A stretch of DNA of 64,000 nucleotides, from NCBI GenBank assembly GCA_000091205.1, contig AP006488.2; one strand, written 5' to 3'. Positions 1-64,000 of this stretch are shown here, one piece after another (within the stretch, counting starts at the first letter, position 1; every line of letters begins with the position of its first letter). The stretch comes from Cyanidioschyzon merolae. Its lineage: Eukaryota. Below the pieces are notes generated by a model. The model did not search any database, was not told where the DNA came from, and saw only the letters and a list, made by a program, of their open reading frames with translations. Position numbers and translations under genes: made by a program.

Positions 1-546
1 CAGGAAATCATTTATGAGTTTGAAAAGTACACCGGGTTAGCGCAGCAGGAGTACGACGACCAAACTGCACCCGGGAAAGATACAGACATATGCCAGGCGT
101 GGTTAGAGAACCGCTGCGAACGGGGCGACCTCTGCCAGTACCGCCACTCTAGAAGCAAGTCACTGATTGTCTGCAAACACTGGTTACGTGGACTATGCAA
201 AAAAGGTATAGAGTGCGAGTTTGTTCACCGTTTTGAGCTTGACAAGATGCCAGAGTGTTTCTTTTTCAGTCGCTACGGCGAGTGCACCAACGACGAGTGC
301 ATGTACCGCCACGTTGTTGCCGACTCCCGACGTATGGAGTGTCCTTTCTATGCCCGTGGTTTCTGCAAACATGGACCGCGGTGTCGTTACAAGCACGTGC
401 AGAAAGTAGCGTGTGCGAATTATTTGGGCGGTTTTTGTCCCAAGGGACCAGCGTGTCGCTTTGGACACGCCAAGTTTGAGATCGACCTGCAACAGGTGCT
501 GCACGAGGCGGAACGATTCGGTGATCGCAGTGTTTCCTGGCGCTAG
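1..546 (+). CDS. CPSF30/CPSF4-like CCCH zinc-finger protein (5'-partial; ORF enters window in frame 1, stop at 544-546)
   Basis: Frame-1 translation from nt 1 is open. It has five tandem C-x7-8-C-x5-C-x3-H fingers (e.g. CKHWLRGLCKKGIECEFVH, CFFFSRYGECTNDECMYRH, CPFYARGFCKHGPRCRYKH, CANYLGGFCPKGPACRFGH). Spacing and count are typical of the 30-kDa cleavage/polyadenylation factor. Confidence 0.7.
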   Translation, partial: QEIIYEFEKYTGLAQQEYDDQTAPGKDTDICQAWLENRCERGDLCQYRHSRSKSLIVCKHWLRGLCKKGIECEFVHRFELDKMPECFFFSRYGECTNDECMYRHVVADSRRMECPFYARGFCKHGPRCRYKHVQKVACANYLGGFCPKGPACRFGHAKFEIDLQQVLHEAERFGDRSVSWR

Positions 547-573
547 GCAGAAAAGTGCCGGGCGTGTGCGCAC

Positions 574-3036
574 TTACCGGTTCGTGTCGTCGGGGAGGTT
601 TTGGCGGCTCTTGTCGCCAGCACCGCCACCAGCACCAGTGCTGCCGCCTGGTGTCTCTGCAGCAGCGCCCATGCTGGGGCTCAGCGAGGTTGCGTTCATG
701 CCGCGCGGGGCACTCTTCCGCTCAGAACTGAGACCTGCGGCAGCTGCGGCTCGAGCGTCCGCAACCCCCAGACAAGTGCGCGCTACATTGTCCATCAAAC
801 GATGGAGTTCCGGAGCAAGCTGGATAAAGTCACTCTGCCAGAAGCCGTACTCGGGATTCCGTACCAGTTCGAGAAAGACCACGAGGAGGCCCCATGGATG
901 CGGTCTTGCTGCAAACAGGCGCTCAACAAGAACCCTGGCAATCAGTTCACGAATGCGAACGTGTCCGTGGCGAAACAGGTGCAGCAGCGACAGCGCAAAA
1001 AAGCTGGTATGCGCATTGGGGTAGCGAATCTGATTCGCCATCGCGCAAATGAGCAGGAAACGACCCTCGTCATCAAGCTCTTCTGCAAAATGCAGAAAGA
1101 CTGGAATAAAGCTTTCCATTGCCCGGGCCTGCACAGCGTACTGACCCACGTAGAGCACAGCGGCGTTCACAAGCGGCACCACATACCTGCCAAGTGGATC
1201 GTCAGCCCGCAAGCGCGCGGACAAGTTCAACATGAATCCAGTCGGGGCGCCCTGCTGCAGATATTCATCGAGCACCGCACGGAGTTCGCTTCGTCCCAAT
1301 ACTGAAGCTGGATTGGCGCTCAGACGTGGCACCGTATGTATCTTGGTTGCGCTTTCGATGGTCACCTCGGGGGAGAACGGGTCCGGCAGCCGCAACTTGG
1401 ACGGAAACGCACTCAACACCAGGTTTCGTAGCTGCACGCAATGCAGCGGTATGTAATCACAGAGAACCGGCGCCGATTCCACCAAAAGCTCTGGGAAATC
1501 ATGGAGGACTACTAAAAGAAGCCGCAACACACCACGATAAAAGAGGCGCACCGCTGATCTCAATGGCTGACCCTTGGGAACGGCGTTCAGAAAGGGTTGC
1601 AGAAACTCCAGCGCATCCACGAGTAGACGCTGAAAGGCAGGCCAACCGGCCCGTTGCCTACTCAGAAGCATCCTTGGCATTAGCAGCGGACACGAGACCA
1701 GTTCTAGCCACGAAAAAGCGAAGACTGGTGCGACAGCCGGCCGGATGGCGTGCAGCGCAACGCCAAACAAGGACAAAATCTGCGGGCTCGACATGCTCAA
1801 GTCCGGCGTCGAGCTGGCCGGGCCTTCGCTGCCCGCGACTTCGTTGCTAGCAGGGCGGTCATCGTCGGAAGCGTCTTTCGAGTATCGTTCGCGGTCGGTA
1901 TCGTGCAGCGCCCGAGCCAAACTGCGCAAAAACCAGGCAGGAGGTCGTGGGTCCCCAGCATTCCGTAGCAACTGCTGTACTGCCTCCTGCAGCGCAGCCT
2001 GCAGCAGCACCATCCGCTCCGAAAGATCAAGGCCGGGCACTTCGCGAACAAGTGCAACAACGAGAAGCGCTGCCTCATCGACAGCGGATGGTAGCACTTG
2101 ATGTCCGGGTTCCAGCGCGTAAGCAACGACCGCCGGTACCAGCGCATCTAGCTGGAAACGACTCAGTAAAGGAAGCAGCTCACTCAAGGAACTGCCCGAA
2201 TTGCGGATATGCTGCCAGGCGTCCATGAGATGCGCGATTTGTTCCCGTTCGGAGGTATTGCTCACGGCACCTGCGGTGCCGCATTTCTGCATCATCAATG
2301 GGGACGCCTGGAGCGACGTCCCTGGAACAGGCACGCCAGCAAGCGGCGGTGCTGGAGGCAGCATACCAGCCGCACCCGCACCCGCACCCGCCATCTCCAT
2401 AGGCGCAAGCGACGGCGCTGCCGCTGCACTACTACCACCGCCACCAGCACCGCCACCAGCGTTGCTAATGCCTCCAGCATAGGCTGGCCCGGGTGTCTGC
2501 GGAGCTGCTGCATCCAGCAGCCGCGAGTGCAGCACGTCAAAACCGCCCCGCTGCAGTGCGTGCAGGATATCGGGTGTGAGCTCGACGCCAACGCCCAGTG
2601 GATGATCCGCGTCCACGTTCGTGTTGTTGCCCTTCGCGCTCAGGGCTGCACACCAGGAAGCTACATCCGCATGGATTCGTGGCGCCGGATCGCTGAGTAG
2701 TTTGAGCAAAACAACGTGCGTTTCTACAAGGAGACGCACGCGCGCGTCAAGCAGCCACCGAAACACTTTCATCGCCAGCGATACACACAGCCGCTCCATA
2801 TCGCCAAACCGTCGCACCAGCGCAGCGATTTGCTGAAGAACGCGTTTCGTGCCGCCAGCCGCCGAGAGCGTCATCTCCGGATTGGCTTGCAGCTCCGCGT
2901 TCGCCACATTCATCAGCAGCGCGTAGGCCTGCATGAAGCGCTCTTCAGCGCTCACCATGCGCATCAGGGCATCAGGCGATTCCGTGAGGCCCCCCGGAGT
3001 CGACACCGCAGACGCTACTGCTGCTGGCGGTGGTGG

Positions 3037-3075
<39 letters not shown>

Positions 3076-6000
3076 GCCACTGGGGAAGCGCTGCGCAGCT
3101 GCTGGTCCGGCGCCTGTTGCATCTGTCGTCGCAACCGCTATGGGTATCGCCGAAGAGGTCACTGCAGTCGCCACTCCGCCAACACCCATTGGAGCGCTCG
3201 TCGATTGCCCCGCTACAGAGAGCGGCGCTACCGATGGAGGAGCAGAAGCAAACGCCGACGGATACCCAGTGGTCTTCACCACGTGATTCTCCATCGCTCC
3301 ATAATTCCACAGTGCCGTTGCCCGCATAGAGAATGCCTCATAGACGCTAGCCGGTGGTTGCAACAGCGGTATCGGCGGTTGTTGCATCACAGACACGAGT
3401 GACGGAGGCAGCTGCGGCATCCGCCGATGCGAACTCATTGCTGCAACCAGCATGTTGGCATCCAGCTCGCGTGTCGCCCGCTCCGCTGCAGCACGTTCAA
3501 TAATCGCACAAGCGGTATCCAGATTCTCCGCGACAATGCCCTGCACTGCTTGTTCGACGATCGTCTGATCACCACCGATATTAGAAAAAACTGATCTTAA
3601 ATGCCCTATCATGGAAATACGCAAGGGATCCTTGCACGTGATGTGCGCCAGGCCGCTGGCTAACGCCTGTGCCATGCGCTGCCCAGCCATGAGCGCTAGC
3701 TCTCCATCTGCTTGACTAAAGTCCTTGGCGACGAGCTCCCGTGTTGTTACCAGGGCGATGAGTGCGGAACGCTCGGTCACTGGTTGAATAAATTCGCGGA
3801 TTGCTCGATCAATAGCAACTGCTACAATTCTCTTGAGTACAGATGGATTCTGGAACAACTCGGGGTGTTCATTCACACTGATGTACTGGGAGAGGTTGGG
3901 AATCACGGTCACGCCGTCGGCAATCGCTGCGGTTTGTGCTGCAAGCTGGGCAGCTCTTGCAGCCGCCAGCGGAGGCGCCGTGGTCGCCAAGTGCAACGAG
4001 GAGCGCAGTGCGCCCAGATCGAAACTCGAACGATCGTCGGAGCGGTCGGCTCGTGTTGCGCTCGCGAGTGCTCCAGCCGGCGTCGAGGCTAGAGCTGCTG
4101 TTGCTGCACCTGCACCTGCACCTGCACCTGCTGCTGCTGTTGCTGCACCAGGCGGCCGTTCCGTACCGGTTGTCGCCAAGCCCGGTGTTGCCGCTGTCGG
4201 TAACGTCGATGGTGTCGCGCTGTGCGGCGTGAGCATCTCTCGACGTGAACTCGGACTCGCCAAGAGGTCGCTACCCTCTTTGAATGTGAAATCGGGGTTC
4301 TCACGACCCACGGGGCGGCTGCGAGAAGCGAGCAGGTGCGTGGGTTTCACGCTGTGGAGATCGATCTCCACGTTCTTGCACAGCACCTCGACCTCGAACT
4401 TCAAATTCAGTTTCAGATCGGAAAGCTCGTAGATCTCGCGAAGCAGTCCAAAGATGGCGGCGATCCAGGGGTTCGGCAAGCGGAAGATGCGCGACACTCG
4501 ACATGCGTCCAGTATCTTGCAAACAAATGGGATAACGGCAATGAGCAGCCCGGTGGTGTACGCCTGCAAGATAAGCGCTTTGAGGTCCAGATCGCGGCGA
4601 AGAATAGGTCGATTCCGAGCCAGCGTGAGCGAACCGATCCACATCCCGATGTTTTTGAGCACAGAGCGCTCCGCGGTACTGTAGCGGATCTTTTCCGAGT
4701 TCAGCAGAATGCGCACATTATCGTACGATTTGCGGAGAACCAGTGGTATCAGATGGGGTGCATGCTCCAGGAACATGACGTAGGTAGCCTGGAAGTTTGG
4801 CTCGATGGATGCGCGCTTCACCACAATGTACTGTGCAAGATAATCCCAGTACTCCTCGTGAACAATCTCGAAACATTCGCGCACCTTGCTGTCCATGTTC
4901 TCCGGAGAGAGGTTATTGAAAATAAAGTGCACCTTATCCTGAATTGATGTATCAGGAACGCTCATAGGTCGCTGCTCATCGCGCGATGCCCGCAGCAGTA
5001 CCTCTAAGGTGGTCGGTGTCGAGAGACCGAATGCAGCTACGGCACTCGAGGGTGACGCTGATGTCGAAGCACGCTCCGCAGCACCCATAATGTTTTTGTG
5101 CATATCCTGCATTCCTGCGCCGGCTACTGTTTCACCGCGAACTCTTGGGGAAGCACGCTCGGCGCTGGCGCTCGTCGACTTGGCGTCAGCGCCTGTGCTG
5201 AGCTCAACTGCCACTGGTTTCTTCGCGCCGCTGCGGAAAGCATCGGATTCATCTGGTGCCTCTCCGTGGAATGCCTCGTGGCCTTCGGCGCCCTCTACGA
5301 TCGCCAAGACCGATTGGAAAAACTCAGGAGCTGTTTGGCGCAGGTGTGGCATCTGAACGATGTATCTGGCGTATTGGGGCCACTCCGCAAGGCGATGCTG
5401 AAAAGTTCCCAGCGCCATGAGACCAAACTGGAACATCTTATTCGGCGGCGACTTTCGCAGTGATTCCAAAAGATACCGCATGATCAGCGTGAACATCAGG
5501 GAGTGTGGAACCACGATCTCATTTTTGATGAGCGCACCAAAAAGTTCCGCTGTTATGCGGAGCTCTCGATCCGGGTACCGACTGAAAAACCGATACTCAT
5601 CGAGCAGATTGTGAATGATGCAGCGCACCAGCATATCATCCGATTCGGTGTGTGAATTTTGAAGCTCCTGGAGCTCAGTTATCGCTTGCGCTATGGACGT
5701 TTTCTCCGCATAGATGCGTTGGAAAAACTGATTCGCTCGCTCCTCGATCTCTGGTGGAAAAGCATCCTGGCTATCTCCCTCTTTTGCCGAAGTTCGACAA
5801 AGCTGATCGAGCTCTTCGCGCATGCGCTCGTCCACGAGGCCGACGTTCTCTGTCAACACCTTGAGCATCGTAGCCGTAGCCTCAAGCGAAAAGAGCGCAG
5901 CTGCATCTCCCTGTGCCGCCCGCTCGCTCAGATAATTGAGGCATGCCCCAAAAAACTCTGATCCGTGATCATGGAGACGATCGCGTAGCCACTTGCGGAG

Positions 6001-7215
6001 ATTGATGTATTCTCGCCGTGAAGCCAGCAACGCCAGATCGATCGCGAACTCGTAAGGACGCACCACTGCCAATGTTTCAGGTACAGCCTTGAGGTCTTGA
6101 GCGACATCCAGGAGACGAGCAGCGGCTGCCCTGTCTTTCTGCCAACAGTGCATGGCTGCACGTATGAGCGCAGCTCGATCATGTTGCCACACGCGGCGAG
6201 CGACTGCCGCTGAATTTGGGTTCGTGCCTCCCATCAGAAAAGACGGAAGCAGCACGTCCAGTGCATGCTCCCGCAGCGCAGCACCGCCCATTGAGGTTGG
6301 CTTCGGCGTCTCCGCTAGAGCACATGCCAACACCTCGGGCGCCTCCTGAATGCCTTGCTCGAGGGCTGCCTGCGCCTTTGGACGCAGCGCTGTGTCACCG
6401 AAGCTCAGCAGGTATTCGAGGATCTGTACCACACCCCAGCGCCAGTACGCGTCATGCTCCTGAATAAGCTTCACCGTCGACTGATGAAGACCCTCGATCG
6501 GCGCAATTGGACACAGCCGATTCTCCAATGAAGAATCCGGTGTACAGGTGGGAAAGCTCAGCCGTTGTTCGCAGAGACCCCAGCACAAGAGCGATATGTG
6601 CGCTTCGACATTCGCATAGGATCGTTCCACCAAGACACAGGCTGGGATACCCGGTTGACCCGTAACTGTGACGTATACAGCATCAAGCAACTCAAGTTGT
6701 GTGTTCTCGGTTAAGATGATGACTTCATCCTCATCCTCGAGTAAACAGCGCAACACAGAATCAAAGTCTTCACGAATCGAAGCTGGAACCAACGAAGACA
6801 GCTCCGCTAGCGTGAACACAACGCATGCTTGACTGTCCTCCCAGTCAAACTTGCGCTCCGAAGCCGACGGTTCGTCGCCAGCAGCGACCTCCCCGGGACC
6901 TCGTCTTCCGGGAGCGTCGTTGGAGGCGCGCGCCTGTTCCCATAGAAGCGCGCACGCACTCAGCGGTAGTCGAAACCGATCCTCTGCTGTGAAACGGCGT
7001 CCAGAACGACATCCGCTTCGATTCCCGGTGACAATACCCGAAGCCTCGAGCCGCGGCATTCGTCCCGTGTCCTCATCAGAAGGTTCAGCGAGCTGCAAAA
7101 GCACCCGCAGGAACCGAGCAAACCACTTGAGGTCAACATCTGCCAGGAGCGGCCACAGCTCACCTAAACCTATTTGTCGTGTCGTACTCGAGTCCCCAAA
7201 GTTCATACCGTTCAA
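574..7215 (-). CDS. CNOT1: CCR4-NOT complex scaffold subunit 1 (CNOT1/Not1), 2213 aa, single exon
   Basis: The C-terminal Not1 domain is highly conserved (…FRHGHVRIRELIARVLVERLFAARPHPWGLLVVFLELVRNPEYGFW…). The central region has LKFEVEVLCKNVEIDLHSVKP and IAAIFGLLREIYEL, as in the CNOT1 MIF4G/CAF1-binding region. Size and poly-Ala/Ser linkers are consistent. Confidence 0.9.
3030..3072. repeat. (GCT)14 triplet repeat encoding poly-Ala inside CNOT1
   Basis: Perfect GCT run. The minus-strand frame reads AAAAAAAAAAAAAA. Confidence 0.9.
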
Positions 7216-9484
7216 ACTAACCGAACAGCGTTATACTTTCCTGCTTGAAACTTTCATTTCCTTGGAAACTGAGAGAGCGCGGTCATCCACGAAGAGCGGA
7301 TAGCGCGCGATGGGTTCCGCGTCATGCGCATGCGCGCTGCCCCGACGACACGCAGAGCGACCCGCGATGCCATGCCGATCAATCTGCGTCTCGGTGCCAC
7401 GTCTGTCCTGTCCAGCAATGTACAGAAGTGTAACAATATATAATTTCATCCCTTCATAGGTAGAAAAGAATCATCGTAGGATAGTTTCGTGCAAGGTCGA
7501 TGATTGAGCAGAGTCGACCTGCGCGTCGATCGTGGACGCATCGCGATCGATCTGCCCGCGAGGCTCGCAGGCGCTCGGCACACGCAAGACACTTGAATTG
7601 CGAGTGGGTACACCATCAGCGTACGCCAGCTTCTTCAAGCGAGGTTCATCGTGAGCGACCAGGGGCGCGTCTTGTGCATGCGCATGGACAGCATGGTCAC
7701 GAGCTATGCGCCGTTGAGTGAGTTTGCCTGCATCCGCTACCGTCGGTGCACATCGAGCTCACGTGAGACAGCGCGTGCATGACATCTGCAAATGCGATAC
7801 ACACGAACGGAGTACGCTTCTGTGCGGCACGTGCGCTAGAAGTGGACGCGCGGCCTTGTAGCAGCTCGATTCGCTTCGTGGCGAGGACGAGGCTTCTGTG
7901 AGTACAGAGCCATGGTGACTTGACGACGATTGCTGTTAGAGTTTGATTCGAACGGGAGATAAAACCCCATCTATATCTGAGGTTACGAACGGCATTCAGC
8001 TTGTTCGCCAGGGTATCTTATCAAATTCGAAAAATTTCTTTGTATGGTTTCGCCAGAGTATCGTAGTATGCTGAACCGTTCCATCTGTTCATGCCGTTCG
8101 ATTCGTGGTTGAACTCTTGTCGTACATTCATGGAGTCGATATTCGAAGTCGAGCACGAAATGCTCAGTTATGCATACGGAATTTCATGATTCTCGGCTTT
8201 CTTTTCGCCGTGGCTCCTTCGACTCTCTGTCGATGGAATTCTTTGCGCCACCGCAGTCAAAATGATTCTCAAGGCCCGAAAACAATGGTTTATTACATAA
8301 CGAATACCGTTATCCCGTTCCTGGATACGCGTCGCCGTGCTTCTCTCTTCCTTACATGCAACATGCTCAAATCGCGCATTCTTCAGATTTTCGAAACTTC
8401 CATTTCAAGGCAAATGATGGATGCAGCGATTCGCACACCACGATGGATGAAGGAAAGATATCGATCTCGTCGCTTGGCGACCTGTCCGCACGCTCATATC
8501 AAATCTACTGACCTTGTCAGGTCAAAAAATGAATTCATATGGAAGGACAAATTCCAATGTGTTTGTGGCTGTCAACTATACGGCATTCCACACCAGCATC
8601 ATCCATCTCACGGAAAATGCTTGCAGACGCTCCCGTCTTGTCTGTGTGCGTGGAGGAGGGCCACGGCCTCGGATTTGAGTCACCATTGCGATCGTATGAA
8701 ATGGAGAATGTGTCATAGGTTTACCCGAAGCGAGAAACGTCGGGTCGAAGTCGCGCGAACTCTCCTGCAGACTGGATTTTCCTTACTGCACTTGTATCAT
8801 TATAGACAGCATCAGGTTCGAAAAATCCTCCACCGAATGAAACATCGTGCGCTTGCACGCACAGCAGGTGACCTACTGGCCTGGGGGATCGCCCAGAGCA
8901 TGCTGGAAATCGTAGTGAGCTGCCCAGCGCGCGCAAACGGAATAGGGCATAAAAGCGAGCCCCCTGTCTCCGTCAAAGGGATGTACACGGCGATGAGGCA
9001 AGCATTCACGCAGCACAGGGCAGCACCTGGACGATGAATCGTGGTGGACACATACGGGAACACCTGACCACAGCCGTATGGCAGCGTTGGAAATGCAGCA
9101 TCCCGACGTTATGCAAGGAATCTGATAATGGCAAGCGATGTATGGATTACAACTCTCGCATGTGCACATCCGCCGACCACAACAGCCGACAACATCGAAA
9201 TTCGAAGTTTTTAACGCTACGATCACCATTCTTTGACTGCTGACAACTCATCCGGGTGCAACGGAGTCACTAGCATATTCGAATCCATAGATAAAAGAGA
9301 AAAATTGAACCAGTTGCCGAAAAACCCGCAAAGACTGGTTCTGATGACAGTAGTACGTGACCCGCAGGTTAGTGTTCATGCGCAAGGTTCAAAGCCTATT
9401 TCCGACATATTCAGAAAAAAGTTTCCCAGAAATCGTTGATCAATCAAAAAATGCCCCATGACTATCGATCGTAAACGTATACCC

Positions 9485-9900
9485 ACTCACAGGTCCCTCC
9501 TGGCCTTTGTCGACGAGCCATCTGCCATTGGCTTCAGCTTTTTCTTGTACACTATGAGTCTGAGAGGCTGCGCTACGAAGTTCGCTTGCCTCATCTCCGC
9601 GGTTGTCGTCGTCAGCACCGCGCATCGTCTGGTATTGATTGCGGCATTGACGTATCGATTCTGGAACTCCCTGCGTGCATTGCAGTCGGCTGGACGCACC
9701 AGTCCAAAGATTACTAAAACTGGTCCACTCAGTGTCGATTTCTTCCCGCCATCGTCCCGTCGGTCGTAAACATTTTTGTCGTCCAATTCCCAGTTTCTTC
9801 TTCTTCCTCGTTACTTGCACTTCTCCATTCTTTGATATGGAAAAAGAGGATTTCTTTCGTGTTTTTCCGGCAGTCGGTGACATCGGCCCTCCGGGAACCT
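9485..9900 (-). mobile_element. Truncated Fanzor/TnpB-like element fragment (3' part with RuvC-III motif), copy C
   Basis: The minus-strand ORF 9487..9786 encodes …NRYVNAAINTRRCAVL…ANFVAQPLRLIVYKKKLKP. It is collinear with the C-terminus of the 34499..35365 ORF (NRDFNAAINVRRCAVL…VNFVGQPLKVELYEKKLEA). Nucleotide homology to copies A and B ends abruptly at ~9485. Confidence 0.55.
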
Positions 9901-10177
9901 CGATTCCCTTATCCGCAATGTTCTTTATTTTTTATTTCTGAAAAAGAGCGTAATTTGAACGCGTCTGCTATAAACCGCGAAAACACGTTTCATGACACGC
10001 ACCTGGCGATTGAACCCAACTGAGGTAAAAGACGATGCTTTGCGGTGGCGTCAACGTCGATACCTCTCGTACGTTAGAGCTTCATGCAAATGATAAGAAA
10101 CGTGTTTCCCTTCAACGCCAAGACGCATATCGTGTTTCATGCCTTCCAGATGTGGAGCTGCACGTATCTGTCGCGCT

Positions 10178-10900
10178 ACAGAAAAGGAACAGAAACGACC
10201 CATTAACTAGCATCTGGATAAAATTTCATTTCCCTCGCTATGGTAACCGTTGAACGAGAGAAAATCTTTCCATATTGCCGAGAGTTCAGCTTACAGGCAA
10301 AGGGTCCTGCGAGCCGAACGAGTCTCCCAGGCTCGTGGTTCATGTCCCTCTCTCTCAGTGGCAGGTGCTTCAATGCGATCTGAGCAACTCGTCTGCAACG
10401 CAATTCATTCTGGGACTGGGAGCGGGTATGCTCCGTCTAGGTGTCGCCCTGCTTTGCGGGAGTGTCCTAGCACACCGCTTCGCGCTGTCGCAGGAAGTAG
10501 GTCCGTTAGCGCAGCTTGCAGGCTCCCGGAATTATTATATACGCCATTCCCGTGTTACGCGAACCACGCCTCGAGCCGACGTCCGCTGTCGTATGGCAAC
10601 GCCGTTCTATCTGCGTGCTGCATCAGTACCAGAGGTGGGAGCGCAATGCCGGATGTTCACGGCGTGCATTCGGCGCACAATAGAACGTCTGAAGCGACCA
10701 GTATATATCCGGGAACAGGTCATGGAACTTGGAGGTAGGGTGCAGCATGATACACGCTTTGCTGAAAGCCATTATCCATCTTGCAGTCTGGGATCCATGG
10801 TCCATGGAAACGTTTCGTCATCGAAGAAAACGGCGCCGCCAGCGACGCTTCCGAACGAAGCACCCATAACGTTCCTCAATTTTCCAATAAAGTCCATAAA
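10178..10900 (+). repeat. ~730-bp interspersed repeat 'R', copy 1 (non-coding; paired with copy at 31983-32720)
   Basis: Collinear 65-75% nucleotide identity with 31983-32720. Shared blocks include gaaaaggaacagaaacgacc…aactagca, attctgggact, ggtgtcgccct, cgcttygcgctgtcgc, gtatggcaacgccgttct, gcagcatgat…gctttygctgaa, ggatccat. Confidence 0.6.
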
Positions 10901-11571
10901 AATCCGATATCGTCTATACCCAATCATCCAAAGCGCCACCATCGTGCAGTGCGCGGGAAAGCGAGTCCCAAAGTGCATGTGCCGGCGGGTGCTGGCCTCC
11001 GATCTGTTCGTGTGCGTGCGGTGCGCCTCCGCAGCAGCACACCATGCAAGGCGGTGCCATCGAGTGTCCAATTTCGGCACCGGGCGGTGTCGTGTTCACC
11101 ATTTCGCGCGCCGTGCGTGTCGTGCAGTCGACTTCCGTACGACAGACGCTGCCTGACGAAACATACTGCACACGCACGATTTCGGTGACTGTCTGTCCTC
11201 CACGCGGTATTGCGTGGAATCGATGCCTAGATCTCCAGGGGTGTGCGTCGAGGAGCAGAGGACCGGAACCTACCCGGTGACTTTGAGTGCGTTGGACTGC
11301 GTGCTGCTAGGTGCACATTTCGCTGAAGAGGAGCGTAGACGGGCGCTGCGTTCCGCGGTTGGAGAGCTTGAGACCAGTCTTGCGCCGTGAGGCGAGTTGG
11401 TCTCTATCTGGGTAGAAGAGACTCTGGGGCGTGAGCTTTTAAGGGGAAGCTCTACGAAGGTGGCGCGCACTTGTGCGGAACGAGCGCATGCGCGACTTGA
11501 AGCAGTCTCGCTGAACTGGGTCTCAACGACAACGATAGCTCTTTGTTTATCAGTTGTTGTGATTTGGAAGA

Positions 11572-13500
11572 ATGGCGAGTACTGGACCTGATTATTTGTT
11601 GTTTCTCGATATTCAGCGACTATTTGGGGATCGGGGTGCTTCTGAAGTCTTCCGTCTCGCGTGGCTGGTTGGTGATCGGCGCGCACGCGTTCTCGATGCC
11701 AAGCAGCTGTACGTGCGACCGGTCTCAGCTGCACTACGTCAGCGTCTGCGATCGCTCTTGCAGCCTTCGGATGCCGGGGCGGAGCGTATTGTAGAGGCAC
11801 TCGAGGCGGAGAGTGACAGGCGAGGCGTATATCCTGTACTCATCAGTAACGATATTGCAGTCATGTATAACTTAGTCGATGCAATCGAGGAGCTGGCCGC
11901 TTATTCGCGTCAAGCTTTTGTACAGTATGATCGTCGATTTGGGACCGTGGTCGCTAGCAAGGGAATTCTGATGCAGCTTGTACACGACTTGGAACAGCAG
12001 CTGCTCCAACAGGCGGCAGTAGGACCCGAATCCGAGACGGTCATTCGGAACTCGCTCGATTTGGTATTAGGGGACTACTACATATGTCCAGTGCGCAGCG
12101 CCGTCGGTGCAGATGCGTTTGCAGCCTGCCGAGAAATGCATACACGATTCGCCCAAGACGGAGGCATGTTTATCCCGGAACACTTTTCTTGGAATAGTGG
12201 ACTCATGCGATCGATGCCGCGAAACGGATACGCCTCGGGTACATTGCCATACATTGGAGCGGATATGATGGTGGGTGGCAGCTCATGGCCCGGAGCATTC
12301 ATGCCTGCACAAAGCGTGGCCATGGGCATTCCTGCGCAAATGCCACCCGTGAGGAGCCACCGAGATGCGCTTGGCATCGGAACGCCATTTGCCGGTGGCG
12401 AATTGCTGGGGACAGCAAGTACCGCTCGAGCACCACAGTCAGTGGTTATCCCGTCCTCGACCGCTAGTGCGGCAAGCACTGTAGCACCGGCAACACCGGT
12501 AGGCAGCGTCGTGCGCCTACGAGGCTTGCCATGGTCTGCGACTACGCGTGACGTTGCTGAATGGATTCGACAGCCGCCCGCGAAGGCCACGATGGGTGCA
12601 GACTCGTCCTTATTGGAGGATTTCATTCGCCGCCCGCTGCAGGTTCTCCCCGGAGGCATTGTGTTCGTCTACAATCACCAGGGGCGCAAAACTGGCGAGG
12701 TCTTCGTTCAGTTTGCCTCTCCAGAAGATGCCTCACGATGCCTCCACAAGCACGAGGATCGCATGGGCCATCGCTATATTGAAGTTTTCCTGTCATCACA
12801 CCAGGACATGTGGAATCTACTCAGCCGCTACGAGGCAAAAAGGGCCGCCCTCGGTCTAGGAGCAGCCGGGAGCCCCGCAGCAACCAGTGGGGCACAAGTA
12901 CGAAACGGTAACCGCACGGATCGTGAGCTGGGGTTGAGCCCAGCTAACGTATCCCAGCAAGCGAGCGCGGTAGCGATGGGTGTCCCGCTTCGTCAACCAG
13001 GCGACTGGACGCCAAGTTCGGCGACATTCCGGCCCGAGATGGTGTCGCACACACCACCGGAAGGGCTTGCGCCTGTCGTCCAGGCTGGAACTTCAGCATC
13101 TACTCGTGAAGGCCCCATGGACCTGATGTCGGCGACACAGTCTCCTTGTCTGCGTCTTTCGGGAGTCGATGCCACCGTCACAGAGCGTGACGTGCATCGT
13201 TTCATAGCCCCGTTCCAGCTGGATACCAGCCAAGGTGCAAGCATACTCGCTTGCTTCGCTGATCATGGGGTCAGAGTGCCTCCGGGGACCACAATCCCTC
13301 CGGTCTTCACGGTGCGCAACAGCACCGGTCAACCGAGTGGTGAATTCACCCTCGTTTTTCAAAACGTATCGGAGCGAGATCGAGCCCTTTGCAAGTCGGG
13401 GCAATTGCTGGGATCCCGTCCAGTCAAACTCTCCAGCATTTCTTGTTTCGAACTCGCTGCCGCCTTGGGTATACTTGGAATCACTAGAGCTGGGGTGTAA
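11572..13500 (+). CDS. hnRNP F/H / GRSF-like RNA-binding protein with three quasi-RRM domains
   Basis: VVRLRGLPWSATTRDVAEWI…GEVFVQFASPEDASRCLHKHEDRMGHRYIEVFLSS matches the qRRM signature of hnRNP H/F (RGLPW…RYIEVF.SS). There is a second RRM-like module near the C-terminus (CLRLSGVDATVTERDVHRFIAPF…EFTLVFQNVSERDRALCKSGQLLGSRPVKL). Confidence 0.75.
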   Translation: MASTGPDYLLFLDIQRLFGDRGASEVFRLAWLVGDRRARVLDAKQLYVRPVSAALRQRLRSLLQPSDAGAERIVEALEAESDRRGVYPVLISNDIAVMYNLVDAIEELAAYSRQAFVQYDRRFGTVVASKGILMQLVHDLEQQLLQQAAVGPESETVIRNSLDLVLGDYYICPVRSAVGADAFAACREMHTRFAQDGGMFIPEHFSWNSGLMRSMPRNGYASGTLPYIGADMMVGGSSWPGAFMPAQSVAMGIPAQMPPVRSHRDALGIGTPFAGGELLGTASTARAPQSVVIPSSTASAASTVAPATPVGSVVRLRGLPWSATTRDVAEWIRQPPAKATMGADSSLLEDFIRRPLQVLPGGIVFVYNHQGRKTGEVFVQFASPEDASRCLHKHEDRMGHRYIEVFLSSHQDMWNLLSRYEAKRAALGLGAAGSPAATSGAQVRNGNRTDRELGLSPANVSQQASAVAMGVPLRQPGDWTPSSATFRPEMVSHTPPEGLAPVVQAGTSASTREGPMDLMSATQSPCLRLSGVDATVTERDVHRFIAPFQLDTSQGASILACFADHGVRVPPGTTIPPVFTVRNSTGQPSGEFTLVFQNVSERDRALCKSGQLLGSRPVKLSSISCFELAAALGILGITRAGV

Positions 13501-14454
13501 ATGACACAACTGCTCGTGAAGACCACCACTAGATAAGCTCATAGTGCAGAGGAGCCCGCGCTTTTCGCTGGCTCGCCCAGCGACTTTATCTTGAGGCAGA
13601 GGTAGTTCACAGTTGAAGGGCTTCCTGGGAACCGAGAGCGGGAGCTCCAGATTCCCATCTTTTCCGGGTTTTGCGCTCTCGTTTGGACTCCATCCAGGGT
13701 AGGCAGTTGCACGTGTCCCGCGGAATCGACTGCGATGTACGGCGGCCTGTCCGCCGTGTTGCTTGACAGCAAAGGTTGAAGAAACGATGTTCATCTGCCT
13801 TCACTCTACACAGAAAACAGCTTCCTTTGAAAGCGGAGACCGGACAATATCTTGGAAATGGACCCTATACAAAACCCCGTAAACAGTGTAGCCAACAATG
13901 GCGACGCATCGACAATGGCACCCTTCCCCAGAAACCAGTTCCCGCAGATGCTGATCTGGCAACCTAGACCCGAGGCTGGTTTGAGGCACTGTTGCAGACG
14001 ATGTTTTTTTTTCTCGTTTGTGCGCATTTGCTACCCTTAGAGTCGGCACTGTTGGCTCACCGGTAACCGGCGAGTTTGATCAACTCGTGTGTCGCACAGA
14101 GCAGAAGCGCGCTTCTGACGTCATGAACGAGTGAAAAACTGTTTCGTATCGATGAAGTAGAATTCAAGTCCCCAAACAGCTTCCTTTTTGATATATGGAT
14201 ATGGGTACGAGCAGGGAAACGGACCCCAGCACCTCTGCAGACGCGCCCGAGTTCCAAGTGCCGTACACCTCTATGAAAGCTCGTCGCACCTGGTTCAGGG
14301 ACGGTGCCGTCGCAAACGCAAAACACACACGAGAGATTATCGAGACATAGCACATTTTCAGGGAGTCGCCAGCTCCTTTAGCTATCCTCGAGTCTTTATG
14401 GCGCAGTGCTTAAGAAGCGAACATGTTTCGCGAGCATAGGGAAAGTGAATATCC

Positions 14455-16165
14455 ATTCAGAGTCACCTACCAGCCTTTTTTGACCGGCTGCCTGCAACCG
14501 GTTTCAGCTTCTTCTTGTACACTTCGAGTATGACTGGCTACCCTAGGAATTTGGATCGCGTCAGCACCTTGGGGCTCTTCCTCAGAACCGCACATCTTCT
14601 GATATTGACAGCGGCGTTCCAGTCTCGGTTCACGACCTCCATGCGTTAGGTGCCACTGACGGAACGCACCAGTGCAGGGGGTCGTCGATGTCGCACCCTT
14701 GGTGCCCTTCTCGCTCTGTCAGCGCTCCGTGCTTTTCTATTGCCGGAGCGCTCCACTGACTCTTCCCGACCGCGACTCTCTGAAGTGTACACCCCAGCGC
14801 ATCCTTTGGATTGTGATTTCTTCAAATGAACGCTCTTGTTTATGCCTCTAGGTAAGGTCCGTTTCTGGAGAAGACGGACTTGCGGAAGAAAGACGACATC
14901 CACCCGGGCGTGACACTGTGTGCTGAAAGCTTCAGCGATTCGCCCAGTGGAGCGATCATCAGCTTGCAGGATAGAAAAGGCTCCTTCGATTCTGTTCAGC
15001 CACGGAGCGTACGGAGGAATGGAACGCAGCTCGAATCCGCGGCAGCATCGGCCAAAGCTCGAACGTATGCGACGTGGAGGAATACCACGTTCTCCCATAG
15101 AGGGATGCTACCAGGCGTCAGGGACAAAGGTCTTCAACAATTCGATAAAGTTGTTGCTGTAGTAGGAGCCTTCCCTACGAGCGAAACTGAGCACGCTACT
15201 GGAATCCGCTTCAGTTAGAACAGATGATGATATCCTCGTTCTCTTCGAATTCGATCGTTCATACAACGTGCGCCCTGCGCTGCGGATACCTGTAGATGCT
15301 CCGATCGTTTCGGCCGAAGCAAGTCTCATGGACTGAAACAACAACAAACCAGTACTACTCTGCTTCATACAGATCGCGACGCTCTAGAGACACTGCCGTT
15401 GCGACTTTGGTGCAAGATGGCCATGCATGAAATCGGACGGTTTGGCGACTGAATCGCTGTGTTTTCAGGACCACACAAACGAGATGTTGATAAGCAGCGA
15501 CGCCCATGGTGGCTTCTACCGTCGCTCCAGCTTCCCCTGAAATGATCAATCGGTCGTTTTCTACCATAGATCCGAAGCACGCTTTAAGAATGTCTTTTTT
15601 TAGCGCGGAGCGCATCCACTTGTTTGTCACTGTGTTCCCCAACCATCTGCGTACTGTGGCATGACTGACCAGAAAGAGGAACGCAGTCCTCGTTCTACTG
15701 TTCCGTACTAAATGCGTATCCAACGGGCAACTCGTCTACGATTGATTCAGTACATGGCATCCGGAATTCGATCTCCTGCTATATACCACATCTGAGGGTG
15801 AATCAAGATTGACTTGGGAGACTATGTTCATCGAACGAGTGCTGCAGAGCGTATCCATCGCTTGAACCGGTATTAGAGTTCGAATTTTTTGGAGATGTTT
15901 GTCTGATTGGATACGGCATCTCGGGTAGTTTCTAAAACCGGTTTATCGCTGCAGGTAATTCCAAAGTTTGGTACCTGTAATGCAGTTTCCTTCTCGTTGC
16001 GCGATGATTCCAGAGCGTAGGGCGCGGTGCATCGACCCCGTGAACCGCACGGTACGCCAACACTGTCCCGTTTCCGGATGACGCTCGATGCAGAATGCTT
16101 TCCTGCCCGGCACACGTACTGATCGAGCCTGCACTGGTCGGCAGAGCATCGGAATGGGGCTCATC
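14455..16165 (-). mobile_element. Degenerate Fanzor/TnpB-like element, copy B (pseudogenised; multiple short ORFs)
   Basis: The reverse complement of 14600-14640 encodes VVNRDWNAAVNI (RuvC-III). Region 14460-14620 has ~70% nucleotide identity to 9490-9650. The minus ORF 15355..15723 has …ENDRLIISGEAGATVEATMG…, collinear with the RuvC-I segment NDFVVGADPGSTNIITIA of copy A (catalytic D->E). The region is broken into 4+ ORFs by frameshifts and stops. Confidence 0.5.
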
Positions 16166-16626
16166 GTGAGCCCGCCGAGGAACTACGGTCCATACCTGAA
16201 ACCGATGTGGGGTTTTGCGTAACCGAAGATACTCTGTTCAGACGCATCGGTGCTGCAGCGGAGAGAAACGAGCAACCCGCGGGCTACAGGTTATACCTGT
16301 ACCCCAGCGAGTGAAGCACCGATCCCGGGGAATGCATCGAAGAAATGTGGCATTTATGTGCATTGCAACACTCAAGCACAAAACCCTCAAAGCTCCTTAG
16401 AACGCTACAATGTTGGCTGGCGTGTCGAACACATGTAACGCGGTAGCGCTGCAGCAGCTCGAAGACGCACCGTTGACTCGTGTTCGTTGATTATTCTAGC
16501 AAGCAGCTTACGAGCAGATCGATAAACGATTGTTAATCATCGCCGCTAGCATGACGCTTGCTGTTGAGCGGAACCGCGCGGAATCGACCTGCGCCCCGCA
16601 CGACGGTACTTTTTGTTCTGCCGCCA

Positions 16627-16645
16627 GTGTGTGTGTGTGTGTGTG
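16627..16645. repeat. (GT)n microsatellite
   Basis: gtgtgtgtgtgtgtgtgtg run. Confidence 0.9.
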
Positions 16646-16949
16646 CTTCCGTTGCGTACAGCTAGTTCGTGGTGCATCTGCGTTTCCGGGCTCCATCCTG
16701 TATGAGACTTGAGATTCCGAGTTCTCCTGCACGCGTCTGGGAACGACTGTGGGTGCAACACGCGGCGGGCGCCCCTATTTTGTACACTGCTCGTCGGAGC
16801 GAGCAGGGAAACCAGAGCGCAAGCCGGGCAGTATCGCATTCGCAAAAGGAATCCCGTAAACGCGAAACAACGTCAAACACTCGCAGATACCAGCGTATCT
16901 GTCGGTTCTAGTCGCTGCATACAACCAGTGTCCGGACACAAATACACAC

Positions 16950-18236
16950 CTATTCAATACGCCCGGGGTTTGCGTTACGACTCTTGTGCGCATCGCTCGT
17001 CGCCGATAACCGCTCTGGAAGCTGGTCCACATGAAATGGGAACATTTCGCCCTCTGCTATCGCTCGAATGCCTTCACGATAGCTGGGGTACCACAGATCT
17101 GCCGAGCCGCCCAGCAGGACTGCCTTTGCCGTGTGGTTGCGGATGCGCTTCTGGAGGCGGGATTCCGAAGAAATCGCGCTTAACTGACCCGTTCTGGACT
17201 GCGCTGCATAGTCCTCAACCTGAGCACGCGTCGCAGGTTCATTGTCCACCAGGTTGAAGACGCCCTTTGCTCTCTGTGCAACACCGCTGAGCAGGAGACG
17301 CGCAGCGTCGGCAACGTGTATTCGATTCACCAGCGTATCACGCGGTCGCCGCGATCCTTGCCTAGTTTCGCTGTGCTCGTGGTAGGCCAACATCGTGTCC
17401 AGGACACTGCGACGTGTCCATCCACGCTTGCCTCTTAGCGATGGTGGAATCGGACCGTATACGGCCCCAAGTCGGAAGCGGGCGAGTCGCACTTCCAGTC
17501 GATGTGCGAGCTCTCCTGCTCGCTGTTCAGCCTGCCAACATGCCGCTGCTTTCTCTGTGGATAAGTCGAGTGGAGCGCTTTCGTCGATCCAGGACTCTCC
17601 TCCAGGCGCATACAGACTCGTGCTCGACAGGAGACCTATCCACCGTAACGAGGGGAGGAGTCCGTCTCCGACTACGTGCTCCAACCAGGAAATCCATTCG
17701 CCGTGCACAAGTACGTGTGTGATCAATTTCAGGTGATCTGGCTCAACACATTGTGAAAGCGACAGGCAAACTCGATCTTGGAGCAGCAGGCGATAGTCAG
17801 CGACCTCCGAACCCTGACGATAACACGCAACGACGCTTTGTGGCAAGGCTGGAGCCGAGTCTTCCGCGCCTGAATGTGGCTGCGGGCTTGTTTCACAGTG
17901 CTTTCCGTGCACCCAAAGGCAAGCCACTGCAGTGGTAACATAGCCCAGAGGCACAATGAGTAGGCTTGTTGGCGAGGTCTCGCGCTCAGTGACGAGCCTC
18001 CACGAGCTGAGACGGGACGCGAGCCCAGGACGTTGCAATCTACTGAGCGCTCTCAAGGGAAAGCGGTGACCTGGTAAAGTCCTCGTCGGCTGCTGCACGA
18101 AAAGAAGAGCAGGGTATGGTCTACCACGCCTTTGAACAGTGGTTTTCGCGGTTTGCATCAGTACGGCAAACGTCGAGCGTTCTTGGGAACGAGTTGTTGC
18201 TGCGAGCGTATACACCCTTGACAGAATAAAGCGCAA
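16950..18236 (-). CDS. SDR39U1/YfcH-like NAD-dependent epimerase family protein (possibly degenerate)
   Basis: The C-terminal two-thirds is collinear with YfcH-type epimerases (…RLGAVYGPIPP…RIHVADAARLLLSGVAQRAKGVFNLVDNEPATRAQVEDYAAQ… vs WIHIDDMV…GPFNMVSP.PVRN.EFA.AL). The N-terminal GxxGxxG Rossmann motif is not recognisable (LLIVPLGYVTTAVA). Confidence 0.35.
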   Translation of the reverse strand: MRFILSRVYTLAATTRSQERSTFAVLMQTAKTTVQRRGRPYPALLFVQQPTRTLPGHRFPLRALSRLQRPGLASRLSSWRLVTERETSPTSLLIVPLGYVTTAVACLWVHGKHCETSPQPHSGAEDSAPALPQSVVACYRQGSEVADYRLLLQDRVCLSLSQCVEPDHLKLITHVLVHGEWISWLEHVVGDGLLPSLRWIGLLSSTSLYAPGGESWIDESAPLDLSTEKAAACWQAEQRAGELAHRLEVRLARFRLGAVYGPIPPSLRGKRGWTRRSVLDTMLAYHEHSETRQGSRRPRDTLVNRIHVADAARLLLSGVAQRAKGVFNLVDNEPATRAQVEDYAAQSRTGQLSAISSESRLQKRIRNHTAKAVLLGGSADLWYPSYREGIRAIAEGEMFPFHVDQLPERLSATSDAHKSRNANPGRIE

Positions 18237-20179
18237 AAGGACCTCTTAGCCAGCTCTGGTGGACACACCCAAGTGTGGAACTCTTCCAGCTATCATGAAA
18301 ACCAGCCTTTGCGGATTCTTTCTGCGACTGCTTCCCCTGCTACCGCTCATATGTCCGGCCAAGTGACGTCAGTCTCTGCATTCACACCTGCACGGCTTGC
18401 AGCACCCGACGAATATTCGCAGGAGTTTTCAAGTCCAGATTTGACCAGTTCCGACTCTCGTTGACGCATGTCATGAACTTTTGGAATTTGCGATTCATGT
18501 TTCGTCTGCCGTTCACAGCTTGTTTGTTTACAGCAACTGTGCATGATTCGCAGCCATGACATCTGATTGTGGTGAGGTGTTCTCCTATGCCAAGCACAGC
18601 TCCTCCTGTTCCTGTTCCTGTTCCTGTGAGGTCTCCCCTATCGCACGTGAACGCTTGCTCCGTCGCTCAGTGCATGCGAGTGACGGGTACAGAGGGCTCG
18701 TCACGATACTATACTCCCTTTTGCGCGTCTGCTACCGTACGCTGGGATCACGGGTTTCTTCTAGGCGACATCCTCAGGGGTTACGCTGCACGCTGTATGC
18801 CCAGGCATACGCTGGTCTATTTCACAGCGGATCTGTGGAACGCTGTGGTATCCATGACAGGAACAAGTACCGGAAGAATGATACAAGCGAGAGGCCGCTA
18901 AAATGAAAACCTTCTCTCCATGTACACTCCATTCATACAAAGCAGCGACGCACTCCACATTGAAAGCGCTCGTTACGATCACTCGAGTCCGAGCCCAGGA
19001 CCCTCATCCACGTAAACGGAAAAGACGCTCGCGCCCCTGCGAGCATACTCCGAGAAGGGCTTCATGCTGCTGTCTAATGCTGTGCCGTGGATGACGGCAA
19101 CGACAGATCGATTTGTCGCTCGAACTGCAAGGATTCTTTGATGTGACAAGTTTCGTGAGCTTGCGGCATACGCTTGTGAAGAGCCCGTAACGAAACGATA
19201 CCGAGTTATTCGTCCTCGTCAGTCGAGCGGCGCGTATCGCTGTGCCCACGAGTTGCCTTGAAACGTACAGATCAAAAACTTGGAGGATGCGTCATTGGGG
19301 CGTGCTTTTCTTAAAAAAACAGAAGCGTCAAGGCCGATCCCTCCGCCTTGGATACTGGTATCGATTATTTTACGAACCCCTGTTCCGGGGCGTCGCAAGC
19401 GATCGTAGGTCCGGTGACGAAGCGCACCCCGACGACAACACGTCGAAGGAGCCGCTTCCAAAACTACGACCGAGAATCCGAAACCTATGCATCCATCGGC
19501 AAGTGCATATGCCTGCGCTTTGTGTTTCTCGATGTTGCCCATTCGAAACCAGATTAGAGAAAACGAAAAGCCATGAAAAGCGCTAGCAATGCAGTGTTCC
19601 AGGTTCACCTAACACTGGTATAGAGGATGCCTGCACAACAGCGCTGATGCAAAGTTCGTACGGTATCCCAATTTTCCTCGCCATTGCCTGATGTATAAAA
19701 CGTGTTACCTGGATTAGAGTGAATGAGTGACACTTACCAGACGTCTTGCATTTCCAGGAAAAATGGCTTCTGGGAACGCACAACGCACCCTTCTGAGTGC
19801 CTGCAGCGTTCACGTTGATGCGTTCACATAACAAGTTGCAGGTTTCGCCTCAGCCGGTGACAGAATAGGGCGCAAACTCTTTTCCGTGCGGCGAAAGATG
19901 GGCACGCGTGCATCACCTGGGCACGAAGCATCCGAAACTGATGCATTCCACCAAAAAAAGTGTCACTGCAAAACTGTGCCGGTTTCACTGCGTCTCTGTG
20001 GCACAGTCGCTGTCCAGTTCGCAGGCTCGGGGGCGACGAGACCCGTGTTCTCTCGGAGGATACCCTGGACCGGCGCTGGCAGTCGAGACAACCCGGTAGG
20101 GGCTCTCTCGCCCAGAGACGCCTCGTAGATGCGGCGAGTTGCATCCAGTTGCAACAAGCGACTGTGGATCGCCGTCCGT

Positions 20180-22504
20180 CTAGGGAGCAACATTCAGCAG
20201 GAGACGCCACAGCGCATAGTTCGGCAGACCAATGAGCCCGGTCTCGCGGCGAATGCATTCAAGCATCTCGTAAAGCCGCTCTCGCGGGGCCTCCCGATCC
20301 GTAGAAACCGCTCGTTGTGAAAGCACGGCAAGAACAGTGGCCAGCACACGATAGCTTCCAGCGCTTGTGAAATAGACAGCGCTTCCTCGCTGCAGCACCG
20401 CTTCTGCTGTCGCCACAGCTTTCAAAAGCGCACCTTGATCTGTACCCGTTTCTGCGGCAAGTGACCCGTCATCGGGCCATTCTGCTGTCATCAAGAGGCG
20501 ATTGCTGGGCAATGGCACCAGAAGCAGACGAATGCCCAGGCGCGTCGCACTTACTTGGAGCTGTTCCCGCTCCGCTGGGTTTGTACAGTGGACACGTTCG
20601 TGTGGTAGAAAAACGATCACGAGTCCGAGTGACCGGTCGGTAGACGCGGCTACGAGTGAAACGAGCGTCGTTTGGAGCTGTGTCGCAGAGAGGAAGGGGC
20701 CCACAAGCACTGCAGGATTCACCGATAAGCTGATCAAGGTTGGCGTTGTTGCCGTACTCGGCGGCGAAACGATATCCTCGCATACCATCGTGTGATTCAG
20801 ACAAGTGGTTTCATCGCACAAACGTCGAAATCGTGTCGGTCGATGTTCGTACTGAATAGCGTCTTCTGCTTCCGATTCTATTGCGTAGATATATTCCACG
20901 TCATCCCACGGCGGTCGGACAATGCTGAGTTCCCAGGTATCGGGCTCCGAGGCCGCACGCTGTAAGGCCACAAGACCTGGTTGCGTCCATAGCCCCAGTT
21001 GATACACGTCGCCGGTGGCGTAGACTTTCTTGATCAAATGCTCGGGTTGAGCAGGAGCCACTGGCCTTTCGATATGCACGCGCAACTTGATCAACGTAAA
21101 AGCATCTTGCACTGCTTCAATGTAGTCGTGAACTCGAACCGGTTTGGAAGCACTCGAACGCGAGACCGAGCGAACTCGAGGACGAAAAGCATCCAACCAT
21201 GCGTTATCCGTTGAGGAGTGTCGCAGTATCGATTCAGCTGTGGTGATAGAGGCTGCGCCTGTGCGTTGCACGCTGTATGCAGGCACTTCAAATATTACTC
21301 GTGTTGCGCGTCGATCACCTAAACGGTCGTCGAGAAAGAAATATACGTAGCGAATGGATTCGCTGGTGAGTGCGCCCGTCGAAAACAGCGCTACAGTCAG
21401 GTAAAATGTGCGTCGCTGAACAGAGAATTCCAGCTTACGAGCGACGTTCAGATTCCAGCTTCCCAACTCCATCATGTTGCCTGTCATGCAAAGACTCAAG
21501 TGATTCGCAGCGGCTTCCATTTGTTGTAGCACGCTGTCGTCACACTGAACGGCAAAATGAATGCATACATGTCCGGGTGATGAGGTTCTCTCGGCAACAG
21601 CGGTATCCGTTTGTTGCGCTAGCACGCTGCTCGCCGGCATGTGTGCGGCTTTCTCTAGGAAAGGTGCTGCTGAGTGGTGTGCACCACCAGCACGCAACAC
21701 GGAAGCGCTGCTGGTGCTCTCTAGGAAAGGTGATGCTGAGTCGTGTACACCACCAGCATGCAACACGGAAGCGCTGCTGCTGCTGCTGTTGTTGTTGTTG
21801 TTGTCCGTCGCAGCAACGCGAGTATCGCATTCCGTTCGTGTGAGGGAAGGCAGCGGTTCCGCCTCCGCCTTTGGCGATGGGGTGACTCGACTCGCTGGCG
21901 GCGTCCGTAGCCTTACGTCCAAGCGAGGGTGCACGGTGTGCGCACTCATAGAGCACTGCTTCGACGCCAGCGCTGCCTCGATATGCTCTTTCTGTGACCG
22001 GGTTTGCAAGCGAGGACGCAGTGCAGAAGCGCCTGGCAAGACGTCCAGCTGGAGCACCAGCGCTGGCGCGAAGTATGTGCTTCTCTTGGGCAAAAACTGG
22101 CTAGAGACGGACTGCCATATCGACGCATAGCGGTTCTCAAGCGCAGCCAACCGAGCAAGCTTCCAGTTCGAGGCGGTTCCTTGGAAACAGTTTGGAACCT
22201 CAAGCGCTGTGAGTCGAAGCGTGCTCACTGCTTCAGGGTCCCTGGCAAGGAATCCAACACTCGGTACTCTCGCTTGTATAAGCCGCTCAAGTTCCAATGA
22301 ACCAGACGGCACTTGCCCTTCGTCCGGGCGTTTCAAGCTCTCTGACGCCGGTGTCAGGTTCCAGACTGCGTCGCGAGGCGATAGCCTCCGCTCGGAGACA
22401 CGGCAGGAAAGCCGTTGTTCCCATTCCAGTTTATGTGCTGAGAGGTCCGTACAGTCCAAGAAGACTCTCGTCCCGTAGTGGAACGGAGGTGCTGCAGTAG
22501 CCAT
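20180..22504 (-). CDS. Laforin-like protein: two CBM20-like starch-binding modules + C-terminal dual-specificity-phosphatase-like domain with Thr in place of catalytic Cys
   Basis: There are two segments with the CBM20 topology and key aromatics (VCIHFAVQCDD…MELGSWNL…FYLTVALFS…IRYVYFFLD; IKLRVHIERPV…YQLGLWTQ…DTWELSIVRPPWDDVEYIYAIE). The C-terminus has WPDDG(general-acid-like)…x30…AVYFTSAGSYRVLATVLAVL, which aligns to DSP VLVHCxAGxSRSxTxxxAYLM with C->T and H->F. The N-terminal 250 aa are low-complexity (poly-N/S, internal duplication). Confidence 0.45.
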   Translation of the reverse strand: MATAAPPFHYGTRVFLDCTDLSAHKLEWEQRLSCRVSERRLSPRDAVWNLTPASESLKRPDEGQVPSGSLELERLIQARVPSVGFLARDPEAVSTLRLTALEVPNCFQGTASNWKLARLAALENRYASIWQSVSSQFLPKRSTYFAPALVLQLDVLPGASALRPRLQTRSQKEHIEAALASKQCSMSAHTVHPRLDVRLRTPPASRVTPSPKAEAEPLPSLTRTECDTRVAATDNNNNNSSSSSASVLHAGGVHDSASPFLESTSSASVLRAGGAHHSAAPFLEKAAHMPASSVLAQQTDTAVAERTSSPGHVCIHFAVQCDDSVLQQMEAAANHLSLCMTGNMMELGSWNLNVARKLEFSVQRRTFYLTVALFSTGALTSESIRYVYFFLDDRLGDRRATRVIFEVPAYSVQRTGAASITTAESILRHSSTDNAWLDAFRPRVRSVSRSSASKPVRVHDYIEAVQDAFTLIKLRVHIERPVAPAQPEHLIKKVYATGDVYQLGLWTQPGLVALQRAASEPDTWELSIVRPPWDDVEYIYAIESEAEDAIQYEHRPTRFRRLCDETTCLNHTMVCEDIVSPPSTATTPTLISLSVNPAVLVGPFLSATQLQTTLVSLVAASTDRSLGLVIVFLPHERVHCTNPAEREQLQVSATRLGIRLLLVPLPSNRLLMTAEWPDDGSLAAETGTDQGALLKAVATAEAVLQRGSAVYFTSAGSYRVLATVLAVLSQRAVSTDREAPRERLYEMLECIRRETGLIGLPNYALWRLLLNVAP

Positions 22505-22526
22505 GCACTTTCAAAGGCGAGCACAC

Positions 22527-22836
22527 GCCCTTCTCGAGCGCAGTACACTGCGACCTTTTCTGAACCGCTGTTGTTACCAGCTTCAACAGCCTTAGCCTCT
22601 AAGGTTTGGCTTTGGCGACCCAGTGCAGTGCCCTTCTCGAGCGCAGTACACTGCGACCTTTTCTGAACCGCTGTTGTTACCAGCTTCAACAGCCTTAGCC
22701 TCTAAGGTTTGGCTTTGGCGACCCAGTGCAGTGCCCTTCTCGAGCGCAGTACACTGCGACCTTTTCTGAACCGCTGTTGTTACCAGCTTCAACAGCCGTA
22801 GCCTCTAAGGTTTGGCTTTGGCGATCCAGTGCAGCG
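22527..22836. repeat. 103-bp tandem repeat x3 in the divergent intergenic region between the laforin-like gene and EDC4
   Basis: The unit gcccttctcgagcgcagtacactgcgaccttttctgaaccgctgttgttaccagcttcaacagccttagcctctaaggtttggctttggcgacccagtgcagt recurs at 22527, 22630 and 22733. It produces three overlapping near-identical artefactual ORFs (MKLVTTAVQKRSQCTALEKG…). Confidence 0.9.
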
Positions 22837-22952
22837 TTTGCGGCGACGCCATAGCACCACAGCACCAGTTGTCTACGGAAGCCGTCTGGGGCTTGACGCG
22901 TTCCTGAAGCGTACTTTTCAGACTTTAGCGCTTCTATCAGTTTGCTTTTGGA

Positions 22953-25694
22953 TTGTGGGACCTCTCTAATATGGAGACACATATAATTAGCGACGAGGAT
23001 GAAAGACTCGCTAGACAGCGAAAAATGCTCTTCGAAAAGTTCGGGATAGAAGCGGACACTCTGGGGGACGCGGCACCGTCGGCGGTACCTCCGAACAAAA
23101 GCGCTGAATACACGGAAGCGGACCGCGTTGGTGTACTAGGCAAGACGTCTTGCGGACAGGCGCAAGGTCAGAGGGCGATTTCACCCCCCAGCACTCCCAG
23201 TGTGGTTCAAATTGCAGAGGAAAGTCAGGATGCAGACCTTCATAACGCAACGCCCGACCCCCAGCGAGACTACGGACTGCGTCTGCTTGGAAGCAGGTTT
23301 CATTATCGCGCAAGCTTGCACGAACAGGCTCGAGCATCACGGGAACTGTTCGCGGTTACACCAGTGACGGCGTACGCGTCGCCGCTGGTGGAGAGCTCAG
23401 CGCACCGCATTGCTGTGCACGACCACTGGATCGCTTATGCGGTGAAAAACCATATCCGGTTGCTCGATAGGCTCCAAATCCAGCGCGCCCTCCTGAAAGG
23501 CCACGAGGGCCCTGTCGAGGAGCTCTCCCACGCACCGCAGTGCCCACAGCTCCTGCTCTCTAGTGCAGCCGATGGTAGTGTAATCTTCTGGCGGCTCGAG
23601 GGTTGGGATGGAACGTCGCGATCGCCGAGCGAGCACCTACAGTGGCGCTTTCAGCTCTCGAACCGACGGAGTTCCCGTATTGCGCTCTCCCCAGATGGAC
23701 GCTGGATAGCCTTCACAGAGGACGCTCGGGTACACGTGCTTCCCGTCACCGCTGATGGCGATGTGGAAAGCAGGCAGCACACAGTGATTCCAACAACGCA
23801 TGAGGTTCGTGATATTGCTTTCGTTGCCAAGGCAGCTGCAGCTGGTTGGTTGCTTGTTTTAGCTAGTGCTCATGGAATGGTACATATCGCTGAACCGGAG
23901 CACGGCACGATCGTGGGGGAGTTCTGCGCTCACAGTGGGGCGCCAGTGGAACGTGTCCTCAGCCTCGCGCCGCAGGTGCTCGTCACTGCAACATCGTGTT
24001 GTACAGAGCTGTGGTATTGGCGACTCGTTGGGCTCTGGGCTCCGCCGCAGAGCGGCAGCGTACAGCTCCTCGCGCGCTGCTCTTTTCATGAATATGCGAG
24101 CTTGGGGCCGCTAGCGACCGATCCCGAGGGAGAATTCCTCTTTCTCGCGAATCACGAGACCAGGCAACTTTTTGTTCTGCACCATGCGAGTGGAACCTTT
24201 ATCCCGGATTATTTGGTGCAGGTGCCTCTGCGGTATTCGATTGCCAGCTTCTGTGCGACTCGTTCTGTTCGTCGAGAACGTGACCTGGATGAGAAGTCTG
24301 GACTACCACAGTTGCGTGAAAACGTCTTTCTTGACCTGTGGTGCATGCATGAAAAGTGTATTCAGGGGTATCATGTACGTCGCGAACACTTGGCGCCAGC
24401 AGGAGAAGCACCCCCGGCCGAGTTGTCGCTCGAGAGCTCCAATCATGACGAGAACTATAATGATCTTGATGACCCTGTTCATGATGATGATGATGATCGT
24501 CATCGTGCTGTTGGTGCTGCTGGTGACGATGATGATCATGGTGATGCTGCCGGAAACCGGGTGCACGGGCGACCTGTGCTGGACGTTTCAGCTTCGCAGC
24601 CACTCGAGGGGTTGATGTCGACGTCGCCGCCGGTGCTGGTGACCCACACCCATACCCTGTACGAGGCTTTTCGGAAGATCGCTCCGCAACTGAAGCAGCG
24701 AAGCTCAAGCTCCAGAAAGCACTCGGCCATTGGCGTGGGCAGCGCTGCCTCAAGCTCTCCGAGTCCAAATGCTGGCGACGCTGCCTCAAGTTTGCCAGTC
24801 GATGTTCGAACACTTGCTCCAGAGAGCAATGGTGAAGCTGGCGCTGCTACGCCAAAGCGCGGAGACTTTCCAGATCAGGCGACGAGCGCTGGAATGCCTT
24901 TGTTCACGGAGAAGCGCATTCTGGAACTTGAAGCGCGACTGACGCGTATAGAGCAGCTCCTGCATGAACTCATGGGCACGGTGAACCACACCAGGTCGGA
25001 GACAGCCTCGACGATGCACGGTCTTCTCCAACAGATTGCCAAAGAGCACCTCGTGCCGGCTCTGATGCGCACCAGTGCCGAGACGGCAACATCGCTCTCT
25101 CGAGCGCTCGACGAGGCCATACGGGTTCGCTTCAAGCCGGTTACCGAACAGCTGGAACAAGCGTTACAGCGGACACTGCAATGGCCCACGTCAGGACCTG
25201 TGTCTTCTGCTGGAATGACGGCGACGACACTGGTGCCCACCGGGTACACGGCACCGACACCGACACCACGAGAGCAGATCCTGCGATGGCTGCATCAACA
25301 ACCGATGCCGGACGAGGATCGAGCGTTTCACGCAGCGCTCAATCTAAGTGATCTGGAGACGTTGGTCTGGCTCTGCAAGCAGTGCTCTCCGGAGCTTGTC
25401 TGCGAGAAGCTCTCCCAGCCTGTGCTCCTCTCTCTGGTCCAGCAGTTAGGTTTCGATTTGCGGACCCATCTCGAATGCAAGTTATCGTATTTAGAGGAAG
25501 CGGTGCCGCTGATTCAACCGAAAGATCCGATTATCGCTCGGCATATGGAACCAACCATGCGTCAGCTTGTGCATAATCTAGATGAACAGGTTTTACATGC
25601 TGGTGAAGAGGTTGCACCTGCGCTTCGGACGCGGGCTCGTTTGCTGCGCAAGGTCGCCACGCTGTTGCTCCTTTCACCATCGCCAGCGAGTTAA
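22953..25694 (+). CDS. EDC4: Enhancer of mRNA decapping 4 (EDC4/Ge-1/VARICOSE)-like: N-terminal WD40, acidic/Ser-rich linker, C-terminal helical domain
   Basis: The N-terminal region has WD-repeat character. The C-terminus has LSQPVLLSLVQQLGFDLRTHLECKLSYLEEAVPLIQPKDPIIARHMEPTMRQLV, which closely resembles the conserved EDC4 C-terminal block (…LSQPVLLSLIQQL…KLSYLEEAV…DP.I..HM…). A coiled-coil segment precedes it. Confidence 0.6.
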   Translation: MWDLSNMETHIISDEDERLARQRKMLFEKFGIEADTLGDAAPSAVPPNKSAEYTEADRVGVLGKTSCGQAQGQRAISPPSTPSVVQIAEESQDADLHNATPDPQRDYGLRLLGSRFHYRASLHEQARASRELFAVTPVTAYASPLVESSAHRIAVHDHWIAYAVKNHIRLLDRLQIQRALLKGHEGPVEELSHAPQCPQLLLSSAADGSVIFWRLEGWDGTSRSPSEHLQWRFQLSNRRSSRIALSPDGRWIAFTEDARVHVLPVTADGDVESRQHTVIPTTHEVRDIAFVAKAAAAGWLLVLASAHGMVHIAEPEHGTIVGEFCAHSGAPVERVLSLAPQVLVTATSCCTELWYWRLVGLWAPPQSGSVQLLARCSFHEYASLGPLATDPEGEFLFLANHETRQLFVLHHASGTFIPDYLVQVPLRYSIASFCATRSVRRERDLDEKSGLPQLRENVFLDLWCMHEKCIQGYHVRREHLAPAGEAPPAELSLESSNHDENYNDLDDPVHDDDDDRHRAVGAAGDDDDHGDAAGNRVHGRPVLDVSASQPLEGLMSTSPPVLVTHTHTLYEAFRKIAPQLKQRSSSSRKHSAIGVGSAASSSPSPNAGDAASSLPVDVRTLAPESNGEAGAATPKRGDFPDQATSAGMPLFTEKRILELEARLTRIEQLLHELMGTVNHTRSETASTMHGLLQQIAKEHLVPALMRTSAETATSLSRALDEAIRVRFKPVTEQLEQALQRTLQWPTSGPVSSAGMTATTLVPTGYTAPTPTPREQILRWLHQQPMPDEDRAFHAALNLSDLETLVWLCKQCSPELVCEKLSQPVLLSLVQQLGFDLRTHLECKLSYLEEAVPLIQPKDPIIARHMEPTMRQLVHNLDEQVLHAGEEVAPALRTRARLLRKVATLLLLSPSPAS

Positions 25695-28600
25695 AGGACT
25701 TGAGTGGAAGTACGCTTTAGGTCCGATCGTAAATTTCCTATTGCGCCTTGTTCTAATGTAAGTGACACAAAGGACTTGAGAAGAGGTACGGTTTAGGTCT
25801 GATCGGAGATATCCCGTGGCAGACTTGCCTTCGACAATATCCTGGAACGCATCGTGCGACGAGCGCCATACCGCGCACTACGATGTTCGCAGAGCAGTGG
25901 ACCCTGGAACGCATGTACCAGTACTTCTTGATTCGGCTTTCTGTCTCGCTGGTATACGAGAAAAGGGAGTGTCATTCGCAGATCGAAGAAAGGTCGCGGA
26001 AAGACTTGATGGTACAACTGCGGCCTTGCGAAAGAAACACAGGCAAACTTCAAGTTACCAATTCAACGTTCAGCAGGTAGATAAGCAATGCTTATCGTAG
26101 CAGCTATTCGGCAAGAAAAGCAACCAAACGGGAATGCCCCGAACATTATCCGCATGACTGTTTCCTCGTCGATCCATGGTTGGCGGCACATTCCCTGCGA
26201 AAAACTGCACGAGAGGCAATAGGATATGGAGTTTCCGTATCTTAGATACGAACAAATATGAAGACGCACGGAGGGTAAAGGAAATAACGTGCGTCCAGAT
26301 TGGTTTCATACTAACTTGCAAACGCTCAGAAAAAGAGCGATGCTTGTTCATCTCACTCGTTGAGCCTGCATTCGAAGGAAATGCTAGACATGTCCATGGG
26401 AACTCAAGTAGCGGCAAACATGTGTTTCTAAATAAAAGACAAGCGACAGTGAAGACTGCATCAGTCCTAGCGTCAATGGGATCATATGGTTGCCTCTATA
26501 TCGCCACACGGATCGGAATGTTCAACAAATTATGCTTCTTCATCGGAGCATTTCTTGGCTTCTTCTTTGCACAGCTTTCTCACCTGATCTCTGATAAGAT
26601 GGTGTTTTATCGCGCCAAAGCAGTCGTGGAGCATGCAGCTGCTACTGATATTGAGCTGCTCTTCATGCCAGCCTATTCTATCCAGTTCAGTCGAGTCAAA
26701 AGCGTGTTCTCTGTTGTCGAACGCCATCATTTCGCGCAGAGATCAATGGACTGGTCGTTTGAATCCGTGACACCTTTATTCGACATGTCGACCTCTGTTG
26801 TCATTAACCCTTAAATGCTCCGTTGTGTCTTTGCTCATGCACCAAAGAGAGTGCGATGCAACCGTGCTGCCCGTGGGCGTACTCGCGGCCGAGAAGGCAA
26901 TGGGAATGTACTTGAGGCATCATTGGTACGTTCTAGAAATGACGAGTTTGTTTTCGAGTTTCCTCCCGGAGCTTCTTCATCCCGAAGGAGGCACCGAATA
27001 TGGACTATACCGTGCACAACAATGCAATGCAGCTATGAAAATAAGAAGACGAAGAAAAGCATGAAATTTCAGAGGAAATGACGAACAGGAATCGGAACGA
27101 ATACCTATCGCAATGGAAAGAACCGTTTGAATCCGTGTTCACGGCCACGGCACAATGACATATCGACGACAAGAATCTTTCAGACTGAGAGCTATGCGAC
27201 ACCATCCAGGTTTGCGCAGCTTCCCTCGCCTTGATGCACGTCATCGAGCAACTTTTCACAAGAGATTACGACGCGTGACTGCCACCTGTCCACATTCTAC
27301 CGGAATTCTAGGATCGTACTTTCGTACGAGTACGCAAACGATGCTCGGGGCAGAAGCTGTAGTACAGCCTGACCGTAGGATCAGGGATTCGTAGACACGC
27401 TTCCCAGAGTACGAGTTCTTGCCGCCGCGCCACGTCAGTTAATCTCGCTTCTACAGCTCGGTGCCAAAAAGTAGCAAACGAACCTAAAAAACCACGGGCT
27501 GGTCAATTTCGAGCGCCTCATGAGTCGCACCCCGTGCGCATTCGAGTTTCATCTTACCTACCCAGAAAAGTCGACGTTGATGGAAGAAATTCATGGGGCG
27601 AAGATCATGGCGATTGATCAGCGAAATGGTCCAAGAGCAGAGGATGGTACATAGCTCTGGTGAGGTGTCCCAACGAGAGCAAGAGTCGCTTCAGAGCGTC
27701 CAGGCTAACCCTGTTGCGCTTCGTCTTGGGCCGTCGGGCGTTGTATCCTGTAAATAAGTGAAACGTAACGCATGTCTTGCTTGCATCAAGCGCTGCGACG
27801 TCATTCTGAACAGATCCCACCGGAGCACGGCAGACATACTACCCGAATCCGAGTACGCTCGCCTCCTCAAGGTTCTGTCCGAACATGTCCCAGCAGGTGA
27901 GACTGAGACCCATCGCATTGCAGCAGATATGTCTATCGTATACGATATGGTCTTGTCGTGATCTTCGGCGCGTATCTGCATGCAGATATGAAGCAGTGAA
28001 CCAGCACTGCGAAGGGCATTGGCGAAGCTCATGCAACGACTCGCGTTTACAGGCAGAAATTGGAAAGAGGCTGACATTGCAATGGAACCCCACCGAGTAT
28101 CCATCCGCATGCACTTTGCCAAACCGAGGCCTGAGTCGAGCATCGAGATTCGTTGTCAGCCGTAAAAGGTAGATGAAGAGAAAGGCTTCACGGCGGACGT
28201 GGATCTCGGGTTGAAGGCCATCATGGTCGTCGCCGTACCTCTGGATCAAGAGGACAGCACCGATGGCCGCAGCGGTAAGCAGAGGAAGCTGCTCAAAATC
28301 ATCCAGGGCTCTATTGGATCCAGTGTCGGGCACAGTGGACGCCAGCAGGCGAGCCACCAGGTGAAATGGTGGTGTCAGGACGCCTCGCGACGCTCTGACT
28401 ACGCGATCGATCCCAGCTGGATATGTTGTGTGCTTCCAACTCAGAGCGTACATGAGCGTCCAAATAACGAGCGCCGATGATCTTCAGCGGATGTCCATGA
28501 GATCGTCCAGCGTTCGCCAACGGTTTCTATTGTCAAGCGGCATACATCTGCCATCTTGTTCCGTTCGCTGGAAAAATGGCATGTGGGACATGTCGTGTAG

Positions 28601-29449
28601 TATCACGGGAATCTGTTTCGTTGGATGAGCTGTTGCACACAAAGGCTGCATTGCCGCTCCTTCGACGAGTGCGTACGCTAACTGCATGAATCGATTCTCT
28701 CGCAGGCCCATCGATGTGTGCGGGACGCCATACCCACATATAATGGGTACGAGAATGCCCGTTGAAACTTTTAGAGACTATGTGCATAAAACCGAGTCGA
28801 GTGCACGAGATCATGGTCTATGGACAGCGTACCATACGTCAGATGGCAAGGCAATGGAAAGCGAGAAGCGCGCTATCGTATGATTCCATCACCGGCAAGA
28901 ATACGCGCAAGCACACACTGCACCGAGTCCCGGAAAAAACGTCGATCAACATCCGGACACTTTGCCTAGTTCAGGAGCATCCAGCGCTTACGTGTCGAGA
29001 AATGCGTCTCGAAAGAATCGTTCAGAAGTTTGTATAGGCATTTTACTGAAACGCTGGTGACTTGCGGTGGTATTCAAATCAGTTGCCCCGACAAAGCGGA
29101 CTGGATTCCAACCCAGAACTGGGAGCTGAAACGGCACCGTTCAACTGCCCAGTGAGAGAATGAGAGCAGAGCGCCGCATACTCACATCGAGAACGATTCT
29201 CGCAGGCAACCGATAGACGATCATGGGGTTCCACCATTCGATATTCCTGCGTATGTCACGGACTCGTCATTCCGAGGCTGGTTCGTGCCCCAGCTCTGCC
29301 GTTCGGTACCTGGATACCTGGGTCAGGCAGCACGACCCAAACATTGCTGGGTACCGACCACGAAACGTTGCTTTACGCCAGGAGAGTCGCAGTCGCGATG
29401 TTCCTCGCGAAAACGCCCCGCCATACACACACAAACTGCGGATCGTGGC

Positions 29450-31777
29450 TCAAGTCGTCGCTACAGTGGCGCGGCGTAGATGCTCAAGGAATATTTCCAT
29501 GGAAACATCATCGGTATAGATGAACTCGGCAGCGGCACTGCCGCTAAGTACATCGACATTACCGCTTGTGTGGGTAGCACTGGGGTTCAGTTTCGCGAGC
29601 AGAAAACGCGCTTGGGATCCGTACTGGTCCGACTCTACCCAGCGCGGATACGGGAAACGCGCTGCAATGCACGCTGCCGCATCTCGCCGCGGTATTTCCA
29701 GCAGCTCCGCCAAGTTTCGATAATTTGGCTGCAAATGATAGCCTGCTTTGCGCCACTGGGCAACGGTGTCACCATAAAAGATAACGATGTAGAAGAAGGC
29801 ATCGAGAAAGAGGACAACGTCGGGCCGAACGCTGGCCACATCGAGCAGCACCGGTGTAGGCGCGCTCTCCAACGAGTACTGAATCAGGCTGGGTTGAATC
29901 ATGAGCATACCATCCGCGGTACTCACCCGACACAAATGCGAACGAAAGAACGCAGACTCATCGGGTGAGGTATTGAACGTTTGCAGTAACGCGCTCCGTC
30001 GCAAATGATACATGAACTGAGGATAGAATGACATGCTGGGGCCAAGTCGGAACGTCTCGGGCCGTTCCTTTTGGTAGTCGCCAAAGCGCGCACATAATCG
30101 AATCAAAAGCCGATCCAGCCATCGGAGGATATCGAAGGCCTCTTCGTTTTCCGTACGGAAAGCAGCGAGACGCGCCATGGTGACGGCGGCTGCCTCTTGA
30201 TCGAAACCCGCTGCGAGGGTCACGAGGTCGTTGCCGTCGCACCAGCGCCCAGCATGCGTCGCTACCCGCATTCGGAACTCGCCCGAGCTGTGTTGGTAAG
30301 TTGTTCGAAACTGTATGTACCGATAGTGATTCTCGGGAATCCCATTCGACTGCTGGTTCACAACGTCGAAGAAAACGCTGAGGCTCGTGTCCGGCGAGAT
30401 GCTCCCAATTCGCCATGCACAGGTACCCCCAATACCAATTTCCGTGTCCGTGGAGACGCTGGGTCCTTTCTTCTCCAGGGAAGCCGAGGGTCCGATCACG
30501 CCGGCAATCTTGAACTCCCGAGAGCAGTCGACCTCGAGTGTTGCCAAGAAATGGCGCTTAAGATGTCCATTTTCATCGCATTCAAAGAACTTCTCGAACG
30601 AACGCTTGAACATGTCGTGCTCAAAGGATTCAGCCATTACGAAAACGCCTCCGGTGCGATCCACGCACGCTTTCATCTCATAGAAACCGACCTGATCCAG
30701 GGAACATCCGAATACGGAGAGCGCGTGCCCGGCGTTCACCAGGCGCGTGGCTACCTCATCGTAGTGCTTGAGCGCCTTTTTCAAATGCGGTGCATTGTCT
30801 TTCTCAATATCGATATGAGAGCGCAGCTCTTCATCTAGCTTTGGACCAACGATGGTGCCGGGACCCTCGGTGCAAGGCCCGCCTTGCAACAGGCAAATAT
30901 GTGCTCCGTAGCCCCTGTAGGTGCATTCCAGGAGAGCCGCAGCCGCTGCGAGTGCGGCACCCGTACAGCGCTTTGGCCGTTCGTCGGCCGGCACTGGCCA
31001 GGCGTCACGCTGAAGGCCCTCCAGAAGCGTTGCCATCATATACTCGCATTCTTGTATGGGTTGGAGAAAGCGGTCTGGAGGTGCCAGTTTTGAATGAGCG
31101 CCCGCTGCTGTCGCATCAGCACGCTGTTTGGCGGCAGCGCTAGCTCCAGCGCCAGCAGCTGCAGAGGCGCCGCCCAGTCCAAGCAACGGCTGCAGTGACG
31201 CTGCATCATAGGATTTGTTCCCTCGAAGGATGTACGATCGAAAGCCTTCAGTGAACCCAATCTCATGAACCTGCAGGTGCTGCCCGTACGTAATCAGGCC
31301 CACTGTTGTTCCTGGCGGTAGCAGCGAAAGCGCCTTGAGGAGGTACTCCTTCACCACCGTGAACTGTTTCTCGGGCACTGTCGTGTCCAGTACAAAGAGA
31401 AATGCCGGCGGTGGGGCCGGTGGCCTATTCAAACGATACTCTACAACTGTGTATTCCGGAATGAGCTCAGATGGCAGCTGGTTATCCGGGATGCTCGCAT
31501 ACTGTGGAGGGAGCTGGTTGCGCTGAAACGTAAACGGACAAACCCACATCCGCGCGTTGATGTCCACGCTACAGTACGGGTTGAGCACCGTACCCTCCCG
31601 CGACGTCACCGGCGGGTACGGCAGCGGAGGGGGCATGTTTGGTAACGGTCGCAACGGTGTAAAAAGACACGCAAACGGAAGCACGCACTGGCTAGCTGCG
31701 GCCTTGGTCGTTGGCCAGAACAGCCACGTCCAGCGCGTGCCGTCCACTTCCTCCAGTTGCGCGAAGTCTATAGACAT
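29450..31777 (-). CDS. SEC23: COPII coat subunit Sec23, 775 aa
   Basis: The N-terminus has DGTRWTWLFWPTTKAAASQCVLPFACLFTPL…NPYCSVDINARMWVCPFTFQRNQLPPQY (zinc-finger region). The C-terminus has the gelsolin-like domain …FIYTDDVSMEIFLEHLRRATV. There is full-length collinearity with Sec23. Confidence 0.9.
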   Translation of the reverse strand: MSIDFAQLEEVDGTRWTWLFWPTTKAAASQCVLPFACLFTPLRPLPNMPPPLPYPPVTSREGTVLNPYCSVDINARMWVCPFTFQRNQLPPQYASIPDNQLPSELIPEYTVVEYRLNRPPAPPPAFLFVLDTTVPEKQFTVVKEYLLKALSLLPPGTTVGLITYGQHLQVHEIGFTEGFRSYILRGNKSYDAASLQPLLGLGGASAAAGAGASAAAKQRADATAAGAHSKLAPPDRFLQPIQECEYMMATLLEGLQRDAWPVPADERPKRCTGAALAAAAALLECTYRGYGAHICLLQGGPCTEGPGTIVGPKLDEELRSHIDIEKDNAPHLKKALKHYDEVATRLVNAGHALSVFGCSLDQVGFYEMKACVDRTGGVFVMAESFEHDMFKRSFEKFFECDENGHLKRHFLATLEVDCSREFKIAGVIGPSASLEKKGPSVSTDTEIGIGGTCAWRIGSISPDTSLSVFFDVVNQQSNGIPENHYRYIQFRTTYQHSSGEFRMRVATHAGRWCDGNDLVTLAAGFDQEAAAVTMARLAAFRTENEEAFDILRWLDRLLIRLCARFGDYQKERPETFRLGPSMSFYPQFMYHLRRSALLQTFNTSPDESAFFRSHLCRVSTADGMLMIQPSLIQYSLESAPTPVLLDVASVRPDVVLFLDAFFYIVIFYGDTVAQWRKAGYHLQPNYRNLAELLEIPRRDAAACIAARFPYPRWVESDQYGSQARFLLAKLNPSATHTSGNVDVLSGSAAAEFIYTDDVSMEIFLEHLRRATVATT

Positions 31778-31982
31778 GACCTCCAGAACGTCTCAAACTA
31801 CGCACTGTTTACCAGGTAGGGTCAAACGCCCCCACGATCAGGCCCGAAAGACTCTGCCTAAGCGCTCGTGTTCGGCTCTGCGCTCTCCCGAACGTCGAGC
31901 GAATGACCTGTTGCGTAACTGCTGCCGCGGCGGCGGCAGCAGAGGCGAATGATGAGACCCAGCGCTTACCGAGTGCGCACTA

Positions 31983-32720
31983 TAGGAAAAGGAACAGAAA
32001 CGAACCTCTAACTAGCAAAGAGATCACATTTTCTTTCCTTCTCTATGATAAACATTAAAAGGGGGAACATGTTTTCGATATTTTAGAACGTTTACGTTAT
32101 CGGCGGTAGGTTCCGCGAGCCGGACAAGACTGTCTGGGCTAGTGTATCACGCTCGTCCCGGTGGCGGGTGCTGTAGTGCGGTCTGAGCTGCAACTCGTCC
32201 AAACTGCAGTTTATTCTGGGACTTGATAGATTAGATCTCTTCCGGGTGTCGCCCTCGTTGCGGTGGACTCCACGTATATCGCTTTGCGCTGTCGCGTGCA
32301 GTGGGTTTGTCTGCGGAGCTTGCTGGCTCCGAGAATGATCATATACTCCGACTCTGTGTCAGGTGAAGCATTCCTCGATCCGACGCCCTCAGTAGTATGG
32401 CAACGCCGTTCTGTCTCTGTTATGCATCGGCATCAGCGGATTAGAGGGTAAGGCGGGTGCATCAACGCATGCACCCGACGAATGACAGGAAGCACGAGAC
32501 GAGTAGTACATCCGAAAGGAAGTATACGTAATGGAATCTGGAGTTAGAATGCAGCATGATGGATGCTTTCGCTGAATCCGATACCCATGCATAGCGCAAC
32601 CTCGGATCCATTGTCAATGTGAGTGTTTTTCCATCGGAAAAATGAAGCACGTAGCTCTATCGTACAAATTGTAACGATGTTCAAGTCGTAGAAAAGTACA
32701 TTGTTTGTCCTCAATTGTGT
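31983..32720 (+). repeat. ~730-bp interspersed repeat 'R', copy 2, directly 5' of the Fanzor-like copy A
   Basis: See copy 1 (10178-10900). The same order of conserved blocks ends at the start of the Fanzor-like N-terminal ORFs. Confidence 0.6.
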
Positions 32721-33743
32721 TTCAACCTTCACACTAATGTATTCAAGTGCTTTTTCGCGCGTAATAGCTGTCCCATCCAAAGCGGTTTCGGTTTTTATAT
32801 TGAAAAAGGAAAGTTACGGAAGGGGAATTGGAGGATCCTGGGCGCCAGTGTCGCCGGCAGCCCGAAAAAACGAAGAACAGTGCCAAGTCCAAAGGAACAA
32901 GAGAAGAAGAAGAAGAAGAAGAAGTAAAAGCGGGAGGCCCTACGTCAAAGGCTACACAAAAGACGACGGTACGACGAGATGGCGGTGAAAGCCTGTCTTC
33001 TTCAACATACCAAGGATCCGTACAGGGAAAACGTTCGAGAGGCAATCTGGAACCGTGTCGAGCCGAACTCAAGCGGTGTCCGTGACGCTTCCCAAGGAAT
33101 GGCGCATTTCCTAAGGGAATGGTATCACGACGTTACGGACACCAAAACAGTCGAGGTTCTGGAAGAAATTTTCAACAAAACCTTTATTCATCACCGGATG
33201 CTTGGCACCGGGGAAACGTCTAGGTGAAATGAGCGAGTTCATGCCCTCCACAAAATTTACGCCGAATTCCGCTTCGACGGTACTCGATACAGGGGGGGAT
33301 TCGAATATTTACACCTACGGGGCGATGAAGTACCTCACCAGTCTAAAGAACCATTTAACAATGAACCCCAAAAACTTCGATCGCCAGCATGAAAAGGAGA
33401 TCGAATTCATCGACGAGACGACATCACTCAGGGGCATGAACGAGGATTCCGTCATCCGTACGGTTATACAAGAGCATCGTGCTGTCTTGGGACTGGCGAA
33501 TCCAGCAGAAAAGATATCAGAGTGGAAAGAAGATAAGGAACGATACTATCGCCTCATCCTACGGTATTTCGTGTTTTTTGGCCGAGAACTCGAACGCAAG
33601 GCAGAGATGAAGCTGAGTGGGGAAAAAATGAAGAATGGGAGAGACGAAAGGCTGCGCTTCTGGGTAAGAGCTTAAACATCGTTCCGTTGTGAAACATCAA
33701 GTCACATTTTAAGACTATCGACTGCAGAGTCCTTCATGACATC

Positions 33744-34502
33744 ATGAAGGAGATCTGTCCGGAGTTCGATGAACGGAAGACAGAGTTCACCGCTGAAAAC
33801 CGGGAGACGTACTTGAAGAGTATCCTCAATTTCAAACGTCTCAAAGTAAGCAAGAAAAAGAAATTCACTGGGATGATCGAAACCGATGGAGTATCTATAT
33901 GTGTACACGATCGGCGGTTGAAGGTGGATCGTCCAGTCCTGCCTTCAGCCTCGCCCGTGACGAAGCATGAAGGTGAGAAGGAGGCGGATCCTGCGATGCA
34001 GGAGTTGGAGGATAACGACCTTGGCGTTGACGTGGCGAAGCATGAAGAAAAGGAGAAGGCTGTTCCTGTGACTCAGGAGATAGAGCATAACGACCTTGTC
34101 GTTGACGTGACGAAGGATGAAGAAAAGAAAGAGGCGGATCCTGTGATGCAGGAGATGGAGGGGAACGACCTTGTCGTAGGCGCGGCGAATCATGAAGATG
34201 AGAAGGAAGCGAATCCTACCACGCAGAAAGCGCATGAGAACGACTTTGTAGTTGGCGCGGACCCCGGAAGCACAAATATCATAACCATCGCTGCTCCCAA
34301 GCTCGCGGAAGATGGTATTGACGGGAACTTGCGTCAGAAATATATGCGTCTTCTGCGGCTCTCGAGAGCGAGATACTATCGACAATCGGGAATCATGAAT
34401 GCGAGGAAGAAAATCGTTACGTGGAATGTAGGAATGAAAGAGCACCTGGAAGCTCTGAGTGAGGTGACGAGCCGAGGAGCGGACTTTCGAGCTTTTCGGT
34501 GA
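33744..34502 (+). pseudogene. Fanzor/TnpB-like nuclease, middle segment with RuvC-I motif and 25-aa tandem duplications
   Basis: GADPGSTNIITIAAPK is preceded by four 25-aa acidic repeats (…KHEGEKEADPAMQELEDNDLGVDVA / KHEEKEKAVPVTQEIEHNDLVVDVT / …). It ends in a stop that is frame-shifted relative to the next segment. Confidence 0.5.
33956..34255. repeat. 75-bp tandem repeat x4 inside the Fanzor-like ORF
   Basis: The period is 75 (cgtgacgaagcatgaag… at 33956, 34031, 34106, 34181). It encodes 25-aa repeats ending in NDLVV/NDFVV. Confidence 0.85.
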
Positions 34503-35365
34503 TTCATGGAAGTTCGCGTTGCGCATTGGGATGCGCTATGGGAGGAGTATACCAAGCCCCGGTGGGCTCGTCTGCGTATGAATCGATACGGTGGGAAGCA
34601 GCGGGCGTTCGCGAATTTTTCAATCAGCCGAGCGCCTTGAAGGAGGATCAAAGTCAGAGGCTCGTAGTAGCGTATGGGGCACGGAGCTGGAAGACCAAAA
34701 AAGGGTGTACGCCAGCTCCAACGACAAGGGTGTACAAGGAGTGCGCACGGCGTTTCGTTACAATACCTGTAGATGAGTTTCGAACATTGTATACACACCA
34801 TGAACTGGGTTGTACACTTCAGCGAGTGGAGATGGAAAAGTGCCACAGGAGCCCTGAGGAAATAGCAAAATACGGACCGTTGACGGAGGAGCAAATGGAA
34901 AGGAGGGTGAACGTTCGTGGATTACTTGCACTAGTAAGTACAACCAGTGATGGCAAGAAACGTATGGAGTTTGTGAATCGTGACTTTAATGCCGCAATCA
35001 ATGTACGGAGATGTGCGGTGCTGGAGAATAGACTTCCAGAGTCGACAAGAGTGAACTTTGTTGGACAACCTCTCAAAGTCGAATTATATGAGAAAAAGTT
35101 GGAAGCAGTCGTAGGTGGCCGGTCGAGAAACGGCGGGAAGGCGTCTGCACATCAGCTGGACACGTTATGTCTAGGGCGCGGTTTTCCCGCCACTACGGTA
35201 CACTGTCGGCGACGTCGTTCGACTTTCGAACGGCGTTTGGAGGCGCGGCTTTGGCGGGAAACGCTTGGTGGGCGCTATCTGCTCCAAACGCTCTGTGTTC
35301 AACGTCATACGGTTTACGTTTTGACGCTTCATGGATTGGCACGCGGCTCCAGTTTACTATACTGA
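34499..35365 (+). pseudogene. Fanzor/TnpB-like nuclease, C-terminal segment (Cys-rich region + RuvC-III D-x-NAAINV)
   Basis: GTG-initiated ORF in a different frame from the upstream segment. It has the NRDFNAAINVRRCAVLEN motif. The tail after ~35160 is read-through into the MCM5 5' region. Confidence 0.5.
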
Positions 35366-37637
35366 TCAGGGTGTTGGAGTACCAGGTGCTGAAGAGCAAA
35401 GTGGAAATGTTTCTATCCAAGAACGGCGAATCATTGAGTTCTTGCTGCAGTTTCGCTCAGCTCCAAACGTGTTCCCTTATCGCGATCAGCTTGTGCGCCA
35501 GCTGCACGCTCGCAAGCACTGGATTCAGATCAAGATAGAGGACGTGTACGCCTTTGATGAAGAACTGGCTGGGTATATTCGCCAAGCGCCTAACGAATGG
35601 ATAGAGCGCTTGGAGCAAGCAGTCGATCGGGTGGTACGTCGGCTGCGGCTGCCGCTGGACCACGAGATAGGCGGTGTTTCGGTGCAGGTGTTGCTGCAGT
35701 CCCAGGAGAACGCATTTCCGTTGAGGGAACTCCAGTCCGATCAGCTGGGGCGCCTTGTGCGTGTACAAGGCATTGTTATTTCCGCTTCAAAAGTACGCGC
35801 GAAAGCGCAGGTCGTCTGGTTACGTTGCCAGCACTGTGACTACCGAAAGATGATACGTGCTTCAGTGGGATTCGGTGGTTTCCAGGTGCCCCGCCAATGC
35901 GATCGTGTGACGGAAATGCGTTGCCCTCTGGACTCGTATGAGGTGATGCCGCATGAAAGCGTGTTTGTTGATCACCAGACAGTGAAGCTGCAGGAGCTGC
36001 CCGAGTCGGTACCCACTGGGGAGGTCCCTCGATCGCTCCTGCTCGTTCTCGAGCGGAATCTGATTGATAGAGTAGCTCCTGGTGAGCGCGTCAGCGCTGT
36101 CGGTGTTTACTCGACATACGCCAGCACTCGTGATCGGAGCAGTCGTTCTGTGGCAGCTAACATTGCCACAAGGGCTAGCGGACCAGACCTTGTAGCAGCG
36201 GTGAGAACTCCGTATATCCGAGTCCTCGGCATTGATGCTACGCAGGAAAGACGTGACCGTCATCCAGGCTTTACCCCGGAGGAAGAGGAAGCCATGCGCA
36301 GCTTGAGTCGACTGCCAAACGTGTACGAAGTCTTGGCGGCGAGCATTGCCCCAGAAATCTGGGGTCTCTCCGATCCAAAACGTGCGGTATTGTGCCAACT
36401 ATTCGGTGGCTCTCGTAAGACGCTTCCAGACGGAATGAGAATTCGAGGCGATATCAATGTGCTTCTTCTGGGCGATCCGTCTACCGCAAAATCACAGCTG
36501 CTCAAGTTTGCGGAGAAGGTCGCACCGGTCTCCGTGTATACGAGCGGCAAAGGCTCTTCCGCCGCAGGGCTGACCGCCTCTGTTATTCGAGACGCCACGC
36601 ATGGTGAATTCCATCTCGAAGGCGGTGCGATGGTGCTAGCTGACGGTGGTATCGTCTGCATTGACGAGTTTGACAAGATGCGCCTCGCAGACCGTGTCGC
36701 CATCCACGAGGCCATGGAGCAGCAGACCATTTCCATCGCCAAGGCCGGGATCACCACCGTGCTGAACTCGCGCACGGCAGTTTTGGCGGCAGCGAATCCT
36801 CTTTTTGGTTCGTTTGACGATACGCGCACTGTAGCGGATCAGATGGAGTTTGCATCCACGATTCTTTCTCGTTTCGACCTCATATTTCTGGTCCGCGACG
36901 TGCGCAATGATGAACGTGATCGAACGATTGCCCGACATGTACTAGCGCTGCATCAACGGGGCCACAGTCTGCGCCCGCAGGGCTCTGGACTCGATTCGGC
37001 TGGTGATATCAGCGATTCAGGAATGCTGTCTTTGTCACCGAACGGTGCTAGCGAGTTCACCTCCAGCCAGATGCTGAACGCCGTTGGTCTTGTCCCGATC
37101 GACAAGTTGCGTCGCTATGTCGCCTACGCCAGACGCCGTTGCCGACCACGCCTCTCCGCAGAGGCTGCTGACCTACTACGAACAGCGTACGTGGCAGTAC
37201 GCCAGGAGCTGCGCGATCGTACGGCAGATGGACCGACTCCTGTACCGATTGCGGTACGCCAGCTGGAATCCCTCATCCGCTTGACCGAGGCGTTGGCCAA
37301 GATGCGCCTGAGCGATCTTGCATCAGCTGCTGATGCCGAAGAGGCACTGCGGCTTTTCCGAGTCGCCACCATGGCCGCAGCGCACGCAGGTGCGCTACCT
37401 CCTGGTGCCTTTGAGGGTACCCTGAGCGGGGAATTTCTCATTGAGGTTCAAGCAGCCGAAGCAGCAATTCGGCGGCGCATCGCCATTGGTTCCATGCTCG
37501 CTTTGAACCGGCTGGTACGTGAACTCACCCAGCAGCATCTGTCTGCAGCGGCGACCCAGCGGGCGATCCAGATCATGCTCGGGCGACAGGAGCTCGAATG
37601 GCGTCGACAACGGACAGTACTGTGCCGTTTACGGTGA
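35331..37637 (+). CDS. MCM5: DNA replication licensing factor MCM5, 768 aa
   Basis: The MCM5-type N-terminus is MDWHAAPVYYTD…RRIIEFLLQFR. The Walker A motif is GDINVLLLGDPSTAKSQLLKF. The Walker B / arginine finger region is CIDEFDKM…SRFDLIFLV, with the MCM box and C-terminal winged helix. Confidence 0.9.
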   Translation: MDWHAAPVYYTDQGVGVPGAEEQSGNVSIQERRIIEFLLQFRSAPNVFPYRDQLVRQLHARKHWIQIKIEDVYAFDEELAGYIRQAPNEWIERLEQAVDRVVRRLRLPLDHEIGGVSVQVLLQSQENAFPLRELQSDQLGRLVRVQGIVISASKVRAKAQVVWLRCQHCDYRKMIRASVGFGGFQVPRQCDRVTEMRCPLDSYEVMPHESVFVDHQTVKLQELPESVPTGEVPRSLLLVLERNLIDRVAPGERVSAVGVYSTYASTRDRSSRSVAANIATRASGPDLVAAVRTPYIRVLGIDATQERRDRHPGFTPEEEEAMRSLSRLPNVYEVLAASIAPEIWGLSDPKRAVLCQLFGGSRKTLPDGMRIRGDINVLLLGDPSTAKSQLLKFAEKVAPVSVYTSGKGSSAAGLTASVIRDATHGEFHLEGGAMVLADGGIVCIDEFDKMRLADRVAIHEAMEQQTISIAKAGITTVLNSRTAVLAAANPLFGSFDDTRTVADQMEFASTILSRFDLIFLVRDVRNDERDRTIARHVLALHQRGHSLRPQGSGLDSAGDISDSGMLSLSPNGASEFTSSQMLNAVGLVPIDKLRRYVAYARRRCRPRLSAEAADLLRTAYVAVRQELRDRTADGPTPVPIAVRQLESLIRLTEALAKMRLSDLASAADAEEALRLFRVATMAAAHAGALPPGAFEGTLSGEFLIEVQAAEAAIRRRIAIGSMLALNRLVRELTQQHLSAAATQRAIQIMLGRQELEWRRQRTVLCRLR

Positions 37638-37937
37638 GGAGAAGCAAGGTGAGCGTGTGCATTGCCCCCGGATACCTCGCAGCAACCTGCTGCAACCCGA
37701 CATTCGCGAGCGCGTCTTGAAACCGAGCATACCACGCGGCACCAACTCGTGCCACTGGCGCTGCTGGTGTTGCGCGTTTCGCGAAGAGCCCGTCACCACC
37801 ACCTGGGCGTCGCTGTACGCCCGCTACCAGTCCCTGAAACGGCTCAGTGCTCGAGCACCTACATGGAATCAGTGCAGCATCCACCACGACCCGAAGGTCA
37901 TGTTCGTCACCTTGCTCACGCTCGTTTCCAGAACCGA

Positions 37938-40900
37938 TCACCCGCGATGCTCGTTTTCAGCATGCGCTTCCGCGAACGCTGCAAGTGCTTCGCGCAGTTC
38001 CGCCGACTCCCTCAGCGCTCGGTCTAGAACAGCGCTCGGTAGATGCGCCACCACGAGACTCGCGCTCTGTGGCATCAGCAACACACATGCCCGAATAAAA
38101 CCCGGCCATAGTTTTGGATATTCCCAGATACGACGCTCAGTGACCAGCGTTGTGAGCAGTTGCAGGATGAGGTGTTGGGTCTTGGGGTACCGCGCCACCA
38201 CCTGAAGCAGCGTTCGCATGAGCATCACCGGCAGCGGGTGCGGGGAACGCACCATACTCTGCAGGGCACTTGCCCAGCACTGCGCAGTGAATATCGTGTC
38301 CATCTCGAAGCAGGTTTGCACCGCCTCAATCTGGAGTTTCAGCGGAATCGCCTCGGACTTGGAGTCGAGACGATGCAGGGCCTCGACAAGCGCGCTCGGT
38401 GTCAGCGGTGGCGTGGTACGTCCACTGGCAACCAGCACCAGACGTTCCCAGGCAAGTCGTCGTTGATCAGCGTCCAGCTGTTGGACGAGTGACGGGAGCA
38501 CTTGCCGAGCCTGCTCCGCGGACAGTGCCCTGAGTACCGGCAACAAGAGCAGCAGCGATACGCGCCCTTCGCGCTGATACCGCTGCCATACCGCATCGAC
38601 TAGCGATGACGGCAGTTTGCCTGTCTGGTTGAACAGCGTTTCCGCGACCAGTTCCACGATCTGGACAATCAGTGGACTGGTTTCCGGGATCGGTGCCTCT
38701 CGGATAAGCGCTTCGAGACGATCGCTCGTCGCCGACCAACGGAAGAGCGCTCGATCGCCACAGAGACGCTGCAAGCTCGCGGCAAGTGACGCATCGGTGC
38801 TCGCTCGTGCGTACAGTTCATTCACGTAAAACTCGAGTAGCGTCACGTCGTGTCGGACCAGTGCGAGATACGTCGCAGCGAGACGTTCCAAACGCAAACG
38901 ATATCGTTCAGCTGCTGGTGACGGTGAAGCGTTCAGCAGGGCACGTTCCAGGGCCTTGCTCAGCCACAACTGGAGTCGGTGCGCGATCCACGGTGCTAGG
39001 AGCGCATGCTCAGCAAAAAGCGTGTCCGCAACGAGCCGTGAGGCCGGTCCCCGCACCAGTTCATCATCAGAACAGCAGAGTTCAAGCGTTGTGTCCAGGG
39101 CACGCTCGCGATCGACACTGTAACGTAGGGTGCAGAGCTCCTTGAGCGCAGCCAGGGCAGAGAAAGCCCGACGGGGTTCCGTTGCCATCTGCGACAAGAG
39201 CACATACACCCATGGAGGCACGCGAGGTAACTCAGCGAGGAAACGGGCTAGGAGTGAGTCGGGAACTTTGGCATGAGATGTGAGACGCTCAAGTAGAGTA
39301 TCCAGCAGACGCTCGTAGCGTGCTTCGGGGAATGCGGTATCCGATTCGGCTATGGCAAGGAGCGAAGCACTTTTGTCCTCGTCGAGCAGCGCAGACTCGC
39401 GTAGCGCCTTGGCGACGCGAGCGCGTATAACGCCCAGCTCCGCTGTATGTAAAGCGGGGTCAGCTGGTGTCAACATGGGTAATGCGGTGTCAGGAATGCG
39501 TTGAGCAGTATCAGTATGAGCAGCAGCAGCAGCAGCAGCAGCGAGAGTTGATGACGGTGACTCTGACGATGCTGACGCCAGGTCCATCTGCGACGCTTGC
39601 GGCTTGACGGGCTTGTCCGCGTCTTGCGGTGTGTCGGTAGACGCTTGATTGCTGCTGGCGTCCGAGGTCTCGACAGCAGCATCTGTAGACGCGGCACGTT
39701 CGCCTACCTCTGCACTCAGACGCTGGCGCTCTTCGGCACGCGCATGAAGCAATCGCTCTAGGAGCACTTTCTTGGTGCCCTTGGCATCCAGATGGCGCCT
39801 TGCCAGTTCCGCCCTCAATGCTGCAACGGTTAGCCGCTTCGCTTTGCTCTCATCCAGGTCGACGTCCAGCTGTTCAGGCATTGCTGTATTCGGTGCCTCC
39901 TTCGGTGCTGCACCTGTTTGATTGGAATTCGCGGACGCTGACTGGTGTACGCGGGATGCGTCCGCAGCAGGCGCAGACTTGTCATCCGTGTCTCTTGAAT
40001 GGTCGTGAGCTGGCAGCTCGCGCTTCACTCCTGCAGCGTTGCCATTGGTGGCATCCACCGCAGCAAGCGTCTCCGCAGTCGGTATTCTATCGTCGCGCTC
40101 AGTGCCGGGTTCAGCAGCCGCGTCACGCTGCCAAGGCGCCGCGAGTCGCTCCCGCTTTGAGGCAGAAGCATCTAGATCAGCGCGTATCTCGCTGTGCGAG
40201 CGTTTCAGCCCACGGGGCGGCTCTTCAGGTGCTCCCCGCAGCTCAGCATCGCATGCGACCAGCGCCGTGAGCCATCGCAACGCCAGCTCCATTCGACCGG
40301 AAAAGTCTTGCACGATAAAGTCGACAACTTCCTCGCTAAGCGAGGATTCTCCATAGCTTGCCTGTGCGAGCAGGCGTGCCAACAAGGAGAGGCGCAGGTC
40401 GTTGGCCCCGCAGAGCTCCATGGCGTCCTCGGCCTGCAAGAGGCGCCGCACCGCTTGCTCTCCCAGCGTTTCCCATTGTTCCGCGGTTAGCGGAAGCGCT
40501 CGTACTTCTGGCGCCTGAGCCCGTATTACAGGACGACGTCGTTTCACCTCTTCTGCAAGGAGCGTTTTCAAATGCTTACGGATGCTCTCCACTTGCGTAC
40601 GCTGACTCTGTTGTGCTGCAAGAACCTGCGCTCGGAGCCTCGGATCCATGCGACTGCTCTCGTCGTCGGGTGCAGCCTGTATCGGGCGGCTCGTGGGCAT
40701 TTGCCGCAGCGTCTCCAGCACAAGCTCTTCCAAACTTGCAGGTGAGACAGCGCTCCTCGTGACAAGGAGACGAGCGACCTGCTCACTGTCCTCCAGCTGG
40801 CGACACGTCGGCCCGTCTTGCACAACCCGGCTCCAGGGCGCAACGCTGCCCTGCTGGAGCGCAAGTTGCCGCTCACATTCCTCGGCAGTATTCGCAGCAG

Positions 40901-42020
40901 CTTCTGCCTGATCCTCAGCGCCGAATAGCTCCAATGCAGCATACAGTTCCTCCTTGAACGGCAGCATATGCGGACAGCGCAAGAGACAGAGAAAGAGGAT
41001 TCGCATGTTCAGTGCGATGGACTGTTTCTGCGAAATCCTTCTCACATGCAACGATTCCTTGAACGCCACATCATACAGCGGCACTAGCGTACGCACTGCG
41101 AGTTCTGCTCGTCGACGAGCGATGCTCGCCAACGAGGAGGCTCTCGTCAGCAACGGCACGAACGAGGCGCCAGCTGGCGTCTCCGCCAGACGCGAGAGCG
41201 CCTGCTCTACCCATTCCTGGCACTTCACCGGGCTGATGACATCGGCAAGTCGTGCAGCATCCCGCCCTGAGAAGGAGCGTGAGCTCCAGTCCACTGGCGA
41301 AAAAGTGAAGGAGAGCACAACGAGTTCAGCGAGTTTGAAAAGCTGTGACTGAAGGCGCGCGATGCCACTTGCGTCTGCGAATGTATCCGCAGCGAAAACA
41401 CGGTCCAGCAGCTGCGCAACATCCGCTGCAACCTGCTGCCGAGGCTGCTCTAGCGGTTCAGGGCGATGCTGGACCTCTTCTGCAGCAGTTGTGGTCCGGC
41501 TGGCACCCAGCAAAGTCCAGTCTTCGCAGGTGAGTGCCTCCAGAATAGTGCGAAGTGAGCGCAGCAACGAGTTCACCAGTAACAGCAGTCGCATGCGCCT
41601 GAGAGGAGCCTCCGGGTTCTCGACAAGGCGCCGAAGCGTTGCAGTAGCTGCCCCAAGAACAGCTGCTCCGTTTACTGGGAGACTTTTTGCCAGCAGCGTG
41701 GCGAGGTGTCGCGGCCACTCGGCGACGCAACTCGACAACCAGGGCGCATCAGAGCCAGCTTGCGAGGTAGTGCCCAAGTCTTGCTCGATCCAGTCGATGG
41801 GTTCCTTGAGCAGATGCGGAATCAGCGCAGCAGTTCGCTGTACGTGTTCGTTCGGTTCATAGGAGACTGCGCGGTACCACCAGAGCGGGTGCTCTGGTGG
41901 CAGGAGGCGCGAGGTTTGCTCGCTGGCCTCAACCCAGCGTTTCCATCGCTCAGAGCTCTGGGTTGTCTCTGGTTTGGATTCTGAGCTTCCATCCATGTGG
42001 TTTCGAGCGTCACCGCACAC
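37938..42020 (-). CDS. SYMPK: Symplekin/Pta1-like 3'-end processing scaffold (HEAT-repeat protein) with an internal SAP motif
   Basis: The C-terminus has ERRIWEYPKLWPGFIRACVLLMPQSASLVVAHLPSAVLDRALRESAELREALAAF, which matches the conserved Symplekin_C block (…[34 protein letters not shown]…ELREPL…). The whole protein is helical. The SAP-like segment is LDESKAKRLTVAALRAELARRHLDAKGTKKVLLERLLHA. Confidence 0.65.
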   Translation of the reverse strand: MCGDARNHMDGSSESKPETTQSSERWKRWVEASEQTSRLLPPEHPLWWYRAVSYEPNEHVQRTAALIPHLLKEPIDWIEQDLGTTSQAGSDAPWLSSCVAEWPRHLATLLAKSLPVNGAAVLGAATATLRRLVENPEAPLRRMRLLLLVNSLLRSLRTILEALTCEDWTLLGASRTTTAAEEVQHRPEPLEQPRQQVAADVAQLLDRVFAADTFADASGIARLQSQLFKLAELVVLSFTFSPVDWSSRSFSGRDAARLADVISPVKCQEWVEQALSRLAETPAGASFVPLLTRASSLASIARRRAELAVRTLVPLYDVAFKESLHVRRISQKQSIALNMRILFLCLLRCPHMLPFKEELYAALELFGAEDQAEAAANTAEECERQLALQQGSVAPWSRVVQDGPTCRQLEDSEQVARLLVTRSAVSPASLEELVLETLRQMPTSRPIQAAPDDESSRMDPRLRAQVLAAQQSQRTQVESIRKHLKTLLAEEVKRRRPVIRAQAPEVRALPLTAEQWETLGEQAVRRLLQAEDAMELCGANDLRLSLLARLLAQASYGESSLSEEVVDFIVQDFSGRMELALRWLTALVACDAELRGAPEEPPRGLKRSHSEIRADLDASASKRERLAAPWQRDAAAEPGTERDDRIPTAETLAAVDATNGNAAGVKRELPAHDHSRDTDDKSAPAADASRVHQSASANSNQTGAAPKEAPNTAMPEQLDVDLDESKAKRLTVAALRAELARRHLDAKGTKKVLLERLLHARAEERQRLSAEVGERAASTDAAVETSDASSNQASTDTPQDADKPVKPQASQMDLASASSESPSSTLAAAAAAAAHTDTAQRIPDTALPMLTPADPALHTAELGVIRARVAKALRESALLDEDKSASLLAIAESDTAFPEARYERLLDTLLERLTSHAKVPDSLLARFLAELPRVPPWVYVLLSQMATEPRRAFSALAALKELCTLRYSVDRERALDTTLELCCSDDELVRGPASRLVADTLFAEHALLAPWIAHRLQLWLSKALERALLNASPSPAAERYRLRLERLAATYLALVRHDVTLLEFYVNELYARASTDASLAASLQRLCGDRALFRWSATSDRLEALIREAPIPETSPLIVQIVELVAETLFNQTGKLPSSLVDAVWQRYQREGRVSLLLLLPVLRALSAEQARQVLPSLVQQLDADQRRLAWERLVLVASGRTTPPLTPSALVEALHRLDSKSEAIPLKLQIEAVQTCFEMDTIFTAQCWASALQSMVRSPHPLPVMLMRTLLQVVARYPKTQHLILQLLTTLVTERRIWEYPKLWPGFIRACVLLMPQSASLVVAHLPSAVLDRALRESAELREALAAFAEAHAENEHRG

Positions 42021-44914
42021 GTGCTGTGTCTTTAGAACACACTCCGTTTTGGGAATCCGAGTGCGCTGCGGCTTCAGCTTACGTACAACGAATAGCGCCG
42101 AGATGAAAAAGTTCGGCGGTGGACGTGCCCTGCGAACAAGTTTGCCTGATGTTTGCTCAGGCTACGGTTTGTTTTACGTAGACTCGTGCTACCTTAAATG
42201 GAATCGGGACTGAAACACAGACGGTGAAGGTGGTTGATTCCGTTTTTTGTGCTTGTCGTCAAGAACAGCTTTTCGAGGGCTTTTTCGGTGTCTGGTTCCT
42301 TTTCCCCTGGCTCTCTCGTATCTCCGGCTGCGTTGTCAGCAGTTGAAGCGAGTTCAAGCCAGCATTCAAGTCTGACTAGAGAGCTTCTGGTTGCTGTCGA
42401 CTTGTTTCACTCATGCACTGACCAAAGAGAAGATCTGTGCTTGGCTTGCAAGGTTCATCCTGATGGTATCCAGCCTCGATCGACCTTGCACAGCGGTGAA
42501 ACATGGTTGTGGTTGGACGTTCCTTTGCATATTAACCAAACCTGCTCCTGTGAGAGCCACGCTGTAGCGCGTGAATGCTTGCTTTATCGCTCGGCAGAGG
42601 TTATGAACGATCACGGGAGGCTTATAACGGTGGTTCTGTGTGTGATTCCGCAGCAGCTGTTGCGCCTAGAGATAACAGGCTGGTTCTGGACTGGCCTTTC
42701 GGAGGGTACGCTGTCCGCTGCATACGCTCGTACATGCTCTTCCATTCGTCAGAGCATACGCGAAACACGACGTTGCCTGTGATAGACGCAAGGATCGGTA
42801 GATACGTCCCGGGCCGTAAAACAAATCGAAAGCTTTCAAAGCAGCAACGCTGCCGTCTTCCGATTCTGTGACGTCGTTTGCACTGCAAGCCATCGTTGCA
42901 ATGATGACGATCCAAGAGACTTGTTTGTTCAAGCTGAAGAAACAAGAGCCTCTGAGAGCATATCCCGTGACAGGGATCATGCAGCTGCTGCTGCCCACTG
43001 CGTCGTCGATGGCTCCAACCAGGCGAGGATATGTGTTCCGTACCGAATCGATGATAGGAAGTGCCAAGAGCGTCCCGAATCTGGCATGGCCTTGTGAAGA
43101 ATTCGCCAATATATTTTGTCGACCTATATTCCTTATCCATCAAGCGGCACGTATCGCTGCCCCTTTAGGTTGTCTTGAAACATAAACATCGAAAAGGTAA
43201 AGAATATGTCATTTGAGCATGCCACTCATGGGGAATCGAGAGGAATCGAGGCTTTTCCACATGAATCGGATGCTGGTATCGTTTCTGTTTTTTGCCAGAT
43301 CCTGCTTGAAGACATTGCGAGCGATCTTTGTGGCGGTAGCGTAACGTATTCAAGGAAGAGCGCGTCGGCTGAGAACTGCCAAACAAGCAACAGAGGATCC
43401 CAAAAACCTCAGAATGGATCCGAAAAACTTTAGAGCTTCAGTCTTGATGTTGAAGGTATACAGCAAAACAATTTCAGGGAAAAAAGCGCATGGCAGGGAC
43501 ATAGCGGGCAGTGCTGTGTTCCGTCTGCATCTGACATGGATGCACGGTTTTGTGACCGCTTCGGTGTGCAGCATTTGCCGTGTTGGACTTGCACGAGCAA
43601 TGTACTTGGATTCTGTCGACCGGTAACGGGCGTCGGATGACCAGTGGCTGTGGACGCTTTCGACGCCACGCTGAAACGGCTGCCGCAAATGGGAAACGCG
43701 AGCCGGCTCGTTGCTTCGAACTACAAGTCGCTAGAGTCTACGGAACGTTCTTGGACGGTTTAAGGGGTGCAACCACCATCACGCCAACCTCGAGCGCGTC
43801 GATGCGTTCGCAGGTATATTCAGATAGCGCACGAGGCGCTGGGCAGTGTCCCAGTGCGCTTCGCATTCGACCAAGCATAGCGTTTTGCCAGTTTCTTGCC
43901 GCGCTTTGCATGCAACGCAGTGAAAACAACAAATGAGTTGCTTTTGGGGGCAGAAACGCCGAAAGCCGTGGTGTGCGATGTGACCTCCCGATCAAAGTCG
44001 CCGCGCAAAGCCGTTCAATGCACGAGGAGCGCTGCGTCCATGGGGCGCAACGTCGCTCGTGACAGCGGCAATGGAGCGAACCTTTTATCGGCCAATGTTG
44101 CTGCATACCAACAGATCATCGTGAACAAGACGAATCCCGGCGTTTGCGCCCTAGAGCAAACAAGGCAATGGCTGCGCGATTCATACCTAGCACCCAGCAG
44201 AGGGAACTGTCCCCGCATCTCGCGAACGCTTGAACGCCCCCACTAGCCGCATGCGTTCCGTGCGCTGGTACCTTCGGGGCATCACGCACGCGGGCACCTC
44301 TGTGAGTTACACGCTTCCAGCGACTAGGAACTAGTTGCGACGTATGCGTGCCGCATCTCCTGTACTCGCGTTGGCGCAGCAGGAGTCAGTAAAAGTTCTA
44401 AACAGTTTGGGCGTGAACACGGCATCCTATCCCTGGACGCATGCGGCAACAACGCAGCTGCATAGATGCTCGACGTTGACGCGGAATCCGAGCCCTGTAA
44501 CTGACGACGATGGCTACGCGATTTCTACCCGTGCTATCTCGTACCAGAATGGTTCAGCCTCTGGGCCATAGGCCTGCACTAGAGCCGAATCTCGACGTAT
44601 TCAACATGTCCAGGGAAGCCAAGGAATGATGCCCAGCAAGCCGTGGAGCAGCATGTGCCTCTGACTCCGACAGGCACGCTTGCGCTGTGGATCACCCAAG
44701 CGTCGTCCACGGGCAGCGCTGGTTTTTCCCCTGGGTCAACGCTGCTCGTGGAGAATCTCACGCGCTTGCCGATTCGCTTCCATATATCACACACGCGATA
44801 AAGCCTTTCAATGGTGCGGTCGAACGAATACATCGAATGACCTTGTGCTTCGATTGCCGACTGGGGCTGCCCAAGAACACGGTCCATGTTCACCCGTTGG
44901 GTTCTCTGCGAGCC

Positions 44915-45613
44915 TCACTGCTCGACGCGAGTCCATTCTTGTAAAGTTTTTCGCAGCTCTGCGAATTCTTCGCGGTCAACAGCATGACCGAGGCCTTGCA
45001 CCGTTCGAAACGATACCTCGAAGCCAGGGGCCAGGTTCTGGCGCAGAAGCTCCGCGGAGTGGACGCCCCAGTGGTAGTTCACGATCTCGTCTTGGTCACC
45101 GTGCCACAAAGCGATACGACCTTTGCGCCTACTTTTGGGAACTGCAGCGAATACCTCGTTCCGCAAGGCAAGCCAAGTACTGAGTCCCGCAAAGCCGCCC
45201 AGGTCCCGCTCGCTGCGTAGGTATGCTTGCAAAGCGATCGCACCGCCCTGTGAAAACCCCCCCAAAAAAATCCTCTCGGGTCGCACACCCTCGTTTGTGC
45301 ACTCCTCTTCGACAATCTTTAAAATCCGTGAAACTGAGCGCAGAATGCCCTCACGATCCTCGCGAGCGTTCTCGCTGAGGGAGTAAATATCGGCCCAAGC
45401 TGGCATCCGCGTACCAAAGTTGAGGGTCACGGGAACCGTGTCCGCCGTTGGAAGTATAACCCGTGTGCTGGACAGCCTCAGTTCTGGCACTGCAGAGCTC
45501 CAGCCATCTGCGGTATCACCGAGACCGTGCAGCCATACCAGCGTTGCCGTGTGCTTGCCTCGGAGCGGCTCGAAGGTCTTCCCCGCACCGCCGTGTGCGT
45601 CGCCTCGCGGCAT
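44915..45613 (-). CDS. Acyl-protein thioesterase / lysophospholipase (LYPLA1/APT1 family alpha/beta hydrolase); the ORF extends to 45895 but the likely start is the Met at 45613
   Basis: TLVWLHGLGDTADGW…GGFSQGGAIAL (nucleophile elbow GxSxG)…LWHGDQDEIVNYHWG…GLGHAVD (Asp/His). The ~230-aa length is typical of APT1. Confidence 0.8.
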   Translation of the reverse strand: MPRGDAHGGAGKTFEPLRGKHTATLVWLHGLGDTADGWSSAVPELRLSSTRVILPTADTVPVTLNFGTRMPAWADIYSLSENAREDREGILRSVSRILKIVEEECTNEGVRPERIFLGGFSQGGAIALQAYLRSERDLGGFAGLSTWLALRNEVFAAVPKSRRKGRIALWHGDQDEIVNYHWGVHSAELLRQNLAPGFEVSFRTVQGLGHAVDREEFAELRKTLQEWTRVEQ

Positions 45614-46305
45614 AGTACTCGTGAGGAAGCGCAACCTACAACCAAACGACAACGTTCTTCTCTCCTTCGATGCGAGTAGTCTAGCGCGGCACAGCGCCAC
45701 CAAACCGATACGCCGCTCTGTACACCGAACACCTGCCTCCTGCAACAGAAAAGCCACCATGGAACGATTCCTCGATGGGATGCGGTCGCTCGTGGGTAGG
45801 CGCGCTGCAATGGCACCCACGCGAATGCCTAGGCGACGTCGTAACCTGGGATGTCTAATATATACAAGATTGTACTGGATCGTGGAGCAAGTCATTCGCG
45901 CCAGCTGCTCATGTTTCCGGCTGAAGAGAGCCGGCGCACCAACGGGGCATCCCGCCGACTCGCCATCACTGGACGGAGCGCGCGCACCGAGCGCGCATGG
46001 GTGCGTTGGTGCTGCGGGCGGCCTCAGCGCACGGCAAGATCCATACTATACATTAATGAACGTGTTTGTACGAGATGGACAGGAACGGATCCGCAATGCG
46101 CACGCACGCGCAGTGGCGTGTCGCTGGCGCACGAGCGCGCCGACAGAGCAGGCAGCGTACCGCTGGCGCTCAGCGTGCTCCATAGCGTGGGTGCCCGCTG
46201 CAACATACCAGGAAAGAGTCTCGAATGTATGGGTAGCTGGATGTTCTAAGCAGAATTCACGCGAAAACTCGCGAAGCAGCGGTGGCGAAGAGCAAAGGTT
46301 GAACC

Positions 46306-47784
46306 ATGCACAAGCCGTCCTCTGAGCGAATTCCCAGCCAGTGGCAGAACAATGCGTACCCGAAGCCGCAAACTTCCTGGCAGGTGAGCAATGCCCCGCA
46401 AACTTTAGAGCATGATCTAGAAGCAGAGTCGCTTATTCATACTGCTGCAGCGGCAGCGGCAGCGGCCTCGGGTTGCGTGGCGCAAGTGCAAGACCTCGAG
46501 CGAAGGCTTGCGGCGGACGCCGGCCTGCGCCCCCTGGCCACGACACCTCTCCGCTACATTGAATCTGCCTTGGATCTGGAGGCGTTTCTAAGTGACATTC
46601 TTGCGGACATCGAACCAACGACAGAGAACAGTGTCTCGGGTTCCGTCTCGGGAACCGGGTCGTCCGGACTCAGCCTCGACAAAACCTGCGCTTTCAAAAA
46701 GGCGGTCGCAATCGATCTCGAAGCACACTCGTACCGCAGTTATCAAGGTTTCGTTTGCCTCGTACAGATCAGCTCTGTTGACTGTGATGCAGTTATCGAT
46801 GCGCTGGCTCTGCGTTCCGCGCTCGCGGACCCGTCAGGCGCTTTCATTCGCCTGCTTCGACACCCGCGTGTCGTGAAAGTGATGCACGGTGCGGACTCGG
46901 ACGTTCTCTGGCTGCAGCGGGATTTTACGCCTGCGGCGCGCATCGTGAATCTTTTTGATACGGCTCGAGCAGCCCAACTGCTGGGCGAACCGAGCGTATC
47001 TTTGGCGCACCTCATCAGCTGCTACGCGCGCGATGAGGATCGAACCGCAGACCCCGCATCGCTCCGCAACGGATCCCGCGACGCCTTGGCCTCCGAGAAA
47101 CGCGTATTTCAGGTAGCAGACTGGCGCATTCGGCCGTTACCATCGAGTATGCTCCATTATGCCAGACAGGATACGCACTATCTCCTGTACCTTTACCGAG
47201 TCCTGAGCACCAGGCTTGTTCAGGAGACTGACCCAAACTCGCCCGAGACGAACCGCCTGCAGCAGCTGTGGCTCAAGTCTGCGGATGTCGCGCTACGCCG
47301 CTACGCGTTGCAAGAGGTTGCTGCTGATGCGCATTTGAAAGTGGCCCGGCAGTACAAAGCGATGTTGTCGGATACGATGCTTCCACTACTGAGAGACTTG
47401 ATTCACTGGCGCGATCAAATCGCGCGAGAGGCAGACGAAAGTCCGCCATACGTGTTTCCGAATCATTTTCTGATCGCTTTGGTGCGGGAGACTCCGCGTT
47501 CCCCGTTTCAACTTGACAAGTTGCTGCGCAGGCTTGGGCTTGCACGCGGCAGATGTCTGCTGTCCAGATCGACCAAGTGTGCGCGGCGGTTACTGGCACT
47601 GATCCGAGCGCGTCTTTCTGTGGCTCGCGCTCCGGGGCGCCGTCATGCGCTGCACAGCCAGCGACCTGCCGTCGAGCGACTTGCCATCGAGGCGTCGGGG
47701 GTTCGACCGCCTTGGCGCCGTCCCGGCACGCAAGCGACGTCACATCAGAGACGACATGAGGAGGACGACCGACGCCCAACTTAA
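46306..47784 (+). CDS. RRP6/EXOSC10-like 3'-5' exoribonuclease (DEDDy exonuclease + HRDC), short form lacking PMC2NT
   Basis: The Exo motifs are AIDLEAHSYRSYQGFVCLVQIS (Exo I, DxE), KVMHGADSDVLWLQRDF (Exo II) and YARQDTHYLLYLY (Exo III, Y-x3-D). The HRDC-like segment is LRDLIHWRDQIAREADESPPYVFPNHFLIALV. Confidence 0.7.
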   Translation: MHKPSSERIPSQWQNNAYPKPQTSWQVSNAPQTLEHDLEAESLIHTAAAAAAAASGCVAQVQDLERRLAADAGLRPLATTPLRYIESALDLEAFLSDILADIEPTTENSVSGSVSGTGSSGLSLDKTCAFKKAVAIDLEAHSYRSYQGFVCLVQISSVDCDAVIDALALRSALADPSGAFIRLLRHPRVVKVMHGADSDVLWLQRDFTPAARIVNLFDTARAAQLLGEPSVSLAHLISCYARDEDRTADPASLRNGSRDALASEKRVFQVADWRIRPLPSSMLHYARQDTHYLLYLYRVLSTRLVQETDPNSPETNRLQQLWLKSADVALRRYALQEVAADAHLKVARQYKAMLSDTMLPLLRDLIHWRDQIAREADESPPYVFPNHFLIALVRETPRSPFQLDKLLRRLGLARGRCLLSRSTKCARRLLALIRARLSVARAPGRRHALHSQRPAVERLAIEASGVRPPWRRPGTQATSHQRRHEEDDRRPT

Positions 47785-48683
47785 GTGGAGCAGCGGCGCC
47801 ACCGAGGGCGCACACCCGTTGGAAAGCCAGGAGCGTCTCAGAGAGGCGCTGTGCTCGATCGCAAGGGCGGTATTTTCTGACGTGCTCTTCTCGTTGACGT
47901 CTCGTTGTGTCTGGAATCGACAAGCAGCTGACCTTGTTATGAACACGAATGTACCGAAGCTTTTCATGGGTGTGTGCATGTGTCAGCGGAGCTACGATGT
48001 CCATGTGTGCGGTCGTCTTACGAATCACGCGCGCTTCGTATGCGGATATCGCGGTCCAGTACAAACGCTGCTTTGCCTGTAATGCAGCGAGCCCAGCGCT
48101 AAAGACGATACCTTCGATGATGATTCGGGATACAATGCCGGGCCCAGTGGACGAGTTCCAAAGGAAGCCGTTCGGTGACACATGGAATGCAGGTGCCGCA
48201 GGACCTGTGCACCTTGCACCTGCCTGGACGATGGACGCTTTCGCGTGTATCGACGGTACAATCTATGAACGCGTTCCTCGCAATGCGACGAGAGCTTTGA
48301 AGACCCGTTCGGGAAGAAATCTACGCCGGTCGCTTCGCAGACTCGATCCCAACGGCGCTGGGTACTTGAATTCGGCGGAGTGCGTCTGGACGAATCCATG
48401 AAAGCCCATCAACAGCAGTGCGATGCCTCCAAGGATCGCACACCGGCCACGACGGACACTGGACTGAAGTCGTCCAGAGGCACCCTTTTACCCCCGTTAC
48501 GTAAACTCTTTATAGATAAGAAATGGCGGTGCGCAGCGCTGCGCTTGTCGCGGCCATACAACCTTCGAAAACGCTCCCAAGCGCTCGGTCCTGTCATGTT
48601 CTCCGCACGCACTGATTACAGCCCGTCTAGCCAGATACGACGTATGCGCTGCGCAAGTTGCTTGTTCGAAAGCATGCTGCGCT

Positions 48684-49388
48684 CTAGATCGATTCGATCT
48701 CTCGCTCGAGCTCTTCGATGATGGGTTCGTTCCGCACGAACCAGGACTTGAGGCCCTCGAATAACTGAAAGCGTTTGGGTTTTGGCTTCTGCTTTGGCGT
48801 CTCGTCCGTGTCTTGGGCGACGACCTTTTGGAAAGAGACTTTGGGCGCTTGCTGGATTTTGCGTTCATGCTCTTTGATGCGCTGCTCTGCAGTCTTGATA
48901 CCGTCCGTGTTGCGGAGCACGTCTGCGTACGCATCGGCATCGAGGGAGGCGATCTCCGCTTTGAGCGCATCGAGCTCTTTGCGCAGTGCGTCAGCGCTCA
49001 TCGTTTCGATGTTTTTCGAGTTCGTGCTCCCGACTTGCTCTCTGTTCACTTCGGGAGTGGCCATATCATGCGCGAACGAGCGCCACATCGAGAGCGAGTC
49101 ATCCCTCTCTTTACTTTCAGCAATCTGCAGTTGCCGGTGCACAAGTAGGATGCGGAGCTTGAGTTGCTGCACACGAGCAGCCCTTTCCTCTGCTGACAAG
49201 GACGGGGTTTTCTTTGGGGTCTTCCCCTCGGTTTTCGGTTTGCGGGGTGCCGAACCTTGCGGTTCCGCCCCGGCGGCAGCGGCTCGCAGCGGGCTCCGGG
49301 CTCTAGCACCCGCGCGCCGACACGTGGCCACCCGCTGCACTGCCATACCCGTAGACTTGCGTTGGATCCCTGTAGCGCTCACAAACAT
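48684..49388 (-). CDS. Hypothetical coiled-coil protein with basic Lys/Pro-rich N-terminal half
   Basis: 234-aa ORF with GC3-biased codon usage similar to neighbours. It has predicted heptad-rich segments (LRKELDALKAEIASLDAD…EQRIKEHERKIQQ). No family assignment. Confidence 0.3.
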   Translation of the reverse strand: MFVSATGIQRKSTGMAVQRVATCRRAGARARSPLRAAAAGAEPQGSAPRKPKTEGKTPKKTPSLSAEERAARVQQLKLRILLVHRQLQIAESKERDDSLSMWRSFAHDMATPEVNREQVGSTNSKNIETMSADALRKELDALKAEIASLDADAYADVLRNTDGIKTAEQRIKEHERKIQQAPKVSFQKVVAQDTDETPKQKPKPKRFQLFEGLKSWFVRNEPIIEELEREIESI

Positions 49389-49696
49389 AGTTCTATACCC
49401 CGATTAATTTCTTTTCAAGCGAAGGTATTAAACAAGAAACAAAATGGTGCTAGCCGCAGTTGAACGAAACGACGTTCGCAAAGCGACACAAGGCCAATGC
49501 TTGTGCGCACTTCTCCGAGTCCATTTTCAAACGGATATCTTCCGGATGCGTGCAAGGGAAACGCAATGCGCGGCACGCACGCATGCATGCATGCGGCGAT
49601 CGCCGGACAGCAATCTGCTCAGATTGCCAACGCACGTGCGTGTCCGTTTGCCGCCAAACACTGGAATCGGCGCTGTTGCTGCGGGCATTCGCGACG

Positions 49697-49720
49697 CAGG
49701 CAGGCAGGCAGGCAGGCAGG
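49697..49720. repeat. (CAGG)6 microsatellite
   Basis: caggcaggcaggcaggcaggcagg. Confidence 0.9.
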
Positions 49721-52700
49721 CTCGGTGCGCCGCCCGTGCCGCAACCAAGGTCATCTGGCAGAGGGCTGCTGCCGATGCGCGCTCGTTGAGGTCATCATCA
49801 GAAAGGCAGTGTTAGAGCAGCGCAATGCACGCAAGGGTCATGCCATTCCCTGCGATCTGATGAACATGATTCTCGCGCATAGACGTTGGTAAAGTGAACG
49901 ATTTTCGTCAACGTGCTGCTAGCTGCAGCGCGACGGCCTTGCACAGTCTACCTCGCTAGCTACCTGTTGGCGTCTGATGTCGCGGTGCACGAGTAACGAC
50001 ACCTACAGGTGCGTATGGACGTCGAGCGCGACAAAGCGCATCTGAGAGTTCGCAGGCACTGTGCTGCACTGTGCTGTGCGCTATCATCGGTTCATCGTTT
50101 CGCCAGCGTCCGAGCATCGCCGCGCAGCTCGTCCGTGCTGACAGATGCGGGGAGGAGGAAAAGCGTGAGCTGCCGCCGCTAGTCCACGGTTTTCGCATAC
50201 GCAATTTATATGTCATGTTCATGGACGTAGCCCTGGATACACACGTAGCCACTACACCGAGAGAACGACAGCTGCATGCGCCTTGAAGATGCGCTGCCGG
50301 GGCTGTCTCTCGCGAAGGTTTATGCTTGCCTGTGCTGTTTCGCTTGCGTCTATCCAAGAGTGCTGGTACCGGCTAGGTCGTTGCTTTGTCATACAAACTT
50401 GGTTGCGTGCAGCTATCGTAGAGGGCCAGGGGAGTCATCGGCCGCTTGAAACCCGCACCAGTGGCGCGGCACTGCAATATCTGGGGTGTCATGACCACAG
50501 GGACCTTGGCGGGCGCGCTACGTGCTACAAGGTCTGGTGAAGCCCGCAGCGGGCAATACATGCCCTTCGACTGCAAAAAGATGTGCAGCCAATGCCTCGA
50601 TACCTGGCAACTATGCGTCACGCTCGATGTCTTGGGTACGTGTACCATTCCTGTACGCCTACGTCGTTCAGTGGGGACGCCTGTCCACTGTGTAGTGCTA
50701 TTTGTTGCGCACTCGTTTCTGATGCTCTAAAAGACGTGCGACAAGATCGAGCTATTATGCATTGGTATTTGCTGACAGCGCGATTCAGTTTGAGAGGTGT
50801 TCTCCTACATACTTCAGGGGATTCTTGTCGAGCGCTGTAAGCAAACAGCTACCACCACACAGTTTTCAGGATTGATGCTCAACCATAGACCGGGTATGGC
50901 GAAAAGGCAGCGGTGCTCGTCCACATGGTATTTGTTGTCCTGTATCGGCATCTTTTGACATGGGCACTTGCCTGCGCTCGTTGCAATTCAGGGATTGCCT
51001 CCACATGATCATTTTTCGTCTGCCGAGAACACCTTTGCCATGGATACTCCACTGCAGTTTCTGCGGTTTGCGCAATGCAAATTTGGAGATGAGACTCGAT
51101 GCAATCTACAGCCCTGTCAGATGAAAAAAGTCCGGGAACGGCTCGCTGTCCCGACACCATTGGATTCGAACCGAGCTGGTGGATACGAACAACCTCGACG
51201 TTTCCAGCGCAGCAGCGACAGTCTGCGGATTCATACGTACCATGTGAATTCTCCGCCAGAATTAGGAGGTGGCTTGTTCAACTCTTCTTCGCCGCTGGGA
51301 TTACTGATGCCGCTAGAGACATGATGGCTCGCGATGGAATCCAACAAAGGCTCGTAAAGTAGCCGATGTAATTTCCCATTGCATACGTGCAAGCATCTAT
51401 GATTCTCCTTTCCCCAACGGGTAGCATGTCCGTATCACGCAATTTCCATGGCGTGAATCTTTCTGTATCCATGCAACTCATGAGTGCACCAACTGGCGAC
51501 GTCGGATTGACGACGAAGAGCACTCGACAGTGTGAGCGGAGGACTTGTTCTCAACTCATGCAGAAGGTTAACTGAGTTTACTATGGCACATTATCAGTTC
51601 CGTTCAACTGAAAAATCCCCCTTTTTACAGTCATCAATGGAACGACATTCTTCACCATTACGGTACCCGACGTCGAGTATGATCGCTCAGAAGCTGCCGA
51701 CTCTTGTGCTTGCTTCGATGAAGGTCATGGTCGCGGACTACGAACGTCGATGAGATCGCACCGAATGGAGCGTGCGTCACTGCTTGGCATCTACAAGGGA
51801 ACTCGGGCAGAGTGGAATGTCCGACTCCATCTCCAGCCTTGGTTCTTGATCTGGTATTTTCTTCATCACGGACAAGAGCTCGTTCCAGAAATCCTCTGTA
51901 AAACGAGGATTGCGCGCTCGCACGTGCTGCTAGTGGAGCACTTACTGGGCGTACAGATCAGATAGGGGCCCGTCACCGTTGCATACGGTTACGGACGCAG
52001 AACCGGAGTCGATGATCGATAATTGCCCTCTGCACGGATCAACGATACGTACGGAGCGTTGAAGCAGGCTTTCACACGCGACTGGGCAGCGGTCGAAGAA
52101 GAAGGAGCAATGGACATACGAGAATACCTCGCCTCAGTTGAATGACATTGCAAAGAATTTTGTACCGAGGCCGCGTACCTAGAAGATGCAAATGGCAAGT
52201 AACGTAGAGATGGCTACTGCCGTCTGTGAACGGAAAGCACCACCAGCAGCCAGAGGCGGCGAAAGCATGTCTTGATACTACCACACACGTCCTGATGTTG
52301 CTGATAAAGAGGTTGGAGCGAGTGGAGAGATCGGCGACCTAGAATTCCGGGAACAGGAGCAAGATGACAAGGTAGCAGTCACAGAGAAAGCCCATACGGA
52401 TCGATATCGATGCCAGCGGGAAGAGAGCCAACCTTTGGTGTAAACGGCCGTGTTAGCTACATAGAACCCGTTCCATTTAACGCTAACATGAATGTCCAAG
52501 CCAACCGTGATCACATAGCCAGCGGCAGAGTACAGCGTATGTGCTGAAGTCGTTGTTGCGCGGAGCAGCATCTCGCACGTGGACACAGCGTGTACCTGAG
52601 CGCTTTCCGCACCGCATTCCCAAGCATGCCCGGCCAGTGATAACAAAGGCGCGCACTACGAACGCTCGACGCGGACCGCAAAGTCCAGTGCTGTGCGTTC

Positions 52701-52780
52701 GAGTCCCTGGTAGCCGCCGCCGCCGCCGCCGCCGCAGCAGCAGCAGCATTGCGAATATGCAGCGTATCAATGCTCGTCTC

Positions 52781-54718
52781 CTAGGATTCGCCGGAATCGT
52801 CGCGTGACAACAACTCGGTCACAAGACGTTGCGTCAGGGCCGGATCCAGACGACCATCGCCGCGTTTCATCACCTGTCCGACAAAAAACCCTGCAAGCTT
52901 GGTTTTCCCTTGCCTGTACGCCTGCACATTTTCGGGATGTTCACGCATGACTTGTCGAATGAGATCCGCAATTACGGATTCACTTCGGATCTGTGTCTTG
53001 CCTTGCTTTTCAACGAGGTCACGCACCGAACTGCAGGGCTCCTCCATGAGCTCTGGGAGGATTTCCTTGGCGATCTTCCCGCTAATCGTCCCGTCCTCAA
53101 TCAGCAGAATGAGTTCTGCGAGCACGCTCGGCGTCAGTGCTGTCTCCTGGATAGAGCGCGCCTGCGGTTTCTGTTTGATCAGGGCGGCGATGTCGCCGGT
53201 GATCCAGTTTGCAGCCGCTTTCGCTCGATCGATCAGCATGCGAGGATCCAGACCCTCGACAGCAAGATGTCCGACGGTGTCCTCAAAAAAGAAAGCTGTC
53301 GCTGGTTCTGCAGTGAGCACTCCTGCATCATAAGGTGTAAGGCCTAATGCTGACGTATAACGCAAGCGTTTCTCTGCAGGTAGCTCTGGCAGACTCGCTT
53401 TCCAAGCATCAACCTGAGCTTGCTCTAGAAGAATCGGCGGAATGTCAGGTTCCGGAAAATAACGGTAGTCAGATGCACCTTCCTTGATACGCAACACCTT
53501 CGTAGCCTGTTCACGCTCATCCCATAGACGCGTCTCCTGGCGAACCGTTCCATTGCCATCAAGCATGGCCGCTTGCCGAAGAATTTCGTAATCGACTGCT
53601 CGCTCGATTGCATTGAAGGAGTTCAGGTTTTTCAGCTCTACCTTGGTCCCGAGTGCATCATCCGACCTGACACCAGACAATCCACGAGGTCTAATCGAGA
53701 CGTTCACGTCGACACGAAGCGAGCCGTCCTGCATATTGCAGTCGCTGATCGCTGCGTATCGTAGGACGCGCTGCAGCTCCTCGCCGAAGGCGGCCGCTTC
53801 AGCCCCGGACTCCATATCCGGCCCTGTAACGATCTCCAACAACGGAACGCCAGCTCGATTGTGATCTATCAGAGAGTATTTTGCTTCGTGTGCCCCAGGG
53901 TCCTGACCCGGGATTTCATCTGGCTCCTCTTCTGCAGTTTGTGAATGGAACATTTTCGCCGAATCCTCCTCCATATGTGCACGACGGATATGTACGCGCT
54001 TGCCCGAGGACGGCAGCTCCAGGTATCCGTTCTCGGCGATGGGCATATCGTACTGGCTTATTTGGTAGTTTTTCGGCGTGTCGGCGTAGAAGTAGTTTTT
54101 CCGATCGAACTTGGTCCTCAGCGCTATCCTGCAGTGCAGAGCCAGGCCGGCTTTGACAGCCAGTTCGACCACGTTCTGGTTCAGCGCCGGTAGCGTTCCA
54201 GGCTGGCCGGTGCATACAGGGCATATATGGGTGTTCGGCCCCGGCGCTTGTTCGCAACTGCAACCACAGTACGCTTTCGTCCTTGTAGCGAGTTGAACGT
54301 GTACTTCGACACCAACGGTTGCAGCGTACCGTTCTAAAACGCGATCGATTGCCTCGGCGCCCTTACGTCGACGACCAGCTGCACCGGACTTTGGACGTTG
54401 CCCTGTGGCGCTGGCTAATAGGGAAGCGGCCGCACGCTCTGAATGAGGGCGTGCTGCTGCTGCTGCTGCCGGCCCGAGAACGTTCTCGTTCGGACACACC
54501 TTCAGCAGCGCTCGATATCCAACGAACGACCAGAGTGCCCGGCAAGGTTGCACAAATCCAGTGCGTCTATGGCGCGCTGCACTGATCCAGTCCATCTGAG
54601 AAGCGTTCGTCGTGCGGTGCTCAGTTTGCAACGCGAAGCCAGTGTACCGGAAGGCGTTGCGAATGAATGGAGCGCATTGCGGTTGCGCATTGCACGCGGC
54701 ACGCCTCGCGATACCCAT
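52781..54718 (-). CDS. GATB: Glutamyl-tRNA(Gln) amidotransferase subunit B (GatB/PET112), probable mitochondrial form with ~130-aa N-terminal extension
   Basis: VGVEVHVQLATRTKAYCGCS…ICPVCTGQPGTLP…KFDRKNYFYADTPKNYQISQYD…VRIRRAHMEEDSAKM… is collinear with GatB through to the C-terminal YqeY-like domain. The N-terminus is Arg/Ala-rich. Confidence 0.85.
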   Translation of the reverse strand: MGIARRAACNAQPQCAPFIRNAFRYTGFALQTEHRTTNASQMDWISAARHRRTGFVQPCRALWSFVGYRALLKVCPNENVLGPAAAAAARPHSERAAASLLASATGQRPKSGAAGRRRKGAEAIDRVLERYAATVGVEVHVQLATRTKAYCGCSCEQAPGPNTHICPVCTGQPGTLPALNQNVVELAVKAGLALHCRIALRTKFDRKNYFYADTPKNYQISQYDMPIAENGYLELPSSGKRVHIRRAHMEEDSAKMFHSQTAEEEPDEIPGQDPGAHEAKYSLIDHNRAGVPLLEIVTGPDMESGAEAAAFGEELQRVLRYAAISDCNMQDGSLRVDVNVSIRPRGLSGVRSDDALGTKVELKNLNSFNAIERAVDYEILRQAAMLDGNGTVRQETRLWDEREQATKVLRIKEGASDYRYFPEPDIPPILLEQAQVDAWKASLPELPAEKRLRYTSALGLTPYDAGVLTAEPATAFFFEDTVGHLAVEGLDPRMLIDRAKAAANWITGDIAALIKQKPQARSIQETALTPSVLAELILLIEDGTISGKIAKEILPELMEEPCSSVRDLVEKQGKTQIRSESVIADLIRQVMREHPENVQAYRQGKTKLAGFFVGQVMKRGDGRLDPALTQRLVTELLSRDDSGES

Positions 54719-54796
54719 GAGGATGCAAACGGTAGGGGGAAGTGCTGGAACTTTTCCCTCAGTAGGGATGTTTATGACTTTTTGAATCGAAGTATG

Positions 54797-55150
54797 GGAA
54801 TGCTATGTGCAGTGCAAAGATCCGGGCTCATAGATTCGTAGATCGTTGAATGCTATGTGCAGTGCAAAGATCCGGGCTCATAGATTCGTAGATCGTTGAA
54901 TGCTATGTGCAGTGCAAAGATCCGGGCTCATAGATTCGTAGATCGTTGAATGCTATGTGCAGTGCAAAGATCCGGGCTCATAGATTCGTAGATGGTTGAA
55001 TGCTATGTGCAGTGCAAAGATCCGGGCTCATAGATTCGTAGATGGTTGAATGCTATGTGCAGTGCAAAGATCCGGGCTCATAGATTCTTAGATGGTTGAA
55101 TGCTATGTGCAGTGCAAAGATCCGGGCTCATAGATTCTTAGATGGTTCAA
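54797..55150. repeat. 50-bp tandem repeat x7 immediately 5' of GatB
   Basis: The unit tgaatgctatgtgcagtgcaaagatccgggctcatagattcgtagatcgt has period exactly 50. Later copies carry gatcgt->gatggt and cgtag->cttag variants. Confidence 0.9.
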
Positions 55151-57730
55151 GGATTTACGATTGTGTCTGCGGACAAGCGCTTTCGACGCGTTGCTGCTGG
55201 CAGCGTTGACCTGGTCGGCATCAACATGCTTGGCGACACCCTCGAACAAGCGCTGGTAAAACTTCCGAACGCATGATCCAAGTGAATGCGTACATGGCTT
55301 TGCGGCGCTCTGTTCCTTCGATATACGGTCCTGGAATCAGGTATTCTTCCAGTTTTCGATTATTCCGTTTCACGAGGACTCGTGAGGTACAGGTATTCGC
55401 GACGCGGGATGGACGAGGAAACATATTCAGCATGGTCTTTTGAGCGCTATTTCACGAGCTTGTTCAGAAATCTTCTCGACATTCCCTTTTTGCATCAGCG
55501 ATCCAGTTTGGGAGAATTTCGTGCGTCTCTCTGTGGTGATCGATGAAACCGCATTTCACATGAGCAGCTGGATATCTCTAAAAGGATACGAGCCCAGAGA
55601 TTTCCGTGGCTTTTGATTGTGCGGAAACGGGTCCTGGGTACGGGCTTGAATCATCCCAGCGATCATATTAAGTGACGCGTCCGATACGATTTGCATAAAG
55701 GACGCGGATACGGATGAACGAATTCCGACTTGCTTTCCAGTTCGACAGTTCTTTTCGAAAATTCTTCCATGATAGGTAGCATCTCGTTTTAAAATGCTGT
55801 ATTGAAGCGAATAGCATGCGGCTTCGCGTGCCTTGCAGAGAGCACTTTTCGAAAGGCTAGCCCCGAACAAGCTGGTGTTCGAGGGGTACAGCCCCAGGCG
55901 CTGCTCCTGGAGATTTCATCAAGGCGCGTCTTCTGTGGCCGTCATGGGCATCAGCCAAACGATGCAGCAAGCGTCCACGCGTCGTAGAGCATCCAATGGA
56001 GGTTAAGGATAGGTGAACACATCGGTATACCTGCATTCAGTCACGGGTTATCAATACGAGGCGTGCGCCGAACTTGTATACGTAGACGACGACATTGCCT
56101 GGGAAAACGCAGATCGCAACGAATGTCCTTTTCCCGTGATATGCATCGGCAATAGTTGAGAATTCCTAAAATCGACACGTGAATCTTTGCACCAACAGCT
56201 TCCGACTGCTCGTTACAGACCGAGATGAGAACTGGAGACCGCTGTATCTAAATTATGAGGTACGAGAGAAAAATGAAAAAGCTGAAGACAAAGAACGACA
56301 TGGATGATTTTGATCACTGCAGGAAGATGCTCAAACATCACTGTATCCGTATGAGCCAAGATGCGCTGTTCCCATTTCATTCTGAAGTCGGTTTAGCATT
56401 GCGGAGAGCGCATGAGACACGCTCTATATGTGGATGATCGCTCGATCAAGAGCAGGGTCTTTTATGAAAAACTTGCACCATCTTTGTGGAATACCTTTGC
56501 ACGCGAATTGTGCAGAGCATTTTGTTTTGCGTTCATCGGTATGATTCCGCTCTTCCTCGATGGAACACCATTTCAGAATATTCAGATCCTGAGCGCATGT
56601 CCGGAGATTTTATTATATTCTTCTGCAGACCAGAAGCTGTTGTACTTCAAAGGCTTTCGGAGAGATTCCGAACCCTTCAAACGAGCACGGGACGGCGCCG
56701 ACTGCCGTTCGTCTGCGAATACCCATGCAAAACGCAACCCGAGAAACGCGCCAACAACCTGCACGCGACGGAACCGCAGTTCGACGCCGCAGCGAACTGC
56801 ACCATCTCAAGGCAGTGCAGGCGAGCCCTGCTCTGAGCAAATCAAACCTGGAATCCCGAGCCGAAGCCCGCATTGGTATAGCAAAGCCGCTCTGTCTCCG
56901 GTTTGCATCCGCAGCGGCGCTATTGGTGCTACCGCAGACGCTCACGGCGGGCTCGTCGCACGATAGCGTGTAAAACATAACCACTGCATCCGAGCCAAGT
57001 ACATGGAGTCTAAATTGAATATAGGTGGAACAGTGGATGCTTTTCTAATCGCTGATATTCAGGGCCCAATCGGGGATGCCTGGTCCATGTAAACTGTCCG
57101 TCAAGCGAGGAATCCCACCGACAAGCCGCATAATAAGAGGCGACAATCGAGCTGCACTGCCACTGAACGTACGAAAGTGCGCTAAAAACTCCAGTGCGCA
57201 TGTCGTAGCCTTCAAAGCCGCTTGATGCGTCGATTCTGCGGGAATCCGCCGGGTCACCGCGCGCTTTCAGGACTCGGGACACGTATGACCCGTACCAGTC
57301 GATGGGTTGCTCATCAGCGCTCATCCACATCGGCCTAGAATAGACAAGTGTACCTTGACTACGCTCAGCACAACACGGCTTGCCTGAAAAAGTCAGAAGC
57401 GGCACTGGTCCTGGTACGTGCTCGCTGTGTGCTCTTGAGCGACCACCAGTCATGCAACTGCGCAAAGTATGCGTACGGAGCGCAGCGAATCCATTCAGCT
57501 TGTGCTGTAAACTAGATGCGTCCAGAGCTTCGCGCCACACGAAGCCTTTTCCGGGCCAAAACCAGCAACGATGCCATCTCGTGTTGCATGCGATAAACTG
57601 GGGCGTGCTGCTTCACAGCGCGTACAAATCGAGTTCGTGTATACGCCGGTCTACCTGCAAGCGAACAGCAGCTGACCAAGCACGCCCTACCCTGTGCCGT
57701 ACGGGATTCGCATTATTCGCAGGCATTCGG

Positions 57731-59224
57731 CTATTGCTCGAGGATAAATTCCTGAACAGGGCGTCCAAGGTGGCGCGCTATGGTACCGTTACTGTCTCGC
57801 GCCGGTCGATGCACCAAAACCTGATGCTGTCCTCTATTCAGACTTGTCACCGCAACATTCCCGTGCTGACTAGAGGACGTACCTGAGGTCGTGGGCATCG
57901 CGAAGCGCACAGTCTCCGCGTTCTGGACGATGACGTTCCCGGCGATGTCGCCGCTCCACGATTCCGTCTTGTTGCCGGCAGCGGCACCCGTACCGTCCGC
58001 ATGGAGACTTAGCTGCACGAGTAGCAACGGACGACGCTCGATTTTCGCTCGTCCAAGCGTTACAGAGCGACTTCGACCCGAGCGGGCGTCCACCGCAAGG
58101 AGTTCATCGCCAGCTCGCAGCTCGCAGAGATACTTGGTCGAGCCATCGGGGACAAGGATGTACGAATGGACGGCACCGGCATTCACGCGAAAAGGCCTAC
58201 TAGCAACGTATGGGTTCTGAGCAGCTTCGCTGAGCACCAGGGCCAGAGTGGAGGCGCTGGAGCCCACCAGAAACCCTTCGTGAAACGCCAGCAGCGAACA
58301 GGTGTCAAGACAAACACGCTCGCCAACACCAGCTTCGCGCACGTCCACAACCACAGCTGGATCCAATACGAGACTGTTTTCGAGCCGTTGATAACGATTG
58401 CGTAGACTAGCGAAGGATTCAACGGCGCTGGCGCTCCCTGTGGCCAGAATAACGCCATGGACACCGCGCTCTAAGCTTGCAAGCTGTGCCTCAGCCATGC
58501 CCGTCGTCGACACGACAACGAGTATACTCGTTTGTCTCTGATACGCTACGCTGACCAGATTTTCAACGGGTATGAGTTCCCAGTCTTTCGTTTCAACCAT
58601 GACAATAGAGCGGCAAGGCAGGTTTTCTTCCAGAGCGTGCACATCTTCCGCGGACTGCAGTTCGTAAAATACTGCGTATGTAGCACCGGTGCGCTGCTCC
58701 CGCACCAATCGTGGACAGGTTCCGTGTGCTACAATATATCGTGCATCAGTGGTTGGCTCTTTCCACTCTCCCCAGGTTGTCGCATGCTCGTGTACCAGAA
58801 CGGGAAAAGCGAGGTCCACTGCACGCGCGTATGCCTCTTGAGTGGCAGGCATAACCCAGAATGAACGCGAACTTGACGATAGTGCGTGATCCGCGCGACG
58901 CAAAGCGGCTCCGTCTGCGTAGGTCTCTGCAACCTCCTGGATGAACTGAAGGGAACAGGCACCCAGAGAGTGCCTCTGTGAGCGTTCGACAGTCCGTCGA
59001 CAGCGCCCGACGTGCCGGTGTCGCGGGCCCAGCAGCCTTGATCCAGTGTCTGGGTTCCTTGTGAACTTCCGTGGATGCGATTCTACATAAAATCCTGTTC
59101 GAGTCGGAGCGTGTGCTCTCAGAGAGCGAGCTGTCGACCAAAGAGCGGTTGCAGCGGCGCCACCGCTCCACGAACACCTTGAGAAGCTCGGCGGACACAA
59201 CCAGGAAACTGCTTGCGACGACAT
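57731..59224 (-). CDS. 3-dehydroquinate synthase type II (archaeal-type DHQS, aroB' / PF01959 family) with ~100-aa N-terminal extension
   Basis: [104 protein letters not shown]…[10 protein letters not shown] is collinear with Methanocaldococcus-type DHQS II (…RVCIDTCSLM..GEGMLIGS…[27 protein letters not shown]…KYLSELKAGDKVLIVD…GRVKIERRPLVLIEA…ILQNAETIRL). Confidence 0.7.
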   Translation of the reverse strand: [497 protein letters not shown]

Positions 59225-60077
59225 GCCAAGAAACTAGGTCACAAGTCCGTACCTTGACCTTTTTCCACCTCGCAATAAGGGAAGAGCACCCACCCGTCTC
59301 ACAGAGAGGCAAACGAGCTTGCTATCCCTTATTGTTTTACGCGTATGAAGGGTATATCAGCTGATGCTCCAGCGTACTGGTAAACGCAGCGGTACAGCTA
59401 CCACCGCCACCAGGAACGTTTTGCACCTGTTCAAGAACTCTTTTCCTCGACGAGGCAAGCTGTGTTGCGAAACTGGTGTTGCTGGTGCTGCGCTCTTGGA
59501 GCAATAAAGCGGTGGACGCTGCTGACTCGGGCGTGTTGCTGTTCGGCTCCGGGCTGGAAGGACGCCAGCGGGAAAGCACCTCCGGTGGAGTGCTGGGCAA
59601 CGCAACCGCACTTGTACGCAGTCACTTTCAAGGGAGAGTCTGCTCTCGGTGTGTACCGCTTGGGCTCGCTACACCGCCTTTCTAGAGTGCACGCAAGCGT
59701 CGTCGTCAGCAACGGTACTTGATCGGTGCTGAAAACGTTGCATCAGTGGTAGAGTGGCGCTCCCGTTGGCGCACTTCCGTGACTCTCACCTGAATACGCA
59801 CGTTTCTCTTTTTGAACACCAGGTCCGCGCAGTGGTATACACAAATCTCACTATACCTGATCCGAGTCGGCGGCAGCTGCGGTGGGGCAAGCCCTGCGGG
59901 TGACGGCACCAGGCGGCTTCTCCGACCACAACGTGTGCGCTGGGCGCTCTCGTCCAACGTTAGGCGAGCAAACGAGCACAAGGAGCCACCGAGGATCCAC
60001 CAGGATAGAATTCGCAACGAAGTTCACAGCGCTTCATTCTTACTCGTGAGTCGCAAGGCGCTCTCCACCCCAGCCAC

Positions 60078-61919
60078 ATGCACACAGCGACCAGCGGTGC
60101 GTTCGCATGCCTGCACCAGCGGACGCTGCCTCTGGATACCGTCTGCGTTGCAGCCTGGTCTCCTGTTGCGGACCTGCTCGCGCTGGTCTTTGCTCCGGCT
60201 TCAGTGGTCATTTTGCGCTTGAACTGGGAGCTCGTCGGTGTCTGGCGTCCAAGCGAAGCATCAGCAGGTGACTCAATACCGAAAGTCACCTGCCTCTGCT
60301 GGTCGCCGCATGAGCCCAGGCTCCTGCTCGGCCAGTCTGATGGGACACTCACCCTGCTCTCCGTGGAGCATATGCAGTGTATGACCATATACGAGGCCGA
60401 CGATGAGCCGTTCGACGTCCAGTATGGCGGATGGAAGCGACTCGTTTGGATACCGCTGACAGATCGGAAGGAGAGCAGTCTCGCGTTGGGCGTTCGTGAG
60501 CATGGCGCCGATATCTTCATCTTCATCGAAGGTCTGTACGCCTGTGGAATGTTCGACCTGGCGCGCCTCGGCTCAGTGGAAGACTTTACAACGTCGGAGG
60601 ATACGCGATACCTGGCTGCGCTAGGAGCCGGAAACACCCTTCTGATCGGTGCTTTAGATGAGGTGCGTCCTCGGTTTCACGAATGGGGACGCTTCGCGCA
60701 CTGGAGCGTGCAAACTCGCGAGCGCATTTTCCAGTTGCAGCTCGCCACCCAGGGCATCCAGGAGCACTGGCAAGCCACTGCTCGTGTGATGTATCAAGTC
60801 CTCGATACGCTCACGGAAACGCTGGTCCGGTACCGCCCCGAAGCGGATAGGGCGACTGCGTTTCGGGAACTGCTTCTGTTGGCATACGGGATGGCGCCAG
60901 CGCCAGCCGTACGGGACTGGCTTGCGAATACCATGTCGGAGTCTAATCAGCGAAGCTGCAGTCGGACGGTGGTGACCAGCCTCAGGGCGTGTGTTGAGAT
61001 CGCCCGTACCCAGCTGCTACCGCTTTTGAATGCACTTCTGGCGCAGGTCGCTGGGTTACCGGACGCGGGGCCCGCTTTTACAGCCGAGACCAAGGCGTGC
61101 TGGCGGCTGGGACACGGCATTGCGCTAATGCTGCAACGATTTCGACCGCTTTATGTTATGTTTTGGAGCTGGCTCGCTGGACGATCTGATGAAAACCTGC
61201 GGCTCGTGGTTGATCGCGAAAAAATTGAAGCGCTCTTTCGAGAGCGTTTCTTCGGGGTTGCGGATATGGATGCGCAGTTGGAATCCTTCACTCGGGCGCT
61301 CATGACCCTTGAAACGAGACTGAACGATCTAGCACGGCATCATCAGTCCAGACGTTGGCCGTTGAAGACTGCGGTCTCCGCATCGATACCTCAGAGCACT
61401 GGGGAGCCGTCCTCGCTACAACCACTACTACAGCGGCAGCGACTAAGACCTATGGTGCGCTGGCTCCCGTCGATGGCAAGTTTCCAGGTCTGCACCGAAA
61501 GCGGAGACCTCTGGCTAATCTCTACCCAAGGGACGGTTGCGTTATCATTCTCGATTCGATATCTGATACAAAGCTCATCTGAAACAAGTTTCGTTCGGGT
61601 TGCATGGTACCGCGACCCCAAGATCTGTGTCTTGACTTCCGCGGGGCTCTGGTGTTTGACGAGCGTGAAAACAGGCGATGCATCGCCGCCTCGCGCAACG
61701 GAAAGTCATGACCTCTTTCGAGCGTTAGAGCTCACTGCACCCGCATCATCAACATCATCGTTCGGGAGCGCATTCCCAGAAGTGCTTCAAATCCCAGCTC
61801 TTGTCTGCGGAATTACACGCGGATTGGCATGCATCTTCGCAAGTGCTTCCCGAGTCCTGGTCTTTGACCTCGAGGACAGCGATGTAGATGCGGATGCGGC
61901 GACTGAGGCGCTGCCCTGA
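60078..61919 (+). CDS. WD40-domain protein, probable anaphase-promoting complex subunit 4 (APC4)-like
   Basis: The N-terminus (…VCVAAWSPVADLLALVF…VTCLCWSPHEPRLLLGQSDGTLTLL…) resembles the APC4 WD40 domain. It is followed by a long helical region. The assignment is by overall architecture only. Confidence 0.4.
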   Translation: MHTATSGAFACLHQRTLPLDTVCVAAWSPVADLLALVFAPASVVILRLNWELVGVWRPSEASAGDSIPKVTCLCWSPHEPRLLLGQSDGTLTLLSVEHMQCMTIYEADDEPFDVQYGGWKRLVWIPLTDRKESSLALGVREHGADIFIFIEGLYACGMFDLARLGSVEDFTTSEDTRYLAALGAGNTLLIGALDEVRPRFHEWGRFAHWSVQTRERIFQLQLATQGIQEHWQATARVMYQVLDTLTETLVRYRPEADRATAFRELLLLAYGMAPAPAVRDWLANTMSESNQRSCSRTVVTSLRACVEIARTQLLPLLNALLAQVAGLPDAGPAFTAETKACWRLGHGIALMLQRFRPLYVMFWSWLAGRSDENLRLVVDREKIEALFRERFFGVADMDAQLESFTRALMTLETRLNDLARHHQSRRWPLKTAVSASIPQSTGEPSSLQPLLQRQRLRPMVRWLPSMASFQVCTESGDLWLISTQGTVALSFSIRYLIQSSSETSFVRVAWYRDPKICVLTSAGLWCLTSVKTGDASPPRATESHDLFRALELTAPASSTSSFGSAFPEVLQIPALVCGITRGLACIFASASRVLVFDLEDSDVDADAATEALP

Positions 61920-62160
61920 GGTTTTCTGAAGCATACCTCGCCCGTCGCGCTCAGACACGACTGGATCTTCGCAACCTGTTCGCTGCGTTCGCTGGGGACA
62001 AGGGCGCCTTGGTGGCAACCGGCCCGCAAGTTGACACACTCAATCGACGCATGCGACATGCTGTCGGTCTTGTCTGCTGCAGGCACCAGATCCCTTCGCG
62101 TTCGAAAGAGACGGGGGCCATGGCGACGCCCACAATCGTTGCCTTCGACTCAGTTGGTTA

Positions 62161-62799
62161 TCAACAGCAACCGCCGCTTTGGCTGACCTGCTCGGTTTCG
62201 GCCCGCACATCCACACCAGAGCGGCTGGTTCCAGCACCACTGCCTTTGGCGAGTGCCAGGTTCCCTGTGCGGTTTCGGATCTCTTTCGTCATCATGACAA
62301 ACGCTTCCTCCACGTGATCCGCCGTCTTTGCGCTTGTCTCAATGTACGGAATGCCCAGTCTTTGCGCAAGCTCCTCGGCCTGCTGGCGGGTGACAACCCT
62401 CTGCTCCGTCAGGTCCGTCTTATTCCCCACGAGAAGCTTGCAGACCGATTCGCTCGCGTAGTTTTCAATCTCAGAAATCCAAGACGTAACATTCTTAAAG
62501 CTCTCTTCGTCGGTCACGTCAAAGACGATGATGATGCCGTGCGCCCCGCGGTAGTAGGACGAGGTGATCGTCCGGAAGCGCTCTTGCCCAGCGGTGTCCC
62601 AGATCTGCAGTTTGACGACTTTACCGTCCTCGAACTGCAGCGACTTGATCTTAAAGTCGACACCGATCGTCGACATGAACGAGTCCGAAAACGAACCTTC
62701 CGCAAAACGCAACAATAAACAGCTCTTACCGACACCACTGTCCCCAATGAGGAGCAGTTTGAACAAGTAGTCAAAGTCTGTTGTGCTCATCACGAACAC
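62161..62799 (-). CDS. RAB1: Rab1/Ypt1-family small GTPase (start possibly at Met-4, nt 62790)
   Basis: [22 protein letters not shown] (P-loop), [11 protein letters not shown] (effector), [42 protein letters not shown] and a C-terminal GGCC prenylation motif. Confidence 0.9.
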
Positions 62800-63014
62800 T
62801 TCTCGAAGTACAAGTGCTCAAAGCGCTTTCGAACCCAGACCCCCAAAAAGGACGATACCACAAACGTGGTCGCTATTCGCAAACCGCCCAGAAACGTCAC
62901 AGGCAACGAGCGTTCAGGTCTTTCTGGCAGGTTTCCGTACCGCGCAGGGACAACCGTCGTAACACCTTGCGCAGCGCGCCGCATATCGAGGCGATTGCAC
63001 CTGCGCGCGCGAAA

Positions 63015-63350
63015 ACGTATACACGGATACGTATACACGGATACGTATACACGGATACGTATACACGGATACGTATACACGGATACGTATACACGGATAC
63101 GTATACACGCATACGTATACACGGATAAGTATACACGGATACGTATACACGGATACGTATACACGGATAAGTATACACGGATACGTATACACGGATACGT
63201 ATACACGGATAAGTATACACGGATAAGTATACACGGATAAGTATACACGGATACGTATACACGGATACGTATACACGGATACGTATACACGGATAAGTAT
63301 ACACGGATACGTATACACGGATAAGTATACACGCATACGTACACACGGAT
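63015..63350. repeat. 14-bp tandem array (TACACGGATACGTA)n, ~24 copies with ACGGATAAGTATAC variants, ~215 bp 5' of the Rab1 start
   Basis: Visible as a perfect 14-nt periodicity over ~335 bp. Each unit contains the palindromes GTATAC and TACGTA. Confidence 0.9.
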
Positions 63351-64000
63351 ATGCATATATACACATCAAATGCCCACAGATCGAGAAGCGGCACAGGGGC
63401 GCTGTTGGAAACCGAAGAGAGCGCCTACCCATGGGCTATAGAGCGTGGCGTGCGCGATGACATGCTGCCGGCCTGCGACGGCATGCTGGTTGAGTTTCAT
63501 TGACAAGGTGGAATGTAGGAAAGCAACATTATATCCGAGAGGACGTATGGGTCATGGAACTTGACGGTGGCGTCATGAATGATATGCGCTTTCTCGAATG
63601 TCGATGTTGATCGTGCAATTTAGGATTCTTCGTGTGTGCACACGTTCAGTTCAGTAAACGACAACATAGATCGTTGGTGCAAACTCATCTGTAGAAGCAG
63701 CGATGGCGACGATCTTCTTCATGATGCGCGTACGGCGTATGCGATTCGACGTCAGTGCATCCGCGTGAATATCAAATGGAACGGGGCGCGATCACAGGGG
63801 CTCGCAGACGAGTCTTTGGGCACGGTATGCTTCCAGCGTCAATCATAAAGGACTTTGGGGTTTGCTTTTCCGCTTTCATGTATCCGGTTTTCGATAGGCT
63901 GGCCTTTGTTATTCCACCGGTGCTGCGCTCAGTAGTTGTGGGATGATGATAGCAATATTCAAGTCAAGATTTGGTAGTTTTCTGTTGTTTCATGCGCATG

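Follow-up and report, generated by a model that had tools for sequence, protein, structure and literature searches.

Copies B and C of a nuclease-like repeat in Cyanidioschyzon merolae as probable dead, non-autonomous relics of the Fanzor1 family CMe-1A

Two minus-strand loci near 9.7 and 14.6 kb in a 64,000-nucleotide stretch of Cyanidioschyzon merolae DNA (hereafter the window), here called copies C and B, are in our assessment dead, non-autonomous relics of the Fanzor1 family CMe-1A, a reading to which we assign a probability of about 0.9. As described by Bao & Jurka 2013 (Mob DNA 4:12, PMC3627910), CMe-1A is the single Fanzor1 family known from C. merolae, unclassified (an orphan), 3169 bp long and without TIRs, with a protein of 734 aa and about 150 copies in the genome, each about 80% identical to a consensus whose 5' 635 bp are a separate repeat, TE-N2_CMe; that paper thus already covers the family together with its host, copy number and age. 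By homology, an intact CMe-1A would encode a ~734-aa RNA-guided DNA endonuclease (eukaryotic TnpB-like, RuvC), the guide RNA of which would be expected from the right end of the element; neither B nor C is able to make this nuclease. The relics and associated repeats in the window are as follows.

9433–9714, minus strand: 3' piece of copy C (nhmmer)
9801–10183, minus strand: 5' piece of copy C, with left end, 5' UTR and first ~21 codons (nhmmer and alignments)
10152–10829, plus strand: X repeat (TE-N2_CMe-like, 681 nt), adjoining copy C on its 5' side (nhmmer X model, E 2e-185)
14416–14802, minus strand: Fanzor-derived part of copy B (nhmmer)
14803–15825, minus strand: probable Tc1/mariner/IS630-like (DDE_3) pseudogene upstream of copy B (Pfam and colinearity with locus L017)
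26176–26814, plus strand: second DDE_3-like relic, upstream of copy D (Pfam DDE_3, E 1.8e-6)
27454–29001, plus strand: copy D, a fourth, very degraded Fanzor1 relic (protein HMM, nhmmer, tblastn and three-frame reading)
31961–32642, plus strand: X repeat beside the 5' end of copy A (nhmmer, E 5e-186)
32646–35246, plus strand: copy A, a near full-length CMe-1A pseudogene (nhmmer)

In tblastn against the window, the published consensus protein of CMe-1 matches all four copies, A to D, and the element seen here resembles the published one in length (~3.2 kb) and in its TE-N2-like 5' part. Residence in the nuclear genome follows from the MCM5 encoded in the window, which shows 100% identity to its C. 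merolae 10D counterpart; two neighbouring ORFs exactly match BAM79519.1 and BAM79520.1. A trypanosomatid origin, considered in view of the long ORFs without introns, was rejected because gene orientation alternates and MCM5 matches C. merolae. The first-pass annotation had taken B and C for extra degenerate copies of the TnpB/RuvC-type nuclease element of copy A, and blastn and HMM matches bear this out. The RuvC-III motifs it placed on the minus strand are real (protein HMM matches at 9690–9493, E 3e-15, and 14645–14541, E 4e-11), and self-blastn aligns C with B (9479–9676 vs 14449–14646, 70.2% over 198 nt, E 1e-18), C with A (9495–9676 vs 35141–34960, 66.5%, E 3e-7) and B with A (14466–14797 vs 35141–34805, 66.5% over 340 nt, E 6e-16). 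Because these alignments and the DNA HMM (nhmmer) matches at 14802–14461 (E 2e-45) and 9714–9491 (E 2e-20) cover flanking DNA, the similarity is not confined to the RuvC-III peptide. Measured against the consensus of 24 environmental copies, identity is 77%–88% for A and 66%–70% for B and C, and it is this low identity, together with stops and frameshifts, that leads us to call B and C old. Metagenome contigs contain at least 398 related loci; the L-numbered loci cited below (L012, L016, L017 and others) are environmental relatives and not part of strain 10D.

Copy A covers CMe-1 aa 10–724 at 62%–86% identity in five shifted HSPs (tblastn), with at least four frameshifts and one in-frame stop in a three-frame reading and a 75-nt tandem repeat at 33956–34260. 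The canonical right-end hairpin is present, and the coverage profile falls at ~35240. A survey of orientation across loci showed that the X repeat beside copy A is oriented opposite to the published consensus. At copy C, X (68% identical to 31976–32642 over 677 nt, blastn E 1e-51) runs against the sense strand of Fanzor. The published CMe-1A consensus has this arrangement too, and its start, read by eye, corresponds to the X consensus end in reverse complement. Alignment of the start of X to the variant tail described below was uninformative.

The Fanzor-derived part of copy B comprises the last ~115 codons, interrupted by three in-frame stops and a frameshift (CMe-1 aa 613–640 and 655–726, 61%–68% identity, E 4e-24, tblastn), and is followed by a subfamily-specific tail; its RuvC-III motif is intact in sequence (VNRDWNAAVNI). 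The extent of 14455–16165 originally given to this copy is too long, as only 14416–14802 derives from Fanzor. Upstream of it, the DDE_3 pseudogene scores below the Pfam gathering threshold (E 7.5e-5 and 3e-5, the latter corresponding to 24.4 bits against PF13358, with a cut-off of 28.6). Its first-Asp motif is degraded to VSVHETCF and its C-terminal motif reads IPPYAPWLNRIEGAF; the L017 counterpart of the former is FVFSLDETCF, and both IPPYAPWLNRIEGAF and the L017 FSLDETCF fit the Tc1/mariner/IS630 family. The 1.41-kb composite (15825–14416) is colinear with L017 (67.6% over 1421 nt, E 2e-119), with homology ending at 14416. Copy B is a Fanzor tail fused 3' of a DDE_3 pseudogene, in a composite also present elsewhere. 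The peptide IISGEAGAT (~15530), proposed earlier as a RuvC-I-like strand in which Glu takes the place of the catalytic Asp, has no family match by protein or DNA HMM; we rejected it as RuvC-I, since it sits in the helix-turn-helix part of the DDE_3 transposase relic.

Copy D retains traces of RuvC-I, RuvC-II and RuvC-III, with protein HMM matches at 28175–28372, 28635–28739 and 28801–29001, an nhmmer match at 27454–27540 (E 0.016) and a tblastn match to CMe-1 aa 465–610 (24% identity, E 4e-4). The DDE_3-like relic upstream of it, on the same strand, reaches 28.3 bits against PF13358 (cut-off 28.6) and is weakly colinear with the relic linked to copy B (E 0.002). It is conceivable, if rather doubtful, that the D locus and the composite seen at B both go back to a two-gene ancestor, a transposon of Tc1/mariner type with DDE_3 followed by Fanzor1. 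Such an origin is compatible with B and C being CMe-1A relics and adds to that explanation a source, in that a DDE transposon of this type might, tentatively, be the ancestor of the CMe-1A lineage or have supplied the transposase that moved it. Five places (B, D, L017, L041/L045 and L074/L081) have a DDE_3 relic directly upstream of a Fanzor relic, both on one strand. Oomycetes are known to have Fanzor1 elements linked to mariner (supplementary table of Bao & Jurka 2013, PMC3627910); among them, PUl-1 and PUl-2 of Pythium ultimum likewise have DDE and Fanzor1 genes adjoining on one strand. However, unlike in the PUl-1/PUl-2 type, no TIRs or TA target duplications were detectable here, and both genes are badly degraded, with only the last codons of Fanzor left in B. 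Searches for TIRs or a TA duplication around the composite in the window and in L017 gave nothing convincing, which is a weak negative in copies this degraded. Both DDE_3 matches fall just under the Pfam cut-off, L017 and the B locus hold the same composite and so do not count as separate events, and the loci were picked for Fanzor copies while transposons cluster in islands, so that nested insertion could produce the same adjacency. The adjacency could reveal the missing transposase of this orphan Fanzor1 family, which, if the two-gene origin were true, would gain both a transposase and a superfamily.

The first-pass annotation also inferred a shared element terminus right after the ORF stop, at 9485, 14455 and 35155. 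Alignments do stop near these points (those of B and C both at model position 2514), but the terminus itself does not hold, as the canonical end of copy A is at ~35246 and the B unit runs on to 14416. With a DNA HMM limited to the tail, the terminal ~95 nt of the canonical element had no match in B or C, which led to the recognition of a variant-tail subfamily; this tail is common to nine copies and in B/C-type copies runs ~55–60 nt past the alignment stop. The shared stop point marks subfamily divergence and not an element end. B and C belong to an older, more diverged subfamily with an ORF end and 3' tail unlike those of the canonical element, and because these parts differ, their local alignments with copy A break off at a single point.

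The same evidence bears on the possibility that the three loci are decaying copies of one recently active autonomous nuclease, with B spanning 14455–16165, a RuvC-I in which Asp became Glu, and a common terminus after the stop. Although the RuvC-III motifs and the 66%–70% DNA identity are real and the local alignments break off at nearly one consensus position, this reading is very improbable: family homology goes no further upstream than 14802, beyond which lies the DDE_3 relic homologous to L017, the canonical end is ~35246, and B and C, with their many stops, reach only 66%–70% identity to the consensus. The part of the original claim that described a mobile, multi-copy family is upheld by the metagenome loci and by the ~150 published copies (PMC3627910), whereas recent activity is not supported, given the divergence, the stops or frameshifts in every copy, and the ~80% identity to consensus reported in that paper.

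Copy C differs from B in retaining both ends of the element. Its 3' piece holds the last ~75 Fanzor1 codons (CMe-1 aa 660–731; tblastn match at 9690–9475, 49% identity, E 3e-13), with RuvC-III degraded to NRYVNAAIN and the catalytic Asp lost, and ends in a subfamily-specific tail that it has in common with other B/C-type copies, to ~9433. The 5' piece matches model positions 3–288 (nhmmer 10098–9801, E 1e-35) and CMe-1 aa 2–21 (9913–9854, tblastn), its extension to ~10183 having been read off alignments; over both pieces (aa 2–21 and 660–731) identity to CMe-1 is 49%–65% (tblastn). An internal deletion of ~2 kb joins the left end and ~21 codons to the last ~75 codons and tail, which makes copy C a mini-element. 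Copy C is colinear through the deletion junction with minis in L016, L041 and L045, and since the junction recurs elsewhere, the mini itself was copied. Short non-autonomous derivatives may themselves have been amplified, retaining the left end and the last ~250–300 nt, where the guide RNA would be encoded; if true, the amplified minis would indicate what a Fanzor element must carry in cis.

Independent 5'-truncated insertions by target-primed reverse transcription, of which only 3' ends survive, would account for B and C both keeping the 3' end of the ORF and lacking most upstream sequence, but we consider them still less probable than a recently active nuclease. Copy C also retains the 5' end of the element, which has no gene for a reverse transcriptase, and no poly-A tail was seen. 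Moreover, the deletion junction of C and the fusion junction of B are common to other loci and are inherited structures, not independent truncations. Chance or low-complexity similarity limited to a short peptide motif, for which nothing speaks save the short length of the fragments, is negligible given E values of 1e-18 to 2e-45 over 200–340 nt and matches colinear with the published consensus protein.

As relics of CMe-1A, the window copies share with the published family the host, the size class, the absence of TIRs, a TE-N2-like 0.68-kb repeat as 5' part, the 62%–86% identity of copy A to aa 10–724 of the consensus protein, and an old age (copies ~80% identical to consensus in PMC3627910). 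They differ in that C has lost its interior and was amplified as a mini, B carries a DDE_3 transposase relic fused to it, the ORF end and 3' tail of both are diverged, and the TE-N2-like part is oppositely oriented in copy A and in a minority of related loci. The mini, the composite, the variant tail and the flipped TE-N2 part do not appear in the part of Bao & Jurka 2013 (PMC3627910) available to us.

Membership in Fanzor1 was assessed from motifs, profiles and fold. The RuvC D-E-D triad is present in the family consensus and in the near-intact L012 (GADPGNTN, VDEFRTS and NRDFNAAINI); in the window, copy A keeps all three motifs, B only RuvC-III (NRDWNAA), and C a version of it without Asp (NRYVNAA). 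A profile of 80 diverse full-length relatives from a representative search matched PpFz (E 5.3e-21) and SpuFz (E 5.8e-13) in the PDB, and the window family aligned to this profile with a probability of 100% (hhalign, E 4.6e-99). Neither phmmer of one family member nor a profile of 26 close members found anything meaningful in the PDB, and Pfam and NCBIfam scans of window ORFs and family members returned no TnpB/Fanzor model. Because AlphaFold2 (AF2) modelled a family member poorly from the shallow family alignment (pLDDT 53; set aside), the fold evidence rests on P0123 (699 aa; pLDDT 88, pTM 0.87), the closest full-length relative, ~40% identical to the window family. All seven of the best Foldseek matches of this model in the PDB were Fanzor1 (SpuFz, PpFz and GtFz; E 4e-17 to 2e-15), with TM-scores (query/target normalised) of 0.60–0.63/0.69–0.72 for four SpuFz matches and 0.52–0.57/0.50–0.58 for PpFz and GtFz; Cas12, Fanzor2 and TnpB ranked far below. 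As modelled, the relative P0123 has the overall Fanzor1 fold.

The family resembles the solved Fanzor1 structures (SpuFz1 8GKH/9CEU, PpFz 9CF0 and GtFz 9CER) in profile-level homology, in its D-E-D RuvC motifs and, as predicted for the ~40%-identical full-length relative, in overall fold. It differs in being only 12%–16% identical to the solved proteins, in the pseudogene state of the window copies, in that its RNA guide and nuclease activity are predicted ones, and in having TSYTHHELGC...C after RuvC-II with no clear CxxC...CxxC zinc ribbon. The segment from RuvC-II to RuvC-III reads DEFRTSYTHHELGCTLQRVEMEKCQRSPE, with His/His/Cys/Cys and no CxxC pairs, and relatives match PF07282 (zinc ribbon, TNB) below threshold (E 0.0023 and 0.071).

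The ends of the element resemble those of TnpB-only IS200/IS605 elements (IS1341-type), which likewise have one TnpB-like ORF, no TIRs, a left-end palindrome and, as in CMe-1A-type copies, a hairpin at the very right end. Here the left end begins with the palindrome GCGCTCAGTGAGCGC, for which one copy has the compensatory GCGCGTGCACGCGC. A conserved 3' UTR of ~75 nt, an indirect hint at most of a right-end guide RNA, has a hairpin at its end, just before the boundary in most copies; there are three stem versions, the stem sequence varying by subfamily with pairing kept. TIR searches around B, C, L016, L017 and X yielded nothing convincing, and a 45-nt inverted repeat in L048, considered as a TIR, was rejected as two Fanzor 5' ends face to face. 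The element differs from the IS1341 type in its eukaryotic host, in a Fanzor1-type protein with a long N-terminal extension, and in that no Y1 TnpA was seen in element or flanks; Pfam scans found no Y1 (HUH) TnpA, the single long ORF of the element being the Fanzor1 gene. Rfam had no match to the 3' UTR or anywhere in the window, and a tRNA scan of the whole window was also empty.

Discovery value is small, as the family has been published since 2013 (PMC3627910) and the window copies are dead, but the local annotation is corrected as to the nature and ends of B and C and the "RuvC-I" of B, a misread transposase relic. The suggestion that nuclease relics explain the low-GC islands at 7.2–11.5 kb and 13.5–20 kb holds for only a minority of these islands; they are better described as mixed graveyards of several old repeat families, documenting C. 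merolae low-GC intergenic islands as nests of several old transposon families. Nor is 13.5–20 kb gene-free, as had been stated, since an annotated gene (BAM79520.1) lies within 16950–18236 on the minus strand.

The RuvC-III motif that the first-pass annotation had seen recur at two minus-strand loci (copies B and C, near 14.6 and 9.7 kb) lies within alignable DNA. Self-blastn aligned C with B (9479-9676/14449-14646; 70.2% over 198 nt, E 1e-18), C with the near full-length pseudogene, copy A (9495-9676/35141-34960; 66.5%, E 3e-7), and B with A (14466-14797/35141-34805; 66.5% over 340 nt, E 6e-16). Minus-strand matches were also returned by the family protein HMM (9690-9493, E 3e-15; 14645-14541, E 4e-11) and by an element DNA HMM built from 24 full-length copies (14802-14461, E 2e-45; 9714-9491, E 2e-20). 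These searches bear out the recurrence; similarity extends beyond the peptide, with flanking DNA aligned far above chance, and B and C had in broad terms been read correctly, as further copies, now decayed, of a mobile element that encodes a nuclease.

The family was published in 2013 and is hence known. In Bao & Jurka (2013; PMC3627910), CMe-1A is the sole Fanzor1 family given for C. merolae, with a 3169-bp consensus, ~150 copies each ~80% identical to it, a 734-aa protein, no TIRs and undetermined TSDs; its 5' 635 bp are a separate repeat, TE-N2_CMe, with ~70 copies. The published CMe-1 protein, taken from the supplement of that paper, was searched against the window.

Matches of the published CMe-1 protein in the window
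32841-35140, plus strand: copy A, CMe-1 aa 10-724, 62-86% identity
14797-14460, minus strand: copy B, CMe-1 aa 613-640 and 655-726, 61-68% identity
9913-9854, minus strand: copy C, 5' piece, CMe-1 aa 2-21, 65% identity
9690-9475, minus strand: copy C, 3' piece, CMe-1 aa 660-731, 49% identity
28302-28739, plus strand: copy D, a fourth relic, CMe-1 aa 465-610, 24% identity

Read through several frameshifts and one stop, copy A gives a ~730-aa protein with the motifs GADPGSTN, VDEFRT and NRDFNAAINV. A database search returned 277 relatives, the best 120 of which are 64-87% identical and every one metagenomic, with no NCBI-annotated protein among those 120. Direct sequence searches of Pfam and PDB with window ORFs and family members were negative. 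An exhaustive representative search retrieved 1441 relatives, many of 600-700 aa; a profile from 80 of them matched the Fanzor1 proteins of Parasitella (E 5e-21) and Spizellomyces (E 6e-13), and the window family aligned to this profile with a probability of 100%. The closest relative of full length was modelled with AlphaFold (pLDDT 88), and the best PDB matches of this model were SpuFz, PpFz and GtFz, all Fanzor1 (E to 4e-17, TM to 0.72). Together, the profile matches, the profile alignment and the resemblance of the relative's model to Fanzor1 structures assign the window nuclease family to Fanzor1, as judged from sequence and predicted fold. Many family proteins (P0009, P0014, P0015, P0017 and others; 481-1239 in locus L001) have PF26935 (DUF8286) assigned to their N-terminal region by precomputed annotation, and our own Pfam scan did not return it. 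The ORF of copy A also contains a 75-nt tandem repeat (33956-34260; units HE(D/E)EKEADPxxQEVEDNDLVVD), the number of units varying among copies.

The DNA model located the 5' end of copy C at 10098-9801 (model positions 3-288, E 1e-35), beside its 3' piece, and copy C is therefore an internal-deletion derivative of the Fanzor element, in which the left end, 5' UTR and ~21 codons are joined to the last ~75 codons. Its 99-codon ORF (9487-9786) is a relic of this fusion, and its RuvC-III motif has lost the Asp (NRYVNAAIN). The environmental loci L016, L041 and L045 are built alike, with model position ~352 joined to ~2268 and the match ending at ~2514-2520; all three are colinear with copy C across the junction and have unlike flanks. 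A common junction with differing flanks indicates that this mini-element was itself propagated.

Repeat X, a 681-nt TE-N2_CMe-like sequence, directly adjoins copy C (10152-10829), oriented as in the published consensus. Compared by eye, the start of the published CMe-1A DNA consensus is the reverse complement of the X end, and the X of copy A (31961-32642, next to 32646-35246) is oriented opposite to that consensus. Beside the Fanzor 5' end X occurs in both orientations, forward in L003, L047, L048, L070 and L072 and reverse in L006, L008, L018-L020, L041, L045, L049, L051-L053, L055, L062, L075, L078 and L083, and about half of the copies are without it. L048 has X between two head-to-head Fanzor copies, with a 45-nt inverted repeat (1708-1752/2426-2470). 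Further plus-strand X fragments lie at 56840-57109 (E 4e-37) and 63511-63650 (E 5e-18).

Copy B had been credited with a RuvC-I-like strand in which Glu replaces the catalytic Asp. This is not supported: family homology ends at 14802 by both protein and DNA HMM, and the stretch upstream appears to belong to a Tc1/mariner/IS630-like transposase pseudogene paralogous to a relic in L017. Pfam DDE_3 matched IPPYAPWLNRIEGAF slightly below threshold (E 7.5e-5 and 3e-5); the first-Asp motif is degraded (VSVHETCF; FSLDETCF in the L017 paralogue), and IISGEAGATVEATMGVAAYQHL, which we take for the transposase's helix-turn-helix region, aligns to NLREANASIVATTGVSVSQQL in L017. The interval 15825-14416 is colinear with L017 through the transposase/Fanzor junction (67.6% over 1421 nt, E 2e-119) and the flanking genes differ, which places copy B within a composite repeat of 1.41 kb. 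A second DDE_3-like relic (26176-26814; 28.3 bits, cut-off 28.6) precedes the very degraded copy D (27454-29001), both being on the plus strand.

In five places (B, D, L017, L041/45, L074/81), among loci that had been selected for containing Fanzor copies, a DDE_3 relic closely precedes a Fanzor relic in the same orientation.

DDE_3-then-Fanzor arrangements
Window, minus strand: 14803-15825/14416-14802, copy B
Window, plus strand: 26176-29001, copy D
Environmental: L017, 1003-2356
Environmental: L041, 8167-8870
Environmental: L045, 8339-9047
Environmental: L074, 7282-8078
Environmental: L081, 8203-9020

This recurrent adjacency hints at a Tc1/mariner-type partner of the Fanzor family, and the order may be the remnant of a two-gene Tc1/mariner-Fanzor transposon. 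Neither TIRs, sought around B, C, L016, L017 and X, nor TA duplications were found; with composite copies so degraded, this is weak negative evidence.

Copies B and C both leave the canonical model at position 2514, and a tail-only model gave no further match in either. The first-pass annotation had taken this point for a common element terminus right after the ORF stop, which does not hold: the canonical element runs ~95 nt further, to ~35246, and in that distance has its stop codon, a 3' UTR that is conserved and, at the end, a hairpin; the tail of B and C continues as well. These two and at least seven more copies have a common alternative tail, ...GCnAGTGGGTATnCnTTTAC...GAAACnTTTTTCG, which runs on for ~55-60 nt. 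Since the copy C protein tracks the consensus to aa 731, this variant tail is the ORF end in diverged form with no break, and the alignment stop of B and C is that of an old subfamily diverging from the canonical one. L043 carries two variant-tail 3' fragments head-to-head ~130 nt apart (5043-5271, minus; 5404-5653, plus). The right end (35170-35246 in the window; ~55 loci, e.g., L023 4531+, L013 1685+, L006 3063+) closes with a hairpin that has a stem whose sequence varies by subfamily with pairing kept (CGTCGTTCGA/TCGAACGGCG, AACGTTTTTC/GAAAGACGTT, GTTCTA/TAGAAC). The left end opens with the palindrome GCGCTCAGTGAGCGC, relative to which that of L017, GCGCGTGCACGCGC, is compensatory.

The family is thus multi-copy, with defined ends, and has yielded copied deletion derivatives. 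Recent activity, as had been proposed, is argued against here: identity to our consensus, built from 24 environmental copies, is 77-88% for A and 66-70% for B and C, consistent with the ~80% published in PMC3627910, and every window copy has stops or frameshifts. Environmental relatives include open Fanzor1 frames of 778 codons (L012, 3183-5516) and 772 codons (L006, 831-3146) that keep all three RuvC catalytic motifs, so that functional copies may exist outside strain 10D and the family may still function in some populations. TnpB and Fanzor proteins are RNA-guided RuvC endonucleases, with the guide derived from the right end. By analogy with this biochemistry and with solved Fanzor1 complexes containing omega RNA and target DNA (8GKH), an intact copy would make such an endonuclease, and its guide RNA would be transcribed from the right end of the element.

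The window has a GC content of ~55% and carries long ORFs that lack introns and alternate between the strands. The MCM5 ORF (35331-37637) is 100% identical to that of C. merolae strain 10D (runner-up Cyanidiococcus, 82%), and strain 10D BAM79519.1 and BAM79520.1 are matched exactly by the ORF at 11572-13500 and by one inside 16950-18236, respectively. These matches identify the window as nuclear DNA of strain 10D. Nuclease copies had been held to explain gene-free, low-GC islands at 7.2-11.5 and 13.5-20 kb. Fanzor relics are indeed present in both, but their share is minor (~0.75 and ~0.39 kb, respectively), and the second island includes the annotated gene inside 16950-18236. Both islands are mixed transposon graveyards. 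The first has copy C together with X and, at 8174-9138, a further repeat family; the second has the 1.41-kb composite, within its 13.5-16.9 kb stretch, and more repeats at 18.3-19.6 kb. The dispersed family of 8174-9138 recurs at 19063-19480 and 43140-43222 and is common to many loci (L004-L007, L036, L051/52, L062, L069), and a separate 1.28-kb stretch (18273-19552) is 81% identical to L016 853-2133. Three tandem arrays unrelated to the Fanzor-ORF repeat lie elsewhere, at 22527-22834, 54798-55150 and 63015-63357.

Follow-up and report, generated by a model that had tools for sequence, protein, structure and literature searches.

The repeat R of the window (the whole 64,000-nucleotide stretch of Cyanidioschyzon merolae DNA that was analysed) belongs to a transposon family that is already known. 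Based on the statement of Bao and Jurka (2013; Mobile DNA 4:12) and on the consensus of their CMe-1A element, R is identified by its sequence as TE-N2_CMe, which equals positions 1-635 of that consensus. R is best read as a SINE-like retroposon that would owe its 3′ tail to a non-LTR retrotransposon (LINE) and is joined to the left end of a Fanzor element. We consider it quite probable that this reading, in which TE-N2_CMe was joined to the Fanzor core and the composite was then amplified, explains the feature as a whole. The LINE-tail origin of R is new, as we did not find it in the literature searched, and the recurrent joining of LINE or R termini to the Fanzor left end is likewise absent from that literature.

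CMe-1A was described as a Fanzor1 family of C. merolae with ~150 copies that are ~80% identical to a ~3-kb consensus, and its 5′ 635 bp were reported to be 95% identical to the entire TE-N2_CMe, an element of ~70 copies (Bao and Jurka, 2013, Mobile DNA 4:12). Both elements lack terminal inverted repeats (TIRs) and were listed in that report as of unknown class. An earlier genome paper reported a 253-copy, 3.2-kb interspersed element with a WSV486-like ORF (Nozaki et al., 2007), which is the CMe-1A family. We aligned the 3169-bp CMe-1A consensus from the supplement of Bao and Jurka (2013) to the window. Consensus 1-967 matched 10823..9855 with 76.6% identity, 1-663 matched 32636..31962 in inverted orientation (78.4%, E 6e-153), and 740-3169 matched 32651-35235 directly (80-87%), while 2881-3077 and 2737-3077 matched 9693..9496 and 14802..14466, respectively. 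Over the whole ~635-bp module, both R copies match consensus 1-635 at 77-78%, which is typical for a family whose copies are ~80% identical to their consensus, and the alignment of this segment to both copies identifies R with the published module. The initial annotation had offered two readings of R, as the non-coding 5′ portion of the Fanzor transposon or as an independent non-autonomous element, and both agree with the published record, the former as CMe-1A 1-635 and the latter as TE-N2_CMe; R occurs solo too. The features of the window that belong to this family are as follows.

9496..9693, minus strand: Fanzor C-terminal fragment (called copy C in the initial annotation), consensus 2881-3077
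9855..10184, minus strand: Fanzor core left end, 5′ UTR and first codons, consensus 636-967
10185..10823, plus strand: R copy 1, CMe-1A consensus 635..1, in R's own (retroposon) orientation
10824-10846: A-rich tail, then GC-rich flank, past the terminus of R copy 1
14466..14802, minus strand: further Fanzor 3′ fragment, consensus 2737-3077
31962..32636, plus strand: R copy 2, CMe-1A consensus 663..1
32637..32650: junction from the A-rich tail of R (GAAAAATGA...) to a truncated second element
32651..35235, plus strand: CMe-1A #2, Fanzor1 core, without consensus 1-739
56829-57109 (R profile, E 2e-27), plus strand: partial R/LINE-tail 3′ fragment, 5′-truncated; by the CMe-1A consensus, 253..13 = 56857..57094, plus strand, LINE-tail profile E 4e-17
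63511-63628 (R profile, E 5.5e-16), plus strand: short R/LINE-tail 3′ fragment; by the CMe-1A consensus, 144..30 = 63511..63626, plus strand, also matched by the LINE-tail profile

Comparison of the window with itself by BLAST aligned 10172-10829 with 31976-32642 at 68.2% identity over 677 columns (E 9.3e-52), and MAFFT and a repeat finder concurred on the homology of R copies 1 and 2. A collinear repeat of ~730 bp had been described at these positions, and this homology is real, but its length had been overestimated: because homology ends at 10829 and 32642, the R unit is ~660 bp rather than 730. The last ~75 nt that had been assigned to copy 2 (32643-32720) are Fanzor 5′ region, and 10830-10900, which had been assigned to copy 1, is flank without relation to R. 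The shared blocks that had been listed, such as GAAAAGGAACAGAAACGA, GTATGGCAACGCCGTTCT, and GCAGCATGAT, do occur in both copies. On the 5′ side of copy 1, homology to related loci runs past 10178 into the Fanzor left end. Full-length R copies form a star-like family with pairwise identities of 60-71%, and a profile of R detected two further partial copies inside the window, which are the last two features above. Tandem repeats are present in the window at 62940-63430, 54748-55200, 22527-22835, and 21652-21783, with periods of 14, 50, 103, and 66 nt, and the 14-nt array adjoins the small LINE-tail fragment at 63511-63626.

In the canonical CMe-1A, as represented by the consensus, R lies antisense to Fanzor. 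Given this arrangement, the alignments identify R copy 1, the adjacent left end, and the C-terminal fragment as one internally deleted CMe-1A on the minus strand (~9496-10823). The left-end segment 9855..10184 forms a single HSP with R copy 1 against the consensus and is collinear with 9311..8333 of locus L005, and the fragment at 9496..9693 carries the RuvC-III motif NRYVNAAIN. The deletion in this element spans approximately consensus 968-2880, and the last ~90 nt at its right end are eroded. A nested or rearranged insertion had been suggested from the opposite orientations of copy 1 and the C-terminal fragment, a suggestion that we withdraw because opposite orientation is the canonical arrangement. 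The 20 nt past the terminus of copy 1 (reverse complement, GCTGGCGGCGCCGTTTTCTT) are similar to the terminal portion of the Fanzor right end as published, GCTGGCGGCAGCGTTTTTCTT, with an alignment score that was reached by 0 of 2000 shuffles, and flanks that combine GC-rich sequence with a T run also occur at some, not all, other R copies. A remnant of a DDE_3 (Tc1/mariner-type) transposase (14948-15035, minus strand, PYAPWLNRIEGAF) lies immediately upstream of the further Fanzor 3′ fragment (14466-14802); its Pfam E-value of 7.5e-5 falls short of the curated cut-off.

The second copy has a different context. R copy 2 can be split into R proper (31990-32636) and a 28-nt remnant of the Fanzor left end (31962-31989, consensus 636-663), and the Fanzor left end is the canonical neighbour of R's 5′ end. 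The presence of these 28 nt on the 5′ side identifies copy 2, at the level of sequence, as what is left of a CMe-1A on the minus strand (#1). At locus L064, which shares the junction of copy 2, element #1 is retained to consensus 1267 or beyond. On the other side, the R tail abuts a 5′-truncated second element (#2), and the alignments thus depict the copy 2 locus as a head-to-head junction of two truncated CMe-1A elements. The same-orientation fusion of copy 2 to Fanzor, which the initial annotation had taken as the basis for linking the two, is therefore the rearranged configuration. The Fanzor gene of #2 is a pseudogene: its start codon reads ACG instead of ATG, six indels shift the reading frame, 78 nt are deleted, and the 75-nt coding repeat is present in three additional copies; its ORFs still show RuvC motifs. 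The 75-nt tandem repeat (33956-34260) encodes acidic units of the form KHEEKEKEA..QE.E.NDLVV and varies in copy number among loci, with the window copy carrying +225 nt relative to the consensus. When 34500-35331 was compared with L001, a metagenome strain with 99.2% identity, a 1-bp indel within the pseudogene was found to shift the end of the last ORF.

The MCM5 gene that adjoins the Fanzor-like ORFs matches C. merolae 10D MCM5 at 100% identity, and 10 kb of the window align at 99.2% identity with a contig from a JGI hot-spring metagenome, which indicates that public metagenomes contain related strains and species for comparison. In Cyanidiococcus, the orthologous intergenic region between the RRM gene and the gene encoding a 2213-aa protein contains neither R nor Fanzor; this region is 1.1 kb and transposon-free there, whereas it measures 4.4 kb and contains the deleted CMe-1A in the window. 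An empty-site comparison with Cyanidiococcus and Cyanidium found R and Fanzor absent, with intergenic DNA too diverged to give the insertion boundaries. Relative to Cyanidiococcus yangmingshanensis, the block comprising the zf-CCCH gene, the 2213-aa gene, and the RRM gene is inverted and lies ~22 kb from MCM5 (spans compared: window 10-12864 and 31778-35331; L099). One breakpoint of this inversion is the Sec23-MCM5 intergenic region, which is the site of the head-to-head CMe-1A pair.

For comparison among related loci, we gathered ~100 loci through Fanzor homologues and a single search of metagenomes for a degenerate R motif; every copy that does not lie in the window stems from hot-spring metagenomes and not from the complete 10D genome. 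These loci contain 37 distinct R-related copies. A dispersed repeat that is never adjacent to Fanzor had been named as the finding that would speak against a link, and instead the Fanzor left end was found at the 5′ end of R in nine of the 12 full-length loci. The R-to-Fanzor junction is identical at these nine distinct loci, and at three of them (L009, window copy 2, and L064) Fanzor also abuts the 3′ tail of R; the 'sandwiches' at L009 and L064 consist of two Fanzor elements that face one R. The remaining three full-length R copies are solo and have ends at consensus 617-639 (L006, 5-639; L032, 4-636; L052, 7-617). Fanzor cores that start at consensus 638-671 exist without R and have the same left boundary, and they lie beside LINE (L006, L008, and L026), LINE fragments (L003, L036, L093, L081, and L077), or unrelated DNA (L014). 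The shared junctions, the solo R copies, and the R-less cores thus show that R is strongly linked to the Fanzor core yet separable from it.

The Fanzor core measures ~2.5 kb (consensus ~638/671-3169) and has discrete ends that bear hairpins, and the fragments derived from it are internal-deletion forms that recur and retain both ends. Composites of R and Fanzor are mostly full length, whereas LINE copies are heavily 5′-truncated. Several other arrangements were considered and rejected. The Fanzor core as a sense-strand retroposon was set aside because its fragments are internal-deletion forms and many of the apparent truncations are contig ends. The idea of R as an invertible cassette between inverted 75-95-nt segments ('S') was dropped because S is the outer Fanzor left end, and that of one transposase acting on both R and the Fanzor core was dropped because their ends share no significant similarity. 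Among the 100 loci, R never occurs as a direct pair flanking an internal region, as a solo LTR would suppose, and C. merolae is reported to be without LTR elements.

The initial annotation had stated that R contains no conserved ORF, which our translated comparisons bear out: tblastx between the R copies yielded ~50% identity, stops interrupted every one of the six frames, and no frame was favoured. As tblastx is uninformative for neutrally decayed transposon copies, the family consensus was also checked, and it showed no stable ORF and no Pfam match at E <= 1 in any stretch. The position and orientation of R are like those of tnpA in IS605, and the published consensus has a 118-codon open stretch, which together could point to R as a decayed second gene, such as a TnpA-like transposase divergent from Fanzor. 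However, that open stretch splits into different frames in an independent 12-copy consensus, the Pfam result is negative, and R is instead homologous to a LINE 3′ UTR, so that we regard a decayed gene as very improbable.

R adjoins Fanzor, and it contains 95 invariant columns where 44 +/- 6 are expected from a uniform-rate model, an excess partly inflated by locus ascertainment, which could suggest that R is the omega RNA of Fanzor or some other structured non-coding RNA or leader. Comparison of R with Rfam gave nothing at the gathering threshold and nothing at E <= 10, and a tRNA scan of R found none. The structure conservation index was 0-0.27 in every 120-nt window on both strands, RNAalifold predicted 0 pairs for the best-conserved R core of 26 copies, and the sole candidate hairpin was paired in 72.7% of cells versus 69.9% in shuffles. 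On present evidence, the earlier proposal of a leader or structured RNA therefore finds no conserved fold to stand on. Furthermore, a review places the omega RNA of TnpB and Fanzor on the strand of the nuclease ORF, where it lies at the 3′ end of that ORF or overlaps it and runs into the right end of the transposon, whereas R lies on the 5′ side of Fanzor and antisense to it, and Fanzor cores occur without R. As R is non-coding by its sequence and shows no conserved fold, we conclude that it is not the Fanzor guide RNA, and a structured RNA of any kind has hardly any likelihood.

The right end of Fanzor (35190-35235) has features of its own. It terminates in the hairpin CGTTCGA-CTT-TCGAACG followed by GCG, and a variant, CGTTTTTC-TTTT-GAAAGGCG, preserves the pairing. 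The flanks just past this end are G/T-rich (TTGATGG and GTGGTGG), and RNAalifold of 17 copies gave -10.6 kcal/mol with one covarying pair. This hairpin is likely the 3′ end of the omega RNA.

The evidence for a LINE-derived tail comes from a reverse transcriptase element that was found through an ORF beside R-like sequence in L003 and ORFs upstream of Fanzor in L006. The element encodes an RVT_1 domain (E 8e-15) and is 82-85% identical to a sequence annotated as 'retroelement, alive [C. merolae 10D]', and we used as the LINE reference a 4.3-kb composite of this RT-encoding non-LTR element. LINE copies share a common 3′ end at 4273-4293 with A-rich tails, are truncated on the 5′ side at 161, 3023, 3155, 3204, 3557, ~3720, 3999, 4092, and 4194, and, in the case of the younger fragments, have clear target-site duplications of 8-12 bp. 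R consensus 391-577 matches LINE 3985-4176 (77.6% over 192 nt, E 3e-38), and weaker, collinear flanking blocks extend as far as the terminus that the two share. A profile for which LINE 3′ ends were the sole input matches R copy 1 at 10559-10831 (E 7e-30), where it reaches the LINE terminus, and R copy 2 at 32347-32569 (E 3.4e-32). Both R and LINE end in ...ACGT(C/T)TTGTCA(A/T)(T/C)G, after which come runs such as AAGAAAAC, GAAAAA, and AAAAAAA. From these matches, the 3′ ~280 nt of R clearly, and ~500 nt weakly and collinearly, appear as descendants of the 3′-terminal region of the LINE. The 5′ ~125-350 nt of R have no convincing match to LINE or any RNA family, and neither the tRNA scan nor Rfam detected a tRNA-, 7SL-, or 5S-type head as in a classical SINE. 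The matches of R to the LINE reference and to the LINE-only profile are thus what lead us to describe R as a LINE-tail-bearing module that is probably SINE-like, and the want of a Pol III-type head is why we do not call it a classical SINE. Around the old solo R copies and the composites, no target-site duplications were found, with none above control. At L038, a 565-nt LINE 3′ fragment (9307-9874, minus strand) sits in the Fanzor 3′ region with a perfect 12-bp target-site duplication (ATCCAGTCTACG), and L026, which has the 3′ flank of L038, is built differently on the 5′ side, a pattern suggestive of recombination among copies.

We infer both a trans-mobilisation of R by the LINE reverse transcriptase and an order of events that would yield the composite. 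The enzyme would copy R in trans by target-primed reverse transcription through the shared 3′ tail, one R copy would have been joined by its 5′ end, head to head, to the left end of a Fanzor core, and the resulting composite of R and Fanzor would have been amplified to give the 3.2-kb CMe-1A. Because composites, unlike LINE copies, are mostly full length, the composite may move at the DNA level and not through the R tail.

This last point is shared with a reading that we regard as possible although on the unlikely side, according to which R is the left arm of a single DNA transposon and contains cis-acting termini, a promoter, or both. R would then move only with Fanzor, in an IS200/IS605-like or Helitron-like manner with end bypass, and solo R copies would be leftovers of precise excision of the Fanzor core. 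One R-to-Fanzor junction recurs at nine distinct loci, the published consensus includes R, and the deletion derivative in the window keeps R together with the Fanzor 3′ part, all of which a single transposon would explain, as it would the fragments of the Fanzor core that keep both ends in place of random 5′ truncations. Hairpins at the left end (GCGCTC-GGT-GAGCGC) and right end (CGTTCGA..TCGAACG) of the core, and a weak one at the tip of R, point the same way, as do the solo R copies that stop at the core boundary. However, the tail of R is homologous to that of a LINE and continues into A-rich runs, the identical left boundary of the core also occurs beside LINE, LINE fragments, or unrelated DNA instead of R, and no transposase is associated with the family. 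Between the ends of R we found no inverted repeat, in agreement with Bao and Jurka (2013, Mobile DNA 4:12).

A retrotransposed unit that comprises the whole composite, with antisense Fanzor joined to R or to LINE, is a further candidate, in which an RNA that runs from the Fanzor right end, antisense, to the R or LINE tail would be copied by the LINE reverse transcriptase. The outer end of the canonical composite is in every case the 3′ tail of R or LINE, with A-rich sequence behind it, and three types of composite share one architecture: Fanzor with full LINE (L006 and L008), with deleted LINE (L026 and L003), and with R. Positions 2313-5997 of L006 and 1-3673 of L008 are 95.7% identical across the 5′ 1.1 kb of LINE and the entire Fanzor core, and the identity stops at the Fanzor right end, where the neighbouring genes differ; a shared block with different flanks means that a head-to-head composite of Fanzor and LINE is present at two loci. 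Two composites that lack 80-170 nt on the right-end side and one 8-bp candidate target-site duplication at composite L054 also fit a retrotransposed unit. Nevertheless, target-site duplications give no signal over controls, composites are rarely truncated while LINE copies almost always are, and copies that consist of the Fanzor core alone could not arise in this way; we judge the retrotransposition of whole composites to be improbable.

The Fanzor left end directly adjoins the 3′ tail of a LINE or of R at L093, L081/L030, L077, L036/L069/L047, L009, and window 32637-32650, and the tails at these joints differ (TAAAAA, AAAAAAAAGAA, AAAAAAA, GAAAACGAA, and GAAAAATGA). These tail-side joints fall on the Fanzor left end at consensus 638, 660, 703, and 740, and the joints on the 5′ side involve LINE positions 1, 5, and 3023, or R. 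The Fanzor left end begins with the palindrome GCGCTC-GGT-GAGCGC, and LINE or R termini are joined to the tip of the core in both orientations. The joints look like several independent events at one spot. We raise, as a rather doubtful idea, that the C. merolae Fanzor1 family is mechanistically coupled to the non-LTR retrotransposon. Two forms of coupling would fit: Fanzor could be carried in antisense orientation within the 5′ part of a retrotransposon and be spread by reverse transcription through the R or LINE tail, or LINE reverse transcription could repeatedly repair or prime breaks made at the Fanzor left end. According to a recent review, no retrotransposon that carries Fanzor is supported by evidence.

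As the re-discovery of a published repeat, R itself adds little knowledge. Its practical value lies in a correct annotation of the window, with an internally deleted CMe-1A at ~9.5-10.8 kb, a head-to-head pair of truncated CMe-1A elements at 31.96-35.24 kb that contains a dead Fanzor gene, and two small LINE-tail fragments. The LINE-tail finding, a by-product, may be of greater consequence, as CMe-1A and TE-N2_CMe have been of 'class unknown' since 2013, and an R module that would be a LINE tail offers a concrete and testable way to assign them to a class. A further question that it raises is whether Fanzor elements can be linked to retrotransposition, a link that current reviews consider unsupported. 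The LINE-tail origin and the recurrent joining at the Fanzor left end merit a whole-genome check.

Several known systems resemble R in part. Like omega RNA genes of TnpB and Fanzor, R is non-coding DNA linked to a Fanzor gene within a transposon, but it is at the wrong end and on the wrong strand, lacks a conserved fold, and is something that many Fanzor copies do without. MITE-type derivatives are likewise short non-coding elements that share one end of a longer element, and the copy-1 element is, as they are, an internal-deletion derivative, here of CMe-1A; R differs from a MITE in that it shares only one CMe-1A end and has no TIRs and no fixed target-site duplication. With SINEs, LINE-tail-sharing retroposons, and HAL1-like families, R has in common a LINE-homologous 3′ region, a common 3′ terminus, an A-rich tail, and the occurrence of 5′-truncated fragments. 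In contrast to SINEs, R has no Pol III-type head (tRNA, 7SL, or 5S), is long for a SINE at 635 nt, shows no detected target-site duplications, and is in most copies welded to a Fanzor core. From the published TE-N2_CMe and CMe-1A 5′ module, R does not differ in kind, save that the context of copy 2 is non-canonical, inverted, and head-to-head; both come from the same organism, share the same Fanzor boundary, are free of TIRs, and occur solo as well as attached.

Follow-up and report, generated by a model that had tools for sequence, protein, structure and literature searches.

The intergenic region between the Sec23 and MCM5 genes of Cyanidioschyzon merolae very probably carries, at 31962-35239 of the window (the whole 64,000-nucleotide stretch of contig AP006488.2 analysed here), a fixed and degenerate copy of CMe-1A, a C. 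merolae repeat family encoding a Fanzor1 protein. The two proteins flanking the element are identical to BAM79524.1 (Sec23) and BAM79525.1 (MCM5) of C. merolae 10D. Their genes are divergent, with 3.55 kb between the start codons, of which ~3.3 kb correspond to a repeat that carries no annotation in the C. merolae 10D reference. From its motifs, the initial annotation had recognised a TnpB/Fanzor-like element here, placed it at 32979-35160 and considered it worth characterising. The element actually extends over ~31962-35239, and the presence of CMe-1A in the C. merolae genome is already known, since the family was described in the 2013 paper that coined the name "Fanzor" (PMC3627910).

In that work, CMe-1A was defined as a Fanzor1 family of the C. 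merolae genome, with ~150 copies each ~80% identical to a 3,169-bp consensus that lacks terminal inverted repeats (TIRs) and encodes the CMe-1 Fanzor1 protein of 734 aa (Bao & Jurka 2013, Mobile DNA 4:12; PMC3627910). The first 635 bp of CMe-1A correspond to a separate element, TE-N2_CMe, which forms a family of its own with ~70 copies (PMC3627910). Our literature search on the characterisation of red-algal Fanzors returned nothing beyond the 2013 paper (PMC3627910). The window copy belongs to the same genome as the published family, is likewise devoid of TIRs, and when conceptually translated it parallels the 734-aa CMe-1 protein, consistent with the coding capacity of ~730 aa initially estimated. 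To our knowledge, no transposase, TIR or target-site duplication is known for CMe-1A.

Alignment of consensus positions 740-3169 with window positions 32651-35235 revealed 86% identity overall in a global alignment and 80-87% per segment by blastn. A homologue search with the core of the element recovered 256 homologues (best E=6e-138), a similarity far above chance. Three CMe-1A copies or fragments were counted in the 64-kb window. The two additional fragments noticed at the outset are real, and both lie on the minus strand. A further segment at 28641-28739, obtained by tblastn with E=3e-4, did not reappear when the DNA consensus was used and was not counted as a Fanzor fragment. The features of the locus are collected in Table 1.

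Table 1. Coordinates of CMe-1A features in the window
Feature	Position	Strand	Remarks
Whole element, core and inverted 5' module	~31962-35239		
Inverted 5' module of CMe-1A	31962..32636	-	Consensus 1-663, equivalent to TE-N2_CMe; 78% identity
CMe-1A Fanzor1 core	32651..35239	+	Consensus 740 to 3169 plus ~4 nt; blastn, global alignment
Degenerate Fanzor1 (CMe-1) reading frame	32816..35174	+	Former start codon 32816-32818 to TAG stop 35172-35174
Basic N-terminal stretch PKKRRTVPSP, then K-rich run	32862..32891	+	Consensus protein has GKKRKTVPSPEEQEKTKKQKRE
75-bp (25-aa) tandem repeat	33956..34260	+	Linker between WED strands and RuvC-I; TRF period 75, 3.5 copies
Motif FVVGADPGSTNIITIA	34245-34292	+	Contains GADPG
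RuvC-I catalytic aspartate codon GAC in GADPG	34260..34262	+	Aligns to DP of SpuFz1 and PpFz1
Motif IPVDEFRTLYTHH	34763-34801	+	Contains VDEFRT
RuvC-II catalytic glutamate codon GAG in VDEFRT	34775..34777	+	Aligns to DEYKTS and DEFRTS of solved Fanzor1 proteins
Motif FVNRDFNAAINVRRC	34970-35014	+	Contains NRDFNAAINV
RuvC-III catalytic aspartate codon GAC in NRDFNAAINV	34982..34984	+	Aligns to NRD of SpuFz1 and PpFz1
3' untranslated right end of element	35175..35239	+	65 nt, conserved among copies
Subterminal stem-loop ACGTCGTTCGA-CTT-TCGAACGGCGT	35212..35236	+	11-bp stem, ends ~3 nt from element boundary
Second CMe-1A copy, internally deleted	9496..10823	-	9855-10823 = consensus 1-967 (collinear); 9496-9676 = consensus 2897-3077
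Third copy, 3' fragment spanning RuvC-III region	14466..14802	-	Consensus 2737-3077; 72% DNA identity; tblastn E=2e-18

The right boundary of the element was set by the family itself, as similarity among 72 copies stops ~4 nt past consensus position 3169. At the left, the Fanzor core is 5'-truncated by ~85 bp relative to the core common to the family, and it lies head-to-head with the inverted 5' module, 14 bp apart. Compared with the consensus, the window copy therefore lacks positions 664-739 and carries its 5' module in the opposite orientation. The same arrangement of inverted module and core was observed at the orthologous loci L001-L003. Whether this arrangement reflects a single CMe-1A copy with an inverted 5' module or two independent insertions, of TE-N2_CMe and of a 5'-truncated Fanzor core, is a question on which we put the second scenario close to an even chance. 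TE-N2_CMe is a separate family, many Fanzor cores begin at consensus 640-700 without TE-N2 while others have different 5' modules, and one locus (L076) displays a similar junction, in which a complete minus-strand CMe-1A and a plus-strand core meet at their positions 1 and 660, respectively. On the other hand, the inverted piece reaches consensus 663, slightly past the 635 bp of TE-N2, which at 78% identity is weak evidence, and a simple inversion of positions 1-700 with loss of 664-739 would yield the observed arrangement.

The 5' ends of the family have a modular make-up that varies from one subfamily to another. No TAM was obtained from the family 5' ends because of this heterogeneity. A second variable region is the 75-bp tandem repeat preceding RuvC-I, present in ~4 units in the window copy versus one in the consensus and in 1 to ~6 units among other copies. 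The three extra units of the window copy expand the linker in frame, and the corresponding 25-aa repeat region was disordered in the AlphaFold2 model described below (pLDDT<50).

The right end of the element (35175..35239) is a candidate for the end of an omegaRNA scaffold, with a guide that would start at ~35240. Diversity among copies was 0.229 in the 3' untranslated region versus 0.28-0.31 in the 5' non-coding part. In the window copy, the right-end hairpin folds with a dG of -16.8 kcal/mol (z=-4.4); among copies, 41/56 fold at -6 kcal/mol or lower, and two sequence variants of the hairpin (TTCGA/TCGAA and TTTTC/GAAAG) each form stems of 10-11 bp. A search for an omegaRNA had been suggested at ~35000-35330, of which 35240-35330 belongs to the host and lies upstream of MCM5. 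The conserved 65-nt right end and its hairpin are present, but the RNA analyses gave neither an Rfam match nor significant covariation. Rfam at the gathering threshold and ARAGORN produced no match over the whole window. For the last 330 nt, RNAalifold with default scoring gave -0.7 kcal/mol and with RIBOSUM scoring a branched structure, without significant covariation. The pairs of the RIBOSUM structure were formed in 85.7% of cases versus 85.0% in shuffles, a signal of sequence conservation and not of covariation, and for this reason we claim no omegaRNA structure. Over the 3'-terminal part of the ORF, synonymous sites displayed no excess conservation.

By analogy with SpuFz1 and TnpB, a transcript covering the 3' part of the ORF together with the right end would serve as omegaRNA, taking its guide from the flanking DNA, and the CMe-1 ribonucleoprotein would cut matching TAM-adjacent DNA. 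Such cleavage would favour retention of the element or its spread through repair-mediated copying. RNA guidance, the location of the omegaRNA and the mobility mechanism of CMe-1A are what we infer from these better-known systems. A dead copy could in principle still act at the RNA level, its right end giving rise to an omegaRNA-like RNA loaded in trans by Fanzor from intact copies, with a guide derived from the 92 bp preceding MCM5. We consider this improbable for the window copy. Its right end and hairpin are intact, conservation is slightly higher in the 3' untranslated region than in the 5' non-coding part, and near-full-length relatives such as P0121 (752 aa) occur in environmental Cyanidioschyzon populations; orphan omegaRNA-bearing "ghost" loci have moreover been reported for SpuFz1 (PMC10432273). 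However, covariation gives the RNA structure no support, and the guide would be the element's own flank, so that the target would be the same locus or an empty allele, which is normal OMEGA logic and no new function.

At the protein level, the window copy is a pseudogene, unable to make protein. The lesions were called against the CMe-1A consensus and against relatives of collinear sequence, among them P0001, P0031 and P0121. First, the start codon is lost, ATG being replaced by ACG in the alignment to the consensus. Secondly, the frame contains four in-frame stops, namely CAA to TAA at ~32925, AGA to TGA at ~33225, TGC to TGA at ~33691 and GAA to TGA at 34500-34502. Thirdly, seven frameshifting indels were identified: 1-bp deletions at ~32841, ~32866, ~33619 and ~34616, 1-bp insertions at ~33292 and ~35127, and an 88-bp deletion at 33377/33378 that removes consensus 1450-1537. 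A 9-bp insertion is also present at ~32899. The stops, the frameshifts, the 88-bp deletion and the three extra 75-bp units distinguish the window copy from the consensus. Given its lost start, four stops, seven frameshifting indels and inverted 5' module, we regard it as a molecular fossil, and with 14% divergence from the consensus it is not young.

The four plus-strand ORFs from which the element was first recognised (32979..33227, 33202..33675, 33744..34502 and 34499..35365) are all present. The initial annotation had described their frame as broken at least three times and the copy as either spliced or a young pseudogene; the frame is indeed broken, but far more often, and of these two options the pseudogene holds while splicing and youth do not. 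An intact, intron-containing gene still expressed as a functional nuclease appears highly improbable. In its favour, the codons for the catalytic D, E and D residues have been retained, as have long ORF segments. Comparison with intact, collinear relatives shows, however, that the frame is disrupted by point-mutation stops and single-base indels and not by inserted segments; in addition, the start codon is ACG, coding sequence has been removed by the 88-bp deletion, and there is no additional sequence that might be an intron. C. merolae also possesses very few introns, which weighs further against splicing. Near the former N-terminus, the basic stretch and the K-rich run that follows look like a nuclear localisation signal and may have served as one.

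Membership of the element in the TnpB/Fanzor lineage, as a CMe-1A copy, is supported by the family match, by profile comparison and by structure. A deep profile built from 116 family members and searched against the PDB matched PpFz1 (9cf0, E=6.7e-26), SpuFz1 (8gkh, 4e-20) and GtFz1 (9cer, 3e-11) over ~500 residues, with the D, E and D motifs aligned. Less sensitive searches of the PDB, by phmmer with the core and then with a shallow 33-sequence profile, detected no Fanzor or TnpB match. The Pfam check initially suggested for OrfB_IS605 and OrfB_Zn_ribbon was similarly empty: neither the four window ORFs, scanned with Pfam and NCBIfam, nor single family members, scanned with Pfam, gave anything above threshold (best PF07282, E=0.23). 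The check by structural modelling was performed on the relative P0121 and not on the broken window copy. Its AlphaFold2 model (pLDDT 84.8, pTM 0.83), which replaced an unusable one from a 29-sequence alignment (pLDDT 53), retrieved SpuFz, PpFz and GtFz structures as all of its top seven Foldseek matches in the PDB (E 6.7e-16 to 1.1e-13), with target-normalised TM-scores of up to 0.73 for Fanzor1 structures and with Cas12, TnpB and Fanzor2 ranking below. A coincidental resemblance, the ORFs deriving from an unrelated repeat protein, would fit the absence of Pfam/NCBIfam matches and the empty single-sequence and shallow-profile PDB searches, but is refuted by the deep-profile matches to three solved Fanzor1 proteins (E=7e-26 to 3e-11, catalytic motifs aligned) and by the match of a confident structural model to Fanzor1 at E ~1e-15, leaving it a negligible probability.

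The GADPG, VDEFRT and NRDFNAAINV motifs are located where they had been reported, and the window copy has preserved all three codons of the catalytic triad (D, E, D). Across 116 relatives, the RuvC-I aspartate (D484 of P0121) is nearly invariant, its column being at least 90% conserved, the RuvC-II glutamate (E656) is invariant and the RuvC-III aspartate (D725) is nearly invariant. The TS motif that follows the RuvC-II glutamate is mutated to TL in the window copy. Among copies, codon-position diversity in the RuvC half was 0.08-0.15 at positions 1 and 2 versus 0.25-0.28 at position 3; the CMe-1 protein was under purifying selection while the family diversified.

No CCCC zinc finger was found between RuvC-II and RuvC-III in the true frame of the window copy. 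Part of the ORF 34499..35365 lies in the wrong frame, the true frame from 34503 to ~34616 reading FMEVRVAHWDALWEEYTKPRWARLRM, and the Cys-rich region SSRCALGCAMGG pointed out initially is an out-of-frame artefact, with no zinc ribbon. In the corresponding region, CMe-1 reads TSYTHHELGC...EKC...GLLALVSTT, the residues aligned to the four cysteines of SpuFz1 being H, L, L and one non-Cys, and the CMe-1 relatives examined keep at most one cysteine, in GLLWC. This CCCC zinc finger was called conserved between SpuFz1 and TnpB by Saito et al. and is part of the signature of Bao and Jurka, yet CMe-1 was classed as Fanzor1 by the latter (PMC3627910). In the clade members examined, the zinc finger of the NUC domain is gone and the D-E-D triad is kept under purifying selection.

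CMe-1, with ~734 aa encoded in a single ORF, combines a helical REC region and WED strands with a NUC/TNB region and a RuvC domain that bears the D-E-D triad, and nearly its entire length is homologous to the solved Fanzor1 RNA-guided DNA endonucleases. These are SpuFz1 (PDB 8GKH, 9CEU-9CEZ), PpFz1 from Parasitella parasitica (9CF0-3) and GtFz1 from Guillardia theta (9CER-T), with which CMe-1 is homologous across REC, WED, RuvC and NUC. The predicted fold is alike (Foldseek E ~1e-15, target-normalised TM ~0.72) although identity is only 13-15%. CMe-1 differs from them by the variable acidic 25-aa repeat linker before RuvC-I; the NUC-domain CCCC zinc finger, present in SpuFz1, is absent from CMe-1 and from the clade members examined, and the 30-nt inverted repeats of the Spu-1 elements of Spizellomyces punctatus have no counterpart in CMe-1A. 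With TnpB of ISDra2 (8H1J), CMe-1 has the RuvC core fold in common (Foldseek probability 1.00, 269 columns), but the resemblance is far less significant than that to Fanzor1 (E=0.011). TnpB/Cas12 and CMe-1 have their motifs in the common order D...E-x-x-TS...RD-x-NAA-x-N, and CMe-1A resembles IS200/IS605 elements in lacking TIRs and in its subterminal hairpin at the right end. In contrast, CMe-1 is about twice as long as bacterial TnpB (734 versus ~400 aa) and has a large helical REC, and CMe-1A has no TnpA partner, no zinc ribbon and a eukaryotic nuclear host. A bacterial TnpB or IS200/IS605 element was ruled out by the red-algal nuclear gene context, the absence of a Pfam match above threshold, the 734-aa protein and the structural distance of TnpB.

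At E≤1e-3, 3,364 cluster representatives were recovered, the majority ~600-700 aa long. C. merolae is a thermoacidophile growing at ~42 °C and pH 2. CMe-1 might stand for a large uncharacterised Fanzor1 clade; it would then be an RNA-guided nuclease of a thermoacidophile that functions without the zinc finger, with the hairpin right end as 3' scaffold of the omegaRNA and dead copies possibly supplying guides in trans, a picture that we consider possible but rather unlikely.

The discovery value of the locus is small, as the family, the genome and the homology to TnpB are published and the window copy is dead. The motif-based Fanzor call, made from sequence alone, was nevertheless sound. What is gained is a precise map of a single repeat that the C. 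merolae 10D reference leaves unannotated. For the mining of Fanzors toward genome-editing tools, the family may offer a zinc-finger-less clade, a conserved right-end hairpin and modular 5' ends.

To identify the element lying between Sec23 and MCM5, the consensus of CMe-1A, the repeat family of C. merolae taken from Additional file 2 of Bao & Jurka 2013 (PMC3627910), the paper in which Fanzor was named, was aligned to the window. Consensus positions 740-3169 correspond to window 32651-35235 (+) with 80-87% identity by segment (86% overall), and the consensus translation is collinear with the conceptual translation of this copy. By its published description, CMe-1A comprises about 150 copies that each share about 80% identity with a 3,169-bp consensus; it lacks TIRs, and its TSDs were not determinable. 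It encodes a 734-aa protein, CMe-1, and its 5′ 635 bp show 95% identity to TE-N2_CMe, an element in its own right (PMC3627910). The flanking Sec23 and MCM5 proteins are exact matches to BAM79524.1 / XP_005535810.1 and BAM79525.1 / XP_005535811.1 of strain 10D, so the window comes from the genome in which CMe-1A was defined. Judging by their consecutive accession numbers, no feature seems to be annotated between the two genes. The family and its occurrence in C. merolae are already published, and the window copy is a fossil. A search with the RuvC core revealed 256 relatives (60-76% identity), all in environmental assemblies and many fragmentary.

The ORFs listed in the initial annotation all exist, and its peptides were recovered by three-frame translation (Table). 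Pfam and NCBIfam scans of the four window ORFs as single sequences gave no match, so the quick test it suggested would have failed despite a correct call. Exhaustive HMMER searching with the CMe-1 family profile retrieved, from metagenomes and Logan assemblies, 3,364 cluster representatives (E<=1e-3), mostly of 600-700 aa; 451 of them matched at E<=1e-30. In a 116-sequence alignment, the glutamate of VDEF is invariant and the aspartates of DPG and RD nearly so. Searched against PDB sequences, the corresponding profile matched Fanzor1 proteins only (Parasitella, 6.7e-26; Spizellomyces, 4e-20; Guillardia, 3e-11) over about 500 residues, with the three catalytic motifs in register. From a shallow alignment AlphaFold gave a poor model (pLDDT 53); the second model, made from a deep alignment, was confident (pLDDT 84.8, pTM 0.83). 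Its top seven Foldseek matches in the PDB were Fanzor1 structures of S. punctatus, P. parasitica or G. theta (SpuFz, PpFz or GtFz; E 6.7e-16 to 1.1e-13; target-normalised TM up to 0.73), with Cas12 variants, ISDra2 TnpB and Fanzor2 ranking below. The absence of a profile match or of a RuvC-like fold had been named as grounds for abandoning the Fanzor assignment; both points were examined and both came out in its favour. By full-length sequence and fold homology, the CMe-1 clade belongs inside Fanzor1, the class given to CMe-1 by its original authors (PMC3627910).

Base-by-base alignment to the consensus revealed the lesions listed in the Table. The three catalytic codons are intact, with TL in place of TS after the catalytic glutamate. 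The frame breaks had been attributed to either splicing or a young pseudogene. Introns are ruled out: intact relatives are collinear with this copy at every lesion site, so the breaks are mutations. The copy is a pseudogene whose protein cannot be produced despite the surviving catalytic codons, and its insertion is old rather than young. The reported Cys-rich region is an out-of-frame translation of 34503-34616, where the correct frame gives FMEVRVAHWDALWEEYTKPRWARLRM. Just ahead of RuvC-I lies an acidic 25-aa repeat (consensus ~DVTKHEEKKEADPAMQEVEDNDLVV; window 33956-34260, residues 384-469 of the 752-aa relative P0121), present in 1 to about 6 units depending on the copy and predicted to be disordered.

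Table. Motifs, lesions and other repeats located in the window
Feature	Position	Strand	Method
FVVGADPGSTNIITIA motif	34245-34292		three-frame translation
IPVDEFRTLYTHH motif	34763-34801		three-frame translation
FVNRDFNAAINVRRC motif	34970-35014		three-frame translation
Start codon ATG to ACG	32816		consensus alignment
1-bp deletions	~32841 and ~32866		consensus alignment
9-bp insertion	~32899		consensus alignment
Stop, CAA to TAA	~32925		consensus alignment
Stop, AGA to TGA	~33225		consensus alignment
1-bp insertion	~33292		consensus alignment
88-bp deletion (consensus 1450-1537)	33377/33378		consensus alignment
1-bp deletion	~33619		consensus alignment
Stop, TGC to TGA	~33691		consensus alignment
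75-bp repeat, three extra in-frame units	33956-34260		TRF
Stop, GAA to TGA	34500		consensus alignment
1-bp deletion	~34616		consensus alignment
1-bp insertion	~35127		consensus alignment
Internally deleted CMe-1A copy	9855-10823 + 9496-9676	-	consensus alignment
CMe-1A family piece	14466-14802	-	consensus alignment
TE-N2-like fragments	56857-57094 and 63511-63626		consensus alignment

The element is larger than the 32979-35160 first proposed. Consensus 1-663 aligns to window 32636-31962 (-), so that a TE-N2-like module and the Fanzor core stand head-to-head; consensus 664-739 is absent. The same arrangement occurs in three environmental contigs with identical Sec23 (L001-L003), showing that the insertion is old and shared. 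The arrangement could reflect either an inversion of the 5′ module or two adjacent insertions. Among 80 further loci, some copies run 1-3169 and many begin at 640-700, groups of the latter sharing other, unrelated 5′ sequences; the family shares one core, and its 5′ modules are interchangeable. In the window, module position 1 abuts core position ~740; in a similar junction at locus L076 (1-2138 / 2162-4654), minus-strand CMe-1A position 1 abuts plus-strand core position 660. Cores adjoining either end of TE-N2 suggest a preferred insertion relationship of both elements. Copies without TE-N2 form at least two groups (L007, L011, L016, L022, L023, L058, L080 versus L028, L049, L064, L081) with their own unrelated sequences upstream of consensus ~655 (GGGTGTCGGACACGTGTCC... 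or TTTAAGATAGTTG...), so the core has joined at least three different 5′ modules. The shared core starts with GCGCT-N5-AGCGC or GCGCG-N7-CGCGC, both short palindromes.

Similarity among 72 copies ceases about 4 nt past consensus 3169, setting the right end at ~35239. The MCM5 ATG (35331) follows 92 bp downstream, and 185 bp separate the Sec23 ATG (31777) from the left edge at 31962. With so little non-repeat sequence left (35240-35330 and 31778-31961), both promoters must sit there or in the repeat ends.

Downstream of Sec23, in a low-GC patch (0.47), lies a 212-aa ORF (26176-26814, +) that is probably left over from a decayed transposase of Tc1/mariner type: its C-terminal part matches the DDE_3 transposase domain (PF13358; E=1.8e-6; 28.3 bits, below the 28.6 cut-off). 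A weak tblastn match at 28641-28739 (+; 33 aa, 45% identity, E=3e-4) to the LVVAYGA...KECARRF portion of the Fanzor ORF, not recovered by the DNA consensus search of the window, could be a chance similarity or a very ancient piece.

In the RuvC half, the copies differ less at codon positions 1 and 2 (nucleotide diversity 0.08-0.15) than at position 3 (0.25-0.28), indicating purifying selection on the protein during family diversification, in agreement with the intact ORFs kept by some old copies (PMC3627910). By homology with SpuFz1 (PMC10432273), the family's activity is most likely RNA-guided DNA cleavage, with a putative omegaRNA transcribed from the right end. There, the 65-nt 3′ UTR is somewhat more conserved (diversity 0.229) than 5′ non-coding sequence (0.28-0.31). 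At its end is a stem-loop, with a folding energy of -6 kcal/mol or lower for 41 of 56 copies (window copy: dG -16.8, z -4.4). Its terminal stem exists as two sequence variants, each giving 10-11 bp. RNAalifold and explicit pair counts revealed conservation without covariation, the Rfam search for an RNA family gave no match, and the 3′ end of the ORF bears no added synonymous constraint among copies.

The element has no zinc ribbon, and a CCCC zinc finger between RuvC-II and RuvC-III was found neither in CMe-1 nor in any relative inspected. This finger is part of the family signature of Bao & Jurka (PMC3627910) and was called conserved between SpuFz1 and TnpB by Saito et al. (PMC10432273); the CMe-1 clade lacks this defining family feature. 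All inspected relatives among P0143-P0290 carry VDEFRT...VRGLLWC.ST...KFVNRD.NAA.NI without the four zinc-finger cysteines. Follow-up may be merited only for the right-end hairpin and for this clade without a zinc finger.

Follow-up and report, generated by a model that had tools for sequence, protein, structure and literature searches.

An intact nuclear gene for an archaeal-type 3-dehydroquinate synthase II in Cyanidioschyzon merolae, with orthologues across Archaeplastida

Described DHQS-II enzymes and their relatives

Archaeal AroB' proteins, such as Methanocaldococcus jannaschii MJ1249 and H. salinarum OE1475F (EC 1.4.1.24), are among the closest described counterparts of the Cyanidioschyzon merolae gene reported here, which encodes a member of the type II 3-dehydroquinate synthase (DHQS-II) family. 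MJ0400 and MJ1249 together with NAD convert aspartate semialdehyde (ASA) and 6-deoxy-5-ketofructose 1-phosphate (DKFP) to 3-dehydroquinate (DHQ) (White 2004, tabulated in PMC4162585). As far as that tabulation extends, NAD+-dependent conversion of 2-amino-3,7-dideoxy-D-threo-hept-6-ulosonate (ADH) to DHQ is demonstrated for archaeal enzymes only (White 2004, via PMC4162585). The C. merolae protein belongs with these enzymes in one Pfam family (PF01959, with the DHQS_2nd region), shares 36-45% identity with archaeal members and keeps all invariant residues. The two are collinear over about 377 aa; an earlier note on this DNA had put the figure at about 370, and the alignment in fact reaches back to residue 121. 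In contrast to its archaeal counterparts, the C. merolae gene is nuclear, lies outside any operon, coexists with a type I DHQS and adds a 120-aa presequence and a species-specific loop; its activity is a prediction from sequence. The nearest archaeal relatives are encoded in aro operons, where DHQS-II adjoins the aldolase ADH synthase (ADHS), the maker of the substrate ADH (Table 1). The operons of homologues P0105 and P0022 run DeoC-type aldolase (ADHS), DHQS-II, DHQase/SDH, shikimate kinase, EPSPS and chorismate synthase, and that of P0148 runs DHQS-II, DHQase, SDH and SK.

Two other groups of enzymes invite comparison. The GriH/BagC/FevH 3-amino-4-hydroxybenzoate synthases have a homologous fold and shared core motifs. 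The NCBIfam BagC_FevH model does detect the C. merolae protein, but at 136.7 bits against a 750-bit cut-off, below every DHQS-II model, and in a partial alignment covering residues 200-414 only. Type I DHQS (AroB; AT5G66120 and its C. merolae orthologue; the AROM domain in fungi and protists) has the same nominal product and the same presumed compartment in Archaeplastida, but is of unrelated fold and family, uses DAHP as substrate by another mechanism, and has beta/gamma-proteobacterial affinity. The type I DHQS of C. merolae and of plants is a monofunctional enzyme with proteobacterial affinity (Huang & Gogarten 2008, PMC2530860), so the contrast with AROM drawn in the earlier note does not apply here, and the DHQS-II gene encodes an extra enzyme and not a replacement.

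Plant and green-algal DHQS-II proteins (Corylus EVM0021283, annotated "3-dehydroquinate synthase II"; Klebsormidium, Coccomyxa, Rosa, Fragaria) are orthologous to the C. merolae protein and carry transit-peptide-like N-terminal extensions. The C. merolae and other Cyanidiales sequences are the most divergent members, with 30-35% identity to the aligned green sequences, a longer presequence and an extra loop; the Pfam score of the C. merolae protein is 272 bits versus 362-509 bits in the five green-lineage sequences scanned. No functional study of a eukaryotic copy was found in the literature searched. The plant shikimate literature searched does not mention DHQS-II, and searches for DHQS II or EC 1.4.1.24 returned just metagenome or KEGG lists and one Corylus S-locus paper citing the annotation. 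Arabidopsis At3g28760, which we take to be the plant DHQS-II gene, was found in the literature searched solely as a miRNA target. It is labelled "3-dehydroquinate synthase" (PMC8045047).

Gene structure and family assignment

The window analysed is a stretch of 64,000 nucleotides of C. merolae contig AP006488.2 (assembly GCA_000091205.1). The protein encoded by the ORF is identical to C. merolae 10D XP_005535817.1/BAM79531.1 at 497/497 residues (100%), and the window is therefore nuclear DNA of this red alga. The protein is already catalogued in public databases, with the UniRef name 3-dehydroquinate synthase; no mention of accessions BAM79531, XP_005535817 or M1UPX7 was found in the literature. 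M1 is left as the sole usable start, since an in-frame stop lies four codons 5' of it and the next Met, residue 125, falls within the conserved first strand, "FWV". We conclude that the gene is real and intact. Scans of the window for tRNAs and Rfam families gave no match.

Table 1. Coordinates of the C. merolae DHQS-II gene, its parts and related features. Positions are those of the window unless a locus is named.
Feature	Coordinates	Strand	Description
Complete DHQS-II gene	57731..59224	(-)	497 codons + stop, single exon, ATG start
N-terminal extension, residues 1-120	58865..59224	(-)	Basic, Ser/Thr/Ala-rich, few acidic residues; presumed organelle (plastid) targeting peptide and short helical linker (92-115)
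N-terminal alpha/beta (TIM-barrel-like) domain, residues 121-285	58370..58864	(-)	Opens with conserved FWV strand; invariant W215, I218, E221, N222, G254, G257
C-terminal beta-rich domain, residues 286-497 (Pfam DHQS_2nd region)	57734..58369	(-)	Bulk of family-invariant polar residues
Invariant polar residues, C-terminal domain			R303, C305, D307, E333, R343, R346, N348, Y355, Y365
Further invariant polar residues, C-terminal domain			R392, K394, E396, R398, Q434, E437, T438, R484, H485
First signature block, residues 337-357	58154..58216	(-)	
Second signature block, residues 391-402	58019..58054	(-)	
C. merolae-specific loop insertion, residues about 407-427	57944..58006	(-)	Low model confidence
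Intergenic region (853 bp) shared with divergently transcribed APC4	59225..60077	(.)	Presumed bidirectional promoter
Archaeal ADHS gene	L001:7202-7996		

A Pfam scan of the ORF (E<=0.01) returned PF01959 as the sole family (residues 174-497, E=6.5e-81, 272.3 bits versus a cut-off of 22.2 bits) and gave no match to the type I DHQ synthase domain. This bears out the assignment to DHQS-II made in the earlier note, and both of the near-identical blocks it had quoted were found exactly. Precomputed annotation assigns PF26558 and PF01959 to close members of its cluster. Alignment A1 (93 sequences) contains 34 invariant columns, all 34 of which are retained in the ORF. Among 82 prokaryotic DHQS-II sequences, 80 columns reach a conservation of at least 90%, and the C. 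merolae protein is identical at 69 of them. The species-specific loop was not found in any other aligned homologue.

In the AlphaFold2 (AF2) model (mean pLDDT 77.8) two folded domains are seen, one TIM-like alpha/beta and one beta-rich; confidence is mostly >90 in both and lower in loops such as 411-423. There is no solved DHQS-II structure for comparison, and a PDB sequence search with the protein gave no match at E<=1. No additional Pfam domain was seen in the longer homologues inspected for Rosetta-stone fusions, P0199 (658 aa), P0213 (539 aa) and P0150 (512 aa).

The NCBIfam DHQS-II equivalog models score the ORF at 181-239 bits, the best match being NF002627 at 238.7 bits versus a 392-bit cut-off, and all Archaeplastida members tested fall under the equivalog cut-offs. 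Two operon-embedded archaeal controls also fall under the same cut-off (P0022, 364 bits; P0105, 391.7 bits), so these cut-offs are too narrow to discriminate, and their use as a functional test was dropped.

Genomic context and evolutionary origin

The gene is flanked by eukaryotic genes encoding APC4, GatB, MCM5, Sec23, symplekin, CNOT1 and EDC4. Its GC content (0.576), GC3 (0.562) and RSCU correlation with the pooled neighbours (0.73) are all within the values spanned by the 12 further large ORFs. The order APC4-DHQSII-GatB is kept in a second Cyanidiales genome, and microsynteny is also conserved within florideophytes. None of the neighbours in the eukaryotic DHQS-II loci examined is an aldolase or shikimate gene, and no PF01791 aldolase gene was found among the 17 largest window ORFs scanned. 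The same divergent layout of APC4 and DHQS-II was seen in locus L003.

A contaminant, a chimeric contig or a decaying pseudogene could be suspected from the archaeal look of the protein, and nothing else was found in favour of such an origin. The ORF is intact and keeps every catalytic invariant, its composition and codon usage match those of its neighbours, and near-identical copies occur on many independent metagenome and Logan contigs. Since the gene order is conserved on the independent Cyanidiales contig, between eukaryotic flanks, the region is neither contaminant nor chimera, and we regard an artefact of any of these kinds as scarcely credible. The earlier note was thus right to place the gene in a eukaryotic nuclear setting, to describe its GC content and codon usage as matching the neighbours, and to discount contamination; nor is the contig chimeric at 57.5-59.3 kb.

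All red-algal classes sampled (Cyanidiales, Chondrus, Gracilaria, Pyropia, Rhodochaete, MMETSP0011) yielded orthologues, as did the green algae Coccomyxa, Trebouxia, Ostreobium and Klebsormidium and land plants ranging from Sphagnum to Rosa. In distance-based (NJ) trees, with the best hits of two red-algal queries as prokaryotic sampling, bootstrap support was 80-90% for the red clade, 100% for the green clade and 83-94% for Archaeplastida (red plus green). Cyanidiales group with the other red algae at 80-85% in the three NJ runs that include them. Support for archaeplastid monophyly is 33% when Cyanidiales alone represent the red algae, a drop to be expected from long-branch effects. Consistent differences between Archaeplastida and prokaryotes occur in three alignment columns, all of them conservative: V/I/L is replaced by F at C. 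merolae residue 145 (His in C. merolae itself), I by V at 439 and G by A at 483. V439 and A483 are derived residues common to Archaeplastida, Cyanidiales included. We conclude from sequence comparison that the C. merolae gene is one orthologue in an Archaeplastida-wide set of nuclear DHQS-II genes.

This distribution bears on the proposal of horizontal acquisition in the earlier note, which implied that C. merolae or the Cyanidiales had recently received the gene from an archaeon of hot springs. Among the matches listed, the named prokaryotic sequences with the highest scores are Methanomassiliicoccales and Thermoplasmatota archaea (42-45% identity), Cyanidiales live among such archaea, and the low support obtained with Cyanidiales as the sole red algae could be read in the same way. 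However, Cyanidiales group with the other red algae and these with the green lineage, Cyanidiales share both derived residues, codon usage is fully ameliorated, and synteny is kept between two Cyanidiales whose DHQS-II proteins share only 54% identity. The family is old, being common to land plants and to red and green algae alike, so the gene did not come from archaea by recent transfer, an origin that we consider very improbable. The grouping of red and green sequences in one clade is the outcome that the earlier note had itself named as speaking against its proposal; a lineage-specific archaeal acquisition is thereby set aside, and horizontal acquisition stays plausible only if it took place once and long ago, before the red and green lineages separated. 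Phylogeny and synteny point to a single entry from a prokaryote, the closest sampled relatives being Thermoplasmatota/Methanomassiliicoccales-type archaea, which would date from before red algae separated from green plants and would have been followed by vertical inheritance.

Presequence, compartment and predicted function

The Ser/Arg-rich N-terminal extension, estimated at about 100 residues in the earlier note, is real and has the character of a targeting peptide, but is 120 aa long. Its composition (S+T 22%, R+K 15%, D+E 6%, net charge +11) and predicted disorder (residues 1-88, pLDDT <50 in the AF2 model) agree with the basic, hydroxylated, acid-poor and unstructured character of red-algal transit peptides. 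The second Cyanidiales orthologue has a 123-aa extension of like charge, without sequence similarity to that of C. merolae. The protein is probably plastid-targeted, to judge from these features and from its orthologues. Those of other red algae open with a rhodophyte-type "AF" motif (MAFGF, MAAFAS, MMSAFVS, MELAFS), the early Phe being present in Pyropia, MMETSP0011, Rhodochaete and florideophytes, and plant orthologues have Ser/Thr-rich, acid-poor N-termini of 50-80 aa.

The same enzyme could instead act in another compartment, with a mitochondrial (or dual) presequence or an uncleaved extension. The extension is Arg-rich and unusually long (35-80 aa in other red algae), and helices are predicted at residues 92-115. 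The clear motif of the other red algae is missing from the C. merolae N-terminus, whose first 14 residues include W8 and F14 and no early Phe. AT3G28760 is absent from the Zybailov chloroplast-proteome supplements (Arabidopsis), in which the type I AT5G66120 is present. Against this stand the plastid-type N-termini of the other red-algal orthologues and the acid-poor N-termini of the plant proteins. In addition, the downstream shikimate enzymes, the aspartate-semialdehyde supply and type I DHQS are plastidial in Archaeplastida, and we hold a non-plastid location to be distinctly unlikely.

Given that every archaeal invariant residue is kept, the chemistry is most likely that of the archaeal enzymes, and the protein is most likely a plastid NAD-dependent enzyme converting ADH to dehydroquinate. 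It would be translated with a cleavable N-terminal presequence, and the mature enzyme, beginning at about residue 90-121, would comprise the TIM-like and beta-rich domains. From residue conservation, it is predicted to deaminate ADH, or an amino-keto acid closely similar to it, oxidatively with NAD+ and then to cyclise the product to DHQ by an intramolecular aldol reaction. The product would enter the plastid shikimate pathway in parallel to that of the canonical type I DHQS.

The retention of two DHQ synthases in a reduced genome argues that they are non-redundant, and the substrate or product may therefore differ from those of the archaeal enzymes. A neofunctionalised DHQS-II would keep the cyclase chemistry of the family with another substrate or product, for example a GriH-like aminohydroxybenzoate or the salvage or repair of a deoxy-keto sugar acid, and would provide no second entry to the shikimate pathway. 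Consistent with this are the canonical type I DHQS in the same minimal genome, the lack of a known partner aldolase (ADHS) or DKFP source in C. merolae or any plant, and the membership in the family of non-DHQ enzymes, whose BagC/FevH model matches at 137 bits. A plant pathway review treats DHQS as a single-copy type I gene and leaves the DHQS-II paralogue unmentioned (PMC3608921). The sub-threshold NCBIfam scores point weakly in the same direction, as the archaeal operon controls also fall short. By contrast, all invariants of the operon-embedded archaeal DHQS-II are kept, the DHQS-II models score clearly above the AHBA-synthase model, and just three conservative columns separate Archaeplastida from prokaryotes; we consider neofunctionalisation unlikely, though the strongest of the alternatives. 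The best explanation, which we judge likely, is an Archaeplastida-wide DHQS-II orthologue with a cleavable presequence, derived from a single ancient entry, whose archaeal chemistry would feed the plastid shikimate pathway.

We suggest, tentatively and with more doubt than confidence, that red algae, green algae and land plants keep a functional plastid DHQS-II for a task beyond that of the type I enzyme. If so, it could open a second, DAHP-independent way into the shikimate pathway, with aspartate semialdehyde and a deoxy-keto sugar as starting compounds, the sugar being derived for example from methylglyoxal or 5'-deoxyadenosine salvage, or it could catalyse a new cyclisation of some plastid metabolite. 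Either would amount to an unrecognised conserved step in the aromatic metabolism of plants and algae. As a sequence the gene is no novelty, and hundreds of plant genomes already have annotated homologues; its value lies in a catalytically intact archaeal-type DHQS-II with a putative transit peptide, found across Archaeplastida beside type I DHQS and kept even by an alga whose genome is among the smallest. Being haploid, almost free of introns and amenable to targeted gene replacement, C. merolae is convenient for functional study of the gene.

Family assignment and conserved features

The DHQS-II (type II, archaeal AroB'-type 3-dehydroquinate synthase) ORF encodes a protein 100% identical (497/497) to C. 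merolae 10D XP_005535817.1/BAM79531.1, so the window is nuclear DNA of a nearly intron-free red alga. The protein is already known at database level, as "hypothetical protein, conserved" in GenBank and "3-dehydroquinate synthase" in UniRef. An in-frame stop lies four codons 5' of M1 and the following Met (residue 125) falls inside the conserved first strand "FWV", making M1 the sole start that gives a complete DHQS-II domain.

PF01959 (3-dehydroquinate synthase II) is the single Pfam family in the ORF (residues 174–497, E = 6.5e-81, 272 bits), and multiple alignment extends the collinearity back to residue 121. In NCBIfam, the ORF is matched by 6/6 DHQS-II models and, at a lower score, by BagC/FevH; it falls below the equivalog cut-offs, as do operon-embedded archaeal controls. 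Both sequence blocks quoted by the earlier note in calling this a DHQS-II are present verbatim, at residues 337–357 and 391–402. Given these matches, collinearity and blocks, that observation is genuine, with a match far stronger than chance would give. Identity as a type I DHQS or an AROM protein was rejected because Pfam returns PF01959 only, and a BagC/FevH-type AHBA synthase because that model scores below the DHQS-II models.

All 34 invariant columns of a 93-sequence alignment are kept in C. merolae, including W215, E221, N222, R303, C305, D307, E333, R343, R346, N348, Y355, Y365, R392, K394, E396, R398, Q434, E437, T438, R484 and H485, and the residue is identical at 69 of the 80 positions that show ≥90% conservation in a set of 82 prokaryotic sequences. 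By homology (HMM match, collinearity and invariants), we conclude that the ORF is a DHQS-II family member. The AF2 model has a mean pLDDT of 77.8, mostly >90 in both folded domains; a PDB sequence search (E ≤ 1) found no solved structure of the family. One loop insertion is particular to C. merolae and absent even from the other Cyanidiales orthologue.

Features of the DHQS-II gene and protein and of the surrounding window
Feature	Position	Strand	Details
DHQS-II ORF	57731..59224	-	497 aa
Disordered region	residues 1-88		AF2 model
Two helices, moderate confidence	residues 92-115		AF2 model
Alpha/beta TIM-like domain	residues 121-285		AF2 model
Beta-rich domain, bears most invariant residues	residues 288-497		AF2 model
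C. merolae-specific loop	57944-58006		~12-17 residues; low confidence in AF2 model
GatB	52781-54718	-	~133 aa N-terminal extension before GatB_N domain
GatB/DHQS-II interval	54719-57730		~3 kb; short ORFs only
Near-perfect tandem repeat within this interval	54798-55147		50 bp x 7 copies, 99% matches; 80 bp upstream of GatB start codon
Intergenic array	22527-22834		103 bp x 3, 99% matches; between divergent ORFs 20180-22504 (-) and 22953-25694 (+)
Intergenic array	63015-63351		14 bp x 24, 95% matches; close to window end
ORF without Pfam matches	33744-34502	+	directly upstream of MCM5
In-frame repeat inside this ORF	33956-34217		75 bp x 3.5, 79% matches

Distribution and origin

Among the matches listed for the C. 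merolae query were the red algae Chondrus, Pyropia, Rhodochaete and MMETSP0011, and the best named prokaryotes were Methanomassiliicoccales and Thermoplasmatota archaea (42–45% identity). A Chondrus query recovered the family in green algae (Klebsormidium, Coccomyxa, Trebouxia, Ostreobium) and land plants (the mosses/liverworts Sphagnum and Calypogeia, the conifer Cryptomeria and many angiosperms, where the genes are sited on chromosome-scale contigs). No glaucophytes or algae with secondary plastids were seen among the top matches listed.

In a distance-based NJ tree (162 non-redundant sequences, 328 columns, prokaryotes taken only from best matches), bootstrap support was 100% for the Cyanidiales pair, 80% for all red algae, 100% for the green lineage and 91.5% for red plus green with all sampled prokaryotes outside. 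This last value stayed at 83–94% when the alignment was trimmed differently, when distances were gamma-corrected or when the long-branch Cyanidiales were left out. It fell to 33% only if Cyanidiales alone represented the red algae, a long-branch effect. V439 and A483 (C. merolae numbering) are fixed in 80/80 Archaeplastida sequences and rare in prokaryotes. From the distribution, tree support and fixed residues, we infer that DHQS-II is an ancient, vertically inherited Archaeplastida gene whose entry predates the red/green split. The horizontal acquisition proposed earlier is thus tenable only as an ancient event before that split; a recent transfer is refuted by the red plus green clade, the outcome the proposal had itself named as refuting. 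The ultimate origin is prokaryotic and, since no cyanobacterial DHQS-II was among the matches listed, not obviously cyanobacterial. A 339-aa JGI metagenome protein labelled "DHQS II" (P0217) fell within the red-algal clade beside Rhodochaete and is probably from a red-algal contig.

Two DHQ synthases and probable chemistry

Huang & Gogarten (2008; PMC2530860) list a plastid 3-dehydroquinate synthase among C. merolae genes; it and Arabidopsis AT5G66120, a type I DHQS, cluster with beta/gamma-proteobacteria. C. merolae therefore has a canonical monofunctional type I enzyme, not AROM, plus DHQS-II, which is an additional enzyme and no replacement; the earlier contrast with AROM does not apply to the red-algal lineage. 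In PMC3608921, which reviews the shikimate pathway in the green lineage, DHQS is described as single-copy and a type II paralogue goes unmentioned. Mentions of plant DHQS-II in the searchable literature are at annotation level only: a "DHQS II" gene in a Corylus S-locus paper, its function inferred from White (2004), and a miRNA-target table (PMC8045047) in which AT3G28760 carries the label "3-dehydroquinate synthase".

In the aro operons of the closest archaeal relatives, a DeoC-type aldolase (ADH synthase) directly precedes DHQS-II, followed by DHQase/SDH, shikimate kinase, EPSPS and chorismate synthase; one further relative has a similar arrangement. The M. jannaschii pair is tabulated in PMC4162585 as forming DHQ, NAD-dependently, from aspartate semialdehyde and 6-deoxy-5-ketofructose 1-phosphate. 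Residue conservation suggests functional equivalence to AroB': the mature C. merolae enzyme would oxidatively deaminate ADH (2-amino-3,7-dideoxy-D-threo-hept-6-ulosonate), as in archaea, and aldol cyclisation to DHQ would then follow. No ADH synthase-type aldolase was found among the 17 largest window ORFs scanned, or adjoining DHQS-II in the eukaryotic loci examined. That a genome so strongly reduced retains both DHQ synthases speaks against redundancy between them, so an enzyme neofunctionalised away from the ADH-to-DHQ step, though rather improbable, remains a serious rival to the archaeal role. The role of DHQS-II is readily testable in C. merolae.

Genomic setting and N-terminal extension

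Large ORFs around DHQS-II are typically eukaryotic (APC4, GatB, HRDC-domain exonuclease, symplekin, MCM5, Sec23, CNOT1, EDC4). Its GC (0.576), GC3 (0.562) and RSCU correlation with pooled neighbours (0.73) lie within the range of the other 12 ORFs. On L003, a metagenome contig of a second Cyanidiales genome, APC4, DHQS-II, GatB, the exonuclease and Abhydrolase_2 keep the same order and orientation, and the orthologue there (P0134) is only 54% identical to that of C. merolae. Neighbours, composition and conserved order exclude contamination or a chimeric contig and bear out the eukaryotic nuclear context the earlier note had described. A different neighbourhood (SURF1, Peptidase_S26, EAP30, DUF3007, DHQS-II) is conserved between Chondrus crispus and a second florideophyte.

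The C. merolae extension (120 aa) contains 22% S+T, 15% R+K and 6% D+E, with a net charge of +11. That of P0134 (123 aa) is similar in charge and dissimilar in sequence, as expected of transit peptides. Extensions of 35–115 aa occur in nearly all Archaeplastida orthologues; those of plants are Ser/Thr-rich, and other red-algal proteins open with the rhodophyte "AF" motif (MAFGF, MAAFAS, MMSAFVS, MELAFS). Against these traits, the C. merolae extension has no early Phe (W8 and F14 are present), and AT3G28760, which we take to be the Arabidopsis DHQS-II gene, is absent from one chloroplast proteome supplement. Plastid targeting is thus likely.

The long extension preceding GatB_N suggests that the adjacent GatB (Glu-tRNA(Gln) amidotransferase subunit B) is organelle-targeted as well. 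The GatB/DHQS-II interval spans ~1 kb on L003. Pfam (E ≤ 0.001) gave no match for ORFs 11572-13500 (+), 16950-18236 (-), 8105-9037 (+) and 10275-11156 (+), of 293–642 aa. The strongest GC skew in the window (+0.195) falls in the 34–36 kb bin.
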